A stretch of 64,000 nucleotides of DNA from the NCBI GenBank assembly GCA_019057795.1, contig JAHLWS010000024.1:1-64000 (forward strand), in the 5' to 3' direction. Each line of letters starts with the position of its first letter. The stretch's first letter is position 1. Under the pieces are notes generated by a model. The model had not been told where the DNA came from. It was given only the letters and a program-made list of their open reading frames with translations, and did not search any database. The translations under genes were made by a program, and so were the position numbers. The stretch is from Promethearchaeota archaeon (lineage in GTDB: Archaea > Asgardarchaeota > Lokiarchaeia > Sigyniarchaeales > SOKP01). Positions 1 through 64,000 of the stretch are shown one piece after another.

Positions 1-260
1 AAGCAAATGTCTGGCGCATGGTTGCCACACGAGGAGAAGATTACTTGCGGATAAAACATTGTGAATTGGACGAACTGGCATCTGAAATCGTCTTACAATA
101 TTCTGAAGAAGTGGTGAAGCAATTACGAGCAGAACTAAGCTCTAGCATCAAGAAAATATCTGCCATGGGTCGTGCGAGAAGCAAGCGTTATGAACGGTTT
201 GATGTAGATGTAATTCACTACTATCGACAAAATAAGAGAAAAAAGGAGGCGGCAATTTAG
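1..260 (+). CDS. 3' end of a gene entering from the left edge; possibly a transposase C-terminus
   Basis: The frame is open back to the window edge (ANVWRMVATR...). GC is higher than in the flank, the C-terminus is basic, and an imperfect palindrome gaggtgagattaatttgcgacctc follows the stop. No catalytic motif is visible. Confidence 0.35.
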   Translation, partial: ANVWRMVATRGEDYLRIKHCELDELASEIVLQYSEEVVKQLRAELSSSIKKISAMGRARSKRYERFDVDVIHYYRQNKRKKEAAI

Positions 261-404
261 TCGGAGGTGAGATTAATTTGCGACCTCATATTTTTTTTCT
301 TAATTTTTTATTACTTCTTAAGTAAGTAGTAAATTGTAGATCTTCTTGTAAAAGTCTTTTTAAAAAAAATTAGAAAAAATAAAAAAGTTTATTAAATGTA
401 AAAT

Positions 405-1313
405 TTACCTTCTCATCATTCTGGGGTTGCGGAAAAGGTCAAGTTCTCTTTTGGGCATTATGTAATCTGTAGTACCGGTTGATTTCATCTTTTTATACAA
501 TCTTTTGACAATTTTCTTAGCAACGTCCATAAAGTTACAAGCCATCCCGAATAATATCAAGTAGCGGACAAATGTTTTATCTTTTGCGTAAACTTCGTCG
601 TAGATTTCAATCTCGTATTCTTTTTGTATAGGATGCCCATCTATTCTCGCAATTATTTTCTTTCCGATTAAAAATTTATAGTTCCTCCCGGGACCGACAA
701 CTCCTCTTGCTAAAACCATCTGCAGCTTATCGCCTTTTTCTTCGGGAAGGAGGGGGAACGTCCAACGTGAACCGATGAATCGCCATCCTCTTACGAATCG
801 AATTAAACTTTTTACTCCTGGGATTTGTGCGTAAAAAACCGGGCCAGCGTGCTTAATTTCAAAACTCTGAACGAGAGAATGAGCTATGCTTAACTCTATG
901 CCCCCTTTAAAATTACCACCCTTAGCCTTTGAGTCCATAGTTTCTTCCATAATCGTAAAATAACGGCACACGAGTCTCTTCTCCTCTAACGGGCTCTCTT
1001 CCCATTCCTCCTTATTAAAAGCAATGATACTTTTCTTTTGGCCGTCTATTGAAATTACGCCTTCGATATCGAAGTTTTTAGAGAACCAACGTGTTTTTGC
1101 GGTGTATTTGAGTTGTTGATGTATGCCCAATTCCTCGTCGTGCAAACGAGTTCTCCAAAAATTGACTTTCATTTTTTTGTAAACAATTTTTTTTTTGGGT
1201 TTTTGAACTTCCTCATCTTTTTTTGGTTTCGTTGCTTTTTTCTTAGTAGGAGCAGTCCTTGCCTTCGCTCTTTCCTTTCTCTTTTTTTTATCTTCTTCAG
1301 GATCATTTTCCAT
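405..1313 (-). CDS. Hypothetical protein with Lys/Glu-rich N-terminus; possible LURP-one/scramblase/Tubby-like beta-barrel
   Basis: 302-aa ORF. A run of amphipathic beta strands ends in YEIEIYD followed by a hydrophobic helix (FVRYLILFGMAC), as in the LURP1/scramblase fold. The fold call is inference. Confidence 0.5.
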   Translation of the reverse strand: MENDPEEDKKKRKERAKARTAPTKKKATKPKKDEEVQKPKKKIVYKKMKVNFWRTRLHDEELGIHQQLKYTAKTRWFSKNFDIEGVISIDGQKKSIIAFNKEEWEESPLEEKRLVCRYFTIMEETMDSKAKGGNFKGGIELSIAHSLVQSFEIKHAGPVFYAQIPGVKSLIRFVRGWRFIGSRWTFPLLPEEKGDKLQMVLARGVVGPGRNYKFLIGKKIIARIDGHPIQKEYEIEIYDEVYAKDKTFVRYLILFGMACNFMDVAKKIVKRLYKKMKSTGTTDYIMPKRELDLFRNPRMMRR

Positions 1314-1528
1314 ACTTATTCACTCTTTCATTATTTTATTCTTGTAATAAAATTAAATTTCTTAGATAGCTTTTAATTTTTACTTAATAAGACTTTTTTT
1401 CTTAAGAATTTTATTAGTTATACAAATATTGTTTGAAGTTTATAATTTTATTGTTTTAAATTGACAATTTTTAAGCAAGATATGTATTAAGAAAAGATAA
1501 AAGATATTACTATTAATTAAATACTAAT

Positions 1529-4500
1529 TTAATACTTAATTTCACAAGACTCCGAATCACAGAACTTACTTCCTATTGCTCTATCTTTTGTTTTATCCAA
1601 ATCTAAAGGTTTAAGTTTTGAAACCATTTCCTCGAATTTTTCTTTTGTGATTTCTTCGTAAGGAGCTTGTTTGTAACCGTGTTCTTTAATCGGTAAAAAA
1701 CTCACGCTTTTTAGCTTATCTTCAAAGCACTCCAGCACGTGTTTAATCTGATTTGCCTCTTCTTGCTTAAATGTAATCGTAATTGATACTTGGTTGTCGG
1801 ACCAATATTTTTGATAGTCTGCGGCATTTTCCGCTTGTTCCCATATGGAAACATCGTCCTTGGAACGTTCAAATAATTGTTCGTGGACGGGAAATTCGAC
1901 TACAATAGTATTAGGAGAATAAGAATCGTCCTCTATGTAATAACCCGCGTTTTTAATGGGTTCTATCAAATCAGAATTCTTCGAAATGCGAATTCTTCTA
2001 ATATAGTATTCTGAATGAGGATAATGAATTCCAGGAGTGACTCCCGGAAGTAAGCTAACGGTTCCGCTCGGTTTAACCGTAGTAATTTTTAACGATTTTG
2101 GGACGCACAACCAATCGGAATAATCCTCGTCCAATTCTCGTAAATATTTATAGCCTTTATCGCACCAGTCTAATATAGTCCTTCTCCCATATTTCACAAA
2201 AGCTTCAATTATTCCTGTTTGTGAAATTCCCATTCGCCTATTCTTAAGCATCACTGCGTTAGTTTCTTGCCAATGCGTATTTACGAGCGTAACAGATTTG
2301 GCATACAAATAAGCATACTTTAGGGTGTTTTTATACTCTTCGTAAGATTCGTGCCTTGAGGGGAACGATTCCACAAGACAACAAAGTTCAAATGATTCTA
2401 AGGTTTGTTCTCCGCAATTCGCAGTAAAAATCATTTCAAGTTTTGGTCTACCTGACTTTGTTTCTTTTTCAGTTAGAATAATTCCATAATTATGGAAATC
2501 ATCGACTGTGCCGTTATAAACTGTATTTTCCCCAATATAATTAACTGATACAACTTTATGGTTATAAGATAGACCGCAGTCTTTTAGTTTTAGTGCCATT
2601 TGTTGCCTATACTGATGTTTACTTAATGAGCGAACGGAGATTCTTTGACAAACATATTTCTCAGTGATTTTATCCATTACATATTGATAACCTTTATAGA
2701 TTCCAGCAGTTCTAAAATCGTTGATTCCATTTTCTTTAATAATCTTTAAGAAATCAGCTAACTGAGGAACCTCATTTTGTTCATAAATATATTGAGCAAA
2801 TAATTGACATAATTTTCTTCTAGCTTCTTGTTGATTTCTTTTTCCTTTATTTTTCATCGCTGCGCCTGCCTTAATTGCAGCTATTTTATTAGCACATTTA
2901 TGTGAACAATAAGCTTGCTCTCGTCTGCCATATTTTACTTTAAATTCCCTTCTACATAATGCACAATATTTTACAACAAACATACCATCTTCAAAAATTA
3001 ACTCAAGATCGCTTTCTTTCAGTAAATTAATATATTTTTTATATTCTCTCATTAGAGCTGGGTTATCTAAATGTTCAAATCCAGATTCAATATTCGCTCT
3101 TTTAATAAAGTTCAATAATGAACCACGAAATTCAGTAAAAGAAGATATTAATCCGATTTCTTTTGAATATTCTTTCCAAGCGGGAATAGTTAATGGTTCA
3201 TTTGTTCTTTTGATATAGGAAATCATCTCATTATAAATTTGCTCATTAGAGATTCCAGAATATCTTGGGTTTTTGGTACCGGAAGTAGCTTTCGACATCC
3301 TTTGATGATATTGTTGTTTTTCTTCAGGAGTAGCATGGGGATACCAAATACGCATAGGATTTTTATCACCTGATATATCATGTAAAGAATCATGATCATC
3401 CTTTAGCATAAGTTCTAAATTATCTTTTCTATTATTCAAACCATCCTTGTCTTTATGATGGAGAACATACCCACTGGGAATTTTACATTTATTAAGTTGT
3501 TCATAAATAAATGAATGTTCGAAAGTATTTTTCTTTCCATTATTTAACATCCAATAAATTGATCTTTTCTTCTTTTCTTCTCCCATTATCTCTGCCCAAG
3601 TTGTTTGCCATTTTGGCGTTATCATTAGACTATCTCCACTTCTTAATTCTCTAGCTTCTAAAGATGTATTATTCCTTAAAATAAACTTATGATTTCCTGT
3701 GCATTTTATTATACTATCATCATCCAATTTTACTTCATATATTTTCTCATTATAACCTGTAATTCTTGGATTTCTCATCATTCTTATTACTGTTAATCCT
3801 TTATCATCTTTACAGTACACAGGAATATCGTTTCCTTCTTCTGCCAATTGTTTTATTGCCACAGCATTCCTACCATCAGCGACAGCAATTAAAGTATCAC
3901 CTGTAATACAAGGGTTTACGCCCGCAGCTTTCTTATCTTTCTGATCTGGCGGACTTCCCATCCGAGAATATGCTTTTGCGTTTTCTAACCAAAGAATTCC
4001 GGGTTCCCCATTCACAGCAATCTGATCTGCTATGAAAGAATAGTCTAATCCTTTTACCGCGAATATACTGTTATTGCTTGCCCATCTATGCGAATATAGT
4101 TTTTCTTTGTCTTGTTTGCACTTTATAAATTCTAAATCGGTGGCTTCCCCTAATGCGATTTCAGCGCTGCGGCGAACATTGCCGGCTACCACGCATTTCC
4201 CAATGAGATTCATAATATCCAAGATATCAAGTGTTTTTATTGGTTGCTCTATTCGCGCCTTTAAAATTTCTTGGATATTCATCAACATGTCCTTTAAAGG
4301 ATCTGGACCGCTGGCGATTCCTCCAAAACCTCTAATTGGCTGACCTGCAGACCTGATTAAACTAAAATCAAACTTTGGGAGTCGTTTACCTAAGAAATAC
4401 GCCTCTATAACAAGTTTAAGCGATTCCACCCAACCTTCTCTGCTATCGGGTATTTGAAAAGTAAAATGATCTTCTATAGGTTTTTTAATTGTAATTTTAC

Positions 4501-5257
4501 CCGCTCCTTTCGTATCAAAACCTACCCCTACGCCCAACATTAGCGCATCCATCACAAATTGAAACGCTTTCGAGTATTTTAAGTCAATATCGTCAGTAGA
4601 GGCAAACCCACAGTTATTGAGCGACATAGAACCATGACGCGCGATAAATTCGGTCCCCATCATCCAAAGACCTCTTCCCGGTGGTAAAAACTTAAAATTC
4701 CAGATTTTTTCATACATTATTTGGGCAGATTTCTGAGCTTTAGCATCGGTCCAAGGTAAACTTAACTTAATGCAGTGCTCCTTTTGGATTGAATAACAAC
4801 CCTCGACGACTCTTCTGATCGTTTCCCAGAACTCTTCTTTTCTGTTCTCTCCTTCTACAACTCTTGCGTAAGTTCTTTTGTACGTGATGTGCCCTAAAGG
4901 CCCCCAATCAGGTTGTTTCCCTATAAATTTAGCAAGAAAATTATTGTCTAACGTGAAAGATATGTTTTCCAAATTAATAGCTCGGGCGAATAGATTTCGG
5001 TATTTGTTTAAACCTCGTTGGGTTAGCTCGACGCATACTAATTCTCTAATGTAATTAGTGGTGATCTCATCAACTCCTAGACCAATAATAATTCGAATAA
5101 CATCTTCTGTAACATTCTCTGCAATGTTTATGTCCAGCCCTGTTTCCTTATTTAAAACCTTAGCAATATTAGAAACATCAAACTCTTTTTTTTCACCTTT
5201 AGAGTTTATTACATATTTTGGATACAAATCTTTTAATGAAAACGAATTATCAGTCAT
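1529..5257 (-). CDS. nrdJ: Adenosylcobalamin-dependent (class II, RTPR-type) ribonucleotide reductase with N-terminal ATP-cone and an intein
   Basis: Motifs PPGRGLW, LNNC, RRSAEIALG, NP|CGEQ (split by the intein), TTVKPSGT and C-terminal CDSESC. The N-terminal VINSKG..FD..I segment is ATP-cone-like. Confidence 0.95.
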   Translation of the reverse strand: MTDNSFSLKDLYPKYVINSKGEKKEFDVSNIAKVLNKETGLDINIAENVTEDVIRIIIGLGVDEITTNYIRELVCVELTQRGLNKYRNLFARAINLENISFTLDNNFLAKFIGKQPDWGPLGHITYKRTYARVVEGENRKEEFWETIRRVVEGCYSIQKEHCIKLSLPWTDAKAQKSAQIMYEKIWNFKFLPPGRGLWMMGTEFIARHGSMSLNNCGFASTDDIDLKYSKAFQFVMDALMLGVGVGFDTKGAGKITIKKPIEDHFTFQIPDSREGWVESLKLVIEAYFLGKRLPKFDFSLIRSAGQPIRGFGGIASGPDPLKDMLMNIQEILKARIEQPIKTLDILDIMNLIGKCVVAGNVRRSAEIALGEATDLEFIKCKQDKEKLYSHRWASNNSIFAVKGLDYSFIADQIAVNGEPGILWLENAKAYSRMGSPPDQKDKKAAGVNPCITGDTLIAVADGRNAVAIKQLAEEGNDIPVYCKDDKGLTVIRMMRNPRITGYNEKIYEVKLDDDSIIKCTGNHKFILRNNTSLEARELRSGDSLMITPKWQTTWAEIMGEEKKKRSIYWMLNNGKKNTFEHSFIYEQLNKCKIPSGYVLHHKDKDGLNNRKDNLELMLKDDHDSLHDISGDKNPMRIWYPHATPEEKQQYHQRMSKATSGTKNPRYSGISNEQIYNEMISYIKRTNEPLTIPAWKEYSKEIGLISSFTEFRGSLLNFIKRANIESGFEHLDNPALMREYKKYINLLKESDLELIFEDGMFVVKYCALCRREFKVKYGRREQAYCSHKCANKIAAIKAGAAMKNKGKRNQQEARRKLCQLFAQYIYEQNEVPQLADFLKIIKENGINDFRTAGIYKGYQYVMDKITEKYVCQRISVRSLSKHQYRQQMALKLKDCGLSYNHKVVSVNYIGENTVYNGTVDDFHNYGIILTEKETKSGRPKLEMIFTANCGEQTLESFELCCLVESFPSRHESYEEYKNTLKYAYLYAKSVTLVNTHWQETNAVMLKNRRMGISQTGIIEAFVKYGRRTILDWCDKGYKYLRELDEDYSDWLCVPKSLKITTVKPSGTVSLLPGVTPGIHYPHSEYYIRRIRISKNSDLIEPIKNAGYYIEDDSYSPNTIVVEFPVHEQLFERSKDDVSIWEQAENAADYQKYWSDNQVSITITFKQEEANQIKHVLECFEDKLKSVSFLPIKEHGYKQAPYEEITKEKFEEMVSKLKPLDLDKTKDRAIGSKFCDSESCEIKY
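2417..3910 (-). mobile_element. 498-aa intein with HNH-type homing endonuclease, inserted in the NP|CGE active-site motif of nrdJ
   Basis: Block A CITGDT; block B IKCTGNHKF; block F VYNGTVDDFHNY; ends TAN before the +1 Cys. Internal HHKDKDGLNNRKDNL...H (HNH) and a CxxC...CSHKC zinc finger. Confidence 0.93.
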
Positions 5258-5705
5258 TATTTTACTCCTTAATTGCGATAATGGTTATTACATTAATTTT
5301 ATCGGCGTTTTTCAAAACGTCTAAATTTTGATTGCCTTAACCTAATTTTTAATTTAAGTTATAATATAATATAAAACTATTGATTCAATATTATTAAACG
5401 ATTGATGAATCTGTTAAAATCTTGCGTATTTCTTTTAATTCTACATCTACTATTCAATTACCCAATTAGTTTAAATTTTTTACTATTAATCAACATTACA
5501 TCTCTTATGGTTTTCTAATGTGTTTACGTCGGTTTTTATAACTTATAGAAACCTTCATTAACAATATCTTTTTATTGGTTAGCATATTTAAAAAAAAAAT
5601 TGAAATTGATTACTATATTATTAATATTAATAATATTAAAATCAAATTAGAAAGTTCAAATACTAAAAATAATTGATTTTAACGATAATCTTGGTGTAGT
5701 AAAAA

Positions 5706-6653
5706 ATGTCAGACGAAATTGAACCACCTGATATGAGTGACTCTGATGGTGAAGTTGCTAAAGAAAAAATTAAACTCCAATTTCATTGGTATATGAGTAT
5801 CTTTTTAGTTATATACTATTGTTCATATTTAATACCGGGAATTGTTTTTATGGAGTATGTCTTATTAGTATTTATCCCACTCTTTTTAAGGGTAGATAAC
5901 CTGTTTGTTGTCTTTACGAACCTTGATTCTTTACTAGCTTTTTTAGCTTTACCGTTAGTTCTTATTGTGAGTTATTTAATCCACTTATTTTTGGTAGGTT
6001 TGATCTCGCGAATTATCTGGAGATATACTGAAAAAATTTCACCTAGTAAAGATGGAATTATTCCAAGAAATATTCCTTCTAAAACTGCTAATTTATACCA
6101 TATAAGATCCTTTATGATTAAATACGGAAAAAATGCTTTCATGAAAGGAATATTTCCTTGGTTAGCAAATTGGTTTTTTAATTTTGTAGGAACCAGCGTA
6201 ATTAAAAAGGGTTCTACGCTCGAAGAATCAGTAGTTACGGATAGAAATGTAAATGTTGGAAGAAACTGCTACATCGGTGTTAATTCGGCGCTATCTAGCC
6301 ATTTTGTTGAGGGAGTTTTCGGAAATATTGTGTACTTTGAAATAAAGCTAGGAGAAAATGTTACTTTAGGGGGTTTTAATAACATTGCCCCTGGATGCGA
6401 ACTAAGAGATAATTCCTATTTATTGCCAATGGCAGCAGCAACTAAGCACAATTTGTTAAAAGGAAATAATTACTACTTTGGCATGCCTTTGCGTAGAATA
6501 TTTAAGAAGAAAATTATGGATTACTTAAAGATTAGCGAGGATAATTTAGTTCAAGCTGAAGACTTAAGAGTTAAGCAAGAAAACGCAAAGTTGGAGAGGA
6601 TAAAAAAAGAAGCAAAAAAAAATGAAAAAAAAAACATAATAATAATGGAGTGA
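5706..6653 (+). CDS. Membrane-anchored left-handed beta-helix (hexapeptide repeat) acyltransferase-like protein, paralogue 1
   Basis: Two N-terminal hydrophobic segments; hexapeptide repeats (VNVGRNCYIG, IKLGENVTLG); C-terminal YYFGMP. Confidence 0.8.
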   Translation: MSDEIEPPDMSDSDGEVAKEKIKLQFHWYMSIFLVIYYCSYLIPGIVFMEYVLLVFIPLFLRVDNLFVVFTNLDSLLAFLALPLVLIVSYLIHLFLVGLISRIIWRYTEKISPSKDGIIPRNIPSKTANLYHIRSFMIKYGKNAFMKGIFPWLANWFFNFVGTSVIKKGSTLEESVVTDRNVNVGRNCYIGVNSALSSHFVEGVFGNIVYFEIKLGENVTLGGFNNIAPGCELRDNSYLLPMAAATKHNLLKGNNYYFGMPLRRIFKKKIMDYLKISEDNLVQAEDLRVKQENAKLERIKKEAKKNEKKNIIIME

Positions 6654-6658
6654 GATAA

Positions 6659-7549
6659 ATGGCTGAAGCTATAGAAGATGGAAATGATGATTCTGATTTT
6701 ATTATTGATTTCACTACGAGTTCTGCTATAAACAGAGTTAGTCTTAAGTTTTTAATAGTATATTTGCCAATTTTTTGGTTTAGTGGTTTAATAGTTACCA
6801 CCTTTTGGTACGGCTACACTGTAAGCAAACTACCATGGATAATTAATTTGTTATTTTTACCACTTTTATTGTTAGCACTTATGTTTCTTTTCATTATTAG
6901 TTGCTTCTTTTTTAGTAAGCTTCTATTAATTTTAATAAATTTAATGCACCTCCCTAAAGAGGGGATATTCCGCACTGCCAAGGGTGATACTGATTTTGAG
7001 TTTTGGAGGCTTAGAACCGAGATAAAGAAAATAACTTTATGGCTAATAAGAAACTGGCCTTTACCTTGGTTAGATGTATTAGCATTTCGCTGGTTTGGAG
7101 TAAATATGGATTTTTCGAGCCATTTAAACGATGCCTGGTGTGACGCTGAATTTATTAAGTTTGGAAACAGCGTAACTGTTGGACAAGGGGCAGTAATAAT
7201 GAGCTCAATGGTAGTAGGTAATTATCTAATCATCAAAAGAATAACTTTCGAAAATTTCGCTCTTATTGGAGGGCAGAGCACGATCGCCCCTGGGACTCAC
7301 TTTGGAAAAGATACTGTTTTAGGTGCAGTATCAGTTACCACTCTTAATCAAAAACTAGAAGACGGGTGGATATATTCAGGTATTCCTGCTAGAAAATTAA
7401 AGCCTAATCAATACGCTGAAATGAGAAGAGATATTATACAAAAAGTAGATGTTGACGAAGAAGAAAAAATTGAAGTAGAGCACGAAGTCAATATCGATGA
7501 AGATAAAAAACATTTAATTAGAGGAAAAAAGGGAGGCGTTGAAAAGTGA
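6659..7549 (+). CDS. Membrane-anchored LbH acyltransferase-like protein, paralogue 2
   Basis: Two TM segments; PKEGIF...FWRLR; hexapeptide repeats (IKFGNSVTVGQGAVI); WIYSGIPA. Confidence 0.85.
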   Translation: MAEAIEDGNDDSDFIIDFTTSSAINRVSLKFLIVYLPIFWFSGLIVTTFWYGYTVSKLPWIINLLFLPLLLLALMFLFIISCFFFSKLLLILINLMHLPKEGIFRTAKGDTDFEFWRLRTEIKKITLWLIRNWPLPWLDVLAFRWFGVNMDFSSHLNDAWCDAEFIKFGNSVTVGQGAVIMSSMVVGNYLIIKRITFENFALIGGQSTIAPGTHFGKDTVLGAVSVTTLNQKLEDGWIYSGIPARKLKPNQYAEMRRDIIQKVDVDEEEKIEVEHEVNIDEDKKHLIRGKKGGVEK

Positions 7550-8472
7550 GCGTTCCGAATTCAATGCGCGTCGGTCCTTTTTGTGCAACCGTACTGGCTA
7601 AGAAAAAATATTTGATTTTGTATATTTTTTTAATATGGATAAGTCTACTTCCTGCGATATTGGAAATTTGGTGGTATTGGCAGATGTTGTGGGATGATAT
7701 AAGACCACTTCATTTCTATGTGTTTTTACCTCTTTATTTAATTGTAATATACATCACAACTGTGTTTGCTGCGATATTCTTTGCAAAAATTTTATTAATT
7801 ATTGCTAATGTTTTTCATAAACCAAGAGAAGGCGTTTTTCTAAGGGATCCCGCAGATAAAGATTATAGATATTGGAGTCTTAGAAATACAATTAAAAAGT
7901 GGCCAATCTGGCTCGCACATAAATTTCCCTTTCCATTTTTGGACAATATTTGTTTCAAGATATTTGGAGTAAAAACAAAATTTTCTAACTCACTTTTTGA
8001 AGGTTGGGTGGATACTGAATATGTCGAGTTCGGTAAAAATGTGGTTGTTGGCCAGGGAGCTATAATTCAATCTTCGGTTATTATAGGAAACTTTTTAATC
8101 ATTAAAAAAACCATTATTGAAGAAAACGTTAGAATAGGCGCACATGTAATAATTATGCCAGGCACCCATATAGGAAAAAACTGTATTTTAAACACTTGGT
8201 CGTCTACAATGGTAGGTCAAGAACTAGAAGAAGGTTGGGTGTATAATGGGGGTCCTGCGAAAAAATTCAAGAAAAATAGATTTTTCGAAGACATTCCTAT
8301 CGAAAAACTTACAAAAACTATTGGAGACCTTGACGGATTATTAAAGAAATACGACGAGCAATATGTTAAGCGGCATGTAAAAAAGAAGATATCTCTCAAA
8401 GAAAGAAGAATTCGTATAAGAAAAGAAAAATCCGAAGAAAACCCTGAAGAAAAAACTGAAAAAAAGGATTAA
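7546..8472 (+). CDS. Membrane-anchored LbH acyltransferase-like protein, paralogue 3
   Basis: Two TM segments; PREGVF...YRYWSLR; VEFGKNVVVGQGAII; WVYNGGPA. Overlaps the upstream stop (GTGA). Confidence 0.85.
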   Translation: MSVPNSMRVGPFCATVLAKKKYLILYIFLIWISLLPAILEIWWYWQMLWDDIRPLHFYVFLPLYLIVIYITTVFAAIFFAKILLIIANVFHKPREGVFLRDPADKDYRYWSLRNTIKKWPIWLAHKFPFPFLDNICFKIFGVKTKFSNSLFEGWVDTEYVEFGKNVVVGQGAIIQSSVIIGNFLIIKKTIIEENVRIGAHVIIMPGTHIGKNCILNTWSSTMVGQELEEGWVYNGGPAKKFKKNRFFEDIPIEKLTKTIGDLDGLLKKYDEQYVKRHVKKKISLKERRIRIRKEKSEENPEEKTEKKD

Positions 8473-8474
8473 TC

Positions 8475-9260
8475 ATGAAAATTGGTTATGTTCAAACCTC
8501 TCCCACCTTTAGCGAAAAAACTCAAAATTTTGAACAAGTAAAGAACTTATTAAGCAATAATAAAGCAGATTTAATTGTATTACCTGAACTTTTCGCAACC
8601 GGTTACGCTTTCATTTCTAAAAAAGAAGCTGAATCTTTAGCGGAAGATATTAACGGGCAAACCGCTCAATTTCTAAAGAAGTTATCAAAAGATACAGGTG
8701 GAGTCGTAATTGGAGGGTTTATTGAGAAAGATGGCAATGAAATCTTCAATTCTGCGATGATAATTTCAAAAAATGAAGTTATCGGCACCTATAGGAAAAT
8801 CCATCTATACTATAAAGAACACCTATGGTTCTCTCCTGGAAACAAGCCTTTACGAATTTACGAAGTAAACAACATGATAATCGGAATAATGATTTGTTTC
8901 GATTGGTTTTTTCCGGAGACAATTCGTACGCTCGCGCTTCTTGGAGCTGATATCATTGCACATCCCGCTAACTTAGTACTTCCGTATTGCCAAAAAGCTA
9001 TGACTACTCATTGTTTGGTAAATCGCGTTTTTGCTGTAACATCTAACAGAATTGGCAACGAAGTAAGGGGGGAAGACGATTTTAAGTTTACGGGGGGAAG
9101 TCAAATCACGTCTTATAATGGGGACATACTATCATCCGCACCTACGGATAAAATCTCTATTAATTTTATAGAAATTGATGTAATCCACGCAAGAGATAAA
9201 AAGCTAAATAGTTATAATGATTTACTAAATGATAGAAGACCAGATTTCTATCTTCTATAA
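8475..9260 (+). CDS. Carbon-nitrogen hydrolase (nitrilase superfamily)
   Basis: Glu-Lys-Cys triad motifs LPELF, YRKIHL and ICFDWFFPE; C-terminal DRRPDFY. Confidence 0.92.
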   Translation: MKIGYVQTSPTFSEKTQNFEQVKNLLSNNKADLIVLPELFATGYAFISKKEAESLAEDINGQTAQFLKKLSKDTGGVVIGGFIEKDGNEIFNSAMIISKNEVIGTYRKIHLYYKEHLWFSPGNKPLRIYEVNNMIIGIMICFDWFFPETIRTLALLGADIIAHPANLVLPYCQKAMTTHCLVNRVFAVTSNRIGNEVRGEDDFKFTGGSQITSYNGDILSSAPTDKISINFIEIDVIHARDKKLNSYNDLLNDRRPDFYLL

Positions 9261-9287
9261 TCATTTTATTATAAAAAGATTCAAACC

Positions 9288-10295
9288 ATGAAAGCTGCTG
9301 TATTTGATGGGCAAAAAATTGCCATTAAAGAAGTGTCTAAACCTGAACCTGAAGATTCTCAAGTTTTAATTCAAGTAAAAGCTGCGGGAATTTGTGGCAC
9401 GGATGTAGCAATTGTAAGTGGATATCTTCCAACTCCCATCCCGCTCATATTAGGACACGAATTCGCTGGTGAAATTGTAGAAGTAGGGAAAAATGTGACC
9501 CCCACTTGGCTAGGTAAACGAGTTACTTCAGAAATTAATAGTAATATTGATTTTGAATGTTATTATTGTAAACGAGAGATGTTTACACAATGCGTCTCTA
9601 GAAAAGCCTTAGGGATCGATATCAATGGAGCGTTCGCGGAGTTCATTGCTGTCGAGTCTTATTTGATACACGAATTACCGAAAAAGATATCTCACGAAGA
9701 AGCTACCTTTATCGAACCGTTAGCCGCGGCCTATCAAACATTTGAAATTATGCCTATAGAAAAAGACGATAAAATTGTTGCAATTTTTGGTCTTGGAAAG
9801 TTAGGCTTATTGCTAACTCAAGTTGCGTTATTAAAAGGATTGAAGTTAATTGTAATTGACGGCTCAGATAAAAAACTTTCCTTAGCTAAGAAGTTTGGCG
9901 CACATTATTCAATTAATCGTTTGAGTGTAAATGATATACCAACTGAAATTAGAGATTTAATAAAAAACATTGGAGCTGATATCGTTGTTGATACTACAGG
10001 AAACCCAGATGCCATAAAGGATGTTGTTGCTTCGTGTAAAACTCGAGGTAAAATCCACATAAAAAGTACTCACGGGTTAGAGACTCCAATTAATTTTACT
10101 GATATTGTGGTTAGGGAAATTACTATTTATAGCAGTAGATGTGGTCCCTTTGATAAAGCTATTGAAGGATTAAGTTCAGGAAAAGTTAAGGTTAAGGAAT
10201 TAATTTCTAAAGAGTATGAGTTAAATAATATCCAAGAAGCTTTTGCTTCTTACGAGAAAAACCGTGATCATATAAAAACTATTATCTTAATTTAG
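9288..10295 (+). CDS. Zinc-dependent alcohol/sugar dehydrogenase (MDR family)
   Basis: GICGTD, LGHEFAG, structural Zn CxxCx7C, Rossmann GLGKLG. Confidence 0.92.
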   Translation: MKAAVFDGQKIAIKEVSKPEPEDSQVLIQVKAAGICGTDVAIVSGYLPTPIPLILGHEFAGEIVEVGKNVTPTWLGKRVTSEINSNIDFECYYCKREMFTQCVSRKALGIDINGAFAEFIAVESYLIHELPKKISHEEATFIEPLAAAYQTFEIMPIEKDDKIVAIFGLGKLGLLLTQVALLKGLKLIVIDGSDKKLSLAKKFGAHYSINRLSVNDIPTEIRDLIKNIGADIVVDTTGNPDAIKDVVASCKTRGKIHIKSTHGLETPINFTDIVVREITIYSSRCGPFDKAIEGLSSGKVKVKELISKEYELNNIQEAFASYEKNRDHIKTIILI

Positions 10296-10680
10296 AAAAA
10301 ATTACTTGGTTCTCCAAGAAACTTATTATCTTCTTGCAAGTCCTTCGAACTGTATTCTTATTTGGATAAAAAAATTCTGGTCTTGGACATTCGCTATCAA
10401 AAACACACGAGTTCTTATCTGAATCGAAAATTAAAGGATAAAATCGGCATCCTTGAGGTCTTATCTCGTAAATTTTACATAATTTTGTTTCCCCATCGAA
10501 AAAGAAGCAATGTCCGTTAATATTTTTTAATTGATAAAAATTGTCTTCAGTTTTTTGTACAAAATCTGTTTTTCTCAAGGTTGTTTTATGACTACTAACG
10601 ATAGCTTCGATATCTTGGTCAGAGAGAATCATCTCTGTCTCTATACAGCAATTTCCACAATCTTCACATATATTCTTCAT
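10282..10680 (-). CDS. YkgJ-family (CxxCxxCC) cysteine-cluster protein
   Basis: CEDCGNCC, CFFF, CKIYEIRPQGCRFYP. Confidence 0.88.
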   Translation of the reverse strand: MKNICEDCGNCCIETEMILSDQDIEAIVSSHKTTLRKTDFVQKTEDNFYQLKNINGHCFFFDGETKLCKIYEIRPQGCRFYPLIFDSDKNSCVFDSECPRPEFFYPNKNTVRRTCKKIISFLENQVIFSKLR

Positions 10681-11441
10681 TTTCCTAATTCTTCTCTCTT
10701 AATTAGAACTTCTTTAATATAATAGCAATTTTCTCGATAAGGACAAATTTGGCATCCCCAATCATATTCACAGTCAATCTTTTTTTTCCATTCTTCAATT
10801 TTGGCTTTCCATTTCTTAGCAAATTGTGCTGTTATTTCGGAAGAGATTTCTTTGAAATGTCCTATTGAATCTGTATATGTGATAAAGAATATTTCCATAG
10901 CTTTGATTAGATTTCCAAATTTTTGGTGATAAAGATGAAAGATTGCATTTCCTAAAAGTTCAAATGAAAAATTGCGTTGTAGTGCATTGTAACTTATTCT
11001 ACACCAAAATCTCCGAGGAATTGTTCTTATTAGAAAACCCTCAATGCTATTGGAGATAAAAGATAATTGCCTTAATTCATCATTTTCTATTTCACTTTTA
11101 TTGACTCCAATTAAAATGAATAATCCAAAATCGATAGAGGATTCCTTTATTGCTTTAATTTCTTGACCTAATAGAGTTATATTTCCGTCATGAAGGTTTT
11201 CTAATTCCTGAATCGGAAAAACAAGTAAAAAAGATTTTTTATTTACGCCCCCTAATTCTAATCCGGTTTCTTCTTGAAGAATAACTTTTTTAAAATAATC
11301 TAACTTAACTCCAATATTAGATTTGCCAAAGAAATTATAATAGTCAAGATTTTTTTGATAAGTAATCAGATTTTTTCCAATTTCGTATTCTTTGTTGAAA
11401 AAGTCCCTAAGTCTTTGTATCAACCGTTGATTTTGCATCAA
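10677..11441 (-). CDS. Truncated acetyl-CoA synthase beta (CdhC/AcsB)-like protein, copy 1
   Basis: ELGG..F...DGNITLLG.EI and IEGF...FWCRIS...FSFELLG match the ACS middle domain. Ends with Cx5CxxCx5C. Paralogue of 33406-34173. Confidence 0.7.
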   Translation of the reverse strand: MMQNQRLIQRLRDFFNKEYEIGKNLITYQKNLDYYNFFGKSNIGVKLDYFKKVILQEETGLELGGVNKKSFLLVFPIQELENLHDGNITLLGQEIKAIKESSIDFGLFILIGVNKSEIENDELRQLSFISNSIEGFLIRTIPRRFWCRISYNALQRNFSFELLGNAIFHLYHQKFGNLIKAMEIFFITYTDSIGHFKEISSEITAQFAKKWKAKIEEWKKKIDCEYDWGCQICPYRENCYYIKEVLIKREELGK

Positions 11442-11615
11442 TTATTAATAACTCTTTTTATTTATTAAATTGTCCCTTGAACTACTAGTTTGAAAAACAT
11501 TACGCTTTTAAACATGAACAGCATAATTTATACTAAATTATTATTTTATGTGAATCCCAAGAATAATAATTATAATAGAGAGGCAGAATTATAAAAATTA
11601 GATGGAGTAAAGATT

Positions 11616-12737
11616 ATGCCTATTTTAGAGCAACTTAAGGAAGCAACTCAACTTACAAATCCTTGGATTAATAGCTGGAAAAATGAAGGAAAAAAAGTAT
11701 TAGGATATTTTTGTTCATATATTCCTGAAGAGATCATCTACGCTGCAGATATTTTACCGATCAGGGTTAGAACAAGAACGTGTACAGATACACCAATGGG
11801 GGATGCTTATTTAAGTCCTACCGCATGTAGTTATACAAGATGTTGTCTTGAGCAAATTAATAGAAAAGAATTTGGATATCTTGATGGAATTGTTTCGTGT
11901 AACTGCTGCGACCAAATTAGGAGACTTTACGACAATATAAGATATAAGGCTCCGTTTCCTTATCACTACATTATGGGTGTTCCAGGTTATGTCAGTGAAA
12001 CTACAATAGATTGGTTTAAATACGAACTCTCTAAATTTAAAGCAAGTATTGAGAAAAATTTCAATATTAGTATTACCGATGGAAAGTTAGGGGATGCGAT
12101 TAGATTATATAACAATTCTCGTAAGTTACTTAAAGAGATATATGAGCTCAGAAAACAAGATTCCCCTCCTATTACAGGTAGTGATGTAATAAATATCATT
12201 TCAGCAGGACTCTCTATTCCAAAAAATGAGTTTAACGCTTTATTAACACAGCAACTTGAGGAAATTAAGAATAAAGAAGGTAAATCTGATTATAAAGCGA
12301 GAATAATGATAATCGGAAGTATGCTTGACGAACCAGAATATTTACAAATTATAGAAAATCTCGGCGGTTTAGTAGTCACTGATTCGGTATGTTTAGGAAC
12401 TCGATATTTTTGGGATATGGTTGATGAAACTTCGAGTCCTCTTGATGCTCTTGGAGAGCGTTATTTGTCGAAAGTCTCTTGTCCTCGTATGACTTATGGA
12501 CATTTGAAAAGAGAGCAATTTATGATGGATCTGATTAAAGAGTTTAATGTTGATGGGGTAATTTTTCAAAGAATGAAGTTTTGTGCGATATGGTGGGCTG
12601 AGATTTTCATGCTTAGGGACAAATTAAAAGAAGAAGGTATTCCATTTCTTGATTTAGAAAGGGATTACATATTAAGCGGAGCTGGAGCTATGAAAACTCG
12701 TGTTCAAACATTTATAGAAATTTTAGAAGCGAGGTGA
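11616..12737 (+). CDS. 2-hydroxyacyl-CoA dehydratase / benzoyl-CoA reductase family subunit (HgdB/BcrC-like)
   Basis: GYFCSYIPEE, CSY, CDQIRR, SCPR, DGVIF..KFC, TRVQTFIE. Confidence 0.9.
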   Translation: MPILEQLKEATQLTNPWINSWKNEGKKVLGYFCSYIPEEIIYAADILPIRVRTRTCTDTPMGDAYLSPTACSYTRCCLEQINRKEFGYLDGIVSCNCCDQIRRLYDNIRYKAPFPYHYIMGVPGYVSETTIDWFKYELSKFKASIEKNFNISITDGKLGDAIRLYNNSRKLLKEIYELRKQDSPPITGSDVINIISAGLSIPKNEFNALLTQQLEEIKNKEGKSDYKARIMIIGSMLDEPEYLQIIENLGGLVVTDSVCLGTRYFWDMVDETSSPLDALGERYLSKVSCPRMTYGHLKREQFMMDLIKEFNVDGVIFQRMKFCAIWWAEIFMLRDKLKEEGIPFLDLERDYILSGAGAMKTRVQTFIEILEAR

Positions 12738-14062
12738 AAAATATGGATATAGAATTATTTAACAAATACAAAAAACTTGGAAGAGGTAATTGGGGAAAAG
12801 ATCTTACTATGTGGAAAATGATGTATTTGGGATTTCTAAATCAATATAGAGATGAAGAATTTACACCAATTTTGGATTTATTACTTAATATCTTCCTTGA
12901 CCTCCCTAAGGCAAGGAAAGAAGGAAAACCCGTTATAATGCATTCATTTAATTATGGACCTGAATTATTTCACGCAATGGACTTAGCACCTCTTATGCAG
13001 GAATTATTTAGCGTTGGATTAGCCCCGTTACATCTTAATGAACCTTTTATTGATTTTAGTAATCAAATTGGATATGGAGACAATCCAACAATCTGTAATG
13101 CTCAAAGACCATTGATTGGTTCTTTTATGCAAGGTGTCTCGCCAATTCCTGATTTACTATTCTTTCTTTCAACGCCTTGTAATTCTCTTGCTATGACTTA
13201 TCAAGTTTTTGAACATTTGGCTAAAATCCCCGCATTTAATATAGATGTCCCTTATTGGGCTTATGAACAACAAGATAACGAATTTTACGATGAGAATACT
13301 ATTGGTTATATGGTAAAGCAAGTAAAAGAATTAATATTATGGTTAGAAAAAGAAACAAAGCAGAAGTTAGATTATGAAAATCTCCAAAAAACAATGAAAA
13401 ATGTGAACCTATCAAGAGAATACATATTAGAGTTTAACGAACTTTTAAAAACGATTCCTTGCCCAATGCCGAGCATAGCAGGTTTTGGGAATTTTCTTGC
13501 TATGGTGACTCGTGGTGGCACTGATGATGCTGTTAAAGCTACCAAATGGCTACGTGATTCTGCTCTAGAAAATATTAAAGATGGGATAGCAGGTGTACCT
13601 GATGAGAAGATTAGAATTGCTTGGCCTTATACTCATGTCTTCTTTGATGCTGACCTTCTCACTTGGTTAGAAGAAACATTCAACGCAGTGACGATTATGG
13701 ATATACTTGGATACTACCAAGTCCTACCTCACGATACATCTACAATAGAAAAATGTTATGAGAGTTTAGCTAAGGGAACATTAGATTTCTCAATGGTGGG
13801 AACATGTCGTGGCCCAATTGAGTTTTATATCGAATTTTTATTAAATTATGTAAAAGATTATAAAATAGATTGTGTGATTATGCCAATGCAATTTGCGTGT
13901 AAACACGCATATGCGATGGCCCGAGTTGCTTCTGAAGCTGTGCGAGAACAAACAGGAATTCCAGTTTTAATTTTTGGTTGTGATCCTTATGATTCACGAG
14001 AAGTAACTTCAGATGCTATAAGAGAGAGGATTTCAGAGTTTCTCACTCAAGTAGTTTTATAA
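12734..14062 (+). CDS. 2-hydroxyacyl-CoA dehydratase / benzoyl-CoA reductase family subunit (HgdA/BcrB-like)
   Basis: PELFHAMD, IC, TPCN, IDVP, DCVI...ACK, RISEF. Confidence 0.85.
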   Translation: MKNMDIELFNKYKKLGRGNWGKDLTMWKMMYLGFLNQYRDEEFTPILDLLLNIFLDLPKARKEGKPVIMHSFNYGPELFHAMDLAPLMQELFSVGLAPLHLNEPFIDFSNQIGYGDNPTICNAQRPLIGSFMQGVSPIPDLLFFLSTPCNSLAMTYQVFEHLAKIPAFNIDVPYWAYEQQDNEFYDENTIGYMVKQVKELILWLEKETKQKLDYENLQKTMKNVNLSREYILEFNELLKTIPCPMPSIAGFGNFLAMVTRGGTDDAVKATKWLRDSALENIKDGIAGVPDEKIRIAWPYTHVFFDADLLTWLEETFNAVTIMDILGYYQVLPHDTSTIEKCYESLAKGTLDFSMVGTCRGPIEFYIEFLLNYVKDYKIDCVIMPMQFACKHAYAMARVASEAVREQTGIPVLIFGCDPYDSREVTSDAIRERISEFLTQVVL

Positions 14063-14080
14063 AGGAGGTTTATTATAGAA

Positions 14081-14851
14081 TTGTTAGTAGCTGGATGTGA
14101 TGTTGGTTCATTAACAGGAAAAGCAGTAATATTACAGGATGGTGAAATTTTATCTTATAGTATCGTCCCGACCACGCCAAAGCCAGAGAAAACTGCGCGC
14201 AATGCAATGGATGCAGCACTTCAAAAAAAAGACTTATCTTTGAATGATATCGAATTCATTATAGGGACGGGATATGGTAGGATCAAAATTCCTTTTGCCA
14301 ATTCTCAAATATCAGAATTGTCATGTCATGGTAAAGGCGCTCACTCTCTTATCCCATCAGTTAGAACGATAATTGATGTGGGAGGTCAGGATTGTAAGGT
14401 AATTAAAGTGGATAAGAACGGAAAGATTCTGGATTTTGCCATGAATGATAAGTGTGCCGCAGGAACGGGAAGATTTTTGGAAGTAATGGCTAGAACTCTC
14501 GAACTCAAGCTTGAAGAGCTCGGTCCTATATCTTTAGAATCAAAGAATCAGGCTAAAATAACTGCTCAATGTAGTGTCTTTGCTGAAACAGAGGTAGTTA
14601 GTCTTATGGCTGATGGTATAGAAGTATCAGATATAGTAGCGGGGATCCACGATGCTGTAGCTTCTAGAATTATGTCTCTTGTGTATAGAGTTGGCCTTGA
14701 AGAAGATTTGACCATAACTGGAGGAGTAGCAAAGAATATAGGAGTTGTAACCTATTTAGAGAAAAGGTTGGGGGTCACATCAAAAAAATTACCGGTTGAT
14801 CCCCAAATAATAGGAGCGTTAGGAGCTGCATTAGCAGCAAAAGAGCAATAA
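14081..14851 (+). CDS. ASKHA-type ATP-dependent dehydratase activator (HgdC/BadF/BadG/BcrA/BcrD family)
   Basis: GCDVGS, GTGYGR, IDVGGQD, MNDKCAAGTGRFLE, CSVFAETE, GGVAKN. Confidence 0.95.
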   Translation: MLVAGCDVGSLTGKAVILQDGEILSYSIVPTTPKPEKTARNAMDAALQKKDLSLNDIEFIIGTGYGRIKIPFANSQISELSCHGKGAHSLIPSVRTIIDVGGQDCKVIKVDKNGKILDFAMNDKCAAGTGRFLEVMARTLELKLEELGPISLESKNQAKITAQCSVFAETEVVSLMADGIEVSDIVAGIHDAVASRIMSLVYRVGLEEDLTITGGVAKNIGVVTYLEKRLGVTSKKLPVDPQIIGALGAALAAKEQ

Positions 14852-14897
14852 AAAAAATATTTTTTTTATTTTAATAAAAGGTCTATTTAATTCAATT

Positions 14898-16139
14898 TCA
14901 TTTAATTGTTTTCTCTATTAGCTGAGAAATATCATATGCCTTGATTTCATCGTTTTTAATATTAGTTTTGAATTGATTTAGACAAAATGGGCAAGATGAG
15001 ACTATTGCTGATGCATTAGTATCTTTAGCTTCTTCGATTCGTTCACGAGCAGCGAATTCTGACAAATCTTTAAATGCAGCTCTCACTCCACCACCAGAAC
15101 CACAACACCATGCATTATGTTTATTTCGATTCATCTCAACGAGTTCAATCCCCGGAATTTGTTCTAAAACAGCTCTAGGTTCTTTATATATTCCCATATG
15201 ACGCCCTAAATGGCAAGGATCATGGTATGTTATTTTCATATTAAGCTCTTGTTTAAACTTTATTGTTCCATTTTTTAAATTGCTTAATATAAACTCAGGT
15301 AAATGTAAAACTTCAATTCCATGCTTTATTCCAAATTTTTTAGGATAGATGTCCTTTAATGCTCTGAAACACCCCGCACAGGAGGTTATTATCTTTTCAA
15401 TCCCCGAATGTTTAAACATCTTAACATTATCTTCTGCTATTTTTCTTGCATAATCCACTTGGCCCGTCATATATATAGGAGAACCACAACAACTTTCGTT
15501 TTCAAGAATTTTAAACTCAATACCAAGTGTATTCAATATTCTAACGGTAGAAATAGCAATTTCTTTTTCTCGATAACTTGATGTACAGCCAACAAAGTAC
15601 GCTAATTTTGCGTTTGAAGATTGGAAAGCATCTGAAGGAAACCAATCTTGTCGACTTTCATGTTTTTCTCCATAGGGATTATGAAGATCTGCTACATATT
15701 TTGTGTACTGTTTCTGTTCGGGCATTGGACCAAATCCCGCTCGAACAGCTTCTTCTCTCATTGCCATTAACCATTCACCAGCATAAGTGTGAAGCTCTGG
15801 TATTTGGCATTGCTGAGTACACGCTAAACATAAAGAACATTCATAAAAAATCCGAGCTAGATTATCAGTCCATTTTAGTTTATTTGACATTAAACCCCAA
15901 GTAAGTAAATTTTTTCCTCCCAAATAATATGCTTCAAACTGCCCAAATTCACCTGAGGGACAAACCCGAGCCCAATTGACATCTTGAAAAACAGTTCGAC
16001 AGGTTCCACATTTCCCACATTGGTATACTATATCCTTATAATGTTCAATCCCTTTATGCCTATCTAACGTATGGTCTTCTTGTTTTAAATCTATTTTTTC
16101 TATACCCATACCTCTTATATATCTAACTTTTTTTGCCAT
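14898..16139 (-). CDS. Fe-S oxidoreductase with 2x[4Fe-4S] and two CCG domains (HdrD/GlcF-like)
   Basis: CGKCGTC, CSLCLACTQQC, FVGC, CCG, SCAGC, YHDPCH, CCG, CPFC. Start moved to the ATG at 16139 by comparison with paralogue 34294-35538. Confidence 0.9.
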   Translation of the reverse strand: MAKKVRYIRGMGIEKIDLKQEDHTLDRHKGIEHYKDIVYQCGKCGTCRTVFQDVNWARVCPSGEFGQFEAYYLGGKNLLTWGLMSNKLKWTDNLARIFYECSLCLACTQQCQIPELHTYAGEWLMAMREEAVRAGFGPMPEQKQYTKYVADLHNPYGEKHESRQDWFPSDAFQSSNAKLAYFVGCTSSYREKEIAISTVRILNTLGIEFKILENESCCGSPIYMTGQVDYARKIAEDNVKMFKHSGIEKIITSCAGCFRALKDIYPKKFGIKHGIEVLHLPEFILSNLKNGTIKFKQELNMKITYHDPCHLGRHMGIYKEPRAVLEQIPGIELVEMNRNKHNAWCCGSGGGVRAAFKDLSEFAARERIEEAKDTNASAIVSSCPFCLNQFKTNIKNDEIKAYDISQLIEKTIK

Positions 16140-16140
16140 A

Positions 16141-17562
16141 TTAACTACCCCAACCATGTCCTGGATTCATTATCATATTTGGATCCAAAAGTTTTTTTAT
16201 TTTTCTAATCAACTCAGTAGTAGCAGGTAATGTCTTTTCCTCATACACCTCATGAGCCCAAGGTGGAGCCTTATACATTACAACACCATCAATCGATTGA
16301 ACATCTTCATGGATTTCCTTTAATACTTGTCGAGCAGCCTCAATTTCCTTGGGATCATCTTTATTAAAATTTATGTTTGTTCGAGCAACACAATAATGAC
16401 CACCAAATAAAATTCGGGAGTAAAATTGCGGAGTACGCCCGTATTTTAGGGCTTTATCTCTTGCTAAAGCATAAAATTTCGCGATGTCTCGAGTTGAACA
16501 ATAACTCCCAATCCATTGACCTCCTCCCCCCCTAGAGAAATTCCAGCAGCCCCATAATTGAATTGGTATCGTACTGAGAAGATCTGTATCAATTCCTTGG
16601 GGTTCAATAAGCCTACCTTCTTTTAAGATGGCTTCAATTGCTTCGCATTGAGCTTCATGTTGTTTTTGGGTATATGCCTGTGTGGTAATAATTCCTGCGA
16701 AATCGGGTAATTTTTTTTCTAAGGGATCTATAGGAATCTTTTTTTCATGTGCGGCTAATGACGATTGAAGCCACCCATAGTTTTGAATTACAAGATCACA
16801 TATACCTAACCCCACCTTCGAAAGCTTAAGCATAACTGGGACTCCAATATCCATAGTCCTTCCAACCACAAGATAATTCCTTCTATATGGTAGTTTTGGC
16901 CATAGTTTTATGGCTGCTTTAGTCACGATTCCTGTAGAGCCTTCCCAACCAATGAACAAACCTGCTAAATCGGGTAATGGTTGTCTCCCATACCAGTAAT
17001 CAGAAAGACAACAAGAACCTACTTTCACTAATTCACCCGAGCCTAAGACAACTTCTAAACCATTGATGAATTCTGCTCCAGTTCCACCAAGCATTCCCAA
17101 ATCAAACATACCATAACATAAGCAAGAAGCTACTACTCCAGTTCCCGGTGGTGACCAAGTTACGCCCGCTCTTAAATCAGTATTGTGTTTTTGAAGGTAA
17201 CCCTGTAAATCGGCCCATGTTGTTCCGCCTTCGACTAAAGCATACATATCATCTTCATTCACTTCAATTATTCTATTCAGCCTTCTCAGGTCAACAACGA
17301 TCCCTCCCTTTATTGGTGTAGCAGTAGAACCAAAGTTGATCCCCGAAACCCAAGGAATTATTGGAATTTTGTGATTATTTGCAATTTTAACGATTTCTTG
17401 GACTTCTTCCGCTGAATTTGGCATTATTACAATATCGCATATTCCTTCTGGTTCAGCCGTGATAAAATCATAGTGGTAGAGAAATGTAATTTCAGGTTGA
17501 TCTGAGACATATTTTTCTCCAACAACTTTTCCTAATTCATTAACTATTTCGCTATTAATCAT
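16141..17562 (-). CDS. FAD-binding oxidoreductase (VAO/PCMH/GlcD superfamily)
   Basis: P.SAEEVQEIV, SGINFG, VDLRRLN, GLEVVLGSGE, GWEGSTGIVTK, LDPNMIMNPG. Confidence 0.92.
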   Translation of the reverse strand: MINSEIVNELGKVVGEKYVSDQPEITFLYHYDFITAEPEGICDIVIMPNSAEEVQEIVKIANNHKIPIIPWVSGINFGSTATPIKGGIVVDLRRLNRIIEVNEDDMYALVEGGTTWADLQGYLQKHNTDLRAGVTWSPPGTGVVASCLCYGMFDLGMLGGTGAEFINGLEVVLGSGELVKVGSCCLSDYWYGRQPLPDLAGLFIGWEGSTGIVTKAAIKLWPKLPYRRNYLVVGRTMDIGVPVMLKLSKVGLGICDLVIQNYGWLQSSLAAHEKKIPIDPLEKKLPDFAGIITTQAYTQKQHEAQCEAIEAILKEGRLIEPQGIDTDLLSTIPIQLWGCWNFSRGGGGQWIGSYCSTRDIAKFYALARDKALKYGRTPQFYSRILFGGHYCVARTNINFNKDDPKEIEAARQVLKEIHEDVQSIDGVVMYKAPPWAHEVYEEKTLPATTELIRKIKKLLDPNMIMNPGHGWGS

Positions 17563-17688
17563 TTTTATTTCACTTATTAAATAATACTAATTCACTCCCA
17601 TATTTATACAAATTTTAGAGAATTTAATTTTTATTTAACCAAATTATTATTTAAATATATAGAAACATGTATAGAAATCTCATCAGTA

Positions 17689-18786
17689 ATGAGAAAAAAA
17701 ATTAAAGTATTTGGTGCTGCAGTTGATGCGAGTGACTTCCCTCTTAGTATTCAGATGAAACTTGCTTACTTAAATCAATTAACTCAAAATTTTGGTAATA
17801 GATCAAATTTCATTGATCCCTATGAAGCTTTTCTTATACATTCTAGTATTTTAACAGAGCAAAAATTCATCAAGATTGGTAAATTTCCTATTGACTCTTG
17901 GCTAACACCTAAACCCAAACTGGAGGATTTCCATCTAATAAATCAATTTAATTTCTCAAAATTTACAAATGATGGCTTATTAAAACCAATTTCAGATAAT
18001 CTTATGAGATATATAAACATTAATGTATTACCAGACATTCCTTTAATGATTGGAGTCGATCACTCGTTAACGGGAGGAGTTTTAACTGCTCTTTCCAAAG
18101 AATATGGACCTGAAAATCTATTAGTCTTAATTTTTGATGCTCATTTTGATGGATTACCAGCGAATATATCGATCGATATCTCAAAATATACTAACGATCA
18201 TCCCAATGAAGTAAATCCTTTAGTACTTGAATATAATTATTCACAAATGGAAGGTATTGAGATTAAAAATACTTACACATGTGCTTCGTTTTTATATAAT
18301 TTAATAAATACTAAAATCATAAGACCTGAAAATTTGATAATTTTTGGATGTCAAGATTATCCAGATGAAAGATATCGAGCTTTAAATGATCCGAGAATTG
18401 TAGAATTTGTTGAGTTTTATGATACAATAGAAAAAAACGGTGTTAAATTCATACCCAAAGCAGAAACTTCACAAATGCTTGATAGATTAAATCAAATCCT
18501 AAAGGATACAGTGAAATCAAATTTCTATCTGTCTTTTGATGTAGATGTTGGTGCTTTAAAAGAAATTATTGCTTCTCGATTTAGAAATGTTCTAGGACTT
18601 GATCAATCAACTATCATTAGTGCTGCTAAAATTATTAACAGCATAATAAAAACAGCAGATAATAAACTAGTCGGTCTTGATGTGATGGAAATTGAAACTT
18701 ATTTATTAAATAAGGTTTTTCCTAAGTCAGGTAGGGAAGATCAAACAATTGAAGTGGTGGATAATTTTCTTAGAATCTTTTTTTAA
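17689..18786 (+). CDS. Ureohydrolase (arginase/agmatinase family)
   Basis: GVDHSL, FDAHFD and SFDVD metal-binding motifs; GLDVME. Confidence 0.85.
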   Translation: MRKKIKVFGAAVDASDFPLSIQMKLAYLNQLTQNFGNRSNFIDPYEAFLIHSSILTEQKFIKIGKFPIDSWLTPKPKLEDFHLINQFNFSKFTNDGLLKPISDNLMRYININVLPDIPLMIGVDHSLTGGVLTALSKEYGPENLLVLIFDAHFDGLPANISIDISKYTNDHPNEVNPLVLEYNYSQMEGIEIKNTYTCASFLYNLINTKIIRPENLIIFGCQDYPDERYRALNDPRIVEFVEFYDTIEKNGVKFIPKAETSQMLDRLNQILKDTVKSNFYLSFDVDVGALKEIIASRFRNVLGLDQSTIISAAKIINSIIKTADNKLVGLDVMEIETYLLNKVFPKSGREDQTIEVVDNFLRIFF

Positions 18787-18832
18787 TTAAAATGGATTTC
18801 TTATAAATTAAAAAAAAAAAATAAGAATTATT

Positions 18833-20394
18833 GGGTATAACACCTTTTAGGTGATCATTAAATTTAAGTTTTTACTCATAGCCGCTTAGAACGGCTTGAA
18901 CGTAAATACGGTCGTTTTCGAGGTTTCTATACCCTTTTTTTTTCTTTTTATTACTTTTTATTAAATAACTATACAAAGGACGCCCCGCGAGATTTGTAAA
19001 TGGAATATATCCAGATTCCACAAGGAAAGTGTGAAGAGCGTATAATATATGTCCGTATTCCTTATCTCTCTGCTTTCTTCCTGCTCCGTTTCTTTTCACC
19101 TGTGAATTTTTACTTTCTATCTTGTTGGTGGTAATGTGTTTTCCTTTAAAAATTTTGAATATAGGAGTGAGCATCCGAATCATCCACTTTTTAGCGCCCG
19201 CACGGATGGATAACTTGTTAGTCTCGAAATTTACGAAAATTTTGGCAATACCTTCTTTCTGGAACGAATCGGATTGGTACTTCTCCAATTTTTGCCGCCA
19301 TCGTTCGTTCTTAGTTTCCGACATATCTGCTTTTCGAGGTCTGCCTCTCTTTTTCTGAATCTTGCCTTTAATGAACTTGATCTCCCACTTAAACGCGAGC
19401 TCATACTTATTGCGATAAAATACCTTCCAATGCGTGTAGATCTTATAATGTAAAAAGTGAGGACCAAGTTTTTCATATTTGCTGATGATAACCTCTCCAC
19501 GTTGCTTTTGGGTATGTAATTGAGCCACATGAATTACTTTACTACCGAATATCTTAGCAATTGATTTGTAAGAAGGCTCGCCATCGGTGATGAGGACTTT
19601 AAGTCTTTCTCTACACGCTTCAGGGATTTTGTGGAAAGCTTCAAGAATTGATGTCTTGAGATCGCCCTCATCTGCGAGTCCGATGGAAAGCGTTTCGAAT
19701 TCATTGTTGATAAATACAATTTCTGTATCAGAATTGCCTCGAGAACCCAAATATGTCTCATCTCCTAATATTACTCCTCTTGGAAGTGCTTTTAATTTCT
19801 GCTCAATTACCTCCGAATTCTGTTGGAAAGCTTGTGAAACAAACGATTTTTTAAATTGACTTAACTTTTGTTGAGGAATTCCCCATTGTTTTGCCACTCC
19901 AGTGAGCGGAAACTTTAAAATAAATAGCTCGTAAAGGATCTTTTTAATCATTTGTTGGTAAGATAATAAATTCCACATTTCAATATCCCTTCCAAACCGT
20001 TTCCCACATTTTGAACACATAATTCTATGCTCTCTTTTATATTCCAAATTGTTGAATCCATCCCATATGAGAGAACCTAAATGAGCGCATATTATTTGAG
20101 ATGTTGATTTTGAATTCAGTTTTTGTGGTCCAGAAAAAAGATTTATAGGTATCTTTTCATCTAAATTAGAATAAATTGTCATTTTAATACACCAATTTTT
20201 TATCTCTACTTATTACTGGGGAGAACTCCTATATTAATGTTTTCCTTGAGGTTGAGACCCCACACAGCATAAAGAATGATAGTTTGCTGAATGAAAAAAT
20301 AATACATCCAAGAGTTTAAATGGTATCAATCTAAATTTTTACTAAATAAGTAAAAGAAAAAAAATTTGGTTATCACCTAAAAGGTGTTAATACC
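18833..20394 (-). mobile_element. Complete 1562-bp insertion sequence, IS1595-like, with 23-bp imperfect TIRs and 8-bp target-site duplication GAATTATT
   Basis: Left TIR gggtataacaccttttaggtgat (18833-18855); right TIR atcacctaaaaggtgttaatacc (20372-20394); GAATTATT at 18825-18832 and at 20395-20402. Confidence 0.93.
18872..20182 (-). CDS. DDE transposase with N-terminal zinc ribbon/HTH (IS1595-like)
   Basis: CSKCGKRF; GDETYLG, ITDGEPSY, HITTNKIESKNS. Confidence 0.88.
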   Translation of the reverse strand: MTIYSNLDEKIPINLFSGPQKLNSKSTSQIICAHLGSLIWDGFNNLEYKREHRIMCSKCGKRFGRDIEMWNLLSYQQMIKKILYELFILKFPLTGVAKQWGIPQQKLSQFKKSFVSQAFQQNSEVIEQKLKALPRGVILGDETYLGSRGNSDTEIVFINNEFETLSIGLADEGDLKTSILEAFHKIPEACRERLKVLITDGEPSYKSIAKIFGSKVIHVAQLHTQKQRGEVIISKYEKLGPHFLHYKIYTHWKVFYRNKYELAFKWEIKFIKGKIQKKRGRPRKADMSETKNERWRQKLEKYQSDSFQKEGIAKIFVNFETNKLSIRAGAKKWMIRMLTPIFKIFKGKHITTNKIESKNSQVKRNGAGRKQRDKEYGHILYALHTFLVESGYIPFTNLAGRPLYSYLIKSNKKKKKGYRNLENDRIYVQAVLSGYE

Positions 20395-20409
20395 GAATTA
20401 TTTTAATAA

Positions 20410-20808
20410 CTATTTCTTTTCTTCTCTTAGATAGAAAAAGGTATTGAAGACCACTAATACTATCATTACTATGGTGTCTAACCAATGAAAGACGAGATTA
20501 GTTGCTGAGCGAATTAAGTATATATTAGAGGTAAGATTGACAAGGACTAATATAATAAGCAACATAATTGCAAACAGGAAAAACAATTTGATATAATCCC
20601 AATCTCCCTTAATTATTCCAAGCAAAACTGGAATTCCAAGAGCGATTAGGGCTCCACCAAAAAGACGCCAAAAGTGAGGGTCAAAATAGGGCGCATCATT
20701 AAGAGAATAAACAGCTTCAGGAAGAAACACATACATTATACCATAGACAAATGCGACTATCATGTTAATAATTAACACAATTTTCATTTCTTTTGAGAAT
20801 TCTGCCAT
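20410..20808 (-). CDS. Small four-TM membrane protein
   Basis: 132 aa with four hydrophobic segments. Confidence 0.8.
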   Translation of the reverse strand: MAEFSKEMKIVLIINMIVAFVYGIMYVFLPEAVYSLNDAPYFDPHFWRLFGGALIALGIPVLLGIIKGDWDYIKLFFLFAIMLLIILVLVNLTSNIYLIRSATNLVFHWLDTIVMIVLVVFNTFFYLREEKK

Positions 20809-21000
20809 AATTTATATACCTTGAATTTAGTTTTTTAACAAAATTATAAAAAATTATTATAAATAATATGCAAGATGCATATAAAAGTTTTTACAAAAAA
20901 GTAAATCAAAGTGCAATAATGATTTATTCTTTTACATGATTCTAACCCATATTTTTAGCTTTTTTATTATTTAACAACTAAAAAACACATAAATTCAAAA

Positions 21001-21150
21001 AGAAAAAAAAGATATATAGAATAGGAGGATGATTGGTCTGAGTTGAATCAAACCAAACTCAATCCTCCGTTCTATATACAGATTAAAGATTTCAACCCTC
21101 GATGAGACTTTCTCTTCTTAAGTGCTATCTCTTTCCTATGGATACTCAAT
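21001..21150 (-). ncRNA. Candidate structured small transcript (sRNA, or leaderless 25-codon sORF with 3' hairpin)
   Basis: TATA-like CTATAAATA (21179-21171) with an A-run upstream; long hairpin 21013-21078; oligo-T end at 21001-21010 on the minus strand. Confidence 0.4.
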
Positions 21151-21328
21151 AAGAAGTGAGGATTTAATTCTATTTATAGTTTTTATTGTTGAACATTCAT
21201 GGAAGTTCCGAATCGTAATGGAATTAAGACTATTCAAATGAATAGAAAATAAGATTTTATAACTTCTCATGGGTATTCTGAGAAGAATAAAGCAGTCTAG
21301 TAAACACAATAAGGCAAAAAATTTTGAA

Positions 21329-22036
21329 TTATTTGAGTATGAAATATAATCTCCTATTATTTTTTCCTTTATTTACAGTCTTAATAATTTCAATTTCGCC
21401 TACTTCTTTTAGACTTTTAATGTGGGTTCCACCATCTACTTGTTTATCGATGTCTCCAATTTTAACTATGCGAAATTCTTGTAAATCTTTAGGTAAGCCA
21501 ACAGCTAACCTTGCAAGTTCGGGTTCTTCTAATACTGCGGCTCTAGACATCGTTTCAATAGTGATTGGGAGGTCTTGTTTAATTATTTCGTTTGATTCCT
21601 CGACATAGGTTCGCAACTTTTCGGGTGAATAATCCTCCATTGAGAAATCCATTCTTGCTTTATCTAATTCAATCTGATTACCCGTGATTTTAGCGTTCGC
21701 TCTTCGGAATAGTAGGTTTGAGATGAGATGGCAAGCAGTATGATATCGCATGTATGTATATCGCCTTTCCCAATCGATTTCGCATTTAACCAAGTCTCCT
21801 TTTTTTAATCCCGGTTTTTCTACTTCGTGGCTAATTTCTCCAGAAAATTTGCCTACATAAACAACCTTGAATTTTTCACCGTCTTTAGTTATATAACCCT
21901 CGTCCCATGGTTGACCGCCTCCTTTAGGGTAAAAGGCTGTTTTATCAAGGACAATATATTTATCATCTTTCACAGAAACAACTTTAGCGTCCCAATTCTT
22001 TAAATAGGAATCTTTCATGTATAATGCTTCAGTCAT
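21329..22036 (-). CDS. alaX: Alanyl-tRNA editing protein AlaX-M
   Basis: FYPKGGGQPWDEG, MRYHTACH, DGGTH. The ATG at 22036 (MTEALY) is the more likely start than the TTG at 22090. Confidence 0.92.
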   Translation of the reverse strand: MTEALYMKDSYLKNWDAKVVSVKDDKYIVLDKTAFYPKGGGQPWDEGYITKDGEKFKVVYVGKFSGEISHEVEKPGLKKGDLVKCEIDWERRYTYMRYHTACHLISNLLFRRANAKITGNQIELDKARMDFSMEDYSPEKLRTYVEESNEIIKQDLPITIETMSRAAVLEEPELARLAVGLPKDLQEFRIVKIGDIDKQVDGGTHIKSLKEVGEIEIIKTVNKGKNNRRLYFILK

Positions 22037-22186
22037 AAAGTATAAAAAAGTAGTTACACTTATAATTTTATTCTTAAGAGTTTCGGCCAATTATCCAAAA
22101 TCTCTAAAATTCAACTAGTTCTTAAAAATAACTAGTAAGAATGTTAAATCGATGAAAAATTTTAAATTTAGATAAATTTTTTTATT

Positions 22187-22339
22187 TTAATCTTTTTCAT
22201 AGAGTTCTCCGGGTTTTGCACCACAAAAAGCTTCAATCTTCATAAATTTCATTTCTTTGGAGCAATTAGGGCAGAAATATTTATCAGGCTCTTTATCTGT
22301 AAATGAATACCCACATTCTTTACAAACTACCGCGTTCAT
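22187..22339 (-). CDS. 50-aa zinc-ribbon/rubredoxin-like microprotein (not in ORF track)
   Basis: MNAVVCKECGYSFTDKEPDKYFCPNCSKEMKFMKIEAFCGAKPGELYEKD; CxxCG...CPxC. Confidence 0.8.
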   Translation of the reverse strand: MNAVVCKECGYSFTDKEPDKYFCPNCSKEMKFMKIEAFCGAKPGELYEKD

Positions 22340-22571
22340 AGTATTTTAATCACGAATTAACTTTTAAAATGTTCTTATTATAAAATAGAAATCATCTAAG
22401 CCTTATTTAAATAAAAGATAAGACTTATTTGTTTTTTTTAATAATTTAAAAAAAAGATAGTGTATTATAATTTTTATCACTCATCTTTAATATCCTTGTA
22501 TAATTATATGAAAGATAAATGTTTTTAGGAGAATTTAAAAGAATTATTATTTATCCTTAGTTGATGAATCT

Positions 22572-23543
22572 ATGCTTTATTTTTTATTTCTTTATCAAAT
22601 TGAATCAGGAGAATTACTTTATGAGAAAGATTTCCAAGCAGATATTGATTCTCATATGGACCTATTTGGCTCTTTTTTTTCTGCATTAAAATTATTTGTT
22701 TCTGAAATAGCAGATGATAGTACAGGGGATTTAAAAACAATTGGATTAGGGCATTTAGTTGCTTCTATAATTAGGATACTAGAAGCCAACATTGACTTAG
22801 TGATAATCGCAGAAAATGATGATAAAAAAGAAATTCAAAAGTTAAGTTCAAAACTTAAAAGCATTGTTTTAAATTATAAAGAGTTATTCTTAGTTAACGC
22901 CGTTAAATCGGAAGATTTCGAAAAATTTGATAAAGAAATTAATGAAATCATACTTTCCCATCGAAAAATATTAGATCCTAATTTATTAATTGAAAAACAG
23001 AAAGATTTATTAAAAACTATATGGCATCAGAGAGGAAAAATTTCAGATCAACTAAGAGACAGAAGAAAAGATTTAGAAAACGAGAGAACAATTATAATTA
23101 ATAAACTTCTAAAAGAAGATAATGTTTTAAAAAAATTTTCCTTATGCAAACTAATACTAGAGCTCTCAGATAAGCTTGAAGACGAACAATTCTTTTTAGA
23201 GTACGAAAAAAAGGAAAAAATTATAGCGAATCAAATCAATGACCAGAAAATACGATTAAAATATTATCTAAACCGAGTCAAGGAATCGTTAAAAGGAGCC
23301 TCAAGTGCTTTCAGAGAAAGGACACTAATAGAAGGTGATTTTAAAGAAGTTTACACGAATCTGTACTCTTTTAGTTCAAAATTAAAAAATTTTGCTTCTG
23401 TAGAAGTTTACGAGAAATACTATCATTTAGCGAGCAAATTAATACTCAGAAAAGGGATCACTCCTGAAGAGTTTTCATTGGTAATTGACGAGATAAGCAA
23501 TATGGACGAAAATGTTGAATCCTATTTTCACATTGGAATTTGA
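22572..23543 (+). CDS. Longin-like domain protein with helical C-terminus (Asgard-type)
   Basis: N-terminal beta-beta-helix pattern LFLYQIESGELLYEKDF...DLFGSFFSALKLFVSEI, typical of Asgard longin domains. Confidence 0.7.
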   Translation: MLYFLFLYQIESGELLYEKDFQADIDSHMDLFGSFFSALKLFVSEIADDSTGDLKTIGLGHLVASIIRILEANIDLVIIAENDDKKEIQKLSSKLKSIVLNYKELFLVNAVKSEDFEKFDKEINEIILSHRKILDPNLLIEKQKDLLKTIWHQRGKISDQLRDRRKDLENERTIIINKLLKEDNVLKKFSLCKLILELSDKLEDEQFFLEYEKKEKIIANQINDQKIRLKYYLNRVKESLKGASSAFRERTLIEGDFKEVYTNLYSFSSKLKNFASVEVYEKYYHLASKLILRKGITPEEFSLVIDEISNMDENVESYFHIGI

Positions 23544-23651
23544 ACCATTACCCTAAAACCCTTGCGGGGGTTGTCAACACACATCTAATATTTTTATGTA
23601 TGTCTCATTCAAAAAAGGGTATATTATATACATTTAAGTGAATTCTATTTA

Positions 23652-23762
23652 TCATTTGAATCTCAACGTAAAAAAGCGCGCAAATTTTTTGCATACTTTA
23701 CAATAGTAATAACCTTCTTCTGTACCAATTGTTTTAGTTTTACATTTCAGACAAAATATCAT
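23652..23762 (-). CDS. 36-aa zinc-ribbon microprotein (not in ORF track)
   Basis: MIFCLKCKTKTIGTEEGYYYCKVCKKFARFFTLRFK; CxxC-x13-CxxC. Confidence 0.65.
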   Translation of the reverse strand: MIFCLKCKTKTIGTEEGYYYCKVCKKFARFFTLRFK

Positions 23763-23944
23763 TCTAAATCAATTGTTAAAAGTTGCGATTTATTTTAAAG
23801 TTTGAAATTATAGGAAAAAAGTACGCTTAAATTTTGATTGATATTTAAAATAGTAAGGAATATAATGTAAAACTATAAATTTTAAATAATTTAATATAAA
23901 TCTCAGAGATATCAATTTGAAAAATAACCGAATTTTTTATTCAA

Positions 23945-24985
23945 GTGAAGCGCATGAAATTTGTTGAATATAAGAACGAAAAATTTGAAATTAAGAATGG
24001 TTTTCTAGATCTTGGTTTATTAGAAATTAAAGATATCTCTGAAATTGAAGGTTTAGACAAAGTTGATATAACTCATCTAGAACTCAGTTCAAATGAGATT
24101 ACGGAAATAAAAGGATTGGAAACGCTTCAGAACCTAGAAGTATTAAATTGCGGAAGCAATAATCTTACTGAAATTTCGGGATTAGACGAATTAGTAAACC
24201 TGAAAATCTTGCATTTAGCATCAAATCAAATTGCAGAAATAAATGGGCTAGATAGTCTTACTGAGTTAAAGGAATTATATTTAAGAGGGAATCAAATTAA
24301 TCAGTTGAGCGGATTTAATTCTTTAACTTCGCTTCAAAAATTAGATTTGTCTTGGAACTTAATTAGTAATGTAGAAGGGCTTGAATTACAAACTTTAGAA
24401 GTGTTATGGCTTGCTGGAAATTCGCTAACAAAAATCGAGGGTCTTGAAGATCTTAAAAATTTGAAAGTTTTAAATGCGGCAGGTAATCAAATAACTGACA
24501 TTCAGGGGCTTAAAAATCTGAAAAATTTAAAAGATTTATATCTAAATGATAACCAAATACAAGAATTAAACGGTTTAGATTCTCTTACTCAGTTAGAGAC
24601 GTTGTGGATTACGGCAAACCAAATTGAACTGATTAAAGGTCTAGATAACTGTAAAAATTTACAAGTTTTAAATTTAAAAGATAATAAAATTCGCGAGATT
24701 AACGGATTGTATTCGTTAACGAAATTAAATAAACTTTTTCTTTCTGGGAACGAGATTACTTTCATAAAGGGACTTGAGACCCTTCAAAATTTAGAGACGT
24801 TAGATTTAGGAAATAATCAAATTAATCAGATAAAAGGGCTAGAATCTCTAATGAATTTAAAGGATTTATGGCTTAACGGAAATAAAATTCTCCAAGATTT
24901 GCTTGACCAGCTCGGGGGGCTTGATTCAAGTGGATGTGCTTTAGATCCAATAAAGTTTGTGGAATATTGTCTGATTAATTTATAA
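23945..24985 (+). CDS. SDS22-like leucine-rich repeat protein
   Basis: About 13 repeats of 22 aa, LxxLxLxxNxIxxIxGL; no signal peptide. Confidence 0.92.
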   Translation: MKRMKFVEYKNEKFEIKNGFLDLGLLEIKDISEIEGLDKVDITHLELSSNEITEIKGLETLQNLEVLNCGSNNLTEISGLDELVNLKILHLASNQIAEINGLDSLTELKELYLRGNQINQLSGFNSLTSLQKLDLSWNLISNVEGLELQTLEVLWLAGNSLTKIEGLEDLKNLKVLNAAGNQITDIQGLKNLKNLKDLYLNDNQIQELNGLDSLTQLETLWITANQIELIKGLDNCKNLQVLNLKDNKIREINGLYSLTKLNKLFLSGNEITFIKGLETLQNLETLDLGNNQINQIKGLESLMNLKDLWLNGNKILQDLLDQLGGLDSSGCALDPIKFVEYCLINL

Positions 24986-25200
24986 ATTCCTACTCTTGTA
25001 ATGAAATAAAACTATTCATATCGTTTGTTACTATATTACCTCTTAAACCGTATTTTTTTTTTAGTTTGATATATCTTAAACTTGAAGGATTTAAAATACA
25101 GAAAACTTAAATTATTCCCTTTTTAATCTTCGTACATGTTAGTATTTAAATATTTCTTCTTAGATTATATTGCTAATAATTATAAATTTAAAAAAAAAAG

Positions 25201-28200
25201 TTGATAGAATTGATAAAAACAAAATACTTTAAACGAATACTTTTGATTTCAATTTTTATGATATCTTGCGTCTATATTAATCCGGCATTATTCTCATCGA
25301 ACCAAGACCAAGATTCTACCGTTCTGGATGATTTTAGCCAAGAAGCACCTAAGTATAGTATTACTGGAGATCACCCATGGTGGGATCCCTCTTTTAGATC
25401 AAGACAGTTAATAAATATTACAAATCCATATTCAGAAAGCTTTGAAAATTTTGGAGTCTCTTTTGATTTTAATTATACTGATTTAGTTGCTGAAGATAAA
25501 TTAAATGCAAGCTTAAAAGATATAAGAATCATTGAATACATTGGAGAAGATCCCTTTTTAAGAAAATATTATTTCATAAAGGATTATCCTACCGATGATA
25601 TAGTAACTATTTGGTTTGATACAAACGCTACTGCAAGCACAACAGAAACTGACACTTATTTATATTACGGTAATAACGACGCAGAGATATTAACCAGTCA
25701 TTTTATGAATCAATCTTTAGATGATGCTGCAAATAATTTCGGATGGATTAGAAATGGTAATTTTGAACTTGACCCAGTGGGTCAAGGAACCAACCCATTA
25801 CTTGATAGTGTGTTTGGATGGTATTGGTCAGACGACCTTCCTGACTCAGATTATCCAGATTATGACCCGCCTGCCCCAGGGTCTAATTATCAGCATAATT
25901 TATCTACTTATACGGGCCAACATGAACAAGTATATGAAGGCACTTATTCATTTAAATGGGGTAATACAGCTCATCGTGTTGATACGGGTGTAACTGGAAA
26001 TGATTTTATTGGAACTTTATTTTGCACTCCTTTTGTCGTTCCAAAAGTATCTGGTGGATCAAATAAAATTTATATACAAGCTTGGCGTAATATTAGGGTA
26101 TACGATCATGGACCGAAGTATATGGGATATTACTTAAAGATTTCTAATAATTTCAATGAAGATGTGAATATAGGACATGACTCATATCCAAGTACTACAT
26201 ATTCTAGTGGGGAGGTAGAAAGTTGGGAGAGTATAGGGAAGAACGAGGATGAAACAGTGCTTAAGGATAATTTTCTTATTCTTGATGATGCTAATACTGG
26301 AATATTAGGCGAACTAACAGATATTATTTATATAGATGTCACTGACTATCAAGGTGAGACAATTTTCTTAGAATTTATAATGTACGGTGAAGAAAATCAA
26401 GTGGAAGCATTTGGGCAAATAGATGATGTAAGATTTAATTATACATTAGATGCAACTTTAAATCCAGAAATTGAAGAAAGAAGGGCAGATGTTACAATAA
26501 TCACTAGAGATATTGATGGTAGAATTGTTCCTAACGCTGAAGTTTCAATAGTGAACATGTCACTTCCGAGTCCAATTTTGGATACGAAAAATACATCATT
26601 AGACGATGCATCTGTTATTTTTACCGGCTTAGATTATGGAACATATAATATAACTGTTAATTATACAATCCCAAGTACGGGTATTGAAACAGTAGTATAT
26701 GATAGTAGTTTAATAGGGGGGAGAGATTTTTTAATTGATAAAACGAGGCATAATTTTACGATAATTTTGGATATATGGACTATAGATTTTGAGATTGTAG
26801 ACTCAAGTAGAGAGCCTTTAAATTATGGGTTTATAGAAATTTATAATATAACCGATACAGGCGAATTTTTAGATAACCTTACTCTTGATTCAGATGGAAA
26901 AGCCACTTTTCGATGGAAAAATCAGACAAGTTATTATTATCAAGTTTACTATAACAATATTGATTATAATCTTAATCCTATAGCGCTAAATGAAAGTTAT
27001 ATCTATAGACATAATTATGATAAAAAAGATGTGAAATACATAGAACATACATTAAACGTAAACCAGACAAATACAGCCACAGGAGATTTCTTTTCTGTTA
27101 GCGAGTATATATATACAAATGGGTCAAGAACTTTATTAAGCAACAAGAAAATAATTAAAGCAAACATAACATTAACGGGAATGGACGCACACCTCGACGA
27201 TGTCTCCATTTATTATATTGATAAATATAATTCAACACCAACAGAGGATAATCTTATTTTCTATAATGACAGTTATACAGACTCAGATAATAGTGATTTT
27301 ATTCAAATTGACATAAGAGAACCACCAATAAACCCGAGTAATTTAAAATTAGATGCTTACGAAGTCTTTGGTTTACTTATTGAAGTAAATGGCCAAAATT
27401 CGACTCAATGTAATGGAACGATTAAAATAGATCTTTTTGAAACTAATAATATTTATAATATTACAGCTTTAGCCAAGGTTAATATTCGTGTTATTGATTC
27501 AGTTGGAAATGAGGTTATAGGTTGCCTTGTAAAAGTAAATAGCACGATGATTTCGGAAGAGTTTTTTGAAACCACCTTAAGAACAAAAGAATTTGGTAAT
27601 GGGTATGCGTTCGGACAGATAAATACTGAATTGCCCTTATGGTTTTTAAAAGGTGAAACTTATAATTTTTCTTTAGTGTTTTTTGGAACACACAAAGATT
27701 TAATTGTAAATAATACTCAACCAAGTCAGTGGACACCCGAAGAGGGCGTTAATGTGTATTACTATAATTATACGGTCAATCAAGCGTCTAATCTAACATT
27801 TGAAATTTTTCTAGGAGTCGGCGTAAATATAAGTGATTATAAAACGAAATTTGAAAGTATGACTTTGGATGAAGATGTTATCTGGGGGCAAAATGTAACA
27901 GTTCAAGTTAATTTTTATTCAACTACTGATAATTGGCAAACTTCTGAACCAATCACCCTTCCAGCAGAAGTTATATGTTCTATTAAAGCTACAGGCCCTG
28001 GGAGTATTGTTCTTTTAACATTGAGTATGGAATCAAAATTAGGGAACGGACTTTTCGATGTTGAATTTAATTCCAGCCTTCTATCAGCAGGTGGAAGAGG
28101 TGAAGTTTATTCAATTATCATATCTGGAAGCAAAACAGGATATAGTAATCCTAATGATGTAAGTGATACAACTTTTATAGATGCTGTCCCAACTGTTCTA

Positions 28201-29514
28201 AAAATGCACGATTATTATGATTCTTTAATAGAAATTTCTGAATTCTCTCAAACATATGGTGAAAATGTCAATTTAACGGTTAAATATTATAATGATACAA
28301 ATTCCCCATTGAAAGAGGCAACGCTATCTTATGAATGGCTTTCTATGGATCCAGTTCTATTCTATGAGGATCCTAATAATGAGGGATATTATACTGCTAC
28401 TATTAATACTACAATTGCAGGAATTTGGGGTGTAAAATCGATTAAAGTAACTGCTAGTTTAGAAAATTATTCAACACAAACTTTAATAACCTCTATTAAT
28501 ATTGGAAAAAGACCTACAACGCTTAATGGCCAAGAAGATTTAGTATATATAAGTTCAAAAGTTTGGGTGGAAGATCCTCATAATTTCACTTATGAATATA
28601 AAGATTCGATAACAGGTAATTTAACTGGAGATTTAGATGTTGCCATTTTTTCTTGGCAAAAAATGGATGAGCTGGGAGAACCAATCGCCGGAATTGACGG
28701 TACTGGAATTTTAACTCAAAACGAAAGTAAAATATATACATTAGATTTCAAAACTGAACTCAAGAGCATCGGTTTTTATTTTTTATATGTAAACTTGTAT
28801 AAAGAAAACTATGAAGAAAGAGCTGCTCTTATTAATTTAGAGATATTATATCGCGAATTTGAGGTTAAATTAAATGTAACTCATCTAGATGGAAATCAGA
28901 TCAGTGTTGTTCAAGGAAATGATGTTGAATTTGTACTTTCTTTAACTGATCTAACAAGAAACAATATTTCTTTAGAAGGTGCGGCAGTAATATTAGATAT
29001 AAATAACGCATTATACACTTTAATAGAATCATCTCCAGGTGCGTATACATTAAATTTTACAACAGCAGATATCGATACCTTCTTTGCACCTCAACCATTA
29101 ACAGGAATCATAACAATTCAAAAAGCCAATTTCACATCACAAGAAATAAGAATTACTATAGTTGTACAAATGGAAGAAATATTTCCTGGCATGCCCGTGT
29201 TTTACTTTATTTTAATTGTTGCCTCTATTATTGGTATAGCTGGAAGTTTAATAGCTTATAGAGTTATTCAGCAAGCGAGAATTCCAAAGTTCGTCAAAAA
29301 AATCAGGAAAGTTAAAAGTAAGATAAAATCAAAAAAACCTATATCTGAAACTTATGCAATCAAAACAAAGAAACAAATGATGCTGAAATTATTCAGAGAA
29401 GATTGGAAAGCTTTAGACCTTTCCCTTGAAGATACATTAGGTACGCGTGATTTGAAATTAAAGACTATTCCATTGAAAGAGAAGAAATCCAAAAAAGGAG
29501 GCGATAGAGACTAA
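25201..29514 (+). CDS. Large single-pass cell-surface glycoprotein (DUF2341-like N-terminus, beta-sandwich repeats, C-terminal TM and basic cytoplasmic tail)
   Basis: Signal peptide; WW...R..I.I.N / DIRI / YLYYGN (DUF2341-like); many NxS/T sequons; TM FYFILIVASIIGIAGSLIAY followed by RIPKFVKKIRK. Confidence 0.85.
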   Translation: MIELIKTKYFKRILLISIFMISCVYINPALFSSNQDQDSTVLDDFSQEAPKYSITGDHPWWDPSFRSRQLINITNPYSESFENFGVSFDFNYTDLVAEDKLNASLKDIRIIEYIGEDPFLRKYYFIKDYPTDDIVTIWFDTNATASTTETDTYLYYGNNDAEILTSHFMNQSLDDAANNFGWIRNGNFELDPVGQGTNPLLDSVFGWYWSDDLPDSDYPDYDPPAPGSNYQHNLSTYTGQHEQVYEGTYSFKWGNTAHRVDTGVTGNDFIGTLFCTPFVVPKVSGGSNKIYIQAWRNIRVYDHGPKYMGYYLKISNNFNEDVNIGHDSYPSTTYSSGEVESWESIGKNEDETVLKDNFLILDDANTGILGELTDIIYIDVTDYQGETIFLEFIMYGEENQVEAFGQIDDVRFNYTLDATLNPEIEERRADVTIITRDIDGRIVPNAEVSIVNMSLPSPILDTKNTSLDDASVIFTGLDYGTYNITVNYTIPSTGIETVVYDSSLIGGRDFLIDKTRHNFTIILDIWTIDFEIVDSSREPLNYGFIEIYNITDTGEFLDNLTLDSDGKATFRWKNQTSYYYQVYYNNIDYNLNPIALNESYIYRHNYDKKDVKYIEHTLNVNQTNTATGDFFSVSEYIYTNGSRTLLSNKKIIKANITLTGMDAHLDDVSIYYIDKYNSTPTEDNLIFYNDSYTDSDNSDFIQIDIREPPINPSNLKLDAYEVFGLLIEVNGQNSTQCNGTIKIDLFETNNIYNITALAKVNIRVIDSVGNEVIGCLVKVNSTMISEEFFETTLRTKEFGNGYAFGQINTELPLWFLKGETYNFSLVFFGTHKDLIVNNTQPSQWTPEEGVNVYYYNYTVNQASNLTFEIFLGVGVNISDYKTKFESMTLDEDVIWGQNVTVQVNFYSTTDNWQTSEPITLPAEVICSIKATGPGSIVLLTLSMESKLGNGLFDVEFNSSLLSAGGRGEVYSIIISGSKTGYSNPNDVSDTTFIDAVPTVLKMHDYYDSLIEISEFSQTYGENVNLTVKYYNDTNSPLKEATLSYEWLSMDPVLFYEDPNNEGYYTATINTTIAGIWGVKSIKVTASLENYSTQTLITSINIGKRPTTLNGQEDLVYISSKVWVEDPHNFTYEYKDSITGNLTGDLDVAIFSWQKMDELGEPIAGIDGTGILTQNESKIYTLDFKTELKSIGFYFLYVNLYKENYEERAALINLEILYREFEVKLNVTHLDGNQISVVQGNDVEFVLSLTDLTRNNISLEGAAVILDINNALYTLIESSPGAYTLNFTTADIDTFFAPQPLTGIITIQKANFTSQEIRITIVVQMEEIFPGMPVFYFILIVASIIGIAGSLIAYRVIQQARIPKFVKKIRKVKSKIKSKKPISETYAIKTKKQMMLKLFREDWKALDLSLEDTLGTRDLKLKTIPLKEKKSKKGGDRD

Positions 29515-30617
29515 TGCCAATTGGATTTATCGTAATGAGATGGGACCCTAAAGTAAGTACGGATATTATTACAAAGTACCCCGAAGAAATTATCATATCG
29601 GATGAGACCTTAATGCAAATCTATGCGGCTCATGAATATACAGGAGAACCTGGAATGATAAGCTTAATGGTGGGTCATTTGAATATTGCGTCATACTATA
29701 CTGGAGGTGAAAGACCGTTATATCTCATTTTAATTTTAAACTTGGATGACGACCCAGACCTTTACGAAGGCGGATTGGCGGATATATCACGGATAATCCT
29801 TCAGAATTTTGAAAATCGAGCATATCTCGAAATGATTCCCTTTTTGTTTCAACGTTTGTCTGCTTACCCTCATCTAAACACTGAACAAGCTCTCGCTTTA
29901 ACTTATCAAGATGAAATAAATAGATTACTCATTAACAGATTAAGAGACGAAGGAGTTGTTTCCAAATCAGAACTAAAAGTGTGGCTAAAAGATAAATACC
30001 GTAGAGGCTTTTTTGATATTGATGCGATCTTAATTGAATTGATTAAAAAAGATATAATAAAAGAAGCTTCTGTAAAAGGAATGCCTTCTGAACTAATATT
30101 TTTCATAAACGACATATTCATAATTAGAAAGCCACCTATCAAAATATTGAGCGATCTTATAGGACGAGGACTTCCTGAACCTTTAGTCGAAGGTTACAAC
30201 TCTGAAGTTAGAAGATTCTTTCAAAATTATCGACCTTCTGAAGATGACAATTTGAAAATAGTAGATCTTCTCACTGATCCACAGTTATCTGAGATATTAA
30301 AATTAATGAGAATAGCAATAGTAACCAGGAATACTTTGGAAAAACTTAGAAAAAAAGGAGTAGATGATATAGACGGCGGAATTAAGAAGTTATTAGATAA
30401 TAAAATTATACAAGTATTCCAAGGCGAAAATGGAGCTAAATATTATGCATTACTTTCTGACTTACATATTTCCCTTGTATATCCTAGATATATTTTAAGT
30501 ACGATACTACATCAATACGATGTAAAATCGAAATCAGAGCCGGTTTTAATTGAGTATCTGAATGTGCTTGAAGATGCATATCGCCCTTACAAGCTTAAAA
30601 CAAAAGCTATAGAATAA
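29514..30617 (+). CDS. uDENN/longin-like N-terminal domain plus probable winged-helix domains
   Basis: N-terminus FIVMRWDPKVSTDIITKYP resembles the uDENN/longin start; later segments are wHTH-like. Translationally coupled (TAATG) to the surface protein gene. Confidence 0.6.
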   Translation: MPIGFIVMRWDPKVSTDIITKYPEEIIISDETLMQIYAAHEYTGEPGMISLMVGHLNIASYYTGGERPLYLILILNLDDDPDLYEGGLADISRIILQNFENRAYLEMIPFLFQRLSAYPHLNTEQALALTYQDEINRLLINRLRDEGVVSKSELKVWLKDKYRRGFFDIDAILIELIKKDIIKEASVKGMPSELIFFINDIFIIRKPPIKILSDLIGRGLPEPLVEGYNSEVRRFFQNYRPSEDDNLKIVDLLTDPQLSEILKLMRIAIVTRNTLEKLRKKGVDDIDGGIKKLLDNKIIQVFQGENGAKYYALLSDLHISLVYPRYILSTILHQYDVKSKSEPVLIEYLNVLEDAYRPYKLKTKAIE

Positions 30618-30658
30618 GTTATTTTTATTTTTTTTTTTAATTTTTTTTATGTAAATGT

Positions 30659-30968
30659 TGACAGTCATTATATTTTGTCAGTAAATCAGTCATTCGATTT
30701 TGTCAATTTTTGTCACTATTCTCCTAGTTTTATGATCGTATTTTGTACGTGATATTAAGATTAAGCTTATACATTCATATAAATCTTACGAACGCTAGTT
30801 TTATCTCACTTTAAATGTGTCACTCTCATGACTGACGACAATACATCAAGCGCCAAAAAATCACAAATAGAAAACTAGAAAAAATTAAGGATTTTACTGA
30901 CATTTTTCATGACTGACGATTTGTGGGCAGCAACTTAATAAATGTCAATGAATTACTGATTTTGTGAC
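30659..30968. repeat. Cluster of TGAC/GTCA-core motifs between convergent genes
   Basis: 14 TGAC/GTCA cores in about 310 bp; catgactgacga occurs twice; tgtcagtaaa and tttactgaca form an inverted pair. Confidence 0.7.
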
Positions 30969-31038
30969 ATTTTTTAATTACTGATTACAATGTAAATTAA
31001 GTTTTATTATTAAAACTAAATCATTTTACGAGTTTTAT

Positions 31039-32415
31039 TTACTCATCATTCGTATTAACAGGGTCATTCGGATCAGTAGAGTAATCATTAACTTCTTGTC
31101 CATCAGTCAATCCATCGTCATCCGAGACAGAGTCGTTTGGATCGGTATCATTTTGGTATTCTTGAAGATTTGTTAAACTATCACCATCAGGGACATTTGT
31201 AGAGTCATCAACATTAGGGTTTAAGCTGTTATTTACTTCCCATCCGTCTGACATTCCATCATCGTCACTATCGGGGTTATTCGGATCAGTAGAGTAATCA
31301 ATAACTTCTTGTTCTTCTTCTTGTTCTTGTTCTTGTTCTTCTTCTTGTTCTTGAAAATTTGTTAAACCATCACTATCAGGTAGATATCGTTTTAATTTTT
31401 CAGATTTTTGGGAAAATTCTTTATAAAGAGCATCATCTCCCAAATCAAGACACAAATCTGCGATTTGATCAAAATAACTCACACTTTCAGCAATATCTCC
31501 GTTTATTAAGCTTTTATTAGCCAATTGAATTAATTGATCTCTTTCAAATAAAGGTTTCAATAACATTGATTCTTCCGTGTTCATTTCTAAGATATCTGCA
31601 ACGATTTGAACCATTTTTTCTTGATTATTGGGTTCAATTGCAACCATCGAATATGTCTTGATTCCGAGTATTTCTTCGATCTTTTCAACGCTTAATGCCC
31701 CATCTAAGTCTTGCTTATTTGCAATTGCAGCGGAATGTGCGTTTGGTGTCTGTTCTTTTATTAATTCAACGAAGTATTTGCTTTTCTCTACATTTTCTAA
31801 AGTGGAATCTGTAATTAAGAGAACAGCATCGCTCCCAAACATAAAATCGTTCCATAAATAGCTAAATTGTTCTTGACCGGCAAAATCCCATAAATGGAAG
31901 ATTAACTTTCCAATCTTAATAGTAGAAACTTTACCTGTTATTGTAGGAATGTGCGTTTCGGGAACTTCTTCCGCACGTATTAATTTTGTAATTGTTGTTT
32001 TCCCTACTCCAGAAAATCCTATTAACGAGATTTTAGTTTTTATTTTTTTATGAATTGATTCTATTAATGGGTTAAATATTTCAAAGAGCGACGGATCTAA
32101 ATTGTCGAGAATATCACCAAATGATTCTAAAAAATCTTTTTTTAATTTATTTAATTCTATTTTTACAGTTTCCATATCATCATTGAATCCAATTATGAAT
32201 ATGAAGATTAAATTTGAAGCTCTGTCTACGGTATATGTAATTCTATATTTAAAAAAATTAGAGCTTCCAAAATCGTTTAAAAGACCACGAGATATCTCTG
32301 TTTCAATTTCTTGGTAAATACTTTGAAAATTTTCAAAGGATAAGACTTTACCAAAGTCTCTCTCGTATATTATATTCCCATCCTTTAAGATATATATTTG
32401 TCGCAACATTTTCAT
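31039..32415 (-). CDS. Longin-like domain + Arf/Rab-superfamily small GTPase + helical domain + acidic TSP3-like Ca-binding repeat tail
   Basis: GFSGVGKT, PTI, WDFAGQE, NKQD; tail with DSDDDGMSDGWE, DGDSLTNLQE, SDDDGLTDGQE. Confidence 0.9.
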   Translation of the reverse strand: MKMLRQIYILKDGNIIYERDFGKVLSFENFQSIYQEIETEISRGLLNDFGSSNFFKYRITYTVDRASNLIFIFIIGFNDDMETVKIELNKLKKDFLESFGDILDNLDPSLFEIFNPLIESIHKKIKTKISLIGFSGVGKTTITKLIRAEEVPETHIPTITGKVSTIKIGKLIFHLWDFAGQEQFSYLWNDFMFGSDAVLLITDSTLENVEKSKYFVELIKEQTPNAHSAAIANKQDLDGALSVEKIEEILGIKTYSMVAIEPNNQEKMVQIVADILEMNTEESMLLKPLFERDQLIQLANKSLINGDIAESVSYFDQIADLCLDLGDDALYKEFSQKSEKLKRYLPDSDGLTNFQEQEEEQEQEQEEEQEVIDYSTDPNNPDSDDDGMSDGWEVNNSLNPNVDDSTNVPDGDSLTNLQEYQNDTDPNDSVSDDDGLTDGQEVNDYSTDPNDPVNTNDE

Positions 32416-32605
32416 TAACTCAGAATGCTTTACAATTAAGTGTCTATAATTATACTGTATTTTTTTTTAGTTTCAGTTAAAAATAAGACATACTTTCTTG
32501 ATTCTTCAATCTAAATTTTTGTATTTAAACTTTTATAAATAGAAAATTAAGAGAAAATTATGGTTTTATATAGATTTAACTTGAAAAGATGATTTAATTT
32601 TACAT

Positions 32606-33382
32606 TCAGATTTCCAGTATTTTTTCTATATTACTTGTTATTTTTTGAAAACTTTTAGAATCTTCAGGAACGCCAATTATAGCCTTACCTTCTAAATCAA
32701 ATTTAGTTAGAATTTCATCTTCAGGAATTAATGCAAGTAAAGGTAAATCGTATTCTCTAAGCATATCCAGTATATTAGTAATATCACCTTTAACTCTATT
32801 TATTATAACGCCTATTTTTCTATAGCTTGTAAATTTTTTAGCGCTTTTTCTAATTGATTTAGCAGTTTCTATACTCCTTAGAGATATATCTGAGATAATT
32901 AAGATAATATCAACAGATTTAATTACCATACGGTTAATTTGTTCAAGCCCCACTTCACAATCGATCAAGACGACATCAAAGTCGCTAGAAATTGATTCTA
33001 TGACTTTTCGAAGCAAAGCGTTCGAAGGACAGAAACACCCTGGACCTTCGGGTTGACCAATTGAAAACAGACTAAAATCTTTACTCTCCTTAATAGCACT
33101 ATAAACCTCGAAATCTATGTTCTCTGCTAGCGATTGGATATCTTTTTTTTTATTTATTGTTTTATCAATTAATTCGGCTCTAACCATCTCGAGACTTTTC
33201 TCGGGAAGCAAATTAACCATTTTACTAAGATGAGGATGAGTAGGGTCTGCATCAATCAGTAATAATTTGAAATTATAAGAGATTGAAATTGCTTTAGCAA
33301 TAAGAGTTGTTATAATTGTTTTTTCAACGCCTCCTTTTCCGACAATAGCAACTATAAGTGGCCTTTTTCTCTGGTTATTCAT
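32606..33382 (-). CDS. cooC: CooC/AcsF-like nickel-insertion ATPase (MinD family)
   Basis: GKGGVEKT (variant Walker A), IDADP, Ni-binding GPGCFCP, DCEVGLE. Confidence 0.85.
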   Translation of the reverse strand: MNNQRKRPLIVAIVGKGGVEKTIITTLIAKAISISYNFKLLLIDADPTHPHLSKMVNLLPEKSLEMVRAELIDKTINKKKDIQSLAENIDFEVYSAIKESKDFSLFSIGQPEGPGCFCPSNALLRKVIESISSDFDVVLIDCEVGLEQINRMVIKSVDIILIISDISLRSIETAKSIRKSAKKFTSYRKIGVIINRVKGDITNILDMLREYDLPLLALIPEDEILTKFDLEGKAIIGVPEDSKSFQKITSNIEKILEI

Positions 33383-33405
33383 TTAATACACCCCAATTTA
33401 TCCGT

Positions 33406-34173
33406 TTATTTCTCAATCTTCTCTCTTAAAACTAATACTTGCTTAATATCTAAACATTTTTCTTGATAAGGGCATATTTCACAGCCCCAATCGTAATCAC
33501 AATCAATTCTCTTTTTCCATTCATCTATTTTTTTTCTCCATTTTTCTTTAAACCTATCTGTAATTTCTGACGATAGCGTAATGAATTTTTCAATAGAATC
33601 GGGATATGAACTGATTAATATAACTTCTATAGTTTTAATTAAACCTTCAAATTTTTGTTTGTACAGAGAAATAATAGCATTTCCTAAAAATTCGAACGAA
33701 AATCCTTTCTGCAAGGCTGATGTACTTAATCTACACCAAAACCTGCGAGGAATTGTTCGAATGGAAAACCCTTCTATGCCATTTGAGATAAAACTCAATT
33801 GCCTTAACTCATTTATATCCTTCTCTGTGCTGTTTTCAACTCCAATTAAAATCATTATCCCAAAATCTATATTTTTATCCAAACATTTATCAATTTCTGG
33901 ACCTAATAAAGTTATTTTTCCAGATTCGATTAGTTGGGCCTCTTCAATTGGAAATGTTATTGAGAAGGATTTATTTTTCATCCCACCAAGTTCTATACCC
34001 GTCTCTTCTTCAAGGATGATTTCTTTAAATTTATTTAATTCAACTTTAATACCAAAATTATCTAAAAAAGCAGTGTGATTCGAGTCTGAACGATAAAATG
34101 CCAAGAGCTTTCCGTGCTTTCGTTCCTTTTCTAAGAAATCTTTTATCTTTTCTATAATAATTTTGTTTTGCAT
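33406..34173 (-). CDS. Truncated acetyl-CoA synthase beta (CdhC/AcsB)-like protein, copy 2
   Basis: ELGG...IESGKITLLGPEI and IEGF..FWCRLS..A..KGFSFEFLG; C-terminal CDYDWGCEICPYQEKC. Confidence 0.72.
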   Translation of the reverse strand: MQNKIIIEKIKDFLEKERKHGKLLAFYRSDSNHTAFLDNFGIKVELNKFKEIILEEETGIELGGMKNKSFSITFPIEEAQLIESGKITLLGPEIDKCLDKNIDFGIMILIGVENSTEKDINELRQLSFISNGIEGFSIRTIPRRFWCRLSTSALQKGFSFEFLGNAIISLYKQKFEGLIKTIEVILISSYPDSIEKFITLSSEITDRFKEKWRKKIDEWKKRIDCDYDWGCEICPYQEKCLDIKQVLVLREKIEK

Positions 34174-34293
34174 TAATTATAATAAACCTTCTTTATTTTT
34201 TAATTTACTAATTTCATTCTTATTCAAACTTATTCTATAGATTTAAAGTTAGTAAAATAAAGTAACAAAAAAAAAGATAATGAATTTAAACTA

Positions 34294-35538
34294 CTATAGA
34301 ACTTTTCTAACCAATTCAGCGATATCAAAAGCTTTAATTTCTTCATTTTTGATATTAGACTTAAACTGATTTAAACAGAAAGGACAAGTTGAGACTATTG
34401 CATCGGCAGAAGTAGTTTTTGCTTCCTCAATACGTTCTTTTGCTGCAAACTCAGATAAATCTTTAAATGCTGATCTAACCCCTCCACCAGAACCACAACA
34501 CCAAGCATTTTCTCTATTTCGATTCATTTCCACTAATTTAATACCCGGTATTTTTTTTAAAAGCATTCTTGGTTGTTTATAAATTCCCATATGTCGTCCG
34601 ATATGGCAAGGATCGTGGTAAGTCACCATCATATTAAGATCTTTATCAAATTTTATTTCTCCTTTATTAAATTTCTCTAATAAGAATTCTGGTAGATGCA
34701 TTACTTCAATTTCATGCTTAATGCCAAACTTATTTGGATATGTTTCTTTTAACATTCGATAACATCCAGCACAAGAAGTAATAATTTTCTCAATTCCAGC
34801 GTCATTAAAAATCTTCATATTTGTCTCAGCAATGTTTTTAGCTTTATCAGTTTGACCCGTCATGTATACTGGAGAACCACAACAGTGTTCATCTTTCAGA
34901 ATTTTAAATTCAATTTTTAGGATATTTAATATCTCCGCTGTTGCAATCGCGACATTTTGCTCTCGATAACTTGAAGTACACCCAACAAAATATGCAATTT
35001 TTGCGTTGGACGATTGATTCAGATGAGGGGGTAACCAATTCAATCTTTTATTATGTTCTTCCATATAAGGATTATTTTCCATTAGGATATGATCCGTATA
35101 TCTAGAATGTTCTGGCATAGGTCCTAAACCTAGTTTAACAGCCTGCTCTCTCATGGCCATTAACCATTCTCCAGCATAATGGTGAATTTCTGGTATTTGG
35201 CATTGTTGCGTACATGCCAAGCATACTGAACATTGATACAATATTTTAGAAAGATTTGCTGACCATTTAACCTTTCCAGATGATACACCCCAACTAAGAA
35301 GATTCTTCCCTCCAAGATAAAAAGCTTCAAATTTTCCAAACTCTCCTGAAGGACAAACACGAGACCAAAATTCTTCTTGATATGTTGTTCGGCAAGTACC
35401 GCATTTTCCACATTGATATAAAATATCCTTATAATGTTCTAAATCCTTGTATCTATCAAGTTTTTTTTGATTTGCCACCGTTGTAATCAGAGTTATACCT
35501 TTTCCTTCTATATACTTAACATTCTTTTCTTTTTCCAT
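34294..35538 (-). CDS. Fe-S oxidoreductase, HdrD/GlcF-like (2x[4Fe-4S] + two CCG domains)
   Basis: Same motifs as, and a close paralogue of, 14898-16139. Confidence 0.92.
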   Translation of the reverse strand: MEKEKNVKYIEGKGITLITTVANQKKLDRYKDLEHYKDILYQCGKCGTCRTTYQEEFWSRVCPSGEFGKFEAFYLGGKNLLSWGVSSGKVKWSANLSKILYQCSVCLACTQQCQIPEIHHYAGEWLMAMREQAVKLGLGPMPEHSRYTDHILMENNPYMEEHNKRLNWLPPHLNQSSNAKIAYFVGCTSSYREQNVAIATAEILNILKIEFKILKDEHCCGSPVYMTGQTDKAKNIAETNMKIFNDAGIEKIITSCAGCYRMLKETYPNKFGIKHEIEVMHLPEFLLEKFNKGEIKFDKDLNMMVTYHDPCHIGRHMGIYKQPRMLLKKIPGIKLVEMNRNRENAWCCGSGGGVRSAFKDLSEFAAKERIEEAKTTSADAIVSTCPFCLNQFKSNIKNEEIKAFDIAELVRKVL

Positions 35539-35548
35539 AATAATTACC

Positions 35549-37015
35549 TCAAATTCCTTGTCCAGGGTTCATTATTTTATTAGGATCAAGTATTTTTCTA
35601 ATCTTCTCAATTAATTTTGTTGTTGCTGGTAGGGTTTTATCCTTGTAGTACTGAACTGCCCATAGTGGAGGTTTATACATAACTACGCCATCTAATTTTT
35701 GTACTGCTTTATGGATCTCTTTAAGAAGAATTCTTGTTTTTTTTATATCTTCAGGGTCATTTTTATTAAAACCTATATTCGTACGAGCAACGCAATAATG
35801 ACCACCCATCATAATTCTACTATAAAATTGGGGGGGTTTATCATATTTTAGACAGATTTCTCTTGATATATTGTAAAACTTTATGATATCTCTTGTGGAA
35901 CAATAGGTTCCTATCCATTGTCCACCTCCACCTCTAGTAAAATTCCAACACCCCCAAAATTGAACCGGAGTTTGGCCTCCTGTGGATGGTGTTAAATGTC
36001 CCATAATTCCTTGAAGATTTTCGGGAAAAGATTCTAATTGTTCTTTAATTGGAAGTGGGTCCATGTCGTATTCTTTACATATATTCATTATCCCCTCACA
36101 CTGTGCTTCATGCTGTTTTTCTGTATATGCTTGAGTTGAGATTAGTCCAAAAAAATCTGGCAAACCAAATTCTAAAGGATCTTTAGCAACATGTTCTTCA
36201 TCCAATCCCATAAGTGCTTGACACCAGCCTATATTTAGAGCGCATAGATCGATAATACCTAATCCTGCTTTCGAAAGTTTAAGGATCATTGGTATACCAT
36301 CATCTATTCTTGGAGCTATTGGCAAAAAATCAGCTCTATATGGTAATTTTGGCCATAATTTTATTGCTGCTTTAGTAACTATTCCAGTAGTCCCTTCCCA
36401 ACCAATAAATAATCCAGCTAAGTCTGGTAATGGTTGCCTACCATACCAATAATTAGAAAGACTACATGAACCAACTCTTATTAATTCCCCAGAACCCAAG
36501 ACTACTTCTAAGCCATTAATAAACTCTGCTCCTGTTCCCCCAAGCATACCAAGATCATACATTCCATAGCATAAGCAAGAAGGTATCACTCCCGTTCCTG
36601 GAGGAGACCATGTTATTCCGGCTTTTAAATCTGGGTGATTTCTGTCGAGATATCCTTTTAAATCAGCCCAAGTAATTCCTCCTTCAACTACAGCATACAT
36701 ATCGTCTTCATTTACTTCAAGAACGCGATTTAGTCTTCTTAAGTCAACTACAATCCCACCCTTTCGAGGTGTGGCTATTGAGCCAAAATTAATACCTGAA
36801 ACCCATGGTATCACAGGGATTTTATATTTATTGGCAATCTTTACTATTTCTTGGACTTGTTCTGCAGTATCTGGCATTATAGCAATATCACATTTACCTT
36901 CTGGTTCAGTTGTAATAAAGTCGTAATGATATAAAAATTGTATTTCAGGATCATCCGAAACATATCTTTCTCCTATTTTCTGCTTTAATTCAGAGACTAC
37001 ATCGTTGATATTCAT
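35549..37015 (-). CDS. FAD-binding oxidoreductase (VAO/PCMH/GlcD superfamily)
   Basis: Close paralogue of 16141-17562. Confidence 0.92.
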   Translation of the reverse strand: MNINDVVSELKQKIGERYVSDDPEIQFLYHYDFITTEPEGKCDIAIMPDTAEQVQEIVKIANKYKIPVIPWVSGINFGSIATPRKGGIVVDLRRLNRVLEVNEDDMYAVVEGGITWADLKGYLDRNHPDLKAGITWSPPGTGVIPSCLCYGMYDLGMLGGTGAEFINGLEVVLGSGELIRVGSCSLSNYWYGRQPLPDLAGLFIGWEGTTGIVTKAAIKLWPKLPYRADFLPIAPRIDDGIPMILKLSKAGLGIIDLCALNIGWCQALMGLDEEHVAKDPLEFGLPDFFGLISTQAYTEKQHEAQCEGIMNICKEYDMDPLPIKEQLESFPENLQGIMGHLTPSTGGQTPVQFWGCWNFTRGGGGQWIGTYCSTRDIIKFYNISREICLKYDKPPQFYSRIMMGGHYCVARTNIGFNKNDPEDIKKTRILLKEIHKAVQKLDGVVMYKPPLWAVQYYKDKTLPATTKLIEKIRKILDPNKIMNPGQGI

Positions 37016-37133
37016 TTTTTATTCACTTTTTTGAATTTTTTAATTAAAATTTTTACATAAAAATAATTATGTTATTGATATTAATTAATTATATTTACTT
37101 TTATATGTTAAAATAATATTTAGGAAGATAAAG

Positions 37134-37556
37134 ATGATTTCGATTCAAAAAGGAGAAGATTTGACTACGATCACTTTGCAAAATATTTTAAGTTATAGGA
37201 AAGACGATGAGGATTTCATAAATCTAGTATTAAACTGGAACAAAAAAGTCTTAATTGAGGTTGATGGTTTTTACCCAGTAGAAGTTATATTTGACCGCAA
37301 CAAAATAAAATTTAAAACAAAGGATTTTGATAAAAAGATAAATCTGAAAGTGAAAATGGACATATATACGTTTTTAGATTTGGCCTTTGGTAGATTAAAT
37401 CCTGTAAAAGCATTCCTTAAAGGGAAGCTTAAAATTAAAGGATTGTTAAAAATTGGAACTGTGTTAAAATTCATGAAAATCTTTTTAGAAACGATGAAAA
37501 TGGTTGCTTCAGAGCCCAATAATAATTATTTTGAATTAAATAAGGAAACAAGATAA
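37134..37556 (+). CDS. SCP2 sterol/lipid-binding domain protein
   Basis: F..LA.GRLNPVKAFLKGKLKIKG is the SCP2 signature. Confidence 0.85.
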   Translation: MISIQKGEDLTTITLQNILSYRKDDEDFINLVLNWNKKVLIEVDGFYPVEVIFDRNKIKFKTKDFDKKINLKVKMDIYTFLDLAFGRLNPVKAFLKGKLKIKGLLKIGTVLKFMKIFLETMKMVASEPNNNYFELNKETR

Positions 37557-37574
37557 TGAGGTGAAAACAAATAC

Positions 37575-37641
37575 ATGACCGAAACAAAAGAAATAAATGT
37601 GTATGAGAAGATAAGTAAAGTTTATCCAATTGTTCCTTACA
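37575..37641 (+). pseudogene. Internally deleted remnant of the 5' end of the FAD oxidoreductase gene at 38788
   Basis: 37575-37620 matches 38788-38833 at 45/46 nt; it is followed by attgttccttaca, which matches about 39022-39034. Confidence 0.85.
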
Positions 37642-37696
37642 GAAAAATTACTTTTAAAAATTCTGTTAATTTATTCAAATAAAAGTGAAACATTAA

Positions 37697-38728
37697 ATGA
37701 TTGAAACAAATATAACAAAAATGTTCGGGATAAAACACCCGATTTTTAGTGCTCCAATGGGTCCTTTTTTTACCCGCGATTTAGCTCTGGCTGTCAGTGA
37801 AGCTGGTGGATTAGGAGTATTATCTAACGTTAATATCACTGGTACAGATCCTGTTGCAGAACATAAGGCAAGCATAGAGTATATGATTGAACATACTGAT
37901 AAACCGTTCGGTCTCAATATTCTTACATCTCGGAATAATCCGGGAGTCAGACAAATGGTCAGATCATTACCGAAAATTGTCATGAGTAATGTAAGAATGA
38001 GAGATCAATGTAAGTATTGGTTGACCTCTGCAGGTTCTTCAAAAATTCTCGCAGGAGCGAAATATTTTAAAGAATTAAGAGAGAATTCAGAAGTTAAGCA
38101 CTTTCACGTAGCCCCAGCTGTATGGTTGGCTCAAAAGTGTGTGGATTCAGGAGTAGATGGAATAGTGGTGACTGGAACTGAAGGTGGAGGGCACCAATCA
38201 TATGAGAGAGTCAGTACTCTTGTTCTGCTTCAACAGATTAATAATAAATTTCCTGATTTACCAAAGATTGCTTGTGGGGGTTTTGCTACTGGAGAAGCTT
38301 TAGCCGCTGGTCTTTCACTAGGTGCAGGAGCAGTAGCAATGGGTTCAAGATTTATTGCTTCTAAACAGAGTGAATTTCATGAGAAATATAAAGCATTAAT
38401 TCCCCCTGGAAAACCACAGGATACCGGACTTTATACAGGATCCTTCGGTCCTATTCGCTTATACAAAAACGAGTATGCATTATCGCATCCAGCGCCTAGC
38501 AGCAAAGAAGAAATGATCGCTTACGAAAATTCAATATCTCCAGAACAAAGAGCAAAAGATTTAGGTGCTTATGATAGAGTATATAACGGTGATATTGACA
38601 CGGGAGCGGTTCTACTTGGTCAATCAATAGGTATTATCGATAGTATAGACGATGTCAATGACATTATTGAGAGAATAATGAATCAAGCTGAAAATATAAT
38701 TAGAAGGAATAATTCCATGCTGAGATAA
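37697..38728 (+). CDS. Nitronate monooxygenase / FabK-like FMN enoyl-reductase family protein
   Basis: HPIFSAPM, AVSEAGGLG, KPFGLN, GTEGGGH, ACGG, MGSRF, GQSIG. Confidence 0.9.
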   Translation: MIETNITKMFGIKHPIFSAPMGPFFTRDLALAVSEAGGLGVLSNVNITGTDPVAEHKASIEYMIEHTDKPFGLNILTSRNNPGVRQMVRSLPKIVMSNVRMRDQCKYWLTSAGSSKILAGAKYFKELRENSEVKHFHVAPAVWLAQKCVDSGVDGIVVTGTEGGGHQSYERVSTLVLLQQINNKFPDLPKIACGGFATGEALAAGLSLGAGAVAMGSRFIASKQSEFHEKYKALIPPGKPQDTGLYTGSFGPIRLYKNEYALSHPAPSSKEEMIAYENSISPEQRAKDLGAYDRVYNGDIDTGAVLLGQSIGIIDSIDDVNDIIERIMNQAENIIRRNNSMLR

Positions 38729-38787
38729 GACCGAAGCCCAATGTGAATTATATAAAATAAATAAGAATACAAGGTGATATAACTTTA

Positions 38788-40269
38788 ATGACCGAAACAA
38801 AAGAAAGAAATGTGTATGAGAAGATAAGTAAAGAGGATGTGCTTAAAAAGCTAGTCGAAATATTTGGAGAAAAATATGTAACCAATAAGTCTGGAGATTT
38901 ATACCCCTATTCGTACGATATGACCGAATGTGAGCCTCACATGCCTGATTTCATAGTTATTCCTGAAAATACTTCGCAATTAATCGAACTTGTTAAGTTT
39001 TGTAATTCTAATTTAATTCCCATTGTTCCTTACATATCTGGAAATAATGTAGGGGGTTTAACGATTCCGGAAAACGGTGGGATTCTCGTTGATTTTGGTA
39101 AAAAGATGAATAAAATTCTGCATGTTGATGACAATATGATGTACGCTCTCCTAGAACCTGGAGTTACTTTTGGTCAATTGAAAAAACACTTAGACGAAAA
39201 TTACCCACACTTAAGATATAGTTATCCTTATGCACCTCCATACGCAGGGGTTGTTGGAAACGTGATATTGAGTGGTATGAATAATCTCTCGTGTAAAATT
39301 GGATCAATGGGCGATTCAATTAACGGTTTAGAGGTAATTACTGCTGACGGCGAAATCGCTAGGATTGGCTCGTGTTTTTATGGAAAGGATGAAGCAGCCC
39401 CCGATAGTTGGTGGTGTAGATACCCTATGCCTGATTTAATGGGAATCTTTATCAACTGGCAAGGTATGACAGGTTTAGTAACCAAATGTGCCGTTCAACT
39501 ATGGCCTAATCCATCCATCAAACAAACCTATATCGCCATTGCTTTTGAACTTACAGATGTAGCTTCAGTAATGAGGGAAGTCGGGAGAACAGATGTCATC
39601 GACGGTATTTCAGCAGTTAGCATCGAAGTAGTAAAGATGGCTATAGAAATTCCTGAGCCTAAAAAATTTCCAGGTGAACCCTACTTTGCAGTGATGTTTT
39701 CAATCTCGGCAAAAACAAAAAATCAATTCAATGCTAGATTGGAAATTTTATCCAATGTAATCGAGAATTTAAATAAACAAGGGAAAAAAGTAATTTTAGT
39801 TAATGCTGACGAGTACGTCAAATTATTTAACTTAAGACTTAGGTGTTACCTCGATTTACCGTCCGTAGTACTTCCACTAGTAGAGTATTCAGGATTAACT
39901 TGGTTTGGGTCGTATGCTCCAAGTCACAAGCTCGAAGAACTAATCGAAAATGTGTATAAATTATTTAATAAACACAATATCACTCCATTTATTTACATGA
40001 AAATGATGAAATCAAGTCATTACGCGATATTTCGTCCTATTATGCGATATAACAAGTTTAAAGAAGGCGAAGAAGAAAGATACCACAAGCTATTAGAAGA
40101 AATAACTGATGTTTCAGTCGATTTAGGCTGTATACCATACAAAACCCCTGCTTGGATGACGGAAAAAATGCGCAAGAAGATTAACCCAGGATGGATTAAC
40201 CTCTTTGAAAAAATAAAGAAATGTATGGACCCAAACAATATATTTAACCCAGGAAGGTGGAATACATAA
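38788..40269 (+). CDS. FAD-binding oxidoreductase (VAO/PCMH/GlcD superfamily), third paralogue
   Basis: SGNNVG, EPGVTF, GLEVITADGE, PDLMGIF..G.TGLVTK, DPNNIFNPG. Confidence 0.9.
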   Translation: MTETKERNVYEKISKEDVLKKLVEIFGEKYVTNKSGDLYPYSYDMTECEPHMPDFIVIPENTSQLIELVKFCNSNLIPIVPYISGNNVGGLTIPENGGILVDFGKKMNKILHVDDNMMYALLEPGVTFGQLKKHLDENYPHLRYSYPYAPPYAGVVGNVILSGMNNLSCKIGSMGDSINGLEVITADGEIARIGSCFYGKDEAAPDSWWCRYPMPDLMGIFINWQGMTGLVTKCAVQLWPNPSIKQTYIAIAFELTDVASVMREVGRTDVIDGISAVSIEVVKMAIEIPEPKKFPGEPYFAVMFSISAKTKNQFNARLEILSNVIENLNKQGKKVILVNADEYVKLFNLRLRCYLDLPSVVLPLVEYSGLTWFGSYAPSHKLEELIENVYKLFNKHNITPFIYMKMMKSSHYAIFRPIMRYNKFKEGEEERYHKLLEEITDVSVDLGCIPYKTPAWMTEKMRKKINPGWINLFEKIKKCMDPNNIFNPGRWNT

Positions 40270-41448
40270 ATGATAGAAATTGATAAAAGTCTCGTAGGAA
40301 AAGATGTTTTGGAATTAGCATTTGATAACTGTATCCGTTGTTCTACATGTAAATATTCTTATAAGGGTTTCGAACCTTCGTGTCCTTCAGGAGAAAAGTT
40401 TTTATTCGAATCGTATTGGGCATCTGGGAAAATAAGAATAATAAGAGGTGTCGTAACTGGCGAATTAGAATGGTCTGAGGATTTAAAAGATGCTATTTTT
40501 GCTTGTCCAACTTGTGGAGCTTGTATGGACGCTTGTCAAGCGCCTCACGCCGATTATATCGTAGATATGATAGAAGCCCTAAGAGAATTAGCTGTAAAAC
40601 ATATCGGACCAGCTACAAACCAAGAGTTTCTGGTTTCTCGTTGCGAAGAGAATTGTAATCCTTATGGAGAGTCTAACTCTGATAATGAAGCGTTGAAAAA
40701 ACAATTTGACTTACCAGATAAAGCAGATTGGGTTTACTATATTGGTTGTACTTCTAATTACCGCCAACAAAGTTTAAGGGATTCAACTTTAAGATTCTTA
40801 AAAAAAAGCGGTATAAATTTCACTTTAATAGATGAGCATTGTTGTACGAGTCCTATGATTCGAACTGGTCAACTTAGCATTGTTAAGGATTATATGAGCT
40901 ATAATATCGCTCAAATTAAAAATATTGGGGCTACTAAAGTTATTACCTCATGTGCGGGTTGTTATAGAACATTTAAAAAAGATTTCGAAAAATTTGGCGA
41001 AGAATACGATTTTGAAGTGTTCCACACTTTAGAATTAGTAAAACAACTATTAGACGACGATAAATTAAAGTTTAAATCGAAGTATAATAAAACAGTGACT
41101 TATCACGACCCTTGTCATCTTGGAAGGCATATGGGCGTTTATGAACTTCCTAGAGCGATTTACAAGCAAATCCCGGGGTTAAAGCTAGTAGAAATGAAAA
41201 GAAATAGGAATTTTGCTTGGTGTTGCGGAGCTGGAGGTGGCGTAAAAATTGGATACCCTGAATGGTCTGTAGAAATATCAAAAGAACACCTTGAAGAGGC
41301 TAAGGAGACCGAAGCAACGGTAATATCGTCAGTATGCCCTTTTTGTAGGACGAACTTAAGCGATGCAAATGATAATTATAACTTTGAATTTGAAGTACTT
41401 GACCTAATGGAAATCATAGATCAATTAGATATTAAAATTGAGAAATAA
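40270..41448 (+). CDS. Fe-S oxidoreductase, HdrD/GlcF-like
   Basis: CIRCSTC, CPTCGACMDAC, YHDPCH, CCGAGGG, CPFC. Confidence 0.92.
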   Translation: MIEIDKSLVGKDVLELAFDNCIRCSTCKYSYKGFEPSCPSGEKFLFESYWASGKIRIIRGVVTGELEWSEDLKDAIFACPTCGACMDACQAPHADYIVDMIEALRELAVKHIGPATNQEFLVSRCEENCNPYGESNSDNEALKKQFDLPDKADWVYYIGCTSNYRQQSLRDSTLRFLKKSGINFTLIDEHCCTSPMIRTGQLSIVKDYMSYNIAQIKNIGATKVITSCAGCYRTFKKDFEKFGEEYDFEVFHTLELVKQLLDDDKLKFKSKYNKTVTYHDPCHLGRHMGVYELPRAIYKQIPGLKLVEMKRNRNFAWCCGAGGGVKIGYPEWSVEISKEHLEEAKETEATVISSVCPFCRTNLSDANDNYNFEFEVLDLMEIIDQLDIKIEK

Positions 41449-41633
41449 AAATAAATTGAATCGTCAATTTTCTTTAATTCTTTTTTAAACCACTCTTTAG
41501 CTGTCACCTTAATACCTTAAAATGAAAGATCTCACTCATTTTAAAACATTAGAAAATTATAATTATATACAAATTTATTATTATTATGTTAATCGTAGAA
41601 TAAATTATAATATTTTTAAGAGGTTAAATTTAA

Positions 41634-41963
41634 ATGAAAGATATTGATCAGATGGAAGAAATGATCATGGCATTAACTCCAGCAGAACGAGCGCAACTAT
41701 TACAAAAAATTGTGCAACATTTAGGTGAAAATTTTCCTAATATTGAAAGTGATCCAACCATATGTGGTGGTGAACCAAGAATTGTAAGAACAAGAATACC
41801 AATATGGCTTTTAGTACAGGCGCGGCGATTAGGAACAACTGAAGCGGACATCTTAAAAAGCTATCCTTCATTACGAGCCGAAGATATAGTAAGTGCTTGG
41901 GCATATTATCGAAGCCATAAAGAAGAAATTGAACAACAGATCAGAGAAAATGAGGAAGCATAA
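41634..41963 (+). CDS. DUF433 antitoxin (VapB45-like)
   Basis: DPTICGGEPRI..TRIP...YPSL.AEDI. Confidence 0.9.
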   Translation: MKDIDQMEEMIMALTPAERAQLLQKIVQHLGENFPNIESDPTICGGEPRIVRTRIPIWLLVQARRLGTTEADILKSYPSLRAEDIVSAWAYYRSHKEEIEQQIRENEEA

Positions 41964-41966
41964 AAT

Positions 41967-42308
41967 ATGATTCGTTTTTATGCAAATGAAAATTTTCCCC
42001 TTCCAGTCGTACAACATCTCAGAAAATTTGGATATGAATTTATAACTCTTCAAGAAACAGGTCTTGCAGGAAAGGCAATATCAGATGAAGAGGTTTTAAA
42101 ATATTCAATAAAACAGAAGTGCGTCCTAATAACTTTCAATAGAAAACATTTCATTCATTTGCATAAAGAAAATCCCGACCATCATGGCATTATTGTTTGC
42201 ACATTTGATCCCGATTTTAAGGATCTCGCAAATCATATTCATCAAGCTATCGCTAAAGAAGATAATTTATTTAAAAAATTAATTAGAATTAATCGCCCAA
42301 TGAGATAA
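41967..42308 (+). CDS. DUF5615 PIN-like toxin (VapC45-like)
   Basis: RFYANENFP, SDEEVL, LITFN.KHF, HHGII; directly downstream of DUF433. Confidence 0.88.
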   Translation: MIRFYANENFPLPVVQHLRKFGYEFITLQETGLAGKAISDEEVLKYSIKQKCVLITFNRKHFIHLHKENPDHHGIIVCTFDPDFKDLANHIHQAIAKEDNLFKKLIRINRPMR

Positions 42309-42452
42309 AACTAGGAAGGAATAAATATTACTTACTGATTGTTAGATTATTTTTAATAAATTTCCTATGACTTTTAATGGAGGTTTGATTCCTTTTTTCT
42401 CAAAAAAAGTTGGATAATTACATCCCAAGCAGATAAGGGCTATTCTAAAGGT

Positions 42453-42518
42453 CTAGTAACATATAATTATTGATTCATAATCGACAGTCGCTATAGGGGA
42501 CCATCTTATTTCAACCAT
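42453..42518 (-). pseudogene. Truncated RelE/ParE toxin (first 21 codons only)
   Basis: MVEIRWSPIATVDYESII matches the ParE N-terminal pattern (I.WS..A..D...I). It overlaps the 3' end of the upstream antitoxin-like gene and then stops. Confidence 0.7.
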
Positions 42519-42700
42519 TCTTTAAACCTTTCTTTTACATCATCATGGGATATAAATTCTCCCTTATCCAACTGCTCAATACCTTTTGTAATCATTTGCT
42601 GAACATAAATTGATTCCATGATATCATCGTAATTAGCATCATTTGGAAGCTTTTTAATTGATTCAATTACCTTTTCTTTTATTGTTTGCATATTCTTCAA
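42506..42700 (-). CDS. Small antitoxin-like protein of the type found upstream of ParE/RelE toxins
   Basis: KEKV...I..LP.DA.YDDI...I.KG......G..ISH.DVK..F..W pattern. Confidence 0.75.
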   Translation of the reverse strand: MKNMQTIKEKVIESIKKLPNDANYDDIMESIYVQQMITKGIEQLDKGEFISHDDVKERFKEWLK

Positions 42701-43016
42701 TATTTATAATGTATTTATAATTTAAATTATTAATCTTAGGATTGATTAAATCTTAAAATAATTAAATAAATCAATTAAAAGTGAGTGAAAATGCTTAATA
42801 TCTGCCCTATTTGGGTAGAATACTAAAAAATTTAAGAAAAAGGATCATTCTAACTAAGAAAATTTTAATTTTCCATTTAGGGAATATTCATGCAGATTAA
42901 TCCTTACAAGTAGTATTTTATAAACTTCCTATGTAATAATTGCATATACATTTAAATTGAGTGAAATTCTAATATACTTTAACACTTGATATGACAACAT
43001 TTAGCGTGAGAAAAGG

Positions 43017-43517
43017 ATGAAATATAAAAGAAATCAATATTCTGAAGGAGTTAGCGTTTGCTCTTTCATTATAGCTGGTATTTTAATTTATTGGGGAACT
43101 AATGATATCTTTGTACCCCTTTGGGCTGGTACATCAATTAATTGGTGGGGACTCTTCTGGTATGCAATTGCGGCAGCTATTATTGGCGGTCAGATCGCAG
43201 CGTGGGCTAACAGAAGTAAACTAAGAAACGCTGTTTTATACGAGTATGAGGAACATCCGGAAGCAACCATCGAAGAAATTAGCCAAAACACGGGAATTAC
43301 TATAAAAGATGTACAAGCCATAATTTTAGACTTAAAAGCAAGTGGCTTATTACGAGGTAAATTCTCTTCCACTACAGGACAATTGACTCATGCAGAAGTT
43401 ATAAAAAAACCACAAGGAGAAGTTTCAGAAGGAAAAGTAACTTATTGTCCAAATTGTGGAACCGCAAAAGTAAAAGAATCGGCAGTATTTTGCTCATATT
43501 GCGGTACAAAATTATAA
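43017..43517 (+). CDS. Two-TM protein with winged-helix (PCI-like) domain and C-terminal zinc ribbon
   Basis: Two hydrophobic segments; TIEEISQNTGI..DV..IILDL..G.LRG; CPNCG...CSYCG. Confidence 0.8.
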   Translation: MKYKRNQYSEGVSVCSFIIAGILIYWGTNDIFVPLWAGTSINWWGLFWYAIAAAIIGGQIAAWANRSKLRNAVLYEYEEHPEATIEEISQNTGITIKDVQAIILDLKASGLLRGKFSSTTGQLTHAEVIKKPQGEVSEGKVTYCPNCGTAKVKESAVFCSYCGTKL

Positions 43518-43723
43518 ATTATAACTTTTCTTATTTTTTTATTCTAAAATTACTTTTTAGTAAAAACTTTATAAACTAATTTAGCAAATTAATAGTAATA
43601 ATTGATTTTGAAGAGAAATATCGTATAAGGGTGTAAAATATAGAATTAGAAGATGAAAGGTTTTCGAAAGACGAAAACCTATGGGAAGAACATAAGATTC
43701 CATTAACTTATGATCAAGAGAGT

Positions 43724-44689
43724 ATGACAAAGTGGTTTGATGAAAAAAGAGGAGGTATTGAAGGAAGAGCAGATGTATTCTATCTTATGTTTGGTATAAC
43801 GTATAACTGTCAGCTTAAATGTCCACATTGTTGCGTGGGAAATTACAAAAATGAACCACGTCGAGAACTTACAACGGATGAAATTAAGGACATATTAGAT
43901 CAATCTGCTAAAGCTTTTGTGGTCAACTTCTTTGGAGGTGAACCAACCATGAGAGCAGATATAATGGAATTAATAAAGTACGCTTCAGAAAGAGCTGTGT
44001 ATGTATTTTGTGATACAAATGGATTAAAAATCACGAAGGATTTTGCAAGACAATTAAAGGATAGCGGTTTAGAAATGCTTTATGTTAGCATCGATAGTCC
44101 AATTCCAGAAAAACACGACCAATTGCGCGGAATGAAAGGAACATATAATAAAGCTGTTCAGGGTATAAAAAATGCGCTTGAAGTGAGATTAAAATGTGCT
44201 CTTTCTACTTATGTAACCAAAGAAACTCTAGCTAACGGTGAATTTGAAGATGTAATCGAATTAGCAAGAGAGTTAGGGGCAAATGGAGTAAGATATTTAT
44301 TACCTACCCCAGCTGGTAGATGGTTATATAATCCTGAGGTAAAATTGACGCTTAAAGAAGAGAGAAAAGTTAGAAAAATTGCGGAGTTTCCATTTGTATG
44401 TAGAGATTTTTATTTTCAAACTCAAAGTTCAAGTCAATGTAGGGGAATTGCAGATAACGTGTATTTCTACATTTCGCCTTATGGAGATGTCCAGCCTTGT
44501 TGCTTCATGCCACTTACTTTCGGAAATACCAGGGAAGAACCTCTGAAAACAATTTTAGAAAGAATGTGGGGCCATCCAATGATGTGCGAATCTTGGACAA
44601 AAAAAGAATGCCCAATGTTAAACGAAGAATTCAGGAGCAAATATATAAATACAATTCCTCCTAAAACTAAGCTACCATTTAGAATGTAA
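43724..44689 (+). CDS. Radical SAM protein with SPASM/Twitch domain
   Basis: CQLKCPHC, GGEP, TNG, VSIDS, C...ISPYGDVQPC. The frame is open upstream to an ATA at 43640. Confidence 0.93.
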   Translation: MTKWFDEKRGGIEGRADVFYLMFGITYNCQLKCPHCCVGNYKNEPRRELTTDEIKDILDQSAKAFVVNFFGGEPTMRADIMELIKYASERAVYVFCDTNGLKITKDFARQLKDSGLEMLYVSIDSPIPEKHDQLRGMKGTYNKAVQGIKNALEVRLKCALSTYVTKETLANGEFEDVIELARELGANGVRYLLPTPAGRWLYNPEVKLTLKEERKVRKIAEFPFVCRDFYFQTQSSSQCRGIADNVYFYISPYGDVQPCCFMPLTFGNTREEPLKTILERMWGHPMMCESWTKKECPMLNEEFRSKYINTIPPKTKLPFRM

Positions 44690-44974
44690 AAAAAAATTTT
44701 ATCCTTATTTTTTAATCTTCAAAAATTCAAGTAGATTACTCGTAGATTGTCTTACTGAACTCAAATAATTTCACTTAGAAGAGTAACGGTTTTAGAAGAT
44801 ATTTTCTCAATATTAACACGCACTTCTTTCTTCAACAATTTCTCGAAAAATTAGGAAACAGCATTACACGCAAAAAATTATGGAAATTGACAATTGTTTA
44901 ATATTCAATAAATTTATTTCTTTAAATTTCTATTATTGTAATGAATAAAAATAAATTAAAAGCATAAAAATAAA

Positions 44975-45205
44975 ATGAAAGTATATCTTGAAAAAGAAGT
45001 AGCTGAGGATTTAATTGGTTATAAATTGAGAAATATTCAAGAAAATATTAAAAAAATATTAAAAAGATGGAATGAAATTGAATCGTCTACATTTTTAGAG
45101 AAGGCAAAAAATGGTACATATTCTGAAGCGGAAAACGATGCGATTGATTTAAAGCAATTATTACTTGAAGAAAATAAATTAAATAACCTAATGAATTCCT
45201 TTTAG
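44975..45205 (+). CDS. Small helical protein, probable antitoxin partner
   Basis: 76 aa; abuts the downstream toxin-like gene. Confidence 0.6.
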   Translation: MKVYLEKEVAEDLIGYKLRNIQENIKKILKRWNEIESSTFLEKAKNGTYSEAENDAIDLKQLLLEENKLNNLMNSF

Positions 45206-45574
45206 ATGAAGAATATTTTGACAGGTCTTGACAAACTTATTGTTGCACGCAAAATTCTATTAGAAAATTTACTTCCAAAAATTAAAAATGAATATATCGA
45301 TGATGAACGCCCGTTTTTAGAAATTTCTTTTTTTAAAGGATTAATTCTCTATATCCGTTATAATGACTATGAAGAATATTCTTATCAATTAATCTATTCA
45401 CAGAATCCTCTTGATAGAATTCGTTATGATAATTATGATGATATGTGGAATGTTAAATCTAAACCTCATCATTATCATCCTAGAGGAGAAAAAGCTGCTA
45501 TTGAAAGCTCGATGAATGGAGATCCCAAACATGATATGCTAATTCTTATAAAAGAGTTTTTAATTGTCTTATAA
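45206..45574 (+). CDS. DUF6516/TumE-like toxin
   Basis: YSYQ...IRYDN...PHHYH motif. Confidence 0.75.
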   Translation: MKNILTGLDKLIVARKILLENLLPKIKNEYIDDERPFLEISFFKGLILYIRYNDYEEYSYQLIYSQNPLDRIRYDNYDDMWNVKSKPHHYHPRGEKAAIESSMNGDPKHDMLILIKEFLIVL

Positions 45575-45679
45575 TCTCCAATATTATATGGGGGTTCGAA
45601 TCCTTTTTTCATAAAAGATTAGAGTATATTCAGATTAGAATCATTTTGATCCAATTTTTCCTGAAATGGAGGGGTTTGT

Positions 45680-45925
45680 GCTAACGGAAAAAGAAAAAAA
45701 GTAGCAATAGCTCTAGGTCATGAACCATATGGGGCTATGGCTGGAATTACCGGCGTACCATTAGCCATAGGAGCAATTATGATGATCGACGGTAAAATCA
45801 ATAAAAAAGGAGTTTTAACTCCTGAAGAGGCAATAACTGAACCAATGGAATTTTTTAATAGACTTGCTCCTTATTGTGGTAAAAATCTTTCAGGTAAGGA
45901 TATTTTGATAATTAGAGAAGATTAA
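45680..45925 (+). pseudogene. C-terminal remnant of a saccharopine-dehydrogenase-like oxidoreductase
   Basis: MAGITGVPLAIGA.M...G.I.KKGVL.PE is the family C-terminus. No Rossmann N-terminus is present upstream. Confidence 0.75.
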
Positions 45926-45983
45926 TCTAAATTAATTTTTTTTTTATATATCTTTTTATAGAAAAACAAGTGCAATTATAATC

Positions 45984-46811
45984 ATGGAAAAGTTAATCGT
46001 TTCATGTGTTCAATTTGCGTATAAGCAAATTGAAAGTTTCGATGATTTCGCTAAAAATGTGGAAAATTTAATGAACCAAGCCGATGGTTCGGATTTTGTC
46101 GTGTTTCCCGAGACTATTACTTTAGAACTTCAATATCTAATTCCAAACAACAATTTGAATAAAATCCCTGAATTCACTAAGAAATACAGAAACCTTTTCG
46201 CTCGCTTATCTAAAGAAAAAGGGCAATATATTATAGGGGGTTCACACTTAACAATTGAAAACGGAAAGGAGTATAATATAGGGCATATATTTTGCCCCGA
46301 TGGAAAATTATTGATACATCGAAAAACACATCTTTTTCCATTAGAAGCAAGTATGGGGGTGACTCCTGGAAACACTTTAGAAATCTTCGAAACCGAAAAA
46401 GCGAACATTGGTCTGGCTATCTGTTACGAGATGGAGTTTCCAGAAGTAGCTCGAACATTAACTTTAAAAGGGGCTGATGTTATTTTTTGCCCCTCCTATA
46501 CCATAGGCGAAGCTGGATTCTGGCGCGTTAGGCATTGTTGCCAAGCACGAGCCATAGAAAATCAGATTTACGTCCTCCATTCGTGTTTGGTAGGAGAGTC
46601 TCCGCATAAAGGAATGGAAGGATGGGGAAGATCGTCAATTTTAAGTCCGTGCGAAACTCCATGGAATCCTAATGGCATAATTGCTGAAGCTAAAACAAAT
46701 GAAGAAATGGTGATAACTGGTGAATTAGATCTTAAGGTTCTACACAAAAAAAGAAAACGTGGAGCGGCTACTACTCTTAAAGACCGACGTCCTGAAATCT
46801 ATAAAATTTAA
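45984..46811 (+). CDS. Carbon-nitrogen hydrolase (nitrilase superfamily)
   Basis: VFPE, RKTHL, ICYEMEFPE, ARAIENQ, DRRPEIY. Confidence 0.92.
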   Translation: MEKLIVSCVQFAYKQIESFDDFAKNVENLMNQADGSDFVVFPETITLELQYLIPNNNLNKIPEFTKKYRNLFARLSKEKGQYIIGGSHLTIENGKEYNIGHIFCPDGKLLIHRKTHLFPLEASMGVTPGNTLEIFETEKANIGLAICYEMEFPEVARTLTLKGADVIFCPSYTIGEAGFWRVRHCCQARAIENQIYVLHSCLVGESPHKGMEGWGRSSILSPCETPWNPNGIIAEAKTNEEMVITGELDLKVLHKKRKRGAATTLKDRRPEIYKI

Positions 46812-46898
46812 TTGTAAGATTTAAATTAAAAATAAAAACCTTTAATATTATAAGTCAATTTACTCTATCTTAACATTAATTCAATTTAATAAAAAAAT

Positions 46899-48180
46899 GT
46901 GAATAAAATGGCAATTAAATTAAAATCCGATTTCTCGTTGACAGAAATAGAAGAAAAATTAGGCACTAAAAGTTTTATTGGTCTTGCTTTTGTAACTATT
47001 TATATTAACCTATTCTTTATACAAGCTTTGCGAGCTTTTATACCAGGTGTGTATGTCTCAATAACTCATGTCGTATTCGGAGAGGATGTTCTTGTGAATG
47101 GGATGATTCTTTTAGCTCTAATATTTTTCTTTATACCAGGGTTAACCAATACGATCTGCAAAAAAGTTGGGTTAAATAAGTTGATGAAATTTTCAATACT
47201 TGCTATAGTAATATTTAGATTATTATTAGCTTTTCAATTACCGTCTAAGTTGGAAACAATATGTGTTGGTTTGATCATCACTTTCTACGGTTTTTACCTA
47301 AGCACATTCAGTACATTATGGTTAAGAGAAAACGATGAGATTAAGTCGAATCATAAAATAATTTTCATAACCTTAACAATACTAATTGCGTTTCTTATAG
47401 ATTATTTTATTCGGGCATTAGGATTATCTCTCGATATCTCTCTTAGCTCCTGGCTTAATCTTAGATTGGAATTTGACGCAATATTTTTGGTTGATTTTTC
47501 AAATTCCTTTAAGCGGACTATGTATATATTTGACCTATAAACACTTTCCCCGCTTTTCTAGTAAGATTAAACCAGAAAAACCTGCAGACCCCGAGTATAA
47601 AACTTTAAATTCGTTGATCTTCGTTGGAGTTGGAATGTTTTTCTTTTTACAATTTAGCCTTTTCTTATACCCAAATGTTATTGCTCAATATACCGCAACT
47701 AGTTATTACTTTAATAATATTCTAAATATTATTTGTTTAATGGTGGCGACTTGTTTGGTGCTATTCATAAAAATAGACTTCTTTTCAGATATTAGATTAT
47801 CGATTATTTTAAATGCATTTATGATCTTATCGCTGATATTGTTTTTCTTCTTTCCCAAAGATTTAACCTATGTTGCAAGTATTTTTATCTCAATATCACT
47901 AATTATCATGTATTTAAATTTCTATATACTCTTTTCCCGAATGACGAAAATTAACTTTAAATGGGAGAAAGTAAAAACGATATCTAATGCACTGACTATT
48001 GGATTTGCATTCATGGTTATTTTTGATGTACTCCATATCTTTACAACTGACTGGTCTGGAACAATAGAAGCTTTCAAAGGATTAGGCCCTATAATTATGT
48101 TAACGGCAGGAATTCTATTTTCTATTTCAAGTTTTGGCGCAATCATGCTTAAATCAAAAAAGGAGGGATCAGAAAGATGA
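46899..48180 (+). pseudogene. Multi-pass membrane protein split by a frameshift near 47440 (ORFs 46899-47540 and 47473-48180)
   Basis: Hydrophobic coding signal switches frame at a CT microsatellite (atctctctta). The joined product reads GLSLDISL/APGLILDWNLTQYFWL. A sequencing error is also possible. Confidence 0.7.
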
Positions 48181-49025
48181 AAAAATTATATAGAATAATA
48201 GCATTAGTATTATTTTTCACTCCTTTACTATCTGCTTTCCTCATGTTTGGTATATGTGAAAGTCCGGGAGAGGCACCGACAGCACAAACAGAATTCAAGA
48301 TAATGACGTATAATATACATTTTGGGCAAGGCTACGATGATAAACTTAATCTAGAACGGATAGCGCAAAATATCTTAACAGAAGATCCTGATATTATTGG
48401 ACTACAAGAAGTAGATAACGGTAGAATTACAACTCAAGGGATAGATATGGCTCGCTGGTTATCAAATAGGTTAAACATGTATTTCTTTTATTATCCATCT
48501 GAGAATGAACATCAAGGAGGGTGTGCTTTACTAAGTAAATATCCTATTAAATCCACGGTTGGTTATATGGTACCTAGTATTTCTTCTCAACGAGTTTTAA
48601 TTCACGGAGTTGTTGAAATTGATTCCTCTCTTAACTTGGATGTGTTTGTGACTCATCTAGGCTTAATTAATTGGAGTGAAGATATGACTGCTCAGGTTGA
48701 TTTTGTACTTTCTAAGACGAACGCAGTTATGTCAGGTAATCCTAAAATATTAATGGGAGATCTTAACTTAGAAAATGATACAACCCAAATTCAAACTATC
48801 CGAACCTTTTTCAATGATACTATGGATGGTTATGATAAGCATCGTACTTTTCCAAGTTATCTTTTATATGACATTCCTGATGAGTGGATCGATTACATTT
48901 TTGCAACGGGATATAACGATGTAATAGATAGCTATGTTGTGACAGATTTCGTAGCTGGGATTGATACTCCCGCTGAATTTGGCTCAGATCACTTACCTGT
49001 GGTAACTATTTTAACTTTCCCCTAA
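48177..49025 (+). CDS. Membrane-anchored/exported endonuclease-exonuclease-phosphatase (EEP) domain protein, Cwh43/PGAP2IP C-terminal-like
   Basis: MTYNIHFG, DIIGLQEVD, LLSKYPI, THL, GDLN, IDYIF, SDHLP; N-terminal hydrophobic segment. Confidence 0.9.
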   Translation: MKKLYRIIALVLFFTPLLSAFLMFGICESPGEAPTAQTEFKIMTYNIHFGQGYDDKLNLERIAQNILTEDPDIIGLQEVDNGRITTQGIDMARWLSNRLNMYFFYYPSENEHQGGCALLSKYPIKSTVGYMVPSISSQRVLIHGVVEIDSSLNLDVFVTHLGLINWSEDMTAQVDFVLSKTNAVMSGNPKILMGDLNLENDTTQIQTIRTFFNDTMDGYDKHRTFPSYLLYDIPDEWIDYIFATGYNDVIDSYVVTDFVAGIDTPAEFGSDHLPVVTILTFP

Positions 49026-49164
49026 ATAAATAAAATAAATATTTTCTTCAATTTTTTTTTGTCTATTTTTTGTATAAAATAATTATTAGTCCTTTAAACT
49101 TAGTCTATGGCAATATTAAAAAAAAAATAATTAAAAAAAATTATATAACTTTTAAGCTGGTTTT

Positions 49165-50265
49165 TTACGACTGAGCACTTTGGCCATTAACATAGACGCT
49201 ACCAGTGGATGTTGCTAATGTGAATGTATATTTATACATCGCTATTCCATAATTATCTGAGAAAAAGACACTTCCTAATATTTCCATTGTAGCATGAGGT
49301 GTATAATTGATGGATCCTGTACTGGTTGAGCTTACAAATCGAAAGCCAGTATTGGCTAAATTATCTCTATAAAATACATTTATACTTCCTGTTGATGTAT
49401 GTACATTGCTAGTAACATTAGCCCCCATATCTATATATTGATAAAGTTCTGCATCAATATTGCCAGTTGAGGTTTGAAGTTTTAGATCAATATCCTTAAA
49501 ATAGTACATATTATAGCTTTTGAATGTCACGCTCCCAGTTGAGACAATTCCAGTTAAATCATCTCCCATCCCACAATTTGTATAGTTTAATAGAAGTGAC
49601 CCCGTTGCTGTAATTGCTTTAAACCCATGAGTAAAATTGGTGTTTTTGGCAAAAAGGTCAATGCTCCCGGTACTAGTCTGAAGTCCAACTTTCCCTTGGA
49701 ATTCGTTGTTGCCTAATGTGGTTAATTTTACTGAACCTGTACTCGAAGTAAGGGAAGTGTCATTTAAGAGAACTTTATCTGGAACTGACATTTCTATCGC
49801 ACCAGTATCTGTTGTGGCGTCAATATCATATATTATGTCGGTTCTCAGTGTAACTGTTATTGTAATTTCATATGATTTAAACCAGTACGAAGGATCAAAC
49901 CAAACATCTGGTAAAACCTCAAGATTGAATATACCAGCTGATTCAGCCCACCACTCAGTACTTGGACTAAAGAAGTCTAAGTAAGTTTTATCAGACATGA
50001 ATAACCCCGCAATCTTTATATCAACATCGATTTCTGCGAAATAAGAAGTTGCTGTAGTATTATATTTAACGATAATTTTTCCGATATCGGCATTAATACT
50101 CAATTCTTCAATAGGAGCGGGAGAGCTTGGTTCATATTGGAAACTAAATGAATCATCGATACTCATAGCTGTTGCAAAACCGGTAACAACAAAACCAATA
50201 CTTCCTCCCACAATCAGAGCAGCTATAATGATTAAAGCTTTATTATAATTTCTCATTTTTTTCAC
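49165..50265 (-). CDS. Membrane-anchored DUF4097-like beta-strand repeat (adhesin-like) protein
   Basis: N-terminal TM; many TSTGS(I/V) repeats. Confidence 0.8.
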   Translation of the reverse strand: MKKMRNYNKALIIIAALIVGGSIGFVVTGFATAMSIDDSFSFQYEPSSPAPIEELSINADIGKIIVKYNTTATSYFAEIDVDIKIAGLFMSDKTYLDFFSPSTEWWAESAGIFNLEVLPDVWFDPSYWFKSYEITITVTLRTDIIYDIDATTDTGAIEMSVPDKVLLNDTSLTSSTGSVKLTTLGNNEFQGKVGLQTSTGSIDLFAKNTNFTHGFKAITATGSLLLNYTNCGMGDDLTGIVSTGSVTFKSYNMYYFKDIDLKLQTSTGNIDAELYQYIDMGANVTSNVHTSTGSINVFYRDNLANTGFRFVSSTSTGSINYTPHATMEILGSVFFSDNYGIAMYKYTFTLATSTGSVYVNGQSAQS

Positions 50266-50410
50266 AGTCGTATTTTTATTTTTAATAGGTTTAATAGGTT
50301 AAGATTAGATTTTTTAGGTAATATTTAAATAAAATTTAGACCGATTTTTGTTATTATACTTGGAAGTATAAAGTTAGGCTTTATAATTCATAAATAAAAT
50401 AAAGAAGAAT

Positions 50411-50938
50411 TTAGAGATTTTTCACTAAAGAAATAGCAAAATTCTTAGCGTTTTCGAGATCCATTTCATTGGGGCGACCTTTAATTTTCTCTCTATCTTT
50501 TTTCGCTTTCTCTCTTTGATCCTCTGGCAAATTTTCTAACATAGCTAACTGAGTATCTAAAGGTATGCCTAAATTCTCGCCAACACAATCAAATTCACCA
50601 ATAATTTCGCAATTATGTTTTTTAATGACACCAGTTATCCGTTTAAATGGTTCTTGAAATAATTTTAAACTGGCATGCGTACAAAAATAAGCGAGTTTGA
50701 CAGGGAATTCAGGAACAGCTTTTTTTATCATAGCTAAGATTGATTTATCAACTCTACTAGCATAAACTCCTGAACCTAAAAACACAATATCATATGAACT
50801 CAATGTTGTAGGGTCTACGTCTTTAGCATGAATTAAGTCTACATCGTAATCCAATAAGCCATCCTTCATACTTTTAGCTATTTTTTCTGTGTTTCCCGTA
50901 TTGGAAAAATAAGTAATTAGAATTTTCAAATAATTCAC
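50411..50938 (-). CDS. Flavodoxin-like protein
   Basis: YFSNTGNTEKIA, YDIVFLGSGVY, FCT. Confidence 0.9.
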   Translation of the reverse strand: MNYLKILITYFSNTGNTEKIAKSMKDGLLDYDVDLIHAKDVDPTTLSSYDIVFLGSGVYASRVDKSILAMIKKAVPEFPVKLAYFCTHASLKLFQEPFKRITGVIKKHNCEIIGEFDCVGENLGIPLDTQLAMLENLPEDQREKAKKDREKIKGRPNEMDLENAKNFAISLVKNL

Positions 50939-51036
50939 CTTAATATCTTATTATATTAATTATCGAATAAAAATAGTTAAGTCATTATTTAAAGCGTATT
51001 TTTTAAAAATAAAGAGACAAACTCCCTATTATTTTA

Positions 51037-51942
51037 TCAATCAATGTCTAGGGAGAAAAATTTAATTGCATTTTCTACTGTTCTTTCACTAACGATACTT
51101 TGGGGTACATTATGAGAAAAAGCAAGAGCAGCAATTGAATATTTAACATTTAACGGTACATTCACGGGTCCTCGTAAATACGGATGTTGGTAATAACTAT
51201 CCGTTTCCGTAATTAGAGAATTTAATGGAGTATTTTTTGTAACTCTCCGCCATTTATTAATACTATATGCCGAACTAGGAACGGAAAGTATATAACCTTG
51301 CTTGGGTAAAGAAATTCCATACTCCTGTGGCCCAGAAAAGCAGTGCCACATAGCTTTTTTTGGATTAACATTAAACTCCTTAATAATATTAAGAATTTCT
51401 TTTGTAGCTCCATCTCTTTTATTAAAGCGGTGTTTAGGGTTACCTCTATCAAACTCGTGTTCAGTAGCGTTTCTAACGTGAAGAACATAAGGTTTATTAT
51501 AACTAATAGTCAGTTCAAAAATTTTCTTTAGTTCGGTAACCTGTTTATTTCTCTTTTCAAGAGTCTTAGCATGATGAAAATCTAAACCAATTTCTCCAAT
51601 TGCCAAATAATTCTCTTGGTTTCCTTCAATATAATCAACCCATTTTTTCCATTCTCTTTCGTATTGGAATTTAGGAGTATACGTAACGGTTTGAGGTGCC
51701 CAACCACACGTAAAACCCATTCTTTCTTTTCCTATAATAAATTTTAAAATTAAATCAAGAGTACTGTTATCGATCGAGCTCGTTATTATGTAAGCACCAC
51801 CGTTTTTAAAAAAGTCCTGATATTGTTGCTCATCAGAAGGTAACCGATCGTTTCTTTTAGGACGAGGAAATGGGAGGTGACAATGGGTATCTATGAACTT
51901 AAGATTTTCTTCTGGTTCTGGGATATCGATTTTCTTAGGCAT
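51037..51942 (-). CDS. tatD: TatD-family metal-dependent hydrolase/DNase
   Basis: IDTHCH, IGEIGLD, LHVR, HCFSG, ETDS. Confidence 0.92.
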   Translation of the reverse strand: MPKKIDIPEPEENLKFIDTHCHLPFPRPKRNDRLPSDEQQYQDFFKNGGAYIITSSIDNSTLDLILKFIIGKERMGFTCGWAPQTVTYTPKFQYEREWKKWVDYIEGNQENYLAIGEIGLDFHHAKTLEKRNKQVTELKKIFELTISYNKPYVLHVRNATEHEFDRGNPKHRFNKRDGATKEILNIIKEFNVNPKKAMWHCFSGPQEYGISLPKQGYILSVPSSAYSINKWRRVTKNTPLNSLITETDSYYQHPYLRGPVNVPLNVKYSIAALAFSHNVPQSIVSERTVENAIKFFSLDID

Positions 51943-52007
51943 GTTTAATCAATACTATATTATAGAAAGTCTTTTGTGAGAAAATTGTTTTAACAATTTA
52001 ATCTTTG

Positions 52008-52042
52008 TTTTAACACCAATAAAGATGCTTTAATTAAATTTT
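52008..52042 (+). repeat. 35-bp direct repeat, copy 1
   Basis: ttttaacaccaataaagatgctttaattaaatttt; 34/35 identical to 53259-53293. Confidence 0.9.
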
Positions 52043-52171
52043 AATTAAAGATTCATAATTATGTATAATAATTTAATACATTGGAATGGATATTCATATT
52101 ATTATAATTATAAATATTTTCAATAATTTTTACATCTAAATAATATTCAGTAATAATAGAGGCATAAAAAT

Positions 52172-52780
52172 TTGGATCTATTCTCAATCATAAATTTTAT
52201 TTCATTACTATGCACCTTTTTTGTTATGGGCTATTTTTACACCCTCAGTATCCAACCCATAAAGCGTTCAGAAAAATATGGTGACAAAGCATGGAAAGAT
52301 TGTAAAAAGTTCCGCTCAATTGGAGGATTAGCTGAATTTATTTCAATTGCAAATTTAATCCTTTGGATTTGGTTTCCTCTTCCCGTTGTAAATGAGTGGA
52401 TCATCAGTTCAAATATCTGGATTGGGATAATCATAGGGATCTGTATATTGATACCAGGTATATATCTTCTGATAAGGGGGATGAAGGATGCTGGGACTGA
52501 AACTCTAACTCCTTCTAAAGAAACAAAAATGTATAGTGGAATTTATAACTATATAAGACATCCTCAAACTCTTGGAGAGTTTCCTATGTTCATTGCTATG
52601 AGTTTTATGTTTAATTCATGGTTTTTAGTAATCCTTTCCTCATTGTTCATCATAATTTATACTCCCATAATGATTCACTATGAAGAAATAGATCTTGTTA
52701 AACGATTCGGTGAAAAATATACGGAATATCAGAAAAGAACGGGAGCATTATTTCCGAAATTAAAAAGGCATCAAAATTAA
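52172..52780 (+). CDS. ICMT/PEMT-family integral membrane methyltransferase
   Basis: GIYNYIRHP, EE..L..RFG..Y.EY..RT...FP. Confidence 0.88.
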   Translation: MDLFSIINFISLLCTFFVMGYFYTLSIQPIKRSEKYGDKAWKDCKKFRSIGGLAEFISIANLILWIWFPLPVVNEWIISSNIWIGIIIGICILIPGIYLLIRGMKDAGTETLTPSKETKMYSGIYNYIRHPQTLGEFPMFIAMSFMFNSWFLVILSSLFIIIYTPIMIHYEEIDLVKRFGEKYTEYQKRTGALFPKLKRHQN

Positions 52781-52801
52781 AATAAATAATAACAAAATAA
52801 T

Positions 52802-53236
52802 GTGAATATATCTATGGAACAGCCCAAAAAAACCTATAAAATTAAAGAAAATAAGTGTTTATATGTAGCATCAATTTTAATGCTACTCTACTCCTTACTA
52901 GAAATTGCAGATAGCATTGCGATTATCCTAATTGCATTTAATATCATTCCAAATCTTTATTTAGAATGGGGTATCCCTATAATACAACAACTTATGGAAA
53001 CCCAACCTTTTTCTCTCGCACCCCTTTTCTGGGCTTTTACGATAATGAGAACTGTTTCTGCAATTGGGCTTATGAAAAATTTATTATGGGGATTTTGGAT
53101 TGGAATTGCTAGTTTACTCATTACCATGATCCTTTCCATGTTATTTCTACCTATTGGTGCTTTTGAACTTCTTGGGTGTGCTATAATCTTCATTTTATTA
53201 GTTATGGGATATTGTAAAGATAGACCAATAATATAA
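52802..53236 (+). CDS. Small multi-TM membrane protein
   Basis: About four hydrophobic segments. Confidence 0.75.
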   Translation: MNISMEQPKKTYKIKENKCLYVASILMLLYSLLEIADSIAIILIAFNIIPNLYLEWGIPIIQQLMETQPFSLAPLFWAFTIMRTVSAIGLMKNLLWGFWIGIASLLITMILSMLFLPIGAFELLGCAIIFILLVMGYCKDRPII

Positions 53237-53258
53237 ACCAAAAAGGTCAATTCTCAAA

Positions 53259-53293
53259 TTTTAACACCAATTAAGATGCTTTAATTAAATTTT
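53259..53293 (+). repeat. 35-bp direct repeat, copy 2 (overlaps the likely promoter of 53323)
   Basis: ttttaacaccaattaagatgctttaattaaatttt. Confidence 0.9.
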
Positions 53294-53322
53294 TAAACAA
53301 CCCATTTTATTTAGATGATATA

Positions 53323-53736
53323 ATGATCGAAGAATTAAAATCTAAACTTAAAGAATTAGAACTTAAAAAAAACGAACTTCAACCAAAAATTGACGAGATA
53401 GGAGCAAAAAGGGCTGAAGAACTTCAAGAAGTTAACAAAAAATTCGACCACATGGTTGCAGATGTCAATATAGAAGTTCAAGACTTTAAAAATAAAATTA
53501 TGAACGATATAATCGATTTATTTTCAAAGGTTGTGATGGACGAGTTTGACTCGAAAAGAAGTACAAGTGATTACATGGTTACAGATAACTTTAAAGATTT
53601 TCGAGAAAGCGTTTTAGAACTCGAAATGTTTCCTAAGGAACTAATTGAGAGATTGGATAAAGTGATTGATGGAGATCCAATTGAAAATATTGCGTATGAC
53701 ATTGAAAAAATCGAAGCTAAATATAAAAATAATTAA
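53323..53736 (+). CDS. Coiled-coil hypothetical protein
   Basis: Heptad-rich, E/K-rich 137-aa ORF. Confidence 0.75.
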   Translation: MIEELKSKLKELELKKNELQPKIDEIGAKRAEELQEVNKKFDHMVADVNIEVQDFKNKIMNDIIDLFSKVVMDEFDSKRSTSDYMVTDNFKDFRESVLELEMFPKELIERLDKVIDGDPIENIAYDIEKIEAKYKNN

Positions 53737-53871
53737 ATAACTGAAATAAAAATTCCAACTTTCGATGATTTAGCAGATCAAGTTGAGCGATAATATCTAT
53801 ATAATAGATCGTTAAATATGATAATGAGTCTGTAGATTGCATTATTAAAACAAATATTTAGGTTCTATTAG

Positions 53872-54015
53872 ATGGAAATATTTGAAGAGGAATTAGAGAT
53901 TTATAACGCAAAAATGAGATTACTAAGCTGGTTATACGACGAGATAAAAATCCAATCTGAGATATCCAAGGATTTAATTAATGGAAAAGGGCAAAAATTA
54001 CCGCTTAACCTTTAA
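53872..54015 (+). CDS. Possible 47-aa helical ORF or gene remnant
   Basis: MEIFEEELEIYNAKMRLLSWLYDEIKIQSEISKDLINGKGQKLPLNL; supported only by coding-like composition. Confidence 0.3.
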   Translation: MEIFEEELEIYNAKMRLLSWLYDEIKIQSEISKDLINGKGQKLPLNL

Positions 54016-54187
54016 TTCAATCGAATTACTTAATTAGTTAACATATATTTAATGTATCTTCAATAATTCTCTTAATATAAGATATGTAATCCTCTGATTT
54101 ACCCATAAAATGTAAAAAAAGAATAAAAAACGGTTTAAAAAAATTACCAAAGAAAAAAAAATAAAAAAATAATAAATATAAAAAAAT

Positions 54188-54619
54188 TTAGTTGACTTGT
54201 TCTTTTAATTGCTCAGCTTTTATTTGCTCAGCTTCTAATTTCTCTAATTGTTTCCTTATAGCTTTAATATCTGATTCGTACGATTTTATTTTGGTCTTCT
54301 TTTCTTTAAGAATATTATCCAGTTTTTTATTCAAAGCTTTTGATTTTCCCTTAACTAAATTTACATGTTTTTTCTTCAATGCTGCTACTTCAACAATTAA
54401 TTTTTTCATTTTCTTTGTCCATTCTTTGGATTTTTCCGTAGCTTCTTTTAAATCGACTTCTCCTACATCGAGCTTTGATTTGGTATCATTTATCTTATCA
54501 TCAAAATCGTCTTCAATTTCCTTTTCCGCAGAGGCTTCCTTTTTTGAAGCTTCTTCTTCGACCCTAGTAATCTCATCTTCTTTATCCGCTATTTGGCTCC
54601 TTAATTCTTGTTCTGACAT
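54188..54619 (-). CDS. Coiled-coil hypothetical protein
   Basis: E/K-rich heptads, 143 aa. Confidence 0.75.
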   Translation of the reverse strand: MSEQELRSQIADKEDEITRVEEEASKKEASAEKEIEDDFDDKINDTKSKLDVGEVDLKEATEKSKEWTKKMKKLIVEVAALKKKHVNLVKGKSKALNKKLDNILKEKKTKIKSYESDIKAIRKQLEKLEAEQIKAEQLKEQVN

Positions 54620-54788
54620 ATTAACATTTCCTAATTTTAATTTGTTTTTTCAATATATTTTGATATATTTGATGATATATATATATATATATTTGATATA
54701 TATTGATTTACAAATCGGTCTCAACGTAAAAAATAAAAAGAAATAAAAGGATTTTTAAAAGTTTGTTGCTCTAAAATCCAGAATAAAA

Positions 54789-55808
54789 CTATTCTAACGA
54801 TTCTCCAAGAGCTAATCTGCATAAATCACTAAGAATATAATTTTTTAATCCCTTCCGCGCTACTTTAGCACCCATAGCTTCCTTACACAAAGAACAATTA
54901 TAAACACAACCTTCGACACCATGTTCTAACATGTCGTTTATATTATCGTTTTGAGCTTTGCGCATTAAAGATTTTTTACCAAGAGTAGCGAATATTGCTG
55001 CACAGCACATAGCATTCTCGCGATCGTACTTTCTTGCGACCCTTTCAACACCTATCAACTCACAGATTTTATCTACCCACTCATCCGAGTCTGGAATAAA
55101 TCTATTTGAACAGGATCTTTGATAAGCAATTTTCATGTTAAGTTTATTAACATCAGATTCGTGCTCTTTTAAATATTTATAGAGATATTCGTAAACGTGA
55201 ATAGGTTTAAAACCGGGTGGAAGTTCTATATTATTCCGAGGACAAAAAGAAGCGTAGAATCCATAGCATTCGTCGTGATAACAAATCATTTCTTTAATAC
55301 CTTGATTCTTAATATTTTCTAAAATTATTGGAGCTCTCTTCTTAATTACAGAGTCTCTTGCGTAATGATGATATAGTAAATTACAAAAGAAATCAAGGCC
55401 GCTAACATATTGTAAATTTTCAAACAATTGCCCTTCCATATTTTTTGCGTTTATTTTACCTAATCCACATTTATTTAACACGGGTTTATCCGGATCAATT
55501 TCTTTAAATCTTACTTGATCGTGTGGAGCAAATCTATTTATCGTATTTTCTAGTATACTTGGATTAATATTTAACGAATTATACTTCTCCTGTAATTCTG
55601 TTATTAAATCGAAAGGATGAGACTCGTAAGGACAATATTCGTCGCAGGCAAAGCAAGTTACACACTCAGTTAATACTCGAGACTCCTCTCCATTAATCAA
55701 TTTATTTTTTTCTGCTCGTGCTTCCTCAATGTCCTTAAATTCAATCCATTGACATCGAGTCAAACAATCAACTTTCACACAATCTGCACAATGTGAACTA
55801 TCAAACAT
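54789..55808 (-). CDS. Fe-S protein with ferredoxin-like N-terminus and degenerate CCG domains
   Basis: Start MFDSSHCADC at 55808 inferred from paralogue 58370-59398; CVTCFACDEYCP, QRSC, CCA, CSLC. Confidence 0.85.
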   Translation of the reverse strand: MFDSSHCADCVKVDCLTRCQWIEFKDIEEARAEKNKLINGEESRVLTECVTCFACDEYCPYESHPFDLITELQEKYNSLNINPSILENTINRFAPHDQVRFKEIDPDKPVLNKCGLGKINAKNMEGQLFENLQYVSGLDFFCNLLYHHYARDSVIKKRAPIILENIKNQGIKEMICYHDECYGFYASFCPRNNIELPPGFKPIHVYEYLYKYLKEHESDVNKLNMKIAYQRSCSNRFIPDSDEWVDKICELIGVERVARKYDRENAMCCAAIFATLGKKSLMRKAQNDNINDMLEHGVEGCVYNCSLCKEAMGAKVARKGLKNYILSDLCRLALGESLE

Positions 55809-55902
55809 TATTTTACACTCATTTACGATATGAATTTTATATGAATTATTATTTAAAATGGAATTTAAGTAATATAAATAAGTTTCCTTAAAATTTGTTA
55901 TG

Positions 55903-56418
55903 TTAAATTTTAAGAGTAAATTCCCACGCACAATAGTAATTCTCCGGATGACTATCGGGAGGACAGCATATACATTTTGTTTCGATTCTAGGGTCGATAG
56001 TTTTTGCGAAATCGCCGTATTCAATAACACCTACAGGTTTGCAAGGAAAATCGGGAAGGTCTCTACTTTTTCTAGCGAATTGAACTCGACAATTGTTCAT
56101 ACGGAATACGCAACGATTTTCAGAAACCTCCAAAATTTCTTGTACATTAATGTTTGCATACACTCTGAACTTTAAAGCTTTAATTAATGCGGGAATACCT
56201 CCATTTTTGGGAATATTAAAACTTTTCATGATGCGTTTTGCTTCTATTACAGTAAATCTTTTCCATTGTTCCACATCAAGTTCTATGGCCCTCTCTAGCC
56301 CATATTCTCTCTCCGCAACTTGAAACCAAGTTCCATCGATAGCTAACCAGTTTTTGCTTAGATCCTCAATATAATTAATTAATTCTTCTTTAGTAAGCTT
56401 TTCTAAATCTTCTCTCAT
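55903..56418 (-). CDS. DUF6125-family protein (V4R/H-NOX-like ligand-binding fold)
   Basis: WLAIDGTWF, CRVQ.AR....DFPC, IDPRI...CICCPPD..P....CAWEF. Confidence 0.8.
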   Translation of the reverse strand: MREDLEKLTKEELINYIEDLSKNWLAIDGTWFQVAEREYGLERAIELDVEQWKRFTVIEAKRIMKSFNIPKNGGIPALIKALKFRVYANINVQEILEVSENRCVFRMNNCRVQFARKSRDLPDFPCKPVGVIEYGDFAKTIDPRIETKCICCPPDSHPENYYCAWEFTLKI

Positions 56419-56452
56419 TTTCTAATCATACCAATTTAATTTTGTTTTTGTA

Positions 56453-58273
56453 TTACCTTTCTATCTCCCTATCTTCTCTACGGGATTGTTTAAATATTTC
56501 TCGAGATTCTTCAATGGTTTGGGCTCGAATTCTTAAAGAATTAATATCCTCTATGGGAGAATCTTCCTTTTTATTCCAAACTCTGCGCAATAAATGTGCT
56601 GCCATTTTAGGCCTTCTATCTCGAGTAAAAACGCCTTTATAATTCATCGATCCCATTCGAGTTATTCCTTGAGAAGTTTTAAAGTCGCACATATTCCATA
56701 CATGCTCACCTATTACATAAGGTTTACTCCGACACACTTCAATATATTTTTTTATGAATTTAGTTTGGTATTCTTCGCTAAACATTTCGGGCGGTTGAGA
56801 ATGCCATCCAGGAATTGTGTCTGCTCCAAATTCACTAAGAATAATTGGTTTACGATGTTTTTCATATAGTTTATCCATTTCTTTTGAAAGAAGTTCGCTA
56901 GCTTCATCTAAATTTCCTGGTTGTAAATACCATCCATAATATCGATTGATACATAATACATCACAGAATTTGAAAGCTTTTTCTTTAACACCCATCATAT
57001 TTACTACAGTTATGGGTCGAGTACTATCTAATTCTTTTGTCCTGTCGTATAAAGTTCTAAAGAATTCCCCAGATTTCAAGCTGTTATACGGTTCGTTTGC
57101 CAAGCTCCACATTATAACGCTTGGATGGTTTTTATCTCTCTTTATCAATTCTTCAATGTATTGATTGCATAATTCTAGTTGTCTATCAATTACATCTTTA
57201 GTAAATGTAAGACCTACAGCAGGAATTTCGTCAATGACCAAAAAACCAAGACGATCTGCTAAATCCATCATTTGTTCTGAGTACGGATAATGCGAAGTTC
57301 GAAAAGAGTTAGCTCCGATCCAATTCATCAAAGAATAGTCTTTGATTATAATTGCAGGAACATATCCCCTCCCTGTAATAGGGAAATCCTCGTGGCGTCC
57401 AAATCCTGTCAGATAAATGGGCTTACCATTTAATAGCAACTTATCTCCTTTCACTTCTATAGTCCGAATTCCTACTTTTAGCGAATAAGAATCGATTATA
57501 GAATCCTCTTTTACGATGTCAACTGTTAGAGAGTATAAATTAGGTGTTTCTGTATTCCAAAATTTTGCTTTTTTTACTTCTAATGTCATTTTTTGAATAT
57601 TTTGCTCAATTTTTGAGGTATTAGTTAATTCTGATCCAAATCCTTTTAGAGAGAGATTCACATAGACATCATTTAAGTTGACAGTTTCTATTGTAACATC
57701 TAAAATTCCCGTGGTATCTTTTATAGATGTTCTGACAGTTATATCTTTTAATCCTTCTTTAGGAATAGCATATAGTAATACTGGTCTATGAATTCCGCAG
57801 AATGGATAAAAATCAAAGTTAGTTTTAGGATAGTTCATTGGACGCCCACTGGGTGGTACGTGATTATCTGATAATCTCCCGTCTACTCTAACTACAAGAA
57901 GATTGTCTTCCGGCTCGATCTTGTTAGATATATCGTATTCAAATGGTAGATGCCCCCCTTCGTGATGACCTACCATCTCTCCATTTAACCACACATCAGA
58001 TAGATAATTAACCGAACCAAATCTAATTATGATTTTTTTATTATCCCAATCCCAGGGTTTCATAAAACTACATTGATACCACGCAGGTCCTAAATTATCG
58101 CGACCCTCCGCAAATTGATCGTTCCAGCTCGCAGGTACTGCTATTGGGCGGTTATTATTAAAACCATTCTTCCAATTCTCATCCAAGCCTTTATTGTTTG
58201 TGTCAAAACGAAAATCCCAAAAGCTAGACAATTCGATAAACTGACGATGCTTGTTTCTTTGTGGATAGAGCAT
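56453..58273 (-). CDS. uidA: Beta-glucuronidase (GH2)
   Basis: VPASWN, GFGRHED, NSFRTSHYPY, WSLANEP (acid/base), SEFGAD (nucleophile), and the GUS-specific NxKG (NYKG). Confidence 0.93.
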   Translation of the reverse strand: MLYPQRNKHRQFIELSSFWDFRFDTNNKGLDENWKNGFNNNRPIAVPASWNDQFAEGRDNLGPAWYQCSFMKPWDWDNKKIIIRFGSVNYLSDVWLNGEMVGHHEGGHLPFEYDISNKIEPEDNLLVVRVDGRLSDNHVPPSGRPMNYPKTNFDFYPFCGIHRPVLLYAIPKEGLKDITVRTSIKDTTGILDVTIETVNLNDVYVNLSLKGFGSELTNTSKIEQNIQKMTLEVKKAKFWNTETPNLYSLTVDIVKEDSIIDSYSLKVGIRTIEVKGDKLLLNGKPIYLTGFGRHEDFPITGRGYVPAIIIKDYSLMNWIGANSFRTSHYPYSEQMMDLADRLGFLVIDEIPAVGLTFTKDVIDRQLELCNQYIEELIKRDKNHPSVIMWSLANEPYNSLKSGEFFRTLYDRTKELDSTRPITVVNMMGVKEKAFKFCDVLCINRYYGWYLQPGNLDEASELLSKEMDKLYEKHRKPIILSEFGADTIPGWHSQPPEMFSEEYQTKFIKKYIEVCRSKPYVIGEHVWNMCDFKTSQGITRMGSMNYKGVFTRDRRPKMAAHLLRRVWNKKEDSPIEDINSLRIRAQTIEESREIFKQSRREDREIER

Positions 58274-58369
58274 TATAATTCCTCTAATAAGGCTTAATCT
58301 ATGTATTTTTAGTGCTAAAAATTATTAATATTATTTATAATAATTGAAAAAAAATAAAAGATTCCTTCT

Positions 58370-59398
58370 TTAATAATCCAGCTTCTCTCCTAGAGCAAGT
58401 CTTGCTAAATCACTGATAAAATATGCCTTCATCCCTTTACCAGTTACCTTCCTTTCTAGCGTCTCTAAACACATTGGACAATTGAATATGCAAACTTGAG
58501 CACCATGATCTACCATATCTTGAACATTATCATTTTGTGTTTTGCGAACTTCTTTTTTATGGCCTCTCATTCCGAAAGGTGCAGCACAACATAGACCATT
58601 TTCCCTATCGTATTTCCTTGCAACTCGTTCTACTCCTATTAATTCACAAATTTTATCAAGAATTTTGTCAGTTTCAGGCACATATCGATTTGAGCAATTT
58701 CGTTGATATGCTGCTTTTAAATTTAGTTTTTTTATCTCAGACTCGTGCTCTTTTAAATAATTATAGACATATTCGAATATATGAACTGGTTTGAAAGGTA
58801 CTTCAAGGTTATTCCTTTGACAATAAGAGGTATACAAGCCATAACATTCATCATGCCAACAGATCACTTCAGTGTCTTTTAAAACACCTGTCTTTTTGAA
58901 GTTTTCAAGAATAATTGGGACACGTTCTTTGATTATGGAAGGTTTTGCAACGTGTTGGTACATCAATTGGCAAAAAAAATGTAATCCCCCAACAGATTGT
59001 AGATTATCAAACATTGGTCCTTTCATTTCTTTAGCATTCGTTTTAGGAAAAGCACATTTATTTAAAATCGGTTTTTCAGGATCAATCGGACGTGGTACAA
59101 ATTCTCCTTTTGCTTTAAATGTAATAATCGAATTTTGAACTATCGCAGGTAATATATCTTGAGATTGGTATTTTTCTTGTAATTCATTTATTTTATCAAA
59201 AGGATGTGAATTGTAAGGACAATACTCATCACAAGAAAAACAAAGCATACAATCTTTCAAGATTCTACAATCTTCATCTTCATTAATTAGTTTAGTGATT
59301 TCTTGCTTAGCAGCTTCAATACTATCAAAATCGATCCACTGACATTTCATCATACAGTCAACCGTTTTACATTCCGCGCAATGCGAATTATCAAACAT
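58370..59398 (-). CDS. Fe-S protein with ferredoxin-like N-terminus and degenerate CCG domains
   Basis: CAEC..DC...C, CMLCFSCDEYCP, QRNC, CCA, CPMC. Confidence 0.88.
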   Translation of the reverse strand: MFDNSHCAECKTVDCMMKCQWIDFDSIEAAKQEITKLINEDEDCRILKDCMLCFSCDEYCPYNSHPFDKINELQEKYQSQDILPAIVQNSIITFKAKGEFVPRPIDPEKPILNKCAFPKTNAKEMKGPMFDNLQSVGGLHFFCQLMYQHVAKPSIIKERVPIILENFKKTGVLKDTEVICWHDECYGLYTSYCQRNNLEVPFKPVHIFEYVYNYLKEHESEIKKLNLKAAYQRNCSNRYVPETDKILDKICELIGVERVARKYDRENGLCCAAPFGMRGHKKEVRKTQNDNVQDMVDHGAQVCIFNCPMCLETLERKVTGKGMKAYFISDLARLALGEKLDY

Positions 59399-59487
59399 AT
59401 TTTTATACCTTTTTTATTTTTTGAATAATTATTATATATAGATTAGATTACGTTCTAGTAATTATTAATTTTAATATCTTTTTTTTT

Positions 59488-60795
59488 TCATAGAAGCGTT
59501 TGAGTAAACAGGTTAATTTTATCTTTAATGATTTTTTCAGACGTCATTCGTTTATCACCGACATCCAAATCGATTATAAGCATAGGAATGCCAACTTCAT
59601 CCCTTAGAGCTTCCCTCAATATCTGTGGGACTGCTCCAAATTGTTTACAACCTAAGTGTGAAGTAAAAATATAGCAATCTGCAGAAAATTCTTTCGCTAA
59701 TCTCACGCAATCGTCAATAAAGGGATAAAAGAATTCTGTTGATTGCTTAATCATTGGAAGACCCATCCCTTTTTTAGCCATTCCGTAAAACAATGTATCC
59801 AAATCAGATTTTGTATTGATGGGGTCAGAAAAGTTGTAATTGAAAATATCGAATAAAATACTCATCCCCAATTCTCGATCTAAATATTCACATATCGCCA
59901 AATCGAAAAAAATGAGCATGTACGGCCATATACTCCGTATTTTTTCTTCACCACCATGATGGTCTTTATTCTTATAGCGTATTTTAGCAATCTCAAGCAT
60001 GTCGCGGTAAAAGTCTAGTTTTTCTTCGCGGCCTGACATAAAAGTCGCGGCAACTGCGGACATAGGGTTAAACATGTTTTCTAACGGACATGGGGTCGCT
60101 TTTTTTAGTTCAAATATTTCAAGTTGGGTTTTGTTCGTTTCATTTTCTAGTTCAATATGTTTCTTCATTTTTTCATAATCGGGTTCTTGACCAATTACTC
60201 TACCTAATTCCTCTAAACTTAGCCTTAATTGTTCTCCATAATAAGTATAGCTTTTTTCTTCCCAAAGGAACGGTAAATCTGGAGTAATTAATGGTATATT
60301 TTTATGATACCTAAAAAAGGGATAAGATGCGTAAGTGTTGTCGCACGGAGCGGTTGGTGTGATAATTGCGTCAAATTTGAATAAATCGTCAAGTGTCATC
60401 CCCATTGTTCCTTTTTGTGAAGAACATGTATGGAATGGATGCCCCCAGCTAGTTATTAAATCATAATAGGGTTCAGAGCCATCAGGTAATAATGCTGATA
60501 TGAAATATGATACTGCTTCTATGCACACTGGCACACAATCAAAACAATAAAGATAATCTGAGGGGAATGCGAAATGGTATCCAATTATAGGTAGTCCTTC
60601 TCCTGCTTTTTTTATAAAATCAGCCATTACTAAGTTGATATGTTTTAATCCTATCCTCAATGCCGGCATTCCATCCTCGGGAAGTATTCTCTCAACCAAC
60701 TCGAGTGTGGTGGACACGGACTGACTCAACATCTTATAGGGAATTATTCTATTTTCTAATTTTGATTGATTAACCATAGTTATACCATTTTTCAT
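59488..60795 (-). CDS. 2-hydroxyacyl-CoA dehydratase/BCR family subunit (HgdA/BcrB-like)
   Basis: HTCS, APCD, GCKQ, DVGD.R; alternative start at 60777. Confidence 0.85.
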   Translation of the reverse strand: MKNGITMVNQSKLENRIIPYKMLSQSVSTTLELVERILPEDGMPALRIGLKHINLVMADFIKKAGEGLPIIGYHFAFPSDYLYCFDCVPVCIEAVSYFISALLPDGSEPYYDLITSWGHPFHTCSSQKGTMGMTLDDLFKFDAIITPTAPCDNTYASYPFFRYHKNIPLITPDLPFLWEEKSYTYYGEQLRLSLEELGRVIGQEPDYEKMKKHIELENETNKTQLEIFELKKATPCPLENMFNPMSAVAATFMSGREEKLDFYRDMLEIAKIRYKNKDHHGGEEKIRSIWPYMLIFFDLAICEYLDRELGMSILFDIFNYNFSDPINTKSDLDTLFYGMAKKGMGLPMIKQSTEFFYPFIDDCVRLAKEFSADCYIFTSHLGCKQFGAVPQILREALRDEVGIPMLIIDLDVGDKRMTSEKIIKDKINLFTQTLL

Positions 60796-60823
60796 TTAAT
60801 TATAATAATATTTTTATTTTTTT

Positions 60824-62113
60824 TCATAGAAGTGTCTGAGTAAACATAGTTATTTTATTCTTAAACTCTTTTAGCGAAGTCATTCGAGCATCTCCTACGT
60901 CGAAATCAATTGTTAACATAGGAATTCCTACTTCGTCTTTAAGAGCTTCTCTTAAAAGTTGTGGGACGGCTCCAAATTGCTTACACGCAATACTCTGAGT
61001 GTAAATGAAGCAGTCTGCGCTAAAATCTTTAGCCATTTTAATACAATCATCTAAGAAAGGATAGTAGAATTCTGAAGATTGCTTTACCATTGGCCAACCC
61101 ATAGCTTTCTTTGCCATTCCATAGAATAATTCATCTGAATCAGATTTAATATCGATAAAATCAGATAGATTATAGTTAAAAATATCGAATAAAATGCTCA
61201 TACCCAATTCGCGATCTAACCATTCACACAAAGAAATATCAAAGAATGTTAGCATATAGGGCCATATGGATCTAATTCGTTCTTCACCTCCATAATGCTC
61301 CTTGTTTTTGTACCTATTTTTTGCGCGTTCCAATATTCTCTGATAAAAAGAGAGGTTCTCAAGTGTTCCAGATATAAATATAGTTGTTGCAGCTGAAATG
61401 GGATTAAACATATTCTCGATTGGACTCGGAACAGCCTTAATTAAATCAAATAATTCCATCTTTAATTTTGTTACTTTGTTCTCTAATTCTAAAGCATTCC
61501 TCAATTTTTCAAAATCGGGCTCTTGACCAATAATTTTTCCAAGCTTATTAAGACTTAGTTTTAATTGTTCACCATAATACTTGTAGCTTTTTTCCTCATG
61601 AAGAAAGGGCATATCAGCAATGATTAAAGGAAAGTTTTTTTTAAATTTGAAAAACGGGTAAGAAGCACAGGTGGAATCACAGGGTGCTGTTGGAGTGATT
61701 ATTGCATCGAATTTAAATAAATCGTCTAAACTCATTCCCATTGTCCCCTTTTGAGCGGAACATGTGTGAAAAGGGTGTCCCCAGTTTCCTATTAAATCAT
61801 AGTAAGTCTCAACACCATCTAAAAGTAAAGCACCAAGAATAAAAGAAACTCCTTCGATACAAATTGGGACACATTCATAACATTTTAAGTATTCTGGCTG
61901 AAATGCAAAGTGGTATCCTACTACTGGCAATCCTTCTCTTGCTTTTTCGATATCTTTACGAACCACTGATATTATTTCTTCCAATCCAATTCTTAACGAG
62001 GGAAGTCCGTTATCAGGTAATATCTTATCGATTAATTCATGCGTAGTTGACATTGAATTTAATAACATCTGATAAGGAATAATTCTGTTTCCCATCTCTG
62101 TTTTGCTATGCAT
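60824..62113 (-). CDS. 2-hydroxyacyl-CoA dehydratase/BCR family subunit (HgdA/BcrB-like), tandem paralogue
   Basis: Same motifs; closely similar to 59488-60795. Confidence 0.85.
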   Translation of the reverse strand: MHSKTEMGNRIIPYQMLLNSMSTTHELIDKILPDNGLPSLRIGLEEIISVVRKDIEKAREGLPVVGYHFAFQPEYLKCYECVPICIEGVSFILGALLLDGVETYYDLIGNWGHPFHTCSAQKGTMGMSLDDLFKFDAIITPTAPCDSTCASYPFFKFKKNFPLIIADMPFLHEEKSYKYYGEQLKLSLNKLGKIIGQEPDFEKLRNALELENKVTKLKMELFDLIKAVPSPIENMFNPISAATTIFISGTLENLSFYQRILERAKNRYKNKEHYGGEERIRSIWPYMLTFFDISLCEWLDRELGMSILFDIFNYNLSDFIDIKSDSDELFYGMAKKAMGWPMVKQSSEFYYPFLDDCIKMAKDFSADCFIYTQSIACKQFGAVPQLLREALKDEVGIPMLTIDFDVGDARMTSLKEFKNKITMFTQTLL

Positions 62114-62159
62114 GTTTTATATCCAAATTTTTTCAAAGAGTTTTTTTCAAATTTTAATA

Positions 62160-63311
62160 CTATTTTATCATTTCTAAAAATGCTTCAATACGCGTTTGAA
62201 GTCTCGTTGTGTCTGCTTGGTAGAATTCGCGATCGAGCTCCAAAACGGGGATCTCCAAATCTTTTAGCCTATGTAAATTGAGCATATTATCACATCCAGC
62301 GAGATCACAGTTATTTATTCTCTGTAAGATAACACCATCAATTTTTGCTCTGTCAATTTCATTTCTTAGAAAATCGAATCGCCTTTCATAGTCATCCATC
62401 ATTCTAGGGCAAGAAAGTCTGTAATACAAGCGCTTTGATATATCTTTTAATGGGTTATTTCCATTACCTATATGTACATCATCTAAAAAATTGCGAGTTC
62501 CAAAGCAAAAAGAATCAGACACTAATAAGGCTCCAGAATCTTCAATTAATCTGGTAAAATCAGTACTATCTACTTCGCTTCCAACGAGCATTATTCTTTT
62601 AACATTCGATTTAATTCCTTCAGACTCTCTCAAGATTTTGAGAATTCTTTCTAATTCTTGGTTTGCAAATTCTTTAGGGATTGAGCTATTTGACATCGAA
62701 ATTTGTAAAGCTTCGCTTCCCGTAATTTTTGGCGTATCAATAATTCTTAGTTCATGGATTTTTCGCAAAAGATCACGATTTTTATTGTATATTCTTATCG
62801 AATTATGTAAATCTTGATCAGTAATAATTTGATGAGTATAGGTTTCTTCTATTTCTTCTTTAAATTCTTCTATTTCTTTATGGTACCATTCAAAACCTTC
62901 ATCTGTTATGATGTGAGGCATAGCAATATAAAAACGTGGAACTTTTTTTTCAAAACCTTTTCTTTTAAATACTACTAAATCGAAGAGCTCGTACATTCGT
63001 CGAGTATGATCGCATGAATTACAAATATAAAGCCCATCTAAGAAATCGTAGCCTCCTCTTAAAGCCAAATCTAAAGTTGCTCTGACAAATGAACACGTAA
63101 ACCGTACCATATATATATCAGCTAAATCCGTGTCTTTATGTCCAGTTGCTCTAATTCTAAAAGGTAATAAATTTGCAGCGTGCAGTAATTCTTCGGGAAT
63201 GTAAGTACAATAATGACCAACTACCTTTTTATTCTTTTCTTGCCATTCCTTAACATAGGAGTTCATAATTGAATTCGAAATGTTAAGAAAAGGATCGTTA
63301 TTTAGACTCAT
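62160..63311 (-). CDS. 2-hydroxyacyl-CoA dehydratase/BCR family subunit (HgdB/BcrC-like)
   Basis: CTYIPEE, CSF, SCDHTRR, SCPR, NCD, TRIEAFLE. Confidence 0.9.
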   Translation of the reverse strand: MSLNNDPFLNISNSIMNSYVKEWQEKNKKVVGHYCTYIPEELLHAANLLPFRIRATGHKDTDLADIYMVRFTCSFVRATLDLALRGGYDFLDGLYICNSCDHTRRMYELFDLVVFKRKGFEKKVPRFYIAMPHIITDEGFEWYHKEIEEFKEEIEETYTHQIITDQDLHNSIRIYNKNRDLLRKIHELRIIDTPKITGSEALQISMSNSSIPKEFANQELERILKILRESEGIKSNVKRIMLVGSEVDSTDFTRLIEDSGALLVSDSFCFGTRNFLDDVHIGNGNNPLKDISKRLYYRLSCPRMMDDYERRFDFLRNEIDRAKIDGVILQRINNCDLAGCDNMLNLHRLKDLEIPVLELDREFYQADTTRLQTRIEAFLEMIK

Positions 63312-63808
63312 GGTAATAAACCCACTTTACTGTTTTTATAAACTTCATTCTTACCTATCATCAGACACTTTACCAGTTTTATGGCAGCTACATAGGACCC
63401 TTTAATCTTTATTTTTCTGGGAATTAAATACTTTAGAAGTTTCATTAGTCCAAAGATATTACTTTTAGAGCGAATAATACTGCTTAACACGCTAGTTATT
63501 TTTTCTTCTTCTACATTTACTATAAGTCGTGCAACAGGATTATTAGCTTTCTCCACCCGGCAATCAAAATTCTTTCTATCAGATGTAAGCACAAAAGTAA
63601 TATATCCGTCTAATTCGACTAAATACATTTCTATTTCTTCACCCTCCCATTTCCCTATTTTTTTAAAAGGCTCGTCGAGGCCAAATAAATCCACCAACAT
63701 CTTTGCCAATCGAGCGATATTAAGCACTTTTGTTTCCCTAACCAAATTTTCTGCTTTAATATCCCTACTTGTTTTCTTAAGGTTATCAATTTGATTAATT
63801 GTAGCCAC
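63308..63808 (-). CDS. Divergent SCP2-like protein
   Basis: KIKIKGS...AIKL C-terminal motif; first gene of the dehydratase operon. Confidence 0.55.
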   Translation of the reverse strand: MATINQIDNLKKTSRDIKAENLVRETKVLNIARLAKMLVDLFGLDEPFKKIGKWEGEEIEMYLVELDGYITFVLTSDRKNFDCRVEKANNPVARLIVNVEEEKITSVLSSIIRSKSNIFGLMKLLKYLIPRKIKIKGSYVAAIKLVKCLMIGKNEVYKNSKVGLLP

Positions 63809-64000
63809 CTAATTTTAATTATTTGAAGCAATTATATAAAGATCATATTAGTTAGATTAGTTAATAAAGTTAAAGCTTTTATTAATTAATTGAAAAGGTT
63901 TATGCTAATATTCTTATTAAACAACTGAATTTTGAACTTAGACTTAAAAGGGATTAAAGTGGGCAAACTGCTTTCCTTCTTATAGGAAAAGTTTAATAAC

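Follow-up and report, generated by a model that had tools for sequence, protein, structure and literature searches.

Three tandem genes of an Asgard archaeon that probably encode one membrane-anchored LbH acyltransferase with units homologous to those of Pls/PosA synthetases

Three consecutive genes, here called A, B and C, on contig JAHLWS010000024.1 of a Promethearchaeota archaeon (positions 1 to 64,000, the whole stretch of 64,000 nucleotides that was analysed and is referred to as the window) are, taken as a whole, best explained as encoding the subunits of one membrane-anchored LbH acyltransferase, a reading to which a probability of about 0.7 is given. The only form of the module of TM hairpin and LbH characterised to date is the fused and poorly understood polymerising end of Pls-type synthetases, and A/B/C present this Pls-type module as three separate small genes with a highly conserved C subunit. 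The literature on TIGR02353, on a Pls cryo-EM structure and on Asgard hexapeptide membrane acyltransferases was searched and no description of an A/B/C system was found. A split heterotrimer with a single His-bearing subunit would be a tractable system for the binding of donor and acceptor by pseudo-trimeric membrane LbH machines, and the genes point to an undescribed acylated membrane or surface molecule in the closest archaeal relatives of eukaryotes.

The initial annotation described three paralogues, each with two TM helices, a P-x-(D/E)-G linker and a hexapeptide beta-helix, followed by a C-N hydrolase and an ADH, and the open reading frames, identities and motifs agree with this description. 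All five open reading frames of the putative operon (A, B, C, C-N hydrolase and Zn-ADH) were recovered on the + strand (Table 1). A and B are 5 nt apart, B and C overlap by 4 nt, and gaps of 2 nt and 27 nt precede the C-N hydrolase and the Zn-ADH, respectively, a spacing that fits one predicted transcription unit. The kilobase that holds the intergenic region upstream of gene A has a GC content of 0.26. The GTG start of gene C is supported by the N-terminal sequence SVPNSMRVGPF, which is conserved in the orthologues.

Table 1. Positions of the features of the A/B/C locus in the window
Feature	Position	Strand	Remarks
Putative promoter region	5258-5705	.	AT-rich intergenic region between divergent RNR gene and gene A
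Gene A	5706-6653	+	315 aa; 2-TM hairpin, linker and LbH
Linker motif P-S-K-D-G of A	6042-6056	+	directly after TM2
CAT codon of His199 of A (SSH-x-VEG)	6300-6302	+	Ser at the same column in B and C
Gene B	6659-7549	+	296 aa; 2-TM hairpin, LPKEG linker and LbH; Ser-Ser replaces His
Gene C	7546-8472	+	308 aa; GTG start overlaps B stop; 2-TM hairpin, KPREG and LbH; Ser-Ser replaces His of A
C-N hydrolase (nitrilase superfamily)	8475-9260	+	PF00795
Zn-dependent medium-chain dehydrogenase (ADH)	9288-10295	+	ADH_N, ADH_zinc_N
CxxCxxCC Cys-cluster protein (PF03692, YkgJ-type)	10282-10680	-	convergent; PF03692 1.9e-15

When comparing their protein sequences, A, B and C are paralogues, with 41% identity between B and C (E 1e-63), 22% between A and C (E 2e-13) and an E-value of 1e-6 between A and B. 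Each contains two hydrophobic stretches within the first ~100 residues according to Kyte-Doolittle plots, followed by the linker motif (PSKDG at residues 113–117 in A, LPKEG at 98–102 in B, KPREG at 92–96 in C) and a helix with an aromatic residue and an Arg. P113 and G117 are invariant in the alignment of A-type orthologues (A3), and both the linker Gly and the G-x-P ending are kept in nearly all units compared, those of Asgard archaea, Pls synthetases and bacterial stand-alone triples alike. The Pfam model Hexapep (PF00132) matches A with 27.5 bits and C with 42.3 bits, both above the gathering cut-off of 27 bits, while B scores 17.8 bits and falls below it. No AMP-binding or PP-binding domain was found by Pfam in A, B or C, and longer members of the family showed no informative fused Pfam domain.

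To relate these units to the Pls/PosA synthetases (TIGR02353; epsilon-poly-L-lysine and delta-poly-L-ornithine synthetases), a profile was built from 26 Asgard units. This profile finds Pls/PosA NRPSs at E-values of 1e-29 to 1e-31 with three matched stretches in each, the best of which covers profile positions 19–265, beginning in the TM region and closing with the beta-helix. Among the matches are P0261, P0256 and P0275, the last a protein of 1320 aa with A-T domains and a TIGR02353 score of 590 bits against a cut-off of 423 bits. Alignment of the Asgard units with the Pls units by hhalign gave a probability of 99.5% (E 3.5e-23); against the bacterial stand-alone triples it was 99.4%, across 172 columns that take in TM2 and the P-x-E-G linker. 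For solved soluble LbH enzymes the match is limited to ~58 to 130 positions, with scores no higher than 42 bits. Since the matches span the unit from TM region to helix end, the similarity goes beyond generic hexapeptide repeats, and as judged from the profiles and predicted folds the link to Pls is a true homology that extends over the entire unit with its TM hairpin, linker and beta-helix.

Direct matches to the TIGR02353 model were also considered. It is the best NCBIfam match of B (34.5 bits, 7.6e-9), matches C with 43.9 bits (1.1e-11) and does not match A, and natural Asgard fusions of the units reach 54–70 bits while true members score 471–612 bits; A, B, C and the fusions thus all lie below the whole-domain cut-off of 423.1 bits. 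These weak matches were rejected as stand-alone evidence, as the model also matches in 13 of 14 control genomes, and being unspecific they leave the link to rest on the reverse profile search, hhalign and the fold search.

In a tree of the units, obtained by a quick search from divergent sequences, all 18 Asgard units group in a single clade (99% SH-aLRT), separate from a clade of Pls and chytrid units and from that of the bacterial stand-alone triples (96% SH-aLRT). As the Asgard units form a clade of their own, A, B and C are not orthologues of C1, C2 and C3, and the triplication in Asgard looks independent of that in Pls. Of the proposal of a split Pls C1-C2-C3 module, the whole-unit homology is upheld by profile, hhalign and fold, but the orthology is not.

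The AF2 model of a natural Asgard C-A-B fusion (P0128; pLDDT 80, pTM 0.83), folded from an alignment of fusions only, shows in each unit a pair of long helices, followed by a short strand, two further helices and an LbH. This matches the description of the PosA model, with a TM helix pair, a strand, two helices and a five-turn LbH per unit (PMC10522769), and suggests that the unit architecture is shared. The nearest Atlas folds of P0128 after Asgard clusters are Pls/PosA clusters, with a TM score by query of 0.48–0.50 and 451–484 aligned residues, and the repeat unit shared by Pls/PosA and Asgard, three per module, consists of TM hairpin, short strand, two helices, five-turn LbH and G-x-P end. 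The two differ in that the Pls/PosA units are joined in a single polypeptide, behind its adenylation and thiolation domains, while the Asgard module is split over three genes with no fused or nearby A/T domain. The nearest solved folds of the single units found by Foldseek are maltose and galactoside O-acetyltransferases (TMt 0.57–0.62, ~187 columns). PDB sequence searches with C and with the A and C profiles returned generic soluble LbH enzymes only and no Pls-type structure, and no solved structure of a TM-hairpin and LbH module was found in the PDB copy searched.

The absence of a fused or nearby A/T domain, as first proposed, is borne out on the contig, where no AMP-binding match was found. 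A search for free T domains, which the initial annotation had called for, gave no PP-binding match in the genome (100% complete by marker genes) and so no trans-encoded carrier, and no carrier protein was found in four of five relatives. The genome holds 16 AMP-binding ligases of acyl-CoA-synthetase size, and as no carrier protein was found in it acyl-CoA is the likely donor.

The neighbouring genes were compared in the 18 loci examined. The C-N hydrolase (PF00795 9.5e-40; P. abyssi nitrilase 3ivz 1.3e-70) contains LPELF, YRKIHL and MICFD, presumably the Glu/Lys/Cys triad motifs of the family, and scores 281 bits on NF040852, below the 500-bit cut-off. It follows the triad in only 5 of the loci, which suggests an accessory of one sub-type; the ADH (ADH_N 1e-26, ADH_zinc_N 6.7e-23, with the IolM and Tdh models both below their cut-offs) adjoins the sets in 9 loci and the CxxCxxCC protein, the commonest neighbour, in 12, among them one weak match. 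In 26 of 41 genomes of the window's family a gene of ~545 aa lies beside the sets. Its product looks like an ANL-type adenylating enzyme, judging from an invariant TSGTT motif, language-model features that score 0.96 against GH3/PaaK-like clusters of the Atlas and a low-confidence fold (pLDDT only 64) for which all 50 of the 50 best PDB fold matches are ANL enzymes. Pfam gave no hit for it at E ≤ 0.001, and none of the PDB sequences matched it significantly (PaaK E 0.4). Neither this gene nor DUF6512 was found in the genome of the window, and with the ANL-like gene not found the pathway here may be incomplete or differ. An AlaX-like tRNA-editing gene recurs next to three sets.

These neighbours bear on whether A/B/C could be a true Pls-like polymerase, which would join monomers that had been activated in trans, be it as CoA thioesters, acyl-adenylates or aminoacyl-tRNA, into an amide- or ester-linked homopolymer or oligomer and extrude it via the six-helix bundle, the C-N hydrolase trimming or recycling the product. 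The only characterised whole-unit homologues are polymerases, the ANL-like neighbour is conserved in relatives, an AMP-binding gene follows an Elusimicrobia stand-alone triple and the AlaX-like gene recurs, but the Asgard units lie in a clade apart from the Pls units, no T domain or carrier was found, the ANL-like gene is missing from the hits in this genome and sequence profiles do not confirm its family. Other bacterial stand-alone triples moreover adjoin glycosyltransferase, SDR and dTDP-sugar genes, which suggests acylation of a glycolipid or glycan and not polymerisation, and CoA-activated diamino acids form, to our knowledge, no known metabolite pool; such a polymerase is accordingly considered unlikely. 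Equally doubtful is a broader proposal, that the Asgard order independently evolved a carrier-free split counterpart of Pls which builds and exports a surface polymer with amide or ester links, or an acylated lipid, of a kind not yet described, with a catalytic A, often in several alternative copies, shared B and C scaffold subunits, and an ANL-type adenylating enzyme alongside in roughly two out of three genomes searched from the window's family.

To address which of the subunits of the proposed acyltransferase could be catalytic, conserved His residues were compared. H199 of A is invariant in all 28 A-type sequences of alignment A3, the profile of which aligns it with His115 of E. coli LacA (1kqa), presumably the catalytic general base, and the same column is Ser in B and C. 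A His of the general-base type (LacA His115 column) is thus present in A only among the three, as far as the alignments tell. Other His residues are conserved in B (H155) and in C (H125 and H200), and B and C could for that reason act in some other way. In the Pls/PosA synthetases, too, the His is confined to some of the units (unit 3 in 4 of 4 proteins examined, unit 1 in 2 of 4, unit 2 in none of 4). Maa/LacA, the best solved match of a single Asgard unit, are soluble homotrimers with three identical sites, while the Asgard units are membrane-anchored and of three distinct types, two of them without the His; the CoA-thioester chemistry would be expected to be the same.

Natural fusions of the units were found as A-B (~610 aa), C-A (~540 aa) and C-A-B (797 and 805 aa), all in one cyclic order, and in 16 of the 18 loci there is one unit each of A, B and C in fusion order. 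On account of the fusions, the conserved triad and the His asymmetry, A, B and C very probably encode one heteromeric complex, as was first suggested. Complex prediction gave an ipSAE of 0.58 against 0.01 for the best control, the partners having a pLDDT of 64 or more and the runs agreeing on 83% or more of the contacts, which gives the heteromer weak support. In the calibration of the method the mark was reached by 58 of the 80 solved complexes and by 2 of the 110 mismatched pairs, with scores reaching it but not exceeding 0.60 seen for 7 of the 80 solved complexes and for both passing mismatched pairs.

The weakness of that prediction, the usual homotrimeric state of LbH enzymes and the single-unit relatives found dispersed among other lineages would also agree with three independent, ordinary homotrimeric membrane acetyltransferases in tandem through gene duplication. 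This is quite improbable: the fixed cyclic order of the fusions and the balanced composition of the loci speak against it, as does the loss in B and C of the His that every single-unit relative keeps (12 of 12 in other families of the phylum), and the 62–95% identity of C across the family would be hard to explain for a redundant paralogue. A heterotrimer serving as a non-enzymatic or metal-binding scaffold of another membrane complex, to which the PDB sequence matches to gamma-CA and CA-like complex I subunits (E 5e-5 to 1e-8) and the plant complex I module, likewise a membrane-attached LbH heterotrimer with degenerate sites, might point, is highly improbable, as the best fold matches per unit are MAT/GAT acyltransferases, A keeps the acyltransferase-type His and, over the full length, Pls modules and not gamma-CAs are the nearest relatives. 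In mitochondrial complex I of plants and protists, the gamma-carbonic-anhydrase heterotrimer hydrates with Zn and has no TM hairpin of the Asgard kind; its resemblance to the proposed complex is an analogy only.

In the membrane-anchored acyltransferase proposed here, A, B and C would most likely assemble 1:1:1 with pseudo-threefold symmetry, each made up of a TM hairpin, then a short strand and two linker helices, then a beta-helix of five turns. Together the beta-helices would pack as in ordinary LbH trimers above a six-helix membrane bundle, comparable to the modelled Pls/PosA module, and from the positive-inside rule the termini and catalytic domains should face the cytoplasm. There is probably one active site, at the A interface, as only A keeps the His aligned with LacA His115, and B and C would be non-catalytic partners. 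As no carrier was found in the genome the acyl donor would most likely be a CoA thioester, and the acceptor, more speculatively, a hydroxyl or amine group of a molecule that is membrane-associated or exported, perhaps made or processed by the linked dehydrogenase and C-N hydrolase. In some cases the ratio may depart from 1:1:1, since several clusters hold more A-B fusions than C genes, and family f2 of the same order has pairs of A and a C-like unit only (L054 and L055).

Conservation of the triplet across Asgard genomes, which the initial annotation had proposed to check, was found for the window's own order, where all 43 of 43 genomes contain the close A/B/C triad with several copies of the units each, but not phylum-wide, the close triad being found only in this order. 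None of the three findings named beforehand as counting against the proposal (no Pls similarity, a heterotrimer not favoured, a triplet not conserved) was obtained. Single-unit membrane LbH relatives bearing the His are scattered through other lineages of the phylum, and the complex may have originated from such proteins inside the one order, its triplication paralleling that of Pls and not descending from it. This would give an evolutionary series from His-bearing single-unit proteins via a one-site heterotrimer to the fusions, the same end state having seemingly been reached independently in the Pls synthetases and in the bacterial triples. The latter are fused proteins of 650–690 aa (for example MBK8576353.1 of Elusimicrobiota), with an SDR-fused form of 960 aa and a chytrid form of 809 aa, and like the Asgard sets they comprise three TM-hairpin and LbH units without A/T domains. 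Unlike the three-gene sets they are single polypeptides in their own clade, and beside them lie GT1 glycosyltransferases, a GMC oxidoreductase, dTDP-sugar genes or an AMP-binding gene, but neither the C-N hydrolase nor the CxxCxxCC protein. They carry the His in unit 2 in 6 of 6 proteins examined, occasionally also in units 1 or 3, and a dehydrogenase is adjacent or fused, comparable to the ADH next to the Asgard sets.

Analysis of the open reading frames showed that A, B and C are tightly packed on the same strand with a C-N hydrolase gene and a Zn-dependent dehydrogenase (ADH) gene: A and B are 5 nt apart, B and C overlap by 4 nt, and the hydrolase and ADH genes follow after gaps of 2 nt and 27 nt (see table). 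Pairwise sequence comparison gave 41% identity for B and C (E 1e-63), 22% for A and C (E 2e-13) and an E value of 1e-6 for A and B, and judged by these sequences the three are paralogues. Each contains two hydrophobic stretches within the first ~100 residues, a P-x-(D/E)-G motif right behind the second (A113–117, B98–102, C92–96), hexapeptide repeats downstream of the motif and a G-x-P ending. The ORF, pairwise and motif checks thus confirmed the initial annotation in its description of three paralogues of this layout, and likewise of a nitrilase-family C-N hydrolase and an ADH directly 3' of the triplet.

Positions of the genes and loci discussed in the text
Sequence	Feature	Position	Strand
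Window	class II ribonucleotide reductase (RNR) with intein	1529-5257	-
Window	AT-rich spacer	5258-5705	
Window	gene A	5706-6653	+
Window	gene B	6659-7549	+
Window	gene C, GTG start	7546-8472	+
Window	C-N hydrolase	8475-9260	+
Window	Zn-dependent dehydrogenase (ADH)	9288-10295	+
Window	region of the CdhC-like gene	10677-14062	
Same-genus locus L046	genes between RNR and triad	3289-7074	
Window's genome, contig C71	second set	106749-109255	
The same set in locus L009	second set	6750-9255	-
Window's genome, contig C39	pair of units	384-2003	
Window's genome, contig C8	lone A-like unit	22757-23563	

The top NCBIfam match for B and C is TIGR02353, the terminal domain of the Pls/PosA synthetases, at 34–44 bits against a cut-off of 423 bits, and since the same model gives matches in 13 of 14 control genomes this match alone is weak proof of a link to Pls. 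Twenty-six Asgard units were therefore combined into a profile (A2), which was searched against 1.84 billion representative proteins. It recovered bona fide synthetases at E values of 1e-29 to 1e-31 with three matched stretches per protein, including P0275 (1320 aa, containing AMP-binding, PP-binding and TIGR02353 at 590 bits), P0261 (1713 aa) and P0256 (2443 aa), and the best synthetase stretch covered profile positions 19–265, from the TM region through the end of the helix. When aligned by hhalign, the Asgard units matched Pls units with 99.5% probability (E 3.5e-23) and the units of bacterial stand-alone triples with 99.4% over 172 columns, TM2 and the P-x-E-G linker included, while in solved soluble LbH enzymes only the last ~58–130 positions were matched, at no more than 42 bits. 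P0128 (797 aa), in which three Asgard units are naturally fused, was modelled with AF2 (pLDDT 80.4, pTM 0.83), and the model forms in each unit two long helices, a short strand, two further helices and a beta-helix, the same layout as in the model published for PosA's C-terminal domain (PMC10522769). Outside the Asgard clusters, the Atlas folds nearest to this model belong to Pls/PosA clusters (TM by query 0.48–0.50, 451–484 aligned residues), and a unit taken singly comes closest, among solved folds, to maltose and galactoside O-acetyltransferases. Profile search, hhalign and fold search together bear out the suggested resemblance to the Pls module and indicate that homology spans the whole unit, beyond generic hexapeptide similarity, the predicted unit architecture being common to both.

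The further proposal, that the triplet is a split copy of Pls C1-C2-C3, did not hold. In a tree of 51 units one clade holds all Asgard units (99% SH-aLRT), a second the Pls units together with one chytrid protein (92%) and a third the bacterial stand-alone triples (96%), and within each of the three the units sort by position. By this tree, a quick search over divergent sequences, each lineage seems to have triplicated the unit independently, making A, B and C putative analogues of C1, C2 and C3, not orthologues. The chytrid protein, P0264 of Obelidium mucronatum (809 aa), is a eukaryotic stand-alone triple without A/T domains. In reviews and the PosA paper the module is treated only as part of NRPS-like synthetases (PMC10522769). 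Full-text literature searches found no description of the A/B/C system, in agreement with the initial annotation, and A/B/C is a real, conserved and undescribed variant of a known module, its predicted class, a membrane LbH acyltransferase, being well supported.

Heteromeric assembly is likewise well supported, in line with the heterotrimer originally proposed. Longer relatives include the C-A-B triple fusions P0126 (805 aa) and P0128 as well as many doubles, and an alignment of the fusions alone gave a clean stagger across the triple. At 16 of 18 loci of the window's order the A, B and C units occur in one order. Some loci have three separate genes, others an A-B fusion (~610 aa) accompanied by C, and others again a C-A fusion (~540 aa) accompanied by a B/C-like unit, all rotations of a single cyclic order. 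An asymmetry is also found in the putative active site, where all 28 A sequences have His199 (SSH-x-VEG), a position taken by Ser in B and C. The A profile aligns it with His115 of E. coli LacA, the general base of that enzyme. As in A/B/C, where A alone has it, the His is kept in some units only of the Pls proteins (unit 3 in 4/4, unit 1 in 2/4, unit 2 in 0/4) and of the bacterial triples (unit 2 in 6/6, with one or two cases each for units 1 and 3). Predicting trimmed A+B+C as a complex added weak support, with an ipSAE of 0.58 (runs 0.58, 0.62 and 0.51) against 0.01 for the best control, in a calibration where the mark was reached by 58 of 80 solved complexes and by 2 of 110 mismatched pairs, and was reached at 0.60 or below by only 7 of those 80 complexes and by both of the passing mismatched pairs. 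The partners had a pLDDT of 64 or more, and the runs concurred on no fewer than 83% of contacts. Searches of the PDB copy turned up no Pls-type structure, making memory of a solved complex an unlikely source of the prediction; LbH trimers generally are well represented there.

Several clusters in relatives (L012, L015, L049, L050 and L059) harbour two or three A-B fusions and one C gene only, and in close relatives two A genes precede B and C; this surplus over C suggests alternative catalytic subunits with common partners. Two loci of family f2 (L054 and L055) contain only pairs of A-like and C-like units, the B-type unit being absent at the locus, and stoichiometry may differ there.

The triplet proved conserved within the window's order and was not found in the other families sampled: with B as query (E <= 1e-20) all 43 sampled genomes of the order gave matches (f1 40/40, f2 3/3), 2 to 11 apiece, as against none of the 157 genomes taken from the phylum's other families. 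With a more sensitive profile, 53 of these 157 genomes gave weaker matches (E 1e-13 to 1e-31). Twelve of the matching proteins were examined; they are single-unit proteins of 220–290 aa, dispersed in the genome, with one or two hydrophobic N-terminal stretches by the same scale, and the His is kept in 12/12. The system would likely have originated from such His-bearing, presumably homotrimeric, single-unit membrane acyltransferases, followed by duplication into A/B/C with loss of the His in B and C and later by various fusions. Public annotations read "DapH/DapD/GlmU-related", "acyltransferase" or hypothetical, with source names that are all Asgard.

The absence of fused or nearby A/T domains noted in the initial annotation was confirmed. 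The window's genome, 100% complete by markers, encodes 16 AMP-binding enzymes as large as acyl-CoA synthetases, all of them on other contigs, and a profile search of it for a PP-binding domain found none; nor was a carrier protein found in 4 of 5 relatives. With no carrier and 16 such enzymes, a CoA thioester would be the most plausible acyl donor. A free A-like enzyme is predicted in relatives but was not found here: many sets adjoin a ~545-aa protein with an invariant TSGTT motif, paired with DUF6512, whose Atlas feature score to GH3/PaaK-like clusters is 0.96 and whose model, at a pLDDT of only 64, has ANL adenylating enzymes as 50 of its 50 best PDB fold matches. Sequence profiles gave no confirmation of its family. 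This ANL-like gene is present in 26 of 41 genomes of the window's family, and neither it nor DUF6512 was found anywhere in the window's genome. In a relative of the same genus (L046) an ANL-like 540-aa gene, a DUF6512 gene and a second A-type gene sit between the RNR and the triad; at that place the window has a 448 bp spacer alone, and the cluster appears reduced.

Neighbours of the sets include a CxxCxxCC protein (PF03692; 12/18 loci), Zn-ADH (9/18) and the C-N hydrolase directly 3' of C (5/18), with a PAP2 phosphatase and an AlaX-like protein recurring at a few loci. In bacterial stand-alone triples an SDR dehydrogenase is adjacent or fused, alongside GT1 glycosyltransferases, dTDP-sugar genes or an AMP-binding gene, a dehydrogenase partner thus being common to both domains. 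This partner and the glycan-type neighbours of the bacterial triples hint, as a conjecture, that the enzyme acylates a glycolipid-like or surface molecule at a hydroxyl or amine instead of making a polymer.

Upstream in the window, an intein that carries an HNH nuclease splits the 1242-aa class II (B12-type) RNR (Pfam RNR_Alpha, RNR-II_ins_dom, Intein_splicing and HNH_3); same-genus relatives have an intein-free RNR of 744–746 aa at the syntenic place. Downstream, a 254-aa protein with a partial match to the CdhC (acetyl-CoA synthase beta) model is encoded by a gene translationally linked to the CxxCxxCC gene and facing two HGD-D genes (2-hydroxyacyl-CoA dehydratase D-component).

The window's genome harbours a second set on another contig (C71), consisting of a C-A fusion and a single B/C-like unit. 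The fusion is a 544-aa stop-to-stop frame in which the first canonical start would remove the TM hairpin of the C unit and an ATT codon occupies the position of the orthologues' start, so that either the gene is decaying or translation begins at a rare start codon. A 5.5-kb contig (C39) begins with a pair of units, possibly missing a third beyond the contig end, and genes for a metallophosphoesterase and a ThiI-like protein come next. On contig C8 an A-like unit stands alone, its neighbours being an MFS fragment and a gene for a CoA-binding ligase-like protein.

Follow-up and report, generated by a model that had tools for sequence, protein, structure and literature searches.

The four-gene run and its surroundings

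The window, that is, the whole stretch of 64,000 nucleotides analysed here, comes from a Promethearchaeota archaeon. At 32606-37015 it carries four co-oriented genes on the minus strand, with intergenic gaps of 10, 120, and 23 nt, and the open reading frames (ORFs) lie exactly where a first-pass annotation of the sequence had placed them. The first gene (35549-37015, minus strand) encodes a 488-aa FAD-linked oxidase with the Pfam domains FAD_binding_4 (85 bits) and FAD-oxidase_C (21.7 bits). It scored 84.6 bits against the GlcD equivalog, far under the cut-off of 567.9, so it is GlcD-like in the sense of superfamily membership only. The second (34294-35538, minus strand) encodes a 414-aa Fe-S protein, in which a 2x[4Fe-4S]-type N-terminus (Fer4_8 in Pfam) is followed by two CCG (HdrB/GlcF/TfrB-like) domains (154.7 bits over two stretches). 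Its best NCBIfam match was TfrB, at 234 bits against a cut-off of 385, and it is therefore not a TfrB equivalog. The third (33406-34173, minus strand) encodes a 255-aa protein that matches PF03598 (CdhC in Pfam), hereafter mini-ACS. The fourth (32606-33382, minus strand) begins 23 nt past the mini-ACS stop and encodes a 258-aa CooC-type P-loop ATPase, assigned by Pfam to the CbiA/MinD type.

PF03598 matched the window at only two places, 33406-34173 and a paralogue at 10677-11441 (minus strand; 254 aa), which is 56% identical and retains all five Cys. This paralogue has no CooC of its own. The position held by CooC at the first copy is occupied by a gene for a 132-aa YkgJ-type CxxCxxCC zinc/iron-chelating protein (10282-10680, minus strand), overlapping the paralogue stop by 4 nt. 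Divergent from the paralogue, at 11616-14851 on the plus strand, are genes for two HGD-D subunits (373 and 442 aa), whose best solved relative is BzdN, and for a BcrAD_BadFG activator ATPase (256 aa).

The four-gene run itself faces a conserved divergent operon (37134-41448, plus strand) for an SCP2 protein (37134-37556), an NMO-like flavoenzyme (37697-38728), a second FAD_binding_4 oxidase (38788-40269), and a second CCG protein (40270-41448). An SCP2/FAD/CCG trio divergent from mini-ACS recurs in about 30 of 80 Asgard loci. The window also holds a third FAD_binding_4/CCG pair (473 and 419 aa; 14898-17562, minus strand), paralogous to 34294-37015, and three more HGD-D genes with a CCG-domain protein (58370-63311, minus strand). 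As remarked on first reading, none of the annotated ORFs in the window is a CODH, corrinoid, or methyltransferase gene.

Domains, conserved residues, and distribution of mini-ACS

Against PF03598, mini-ACS scored 58.7 bits (cut-off 24) over residues 51-188. Its profile matches in the PDB cover residues about 286-494 of acetyl-CoA synthase (ACS), and a Foldseek search returned 22 matches below an E value of 1e-6, all of them ACS/CdhC, with nothing else below 0.1. The motifs ELGG, GK(I/V)..GP(E/D)I, and EG..W.R.S..A..KGF, previously assigned to the ACS middle domain by eye, also aligned with solved ACS chains in HMM alignments.

The protein consists of an N-terminal helix, the ACS middle (A2) domain, a long helix, and a Cys tail, C225-x5-C231-x2-C234-x5-C240, which is predicted at pLDDT below 50. 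C231xxC234 aligned with the first A-cluster CxxC (GCVLCQ) of the CdhC from the same genome (hhalign, probability 96%), close to where the tail had been placed before. That CdhC, a true one, has both PF03598 and PF19436, the A3/A-cluster domain, the latter at 253.5 bits. Pfam gave no PF19436 match in mini-ACS, whose chain ends 15 residues beyond C240. Being without the A3 domain, mini-ACS is without the Cys-Gly-Cys Ni ligands, as the first-pass annotation had held. Sequence comparison thus supports the view that the 255-aa protein derives from ACS and is made up of an A2 domain with the first A-cluster CxxC. It is not an acetyl-CoA synthase.

Residues 383-447 of the solved chain 6ytt_A match mini-ACS 124-188 without gaps: R124 corresponds to Arg383 and W146 to Trp405, while His386 is lost (S127). 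In the ACS of C. autoethanogenum, Trp405 stacks on the adenine of acetyl-CoA, and Arg383, His386, and Trp405 have been proposed to function in acetyl transfer and CoA binding (bioRxiv 10.1101/2024.08.05.606187).

The stand-alone mini-ACS family comprises 433 representatives (50% clustering, E ≤ 1e-3) from Asgard archaea and (anaerobic) bacteria, and the best 150 are all of 310 aa or less. Eight distant members likewise exceed the PF03598 cut-off. Among 114 full-length representatives (≤50% identity clustering), C231, C234, and C240 show no or almost no variation, far more conservation than chance would give; G63, G91, and G135 never vary across the family representatives, and W146 and R148 are kept in about 95%. 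Judging from these alignments, the family appears to carry a short C-x(2-6)-C-x2-C-x5-C tail in place of the A-cluster domain, with the first CxxC kept. One subfamily has only CxxCx5C. In another member (P0220), the protein is naturally fused with a ferredoxin domain of the 2x[4Fe-4S] kind, suggesting electron transfer.

Could the mini-ACS/CooC pair serve CODH/ACS itself, storing or delivering Ni for the real CdhC/CdhA, with mini-ACS as a CooC decoy or docking adaptor? In favor of this, the true CdhC-CdhB of the window's genome, on contig 11, has no CooC adjoining, and the genome holds just three CooC-like genes in total. The distribution of the family already disfavors it. PF19436 was absent from 20 of the 30 carrier genomes tested, among them a 100%-complete Asgard genome (G234) and two single-contig genomes (G189 and G650), and nine of the bacterial carriers without ACS additionally lacked a CooS-type CODH above the cut-off. 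Further, no cdh/acs, CODH, corrinoid Fe-S, or methyltransferase gene lies beside mini-ACS, whether in the window or at some 105 related loci. We consider a CODH/ACS accessory extremely unlikely; a module made of the ACS middle domain and a four-Cys site occurs even in genomes without acetyl-CoA synthase.

The ATPase partner and the gene neighborhood

The best solved relative of the mini-ACS-linked ATPase is CooC1 (PDB 3kje, E 3e-15), whose Ni-binding CxC (GSQCYC) aligns with the metal motif G115-C116-F-C118-P (GPGCFCP). This CxC is invariant in 20 partners (31-95% identity), and the window ATPase is 29-31% identical to the other CooC-like genes of its genome. The deviant Walker A motif GKGGxGK[ST] is present in all 19 relatives. 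The window ATPase has GKGGVEKT, with Glu (codon GAA) at the conserved Gly, a change shared by 0 of the 19 relatives, which could be real or an error of the metagenome-assembled genome.

A CooC-like gene lies directly downstream of mini-ACS in 74 of 80 Asgard loci. The other six are contig ends or the YkgJ-linked paralogue, and nearly all bacterial mini-ACS loci likewise have the ATPase. It is the constant partner of mini-ACS. Co-folding of the two proteins gave 0.67 against 0.12 for the best control. Of 80 solved complexes, 58 attain that mark, compared with 2 of 110 mismatched pairs, a calibration that holds only roughly here because custom alignments and two copies of one chain were used. 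The runs had at least 83% of contacts in common, with a partner pLDDT of at least 78. The predicted interface sets the CxC loop of the ATPase (117-123) against mini-ACS residues 138-146 and 240-250. The models support binding between mini-ACS and the CooC-like ATPase. We found no description of a mini-ACS/CooC module in the literature searched, in line with the locus having been flagged as a candidate undescribed system.

The linkage to the FAD and CCG genes is looser. Both were found within 10 kb of mini-ACS in 56-57 of 80 Asgard loci, often immediately upstream and in the same orientation, as in the window, whereas about 24 Asgard loci had no FAD/CCG gene within that distance. No FAD/CCG pair was present in the bacterial loci examined, including those of Thermodesulfobacteriota, which retain HGD-D/BcrAD. 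The HGD-D/BcrAD context was shared by Thermodesulfobacteriota, Sigynarchaeota, and a further bacterial phylum; the context that recurs family-wide is HGD-D plus BcrAD_BadFG genes, resembling benzoyl-CoA reductase/2-hydroxyacyl-CoA dehydratase. Within 10 kb in the Asgard loci, HGD-D was found in 26 of 80 and BcrAD in 5 of 80. In G650, both of its sole HGD-D genes lie inside one unit, CooC, HGD-D, HGD-D, BcrAD, mini-ACS. A GMC flavoprotein, non-homologous to the FAD oxidase, fills the flavoprotein slot in 17 of 20 loci of one bacterial phylum. Genes for the Ni chaperones HypA/HypB turned up nearby at just 2-3 of some 105 loci, so that, apart from the homology to CooC, nothing points specifically to Ni.

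The first-pass annotation had read mini-ACS as an ACS-derived, CooC-tied partner, sensor, or metallochaperone of the upstream FAD/CCG (HdrD-like) dehydrogenase. The ACS origin and the tie to CooC held up, and neither finding named beforehand as fatal to that reading, a missing structural match to ACS or a lack of recurring linkage to cooC or the FAD/CCG genes, was made, but the FAD/CCG genes recur in Asgard loci without being a constant partner, and a sensor or metallochaperone of a dehydrogenase is one possibility among several. The Asgard counts and the GMC oxidoreductase speak for a role specific to that dehydrogenase. The FAD/CCG-free Asgard loci, the bacterial loci that keep HGD-D/BcrAD in the absence of a FAD/CCG pair, and the paralogue at 10677-11441, which adjoins HGD-D/BcrAD and not directly FAD/CCG, speak against it, and we regard so narrow a role as distinctly unlikely.

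A further 17 Asgard genomes have an operon in which FAD-CCG-mini-ACS-CooC is directly preceded by two or three HGD-D genes (34-36% identity to the HGD-D of the window), and no BcrAD activator occurs within 10 kb of these operons. It is conceivable, if highly unlikely in our estimate, that a CooC-like dimer with a NifH-like bridging cluster on its CxC motifs feeds low-potential electrons via mini-ACS into HGD-D, as an alternative or additional activator. This would fit the missing BcrAD, the P-loop class common to CooC and NifH (the ATPase gave weak NifH-family matches in profile searches), and the CxC loop modeled opposite the Cys tail. On the other side, the 17 genomes encode BcrAD activators elsewhere, bacterial operons contain BcrAD and the pair together, and the CxC of CooC1 reportedly binds Ni or Zn; we know of no CooC that carries an Fe-S cluster.

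CooC-family ATPases are maturation factors, and the tightly coupled pair stands at the end of, or flanks, HGD-D/BcrAD operons. Both recurrent neighbor types, HGD-D and CCG, bear complex Fe-S centers. All this would suit a dedicated maturase that builds or repairs the unusual cluster of a neighboring enzyme while staying outside the working enzyme, the candidates being, in HGD-D, the double-cubane or special [4Fe-4S] clusters and, in CCG proteins, the non-cubane ones. To our knowledge, no need for a mini-ACS/CooC pair has been reported in the well-studied HGD-D/BcrAD systems, so the pair cannot be a general maturase. The P0220 ferredoxin fusion also points to electron transfer, and such a scaffold leaves the kept CoA-contacting Trp and Arg unexplained. 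We therefore hold an assembly scaffold to be a live option, albeit an unlikely one.

A proposed role and comparison with known systems

The reading we prefer, at a probability of roughly one half, is that mini-ACS and the CooC-like ATPase form a metallo-redox accessory, derived from ACS and CooC, that serves radical acyl-CoA enzyme systems. The homology, the loss of a domain, the conserved motifs, and the linkage of the genes are observed; building on these, we infer which metal is bound, which way metal or electrons pass, whether CoA is bound, and what the physiological substrate is, as follows. Mini-ACS and the downstream CxC ATPase would be an obligate two-gene module descended from an ACS-AcsF/CooC pair. 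A cluster of the [4Fe-4S] type would sit on the Cys tail, and the Cys whose ACS counterpart forms the bridge to Ni might carry an additional metal, e.g. Ni. The CooC-like dimer would dock its CxC loop on the Cys tail and load or remodel the center with ATP, and mini-ACS, once matured, would then work as an electron carrier or as a small accessory subunit of metallo-redox type. It may also bind CoA or acyl-CoA via the retained adenine-stacking Trp; in the co-fold model, the conserved W146/R patch lies inside the CooC interface and so may serve docking and not CoA binding. The setting would be operons whose HGD-D/BcrAD-family products, ATP-dependent Fe-S radical enzymes, act on CoA thioesters, and in which flavoprotein dehydrogenases (FAD/CCG in Asgard archaea, GMC in bacteria) would take part too.

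Like ACS (AcsB/CdhC), the mini-ACS family has a homologous A2 sequence and fold, the helix leading into A3, the first A-cluster CxxC, and the adenine-stacking Trp with a nearby Arg, and is paired with a CooC/AcsF-type ATPase. Unlike ACS, it is without A3, Cys-Gly-Cys, and the two later cubane cysteines, has a compact Cx5CxxCx5C tail and Ser at His386 (C. autoethanogenum numbering), and is about 255 aa long versus 470-730; it is unlinked to CODH, CFeSP, and methyltransferase genes and is found in ACS-less genomes. WhiB-like [4Fe-4S] proteins have the motif C-x(n)-C-x2-C-x5-C. The mini-ACS tail shares the C-x2-C-x5-C core spacing, a motif resemblance only, since the folds are unrelated and there is no homology; by analogy, this spacing is consistent with a [4Fe-4S] site in mini-ACS.

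The ATPase resembles CooC1/AcsF in fold family, aligned invariant CxC, and the position of its gene beside a presumed client. It differs in that this client is mini-ACS or an HGD-D enzyme and not CODH/ACS, in the unusual P-loop Glu of the window copy, and in its setting, as nine bacterial carriers have neither CODH nor ACS. Class I benzoyl-CoA reductase/2-hydroxyacyl-CoA dehydratase operons often include a gene for a low-potential electron carrier of their own, a dedicated ferredoxin. As in BzdNOPQ/BcrABCD, HgdAB-HgdC, and HadBC-HadI, the neighbors of mini-ACS are HGD-D pairs with one or two BcrAD_BadFG ATPases; none of the described operons in the literature searched includes an ACS-domain protein or a CooC-type ATPase, which sets the mini-ACS loci apart from them.

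A truncated acetyl-CoA synthase relative and its ATPase

Four ORFs occupy positions 32606 to 37015 of the minus strand exactly, with intergenic gaps of 10, 120, and 23 nt, in agreement with the co-oriented four-gene run of the first-pass annotation. They encode a 488-aa FAD_binding_4/FAD-oxidase_C protein (GlcD-like, far under the equivalog cut-off; Pfam, NCBIfam), a 414-aa CCG protein, in which two CCG domains come after a ferredoxin-like N-terminus (Pfam; its top NCBIfam match, TfrB/LdhH/GlpC-like, is under cut-offs), a 255-aa protein (33406-34173), here called mini-ACS, whose sole Pfam match is PF03598 (CdhC, residues 51-188), and a 258-aa MinD/CbiA-type ATPase (32606-33382; Pfam/NCBIfam), here called the CooC partner.

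The likeness of the 255-aa protein to the middle domain (A2) of acetyl-CoA synthase (ACS), first noticed by eye, was borne out by the PF03598 score (58.7 bits) and by profile and Foldseek searches, both of which returned ACS chains. A profile built from 18 close relatives matched solved ACS chains at E about 3e-12, covering residues 286-481 in C. hydrogenoformans, 330-494 in M. thermoacetica, and 19-192 in M. thermophila CdhC. In the AlphaFold2 model (mean pLDDT 78), confidence is good over residues 1-221 and falls below 50 in the Cys tail; all 22 Foldseek matches in the PDB (E 3.6e-12 to 2.6e-7) are ACS/CdhC chains, the next match having an E of 0.28. The true CdhC of the same genome is a 469-aa protein with PF03598 and PF19436, encoded next to CdhB on contig 11. 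Using hhalign, mini-ACS residues 54-236 align to residues 19-197 of this CdhC, and C231xxC234 falls on its GCVLCQ, so the Cys tail does sit at the first A-cluster CxxC as the annotation had placed it. The C-terminal domain was likewise rightly described as missing: mini-ACS has no counterpart of the A-cluster domain A3 (PF19436). Because A3 is absent and the chain stops 15 residues after C240, mini-ACS cannot accommodate the Ni-Ni-[4Fe-4S] A-cluster and is no acetyl-CoA synthase.

CoA binding has been assigned to the ACS middle domain (PMC12289521). In the C. autoethanogenum ACS-acetyl-CoA complex, the adenine stacks on A2 Trp405, and Arg383 and His386 lie near the A-cluster (bioRxiv 10.1101/2024.08.05.606187). 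Mini-ACS residues 124-188 match residues 383-447 of 6ytt_A at equal length, with R124, S127, and W146 at the positions of Arg383, His386, and Trp405, respectively, and W146 and R148 are about 95% conserved family-wide. The CoA-contacting residues thus appear, by alignment, to be partly retained.

The best solved relative of the CooC partner is CooC1 (3kje, E 3e-15), whose CxC aligns with GPGCFCP. The G-C-x-C motif is invariant across 20 CooC partners of 31-95% identity, as is the P-loop in all copies compared except that of the window. Here residue 20 (33323-33325, minus strand) is Glu, encoded by GAA, giving GKGGVEKT, and the site is Gly in 19 of 19 aligned relatives, one of them 95% identical. 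The substitution may inactivate the ATPase, or it may reflect an error of the MAG consensus within an A-rich run. Directly 3' of the CooC gene lies a 458-aa Arf/Roc-family small GTPase (31039-32415, minus strand) with an N-terminal extension and an acidic C-terminal tail bearing bacterial TSP3 repeats, homologues of which come after CooC in 5 of 80 related loci. The genome also carries two other CooC-like genes, neither adjoining CODH/ACS. One, 31% identical, directly follows ribosomal protein S2 (contig 73, 127614-128393; positions 6477-7400 of the extracted locus L115) and may be the 'CooC' treated in a paper that deals with ribosomal protein clusters of Asgard archaea (PMC10833476); the other is in an unannotated region.

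Distribution and genomic context of the pair

A word-indexed search found 390 mini-ACS relatives, the best 120 of which are 247-262 aa throughout and, wherever they bear a name, come from Lokiarchaeota, Promethearchaeota, Hodarchaeota, Hermodarchaeota, or Thorarchaeota. When 50%-identity representatives were searched exhaustively with a profile, 433 were found at E<=1e-3 (226 at E<=1e-10), and the best 150 of the 433 are all <=310 aa; distant members come from Sigynarchaeota and from Thermodesulfobacteriota and other bacteria. Two score tiers emerged from a profile scan of 400 Asgard genomes. The upper tier is mini-ACS (>130 bits, frames of about 255 aa), which occurs mainly in the window's own family (125 of 134 genomes), and the lower is full-length CdhC (about 100 bits, frames of about 473 aa). 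Mini-ACS was present in 19 of 301 sampled genomes of one bacterial phylum. The family is commonest in Lokiarchaeia-type Asgard archaea.

Among 114 full-length representatives, C231, C234, C240, G63, G91, and G135 are 99-100% conserved; C225 reaches 74%, and its spacing varies. A fifth Cys, C147, is Asgard-specific; the tail of one subfamily is reduced to CxxCx5C, and one member carries a fused 2x[4Fe-4S] ferredoxin domain. Two further suspected fusions, from open frames of 531 aa (genome G280) and 361 aa (genome G264), proved to be spurious upstream reading frames only. In a FastTree phylogeny, 13 of 14 full-length ACS A2 domains share one long branch; because the remaining one, L124, is misplaced and the tree does not settle the root, we do not claim whether mini-ACS or the full-length form is ancestral. 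Full-length ACS of three bacterial carriers, G400 (contig 31, 10475-11659; L126), G564, and G658, lies in frames of about 1165-1177 aa, which may be fusions; the usual length is about 730 aa.

Mini-ACS was expected to be linked to cooC, and a CooC homologue is in fact directly downstream in 74 of 80 Asgard loci; of the remaining six, three are contig ends and three belong to the second-paralogue type. The CooC partner is likewise present in the bacterial loci examined. Linkage to the FAD and CCG genes held in part: FAD_binding_4 and CCG genes lie within 10 kb in 56-57 of the 80 Asgard loci, either directly upstream and co-oriented, as in the window, or as a divergent SCP2-FAD-CCG set (in the window, 37134-41448), and other Asgard loci are without them. 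A rival reading takes mini-ACS for a partner specific to the FAD/CCG enzyme.

Genes for benzoyl-CoA reductase/2-hydroxyacyl-CoA dehydratase-like subunits (HGD-D) are found in 26 of the 80 Asgard loci, and 17 loci form a single co-oriented run of HGD-D, HGD-D(, HGD-D), FAD, CCG, mini-ACS, CooC, which we verified gene by gene on a complete chromosome (locus L072). About 5 kb downstream of the six-gene operon of this locus are a RACo-type reductive activator (Fer2, RACo middle, and C-terminal domains) and an AMP-binding ligase (16210-18243, minus strand). The closest relative of the HGD-D proteins is BzdN of class I benzoyl-CoA reductase; the double-cubane protein and HadC come next. The activator ATPase BcrAD is not nearby in the 17 Asgard operons, as would be expected if the pair replaced it; because the same genomes encode BcrAD elsewhere, we keep this only as a minor rival.

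In bacteria the order is HGD-D, HGD-D, BcrAD(, BcrAD), mini-ACS, CooC, with a second HGD-D/BcrAD set often coming after it. Genome G650 (one contig, 2.8 Mb) has its sole two HGD-D genes within the unit CooC, HGD-D, HGD-D, BcrAD, mini-ACS. A GMC flavoprotein is a neighbor in 17 of 20 bacterial loci, and TetR regulators, acyl-CoA ligase, and thiolase recur. A further rival reading takes the pair for an assembly scaffold for the clusters of such neighboring enzymes. In one Thermodesulfobacteriota MAG (L084, 8749-11026, plus strand), genes for a 375-aa poly-ferredoxin, HypA, and a CobW/HypB-family GTPase come next after the pair. They amount to a nickel-chaperone set, and the 12-kb locus contains no hydrogenase gene. 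A nickel link through HypA/HypB was rejected as too rare to count, being seen only at L084 and L085 and perhaps at L099.

The window's own gene content mirrors this wider context. A second mini-ACS (10677-11441, minus strand) faces HGD-D, HGD-D, and BcrAD genes (11616-14851), followed by a further FAD/CCG pair (14898-17562), and the stretch 58370-63311 contains another three HGD-D genes together with a CCG gene. The stop of this second copy overlaps by 4 nt a YkgJ-type CxxCxxCC (PF03692) gene (10282-10680, minus strand), which holds the slot that CooC has at the first copy; this pairing is seen again at L020, and many type-1 copies have a YkgJ homologue about 5 kb downstream. Elsewhere in the window are a 1242-aa ribonucleotide-reductase-like ORF (1529-5257, minus strand), with what looks by eye like an intein-like insert starting CITGDTLIAV and HNH-like motifs, two large ORFs of 1437 and 367 aa (25201-30617, plus strand; no Pfam match at E<=1e-4), and adjoining DUF433 and DUF5615 genes (41634-42308, plus strand), a pairing typical of small toxin-antitoxin-like modules.

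Independence from CODH/ACS and the modeled complex

PF19436 had no match in 20 of 30 carrier genomes tested, among them G234 (100% complete) and the single-contig G189 and G650; the Asgard genomes were picked for having one match only, so this fraction is an existence proof rather than a frequency. Sixteen such genomes were checked for CooS, which was above the cut-off only in four, all Asgard. Nine bacterial carriers have neither ACS nor CooS, and three Asgard carriers gave weak CooS-search matches, possibly to CdhA, in frames of about 788 aa. The pair is independent of CODH/ACS, and its reading as a helper of genuine CODH/ACS is disfavored, since carriers without ACS or CooS exist.

We co-folded two CooC copies with one mini-ACS. 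The score was 0.67 (runs 0.62, 0.67, and 0.68) versus 0.12 for the best control; in the benchmark, 58 of 80 solved complexes and 2 of 110 mismatched pairs attained that mark, a calibration that is only rough because we supplied our own alignments and a two-copy chain. The runs have at least 83% of contacts in common, with a partner pLDDT of at least 78. The modeled interface involves CooC residues 85-104, 117-123 (the CxC loop), and 126-136, and mini-ACS residues 47-55, 125-131, 138-146, and 240-250. We know of no solved CooC-ACS complex that the model could be recalling. The model supports, and does not show, binding between the two proteins.

Proposed role and relation to known CooC clients

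The mechanism of the pair is unproven. In the simplest reading, an ACS-AcsF/CooC pair would have been trimmed to a small Fe-S protein and its ATPase and then taken over as an accessory to ATP-dependent radical enzymes that act on CoA thioesters, and to the accompanying flavoprotein dehydrogenases. The Cys tail would bear a [4Fe-4S]-type centre, since the CxxCx5C spacing resembles the Wbl motif and one member carries a ferredoxin domain. The CooC partner may load or remodel this centre, and mini-ACS may carry electrons or handle CoA. As a rival, the pair could be a NifH-like ATP-driven reductase module.

Our boldest proposal, to which we give roughly one chance in five, is that mini-ACS holds a new Ni-containing or modified Fe-S centre fitted by its own CooC, the pair being an unknown cofactor module needed by ATP-dependent radical acyl- or aryl-CoA enzymes (relatives of benzoyl-CoA reductase and 2-hydroxyacyl-CoA dehydratase), as an electron injector or a CoA-thioester site. 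The electron supply and cluster maturation of these enzymes, in whose operons the module sits, are active research questions, and the fermentative and syntrophic metabolism of Lokiarchaeia-type Asgard archaea bears on eukaryogenesis models. If the proposal is true, there is a new Ni/Fe-S protein in Asgard and sulfate-reducer metabolism.

Source annotations name family members 'hypothetical protein' or 'CO dehydrogenase/acetyl-CoA synthase beta subunit' (JGI), and the latter name misleads inference of the Wood-Ljungdahl pathway in MAGs. In the literature searched on CooC, CdhC, truncated ACS, HGD-D, and BCR, the sole trace of the family was a 2015 remark that PF03598 can form a structural sub-domain by itself, one example being UniProt B8FZT4 of Desulfitobacterium hafniense (PMC4443539). 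A2-only proteins are not among the forms in a 2026 survey of ACS phylogeny and architecture. At about 255 aa, mini-ACS is a small, tractable protein for studying the recognition between ACS A2 and CooC. To our knowledge, CODH and ACS are the only enzymes that CooC/AcsF ATPases are known to mature. In the present family, hundreds of genomes, many of them with neither enzyme, have a CooC-type gene locked to a truncated ACS relative. This points to an unrecognized client and perhaps an unrecognized metal centre; were the proposed new centre real, CooC-type maturases would gain a third class of client, in addition to CODH and ACS.
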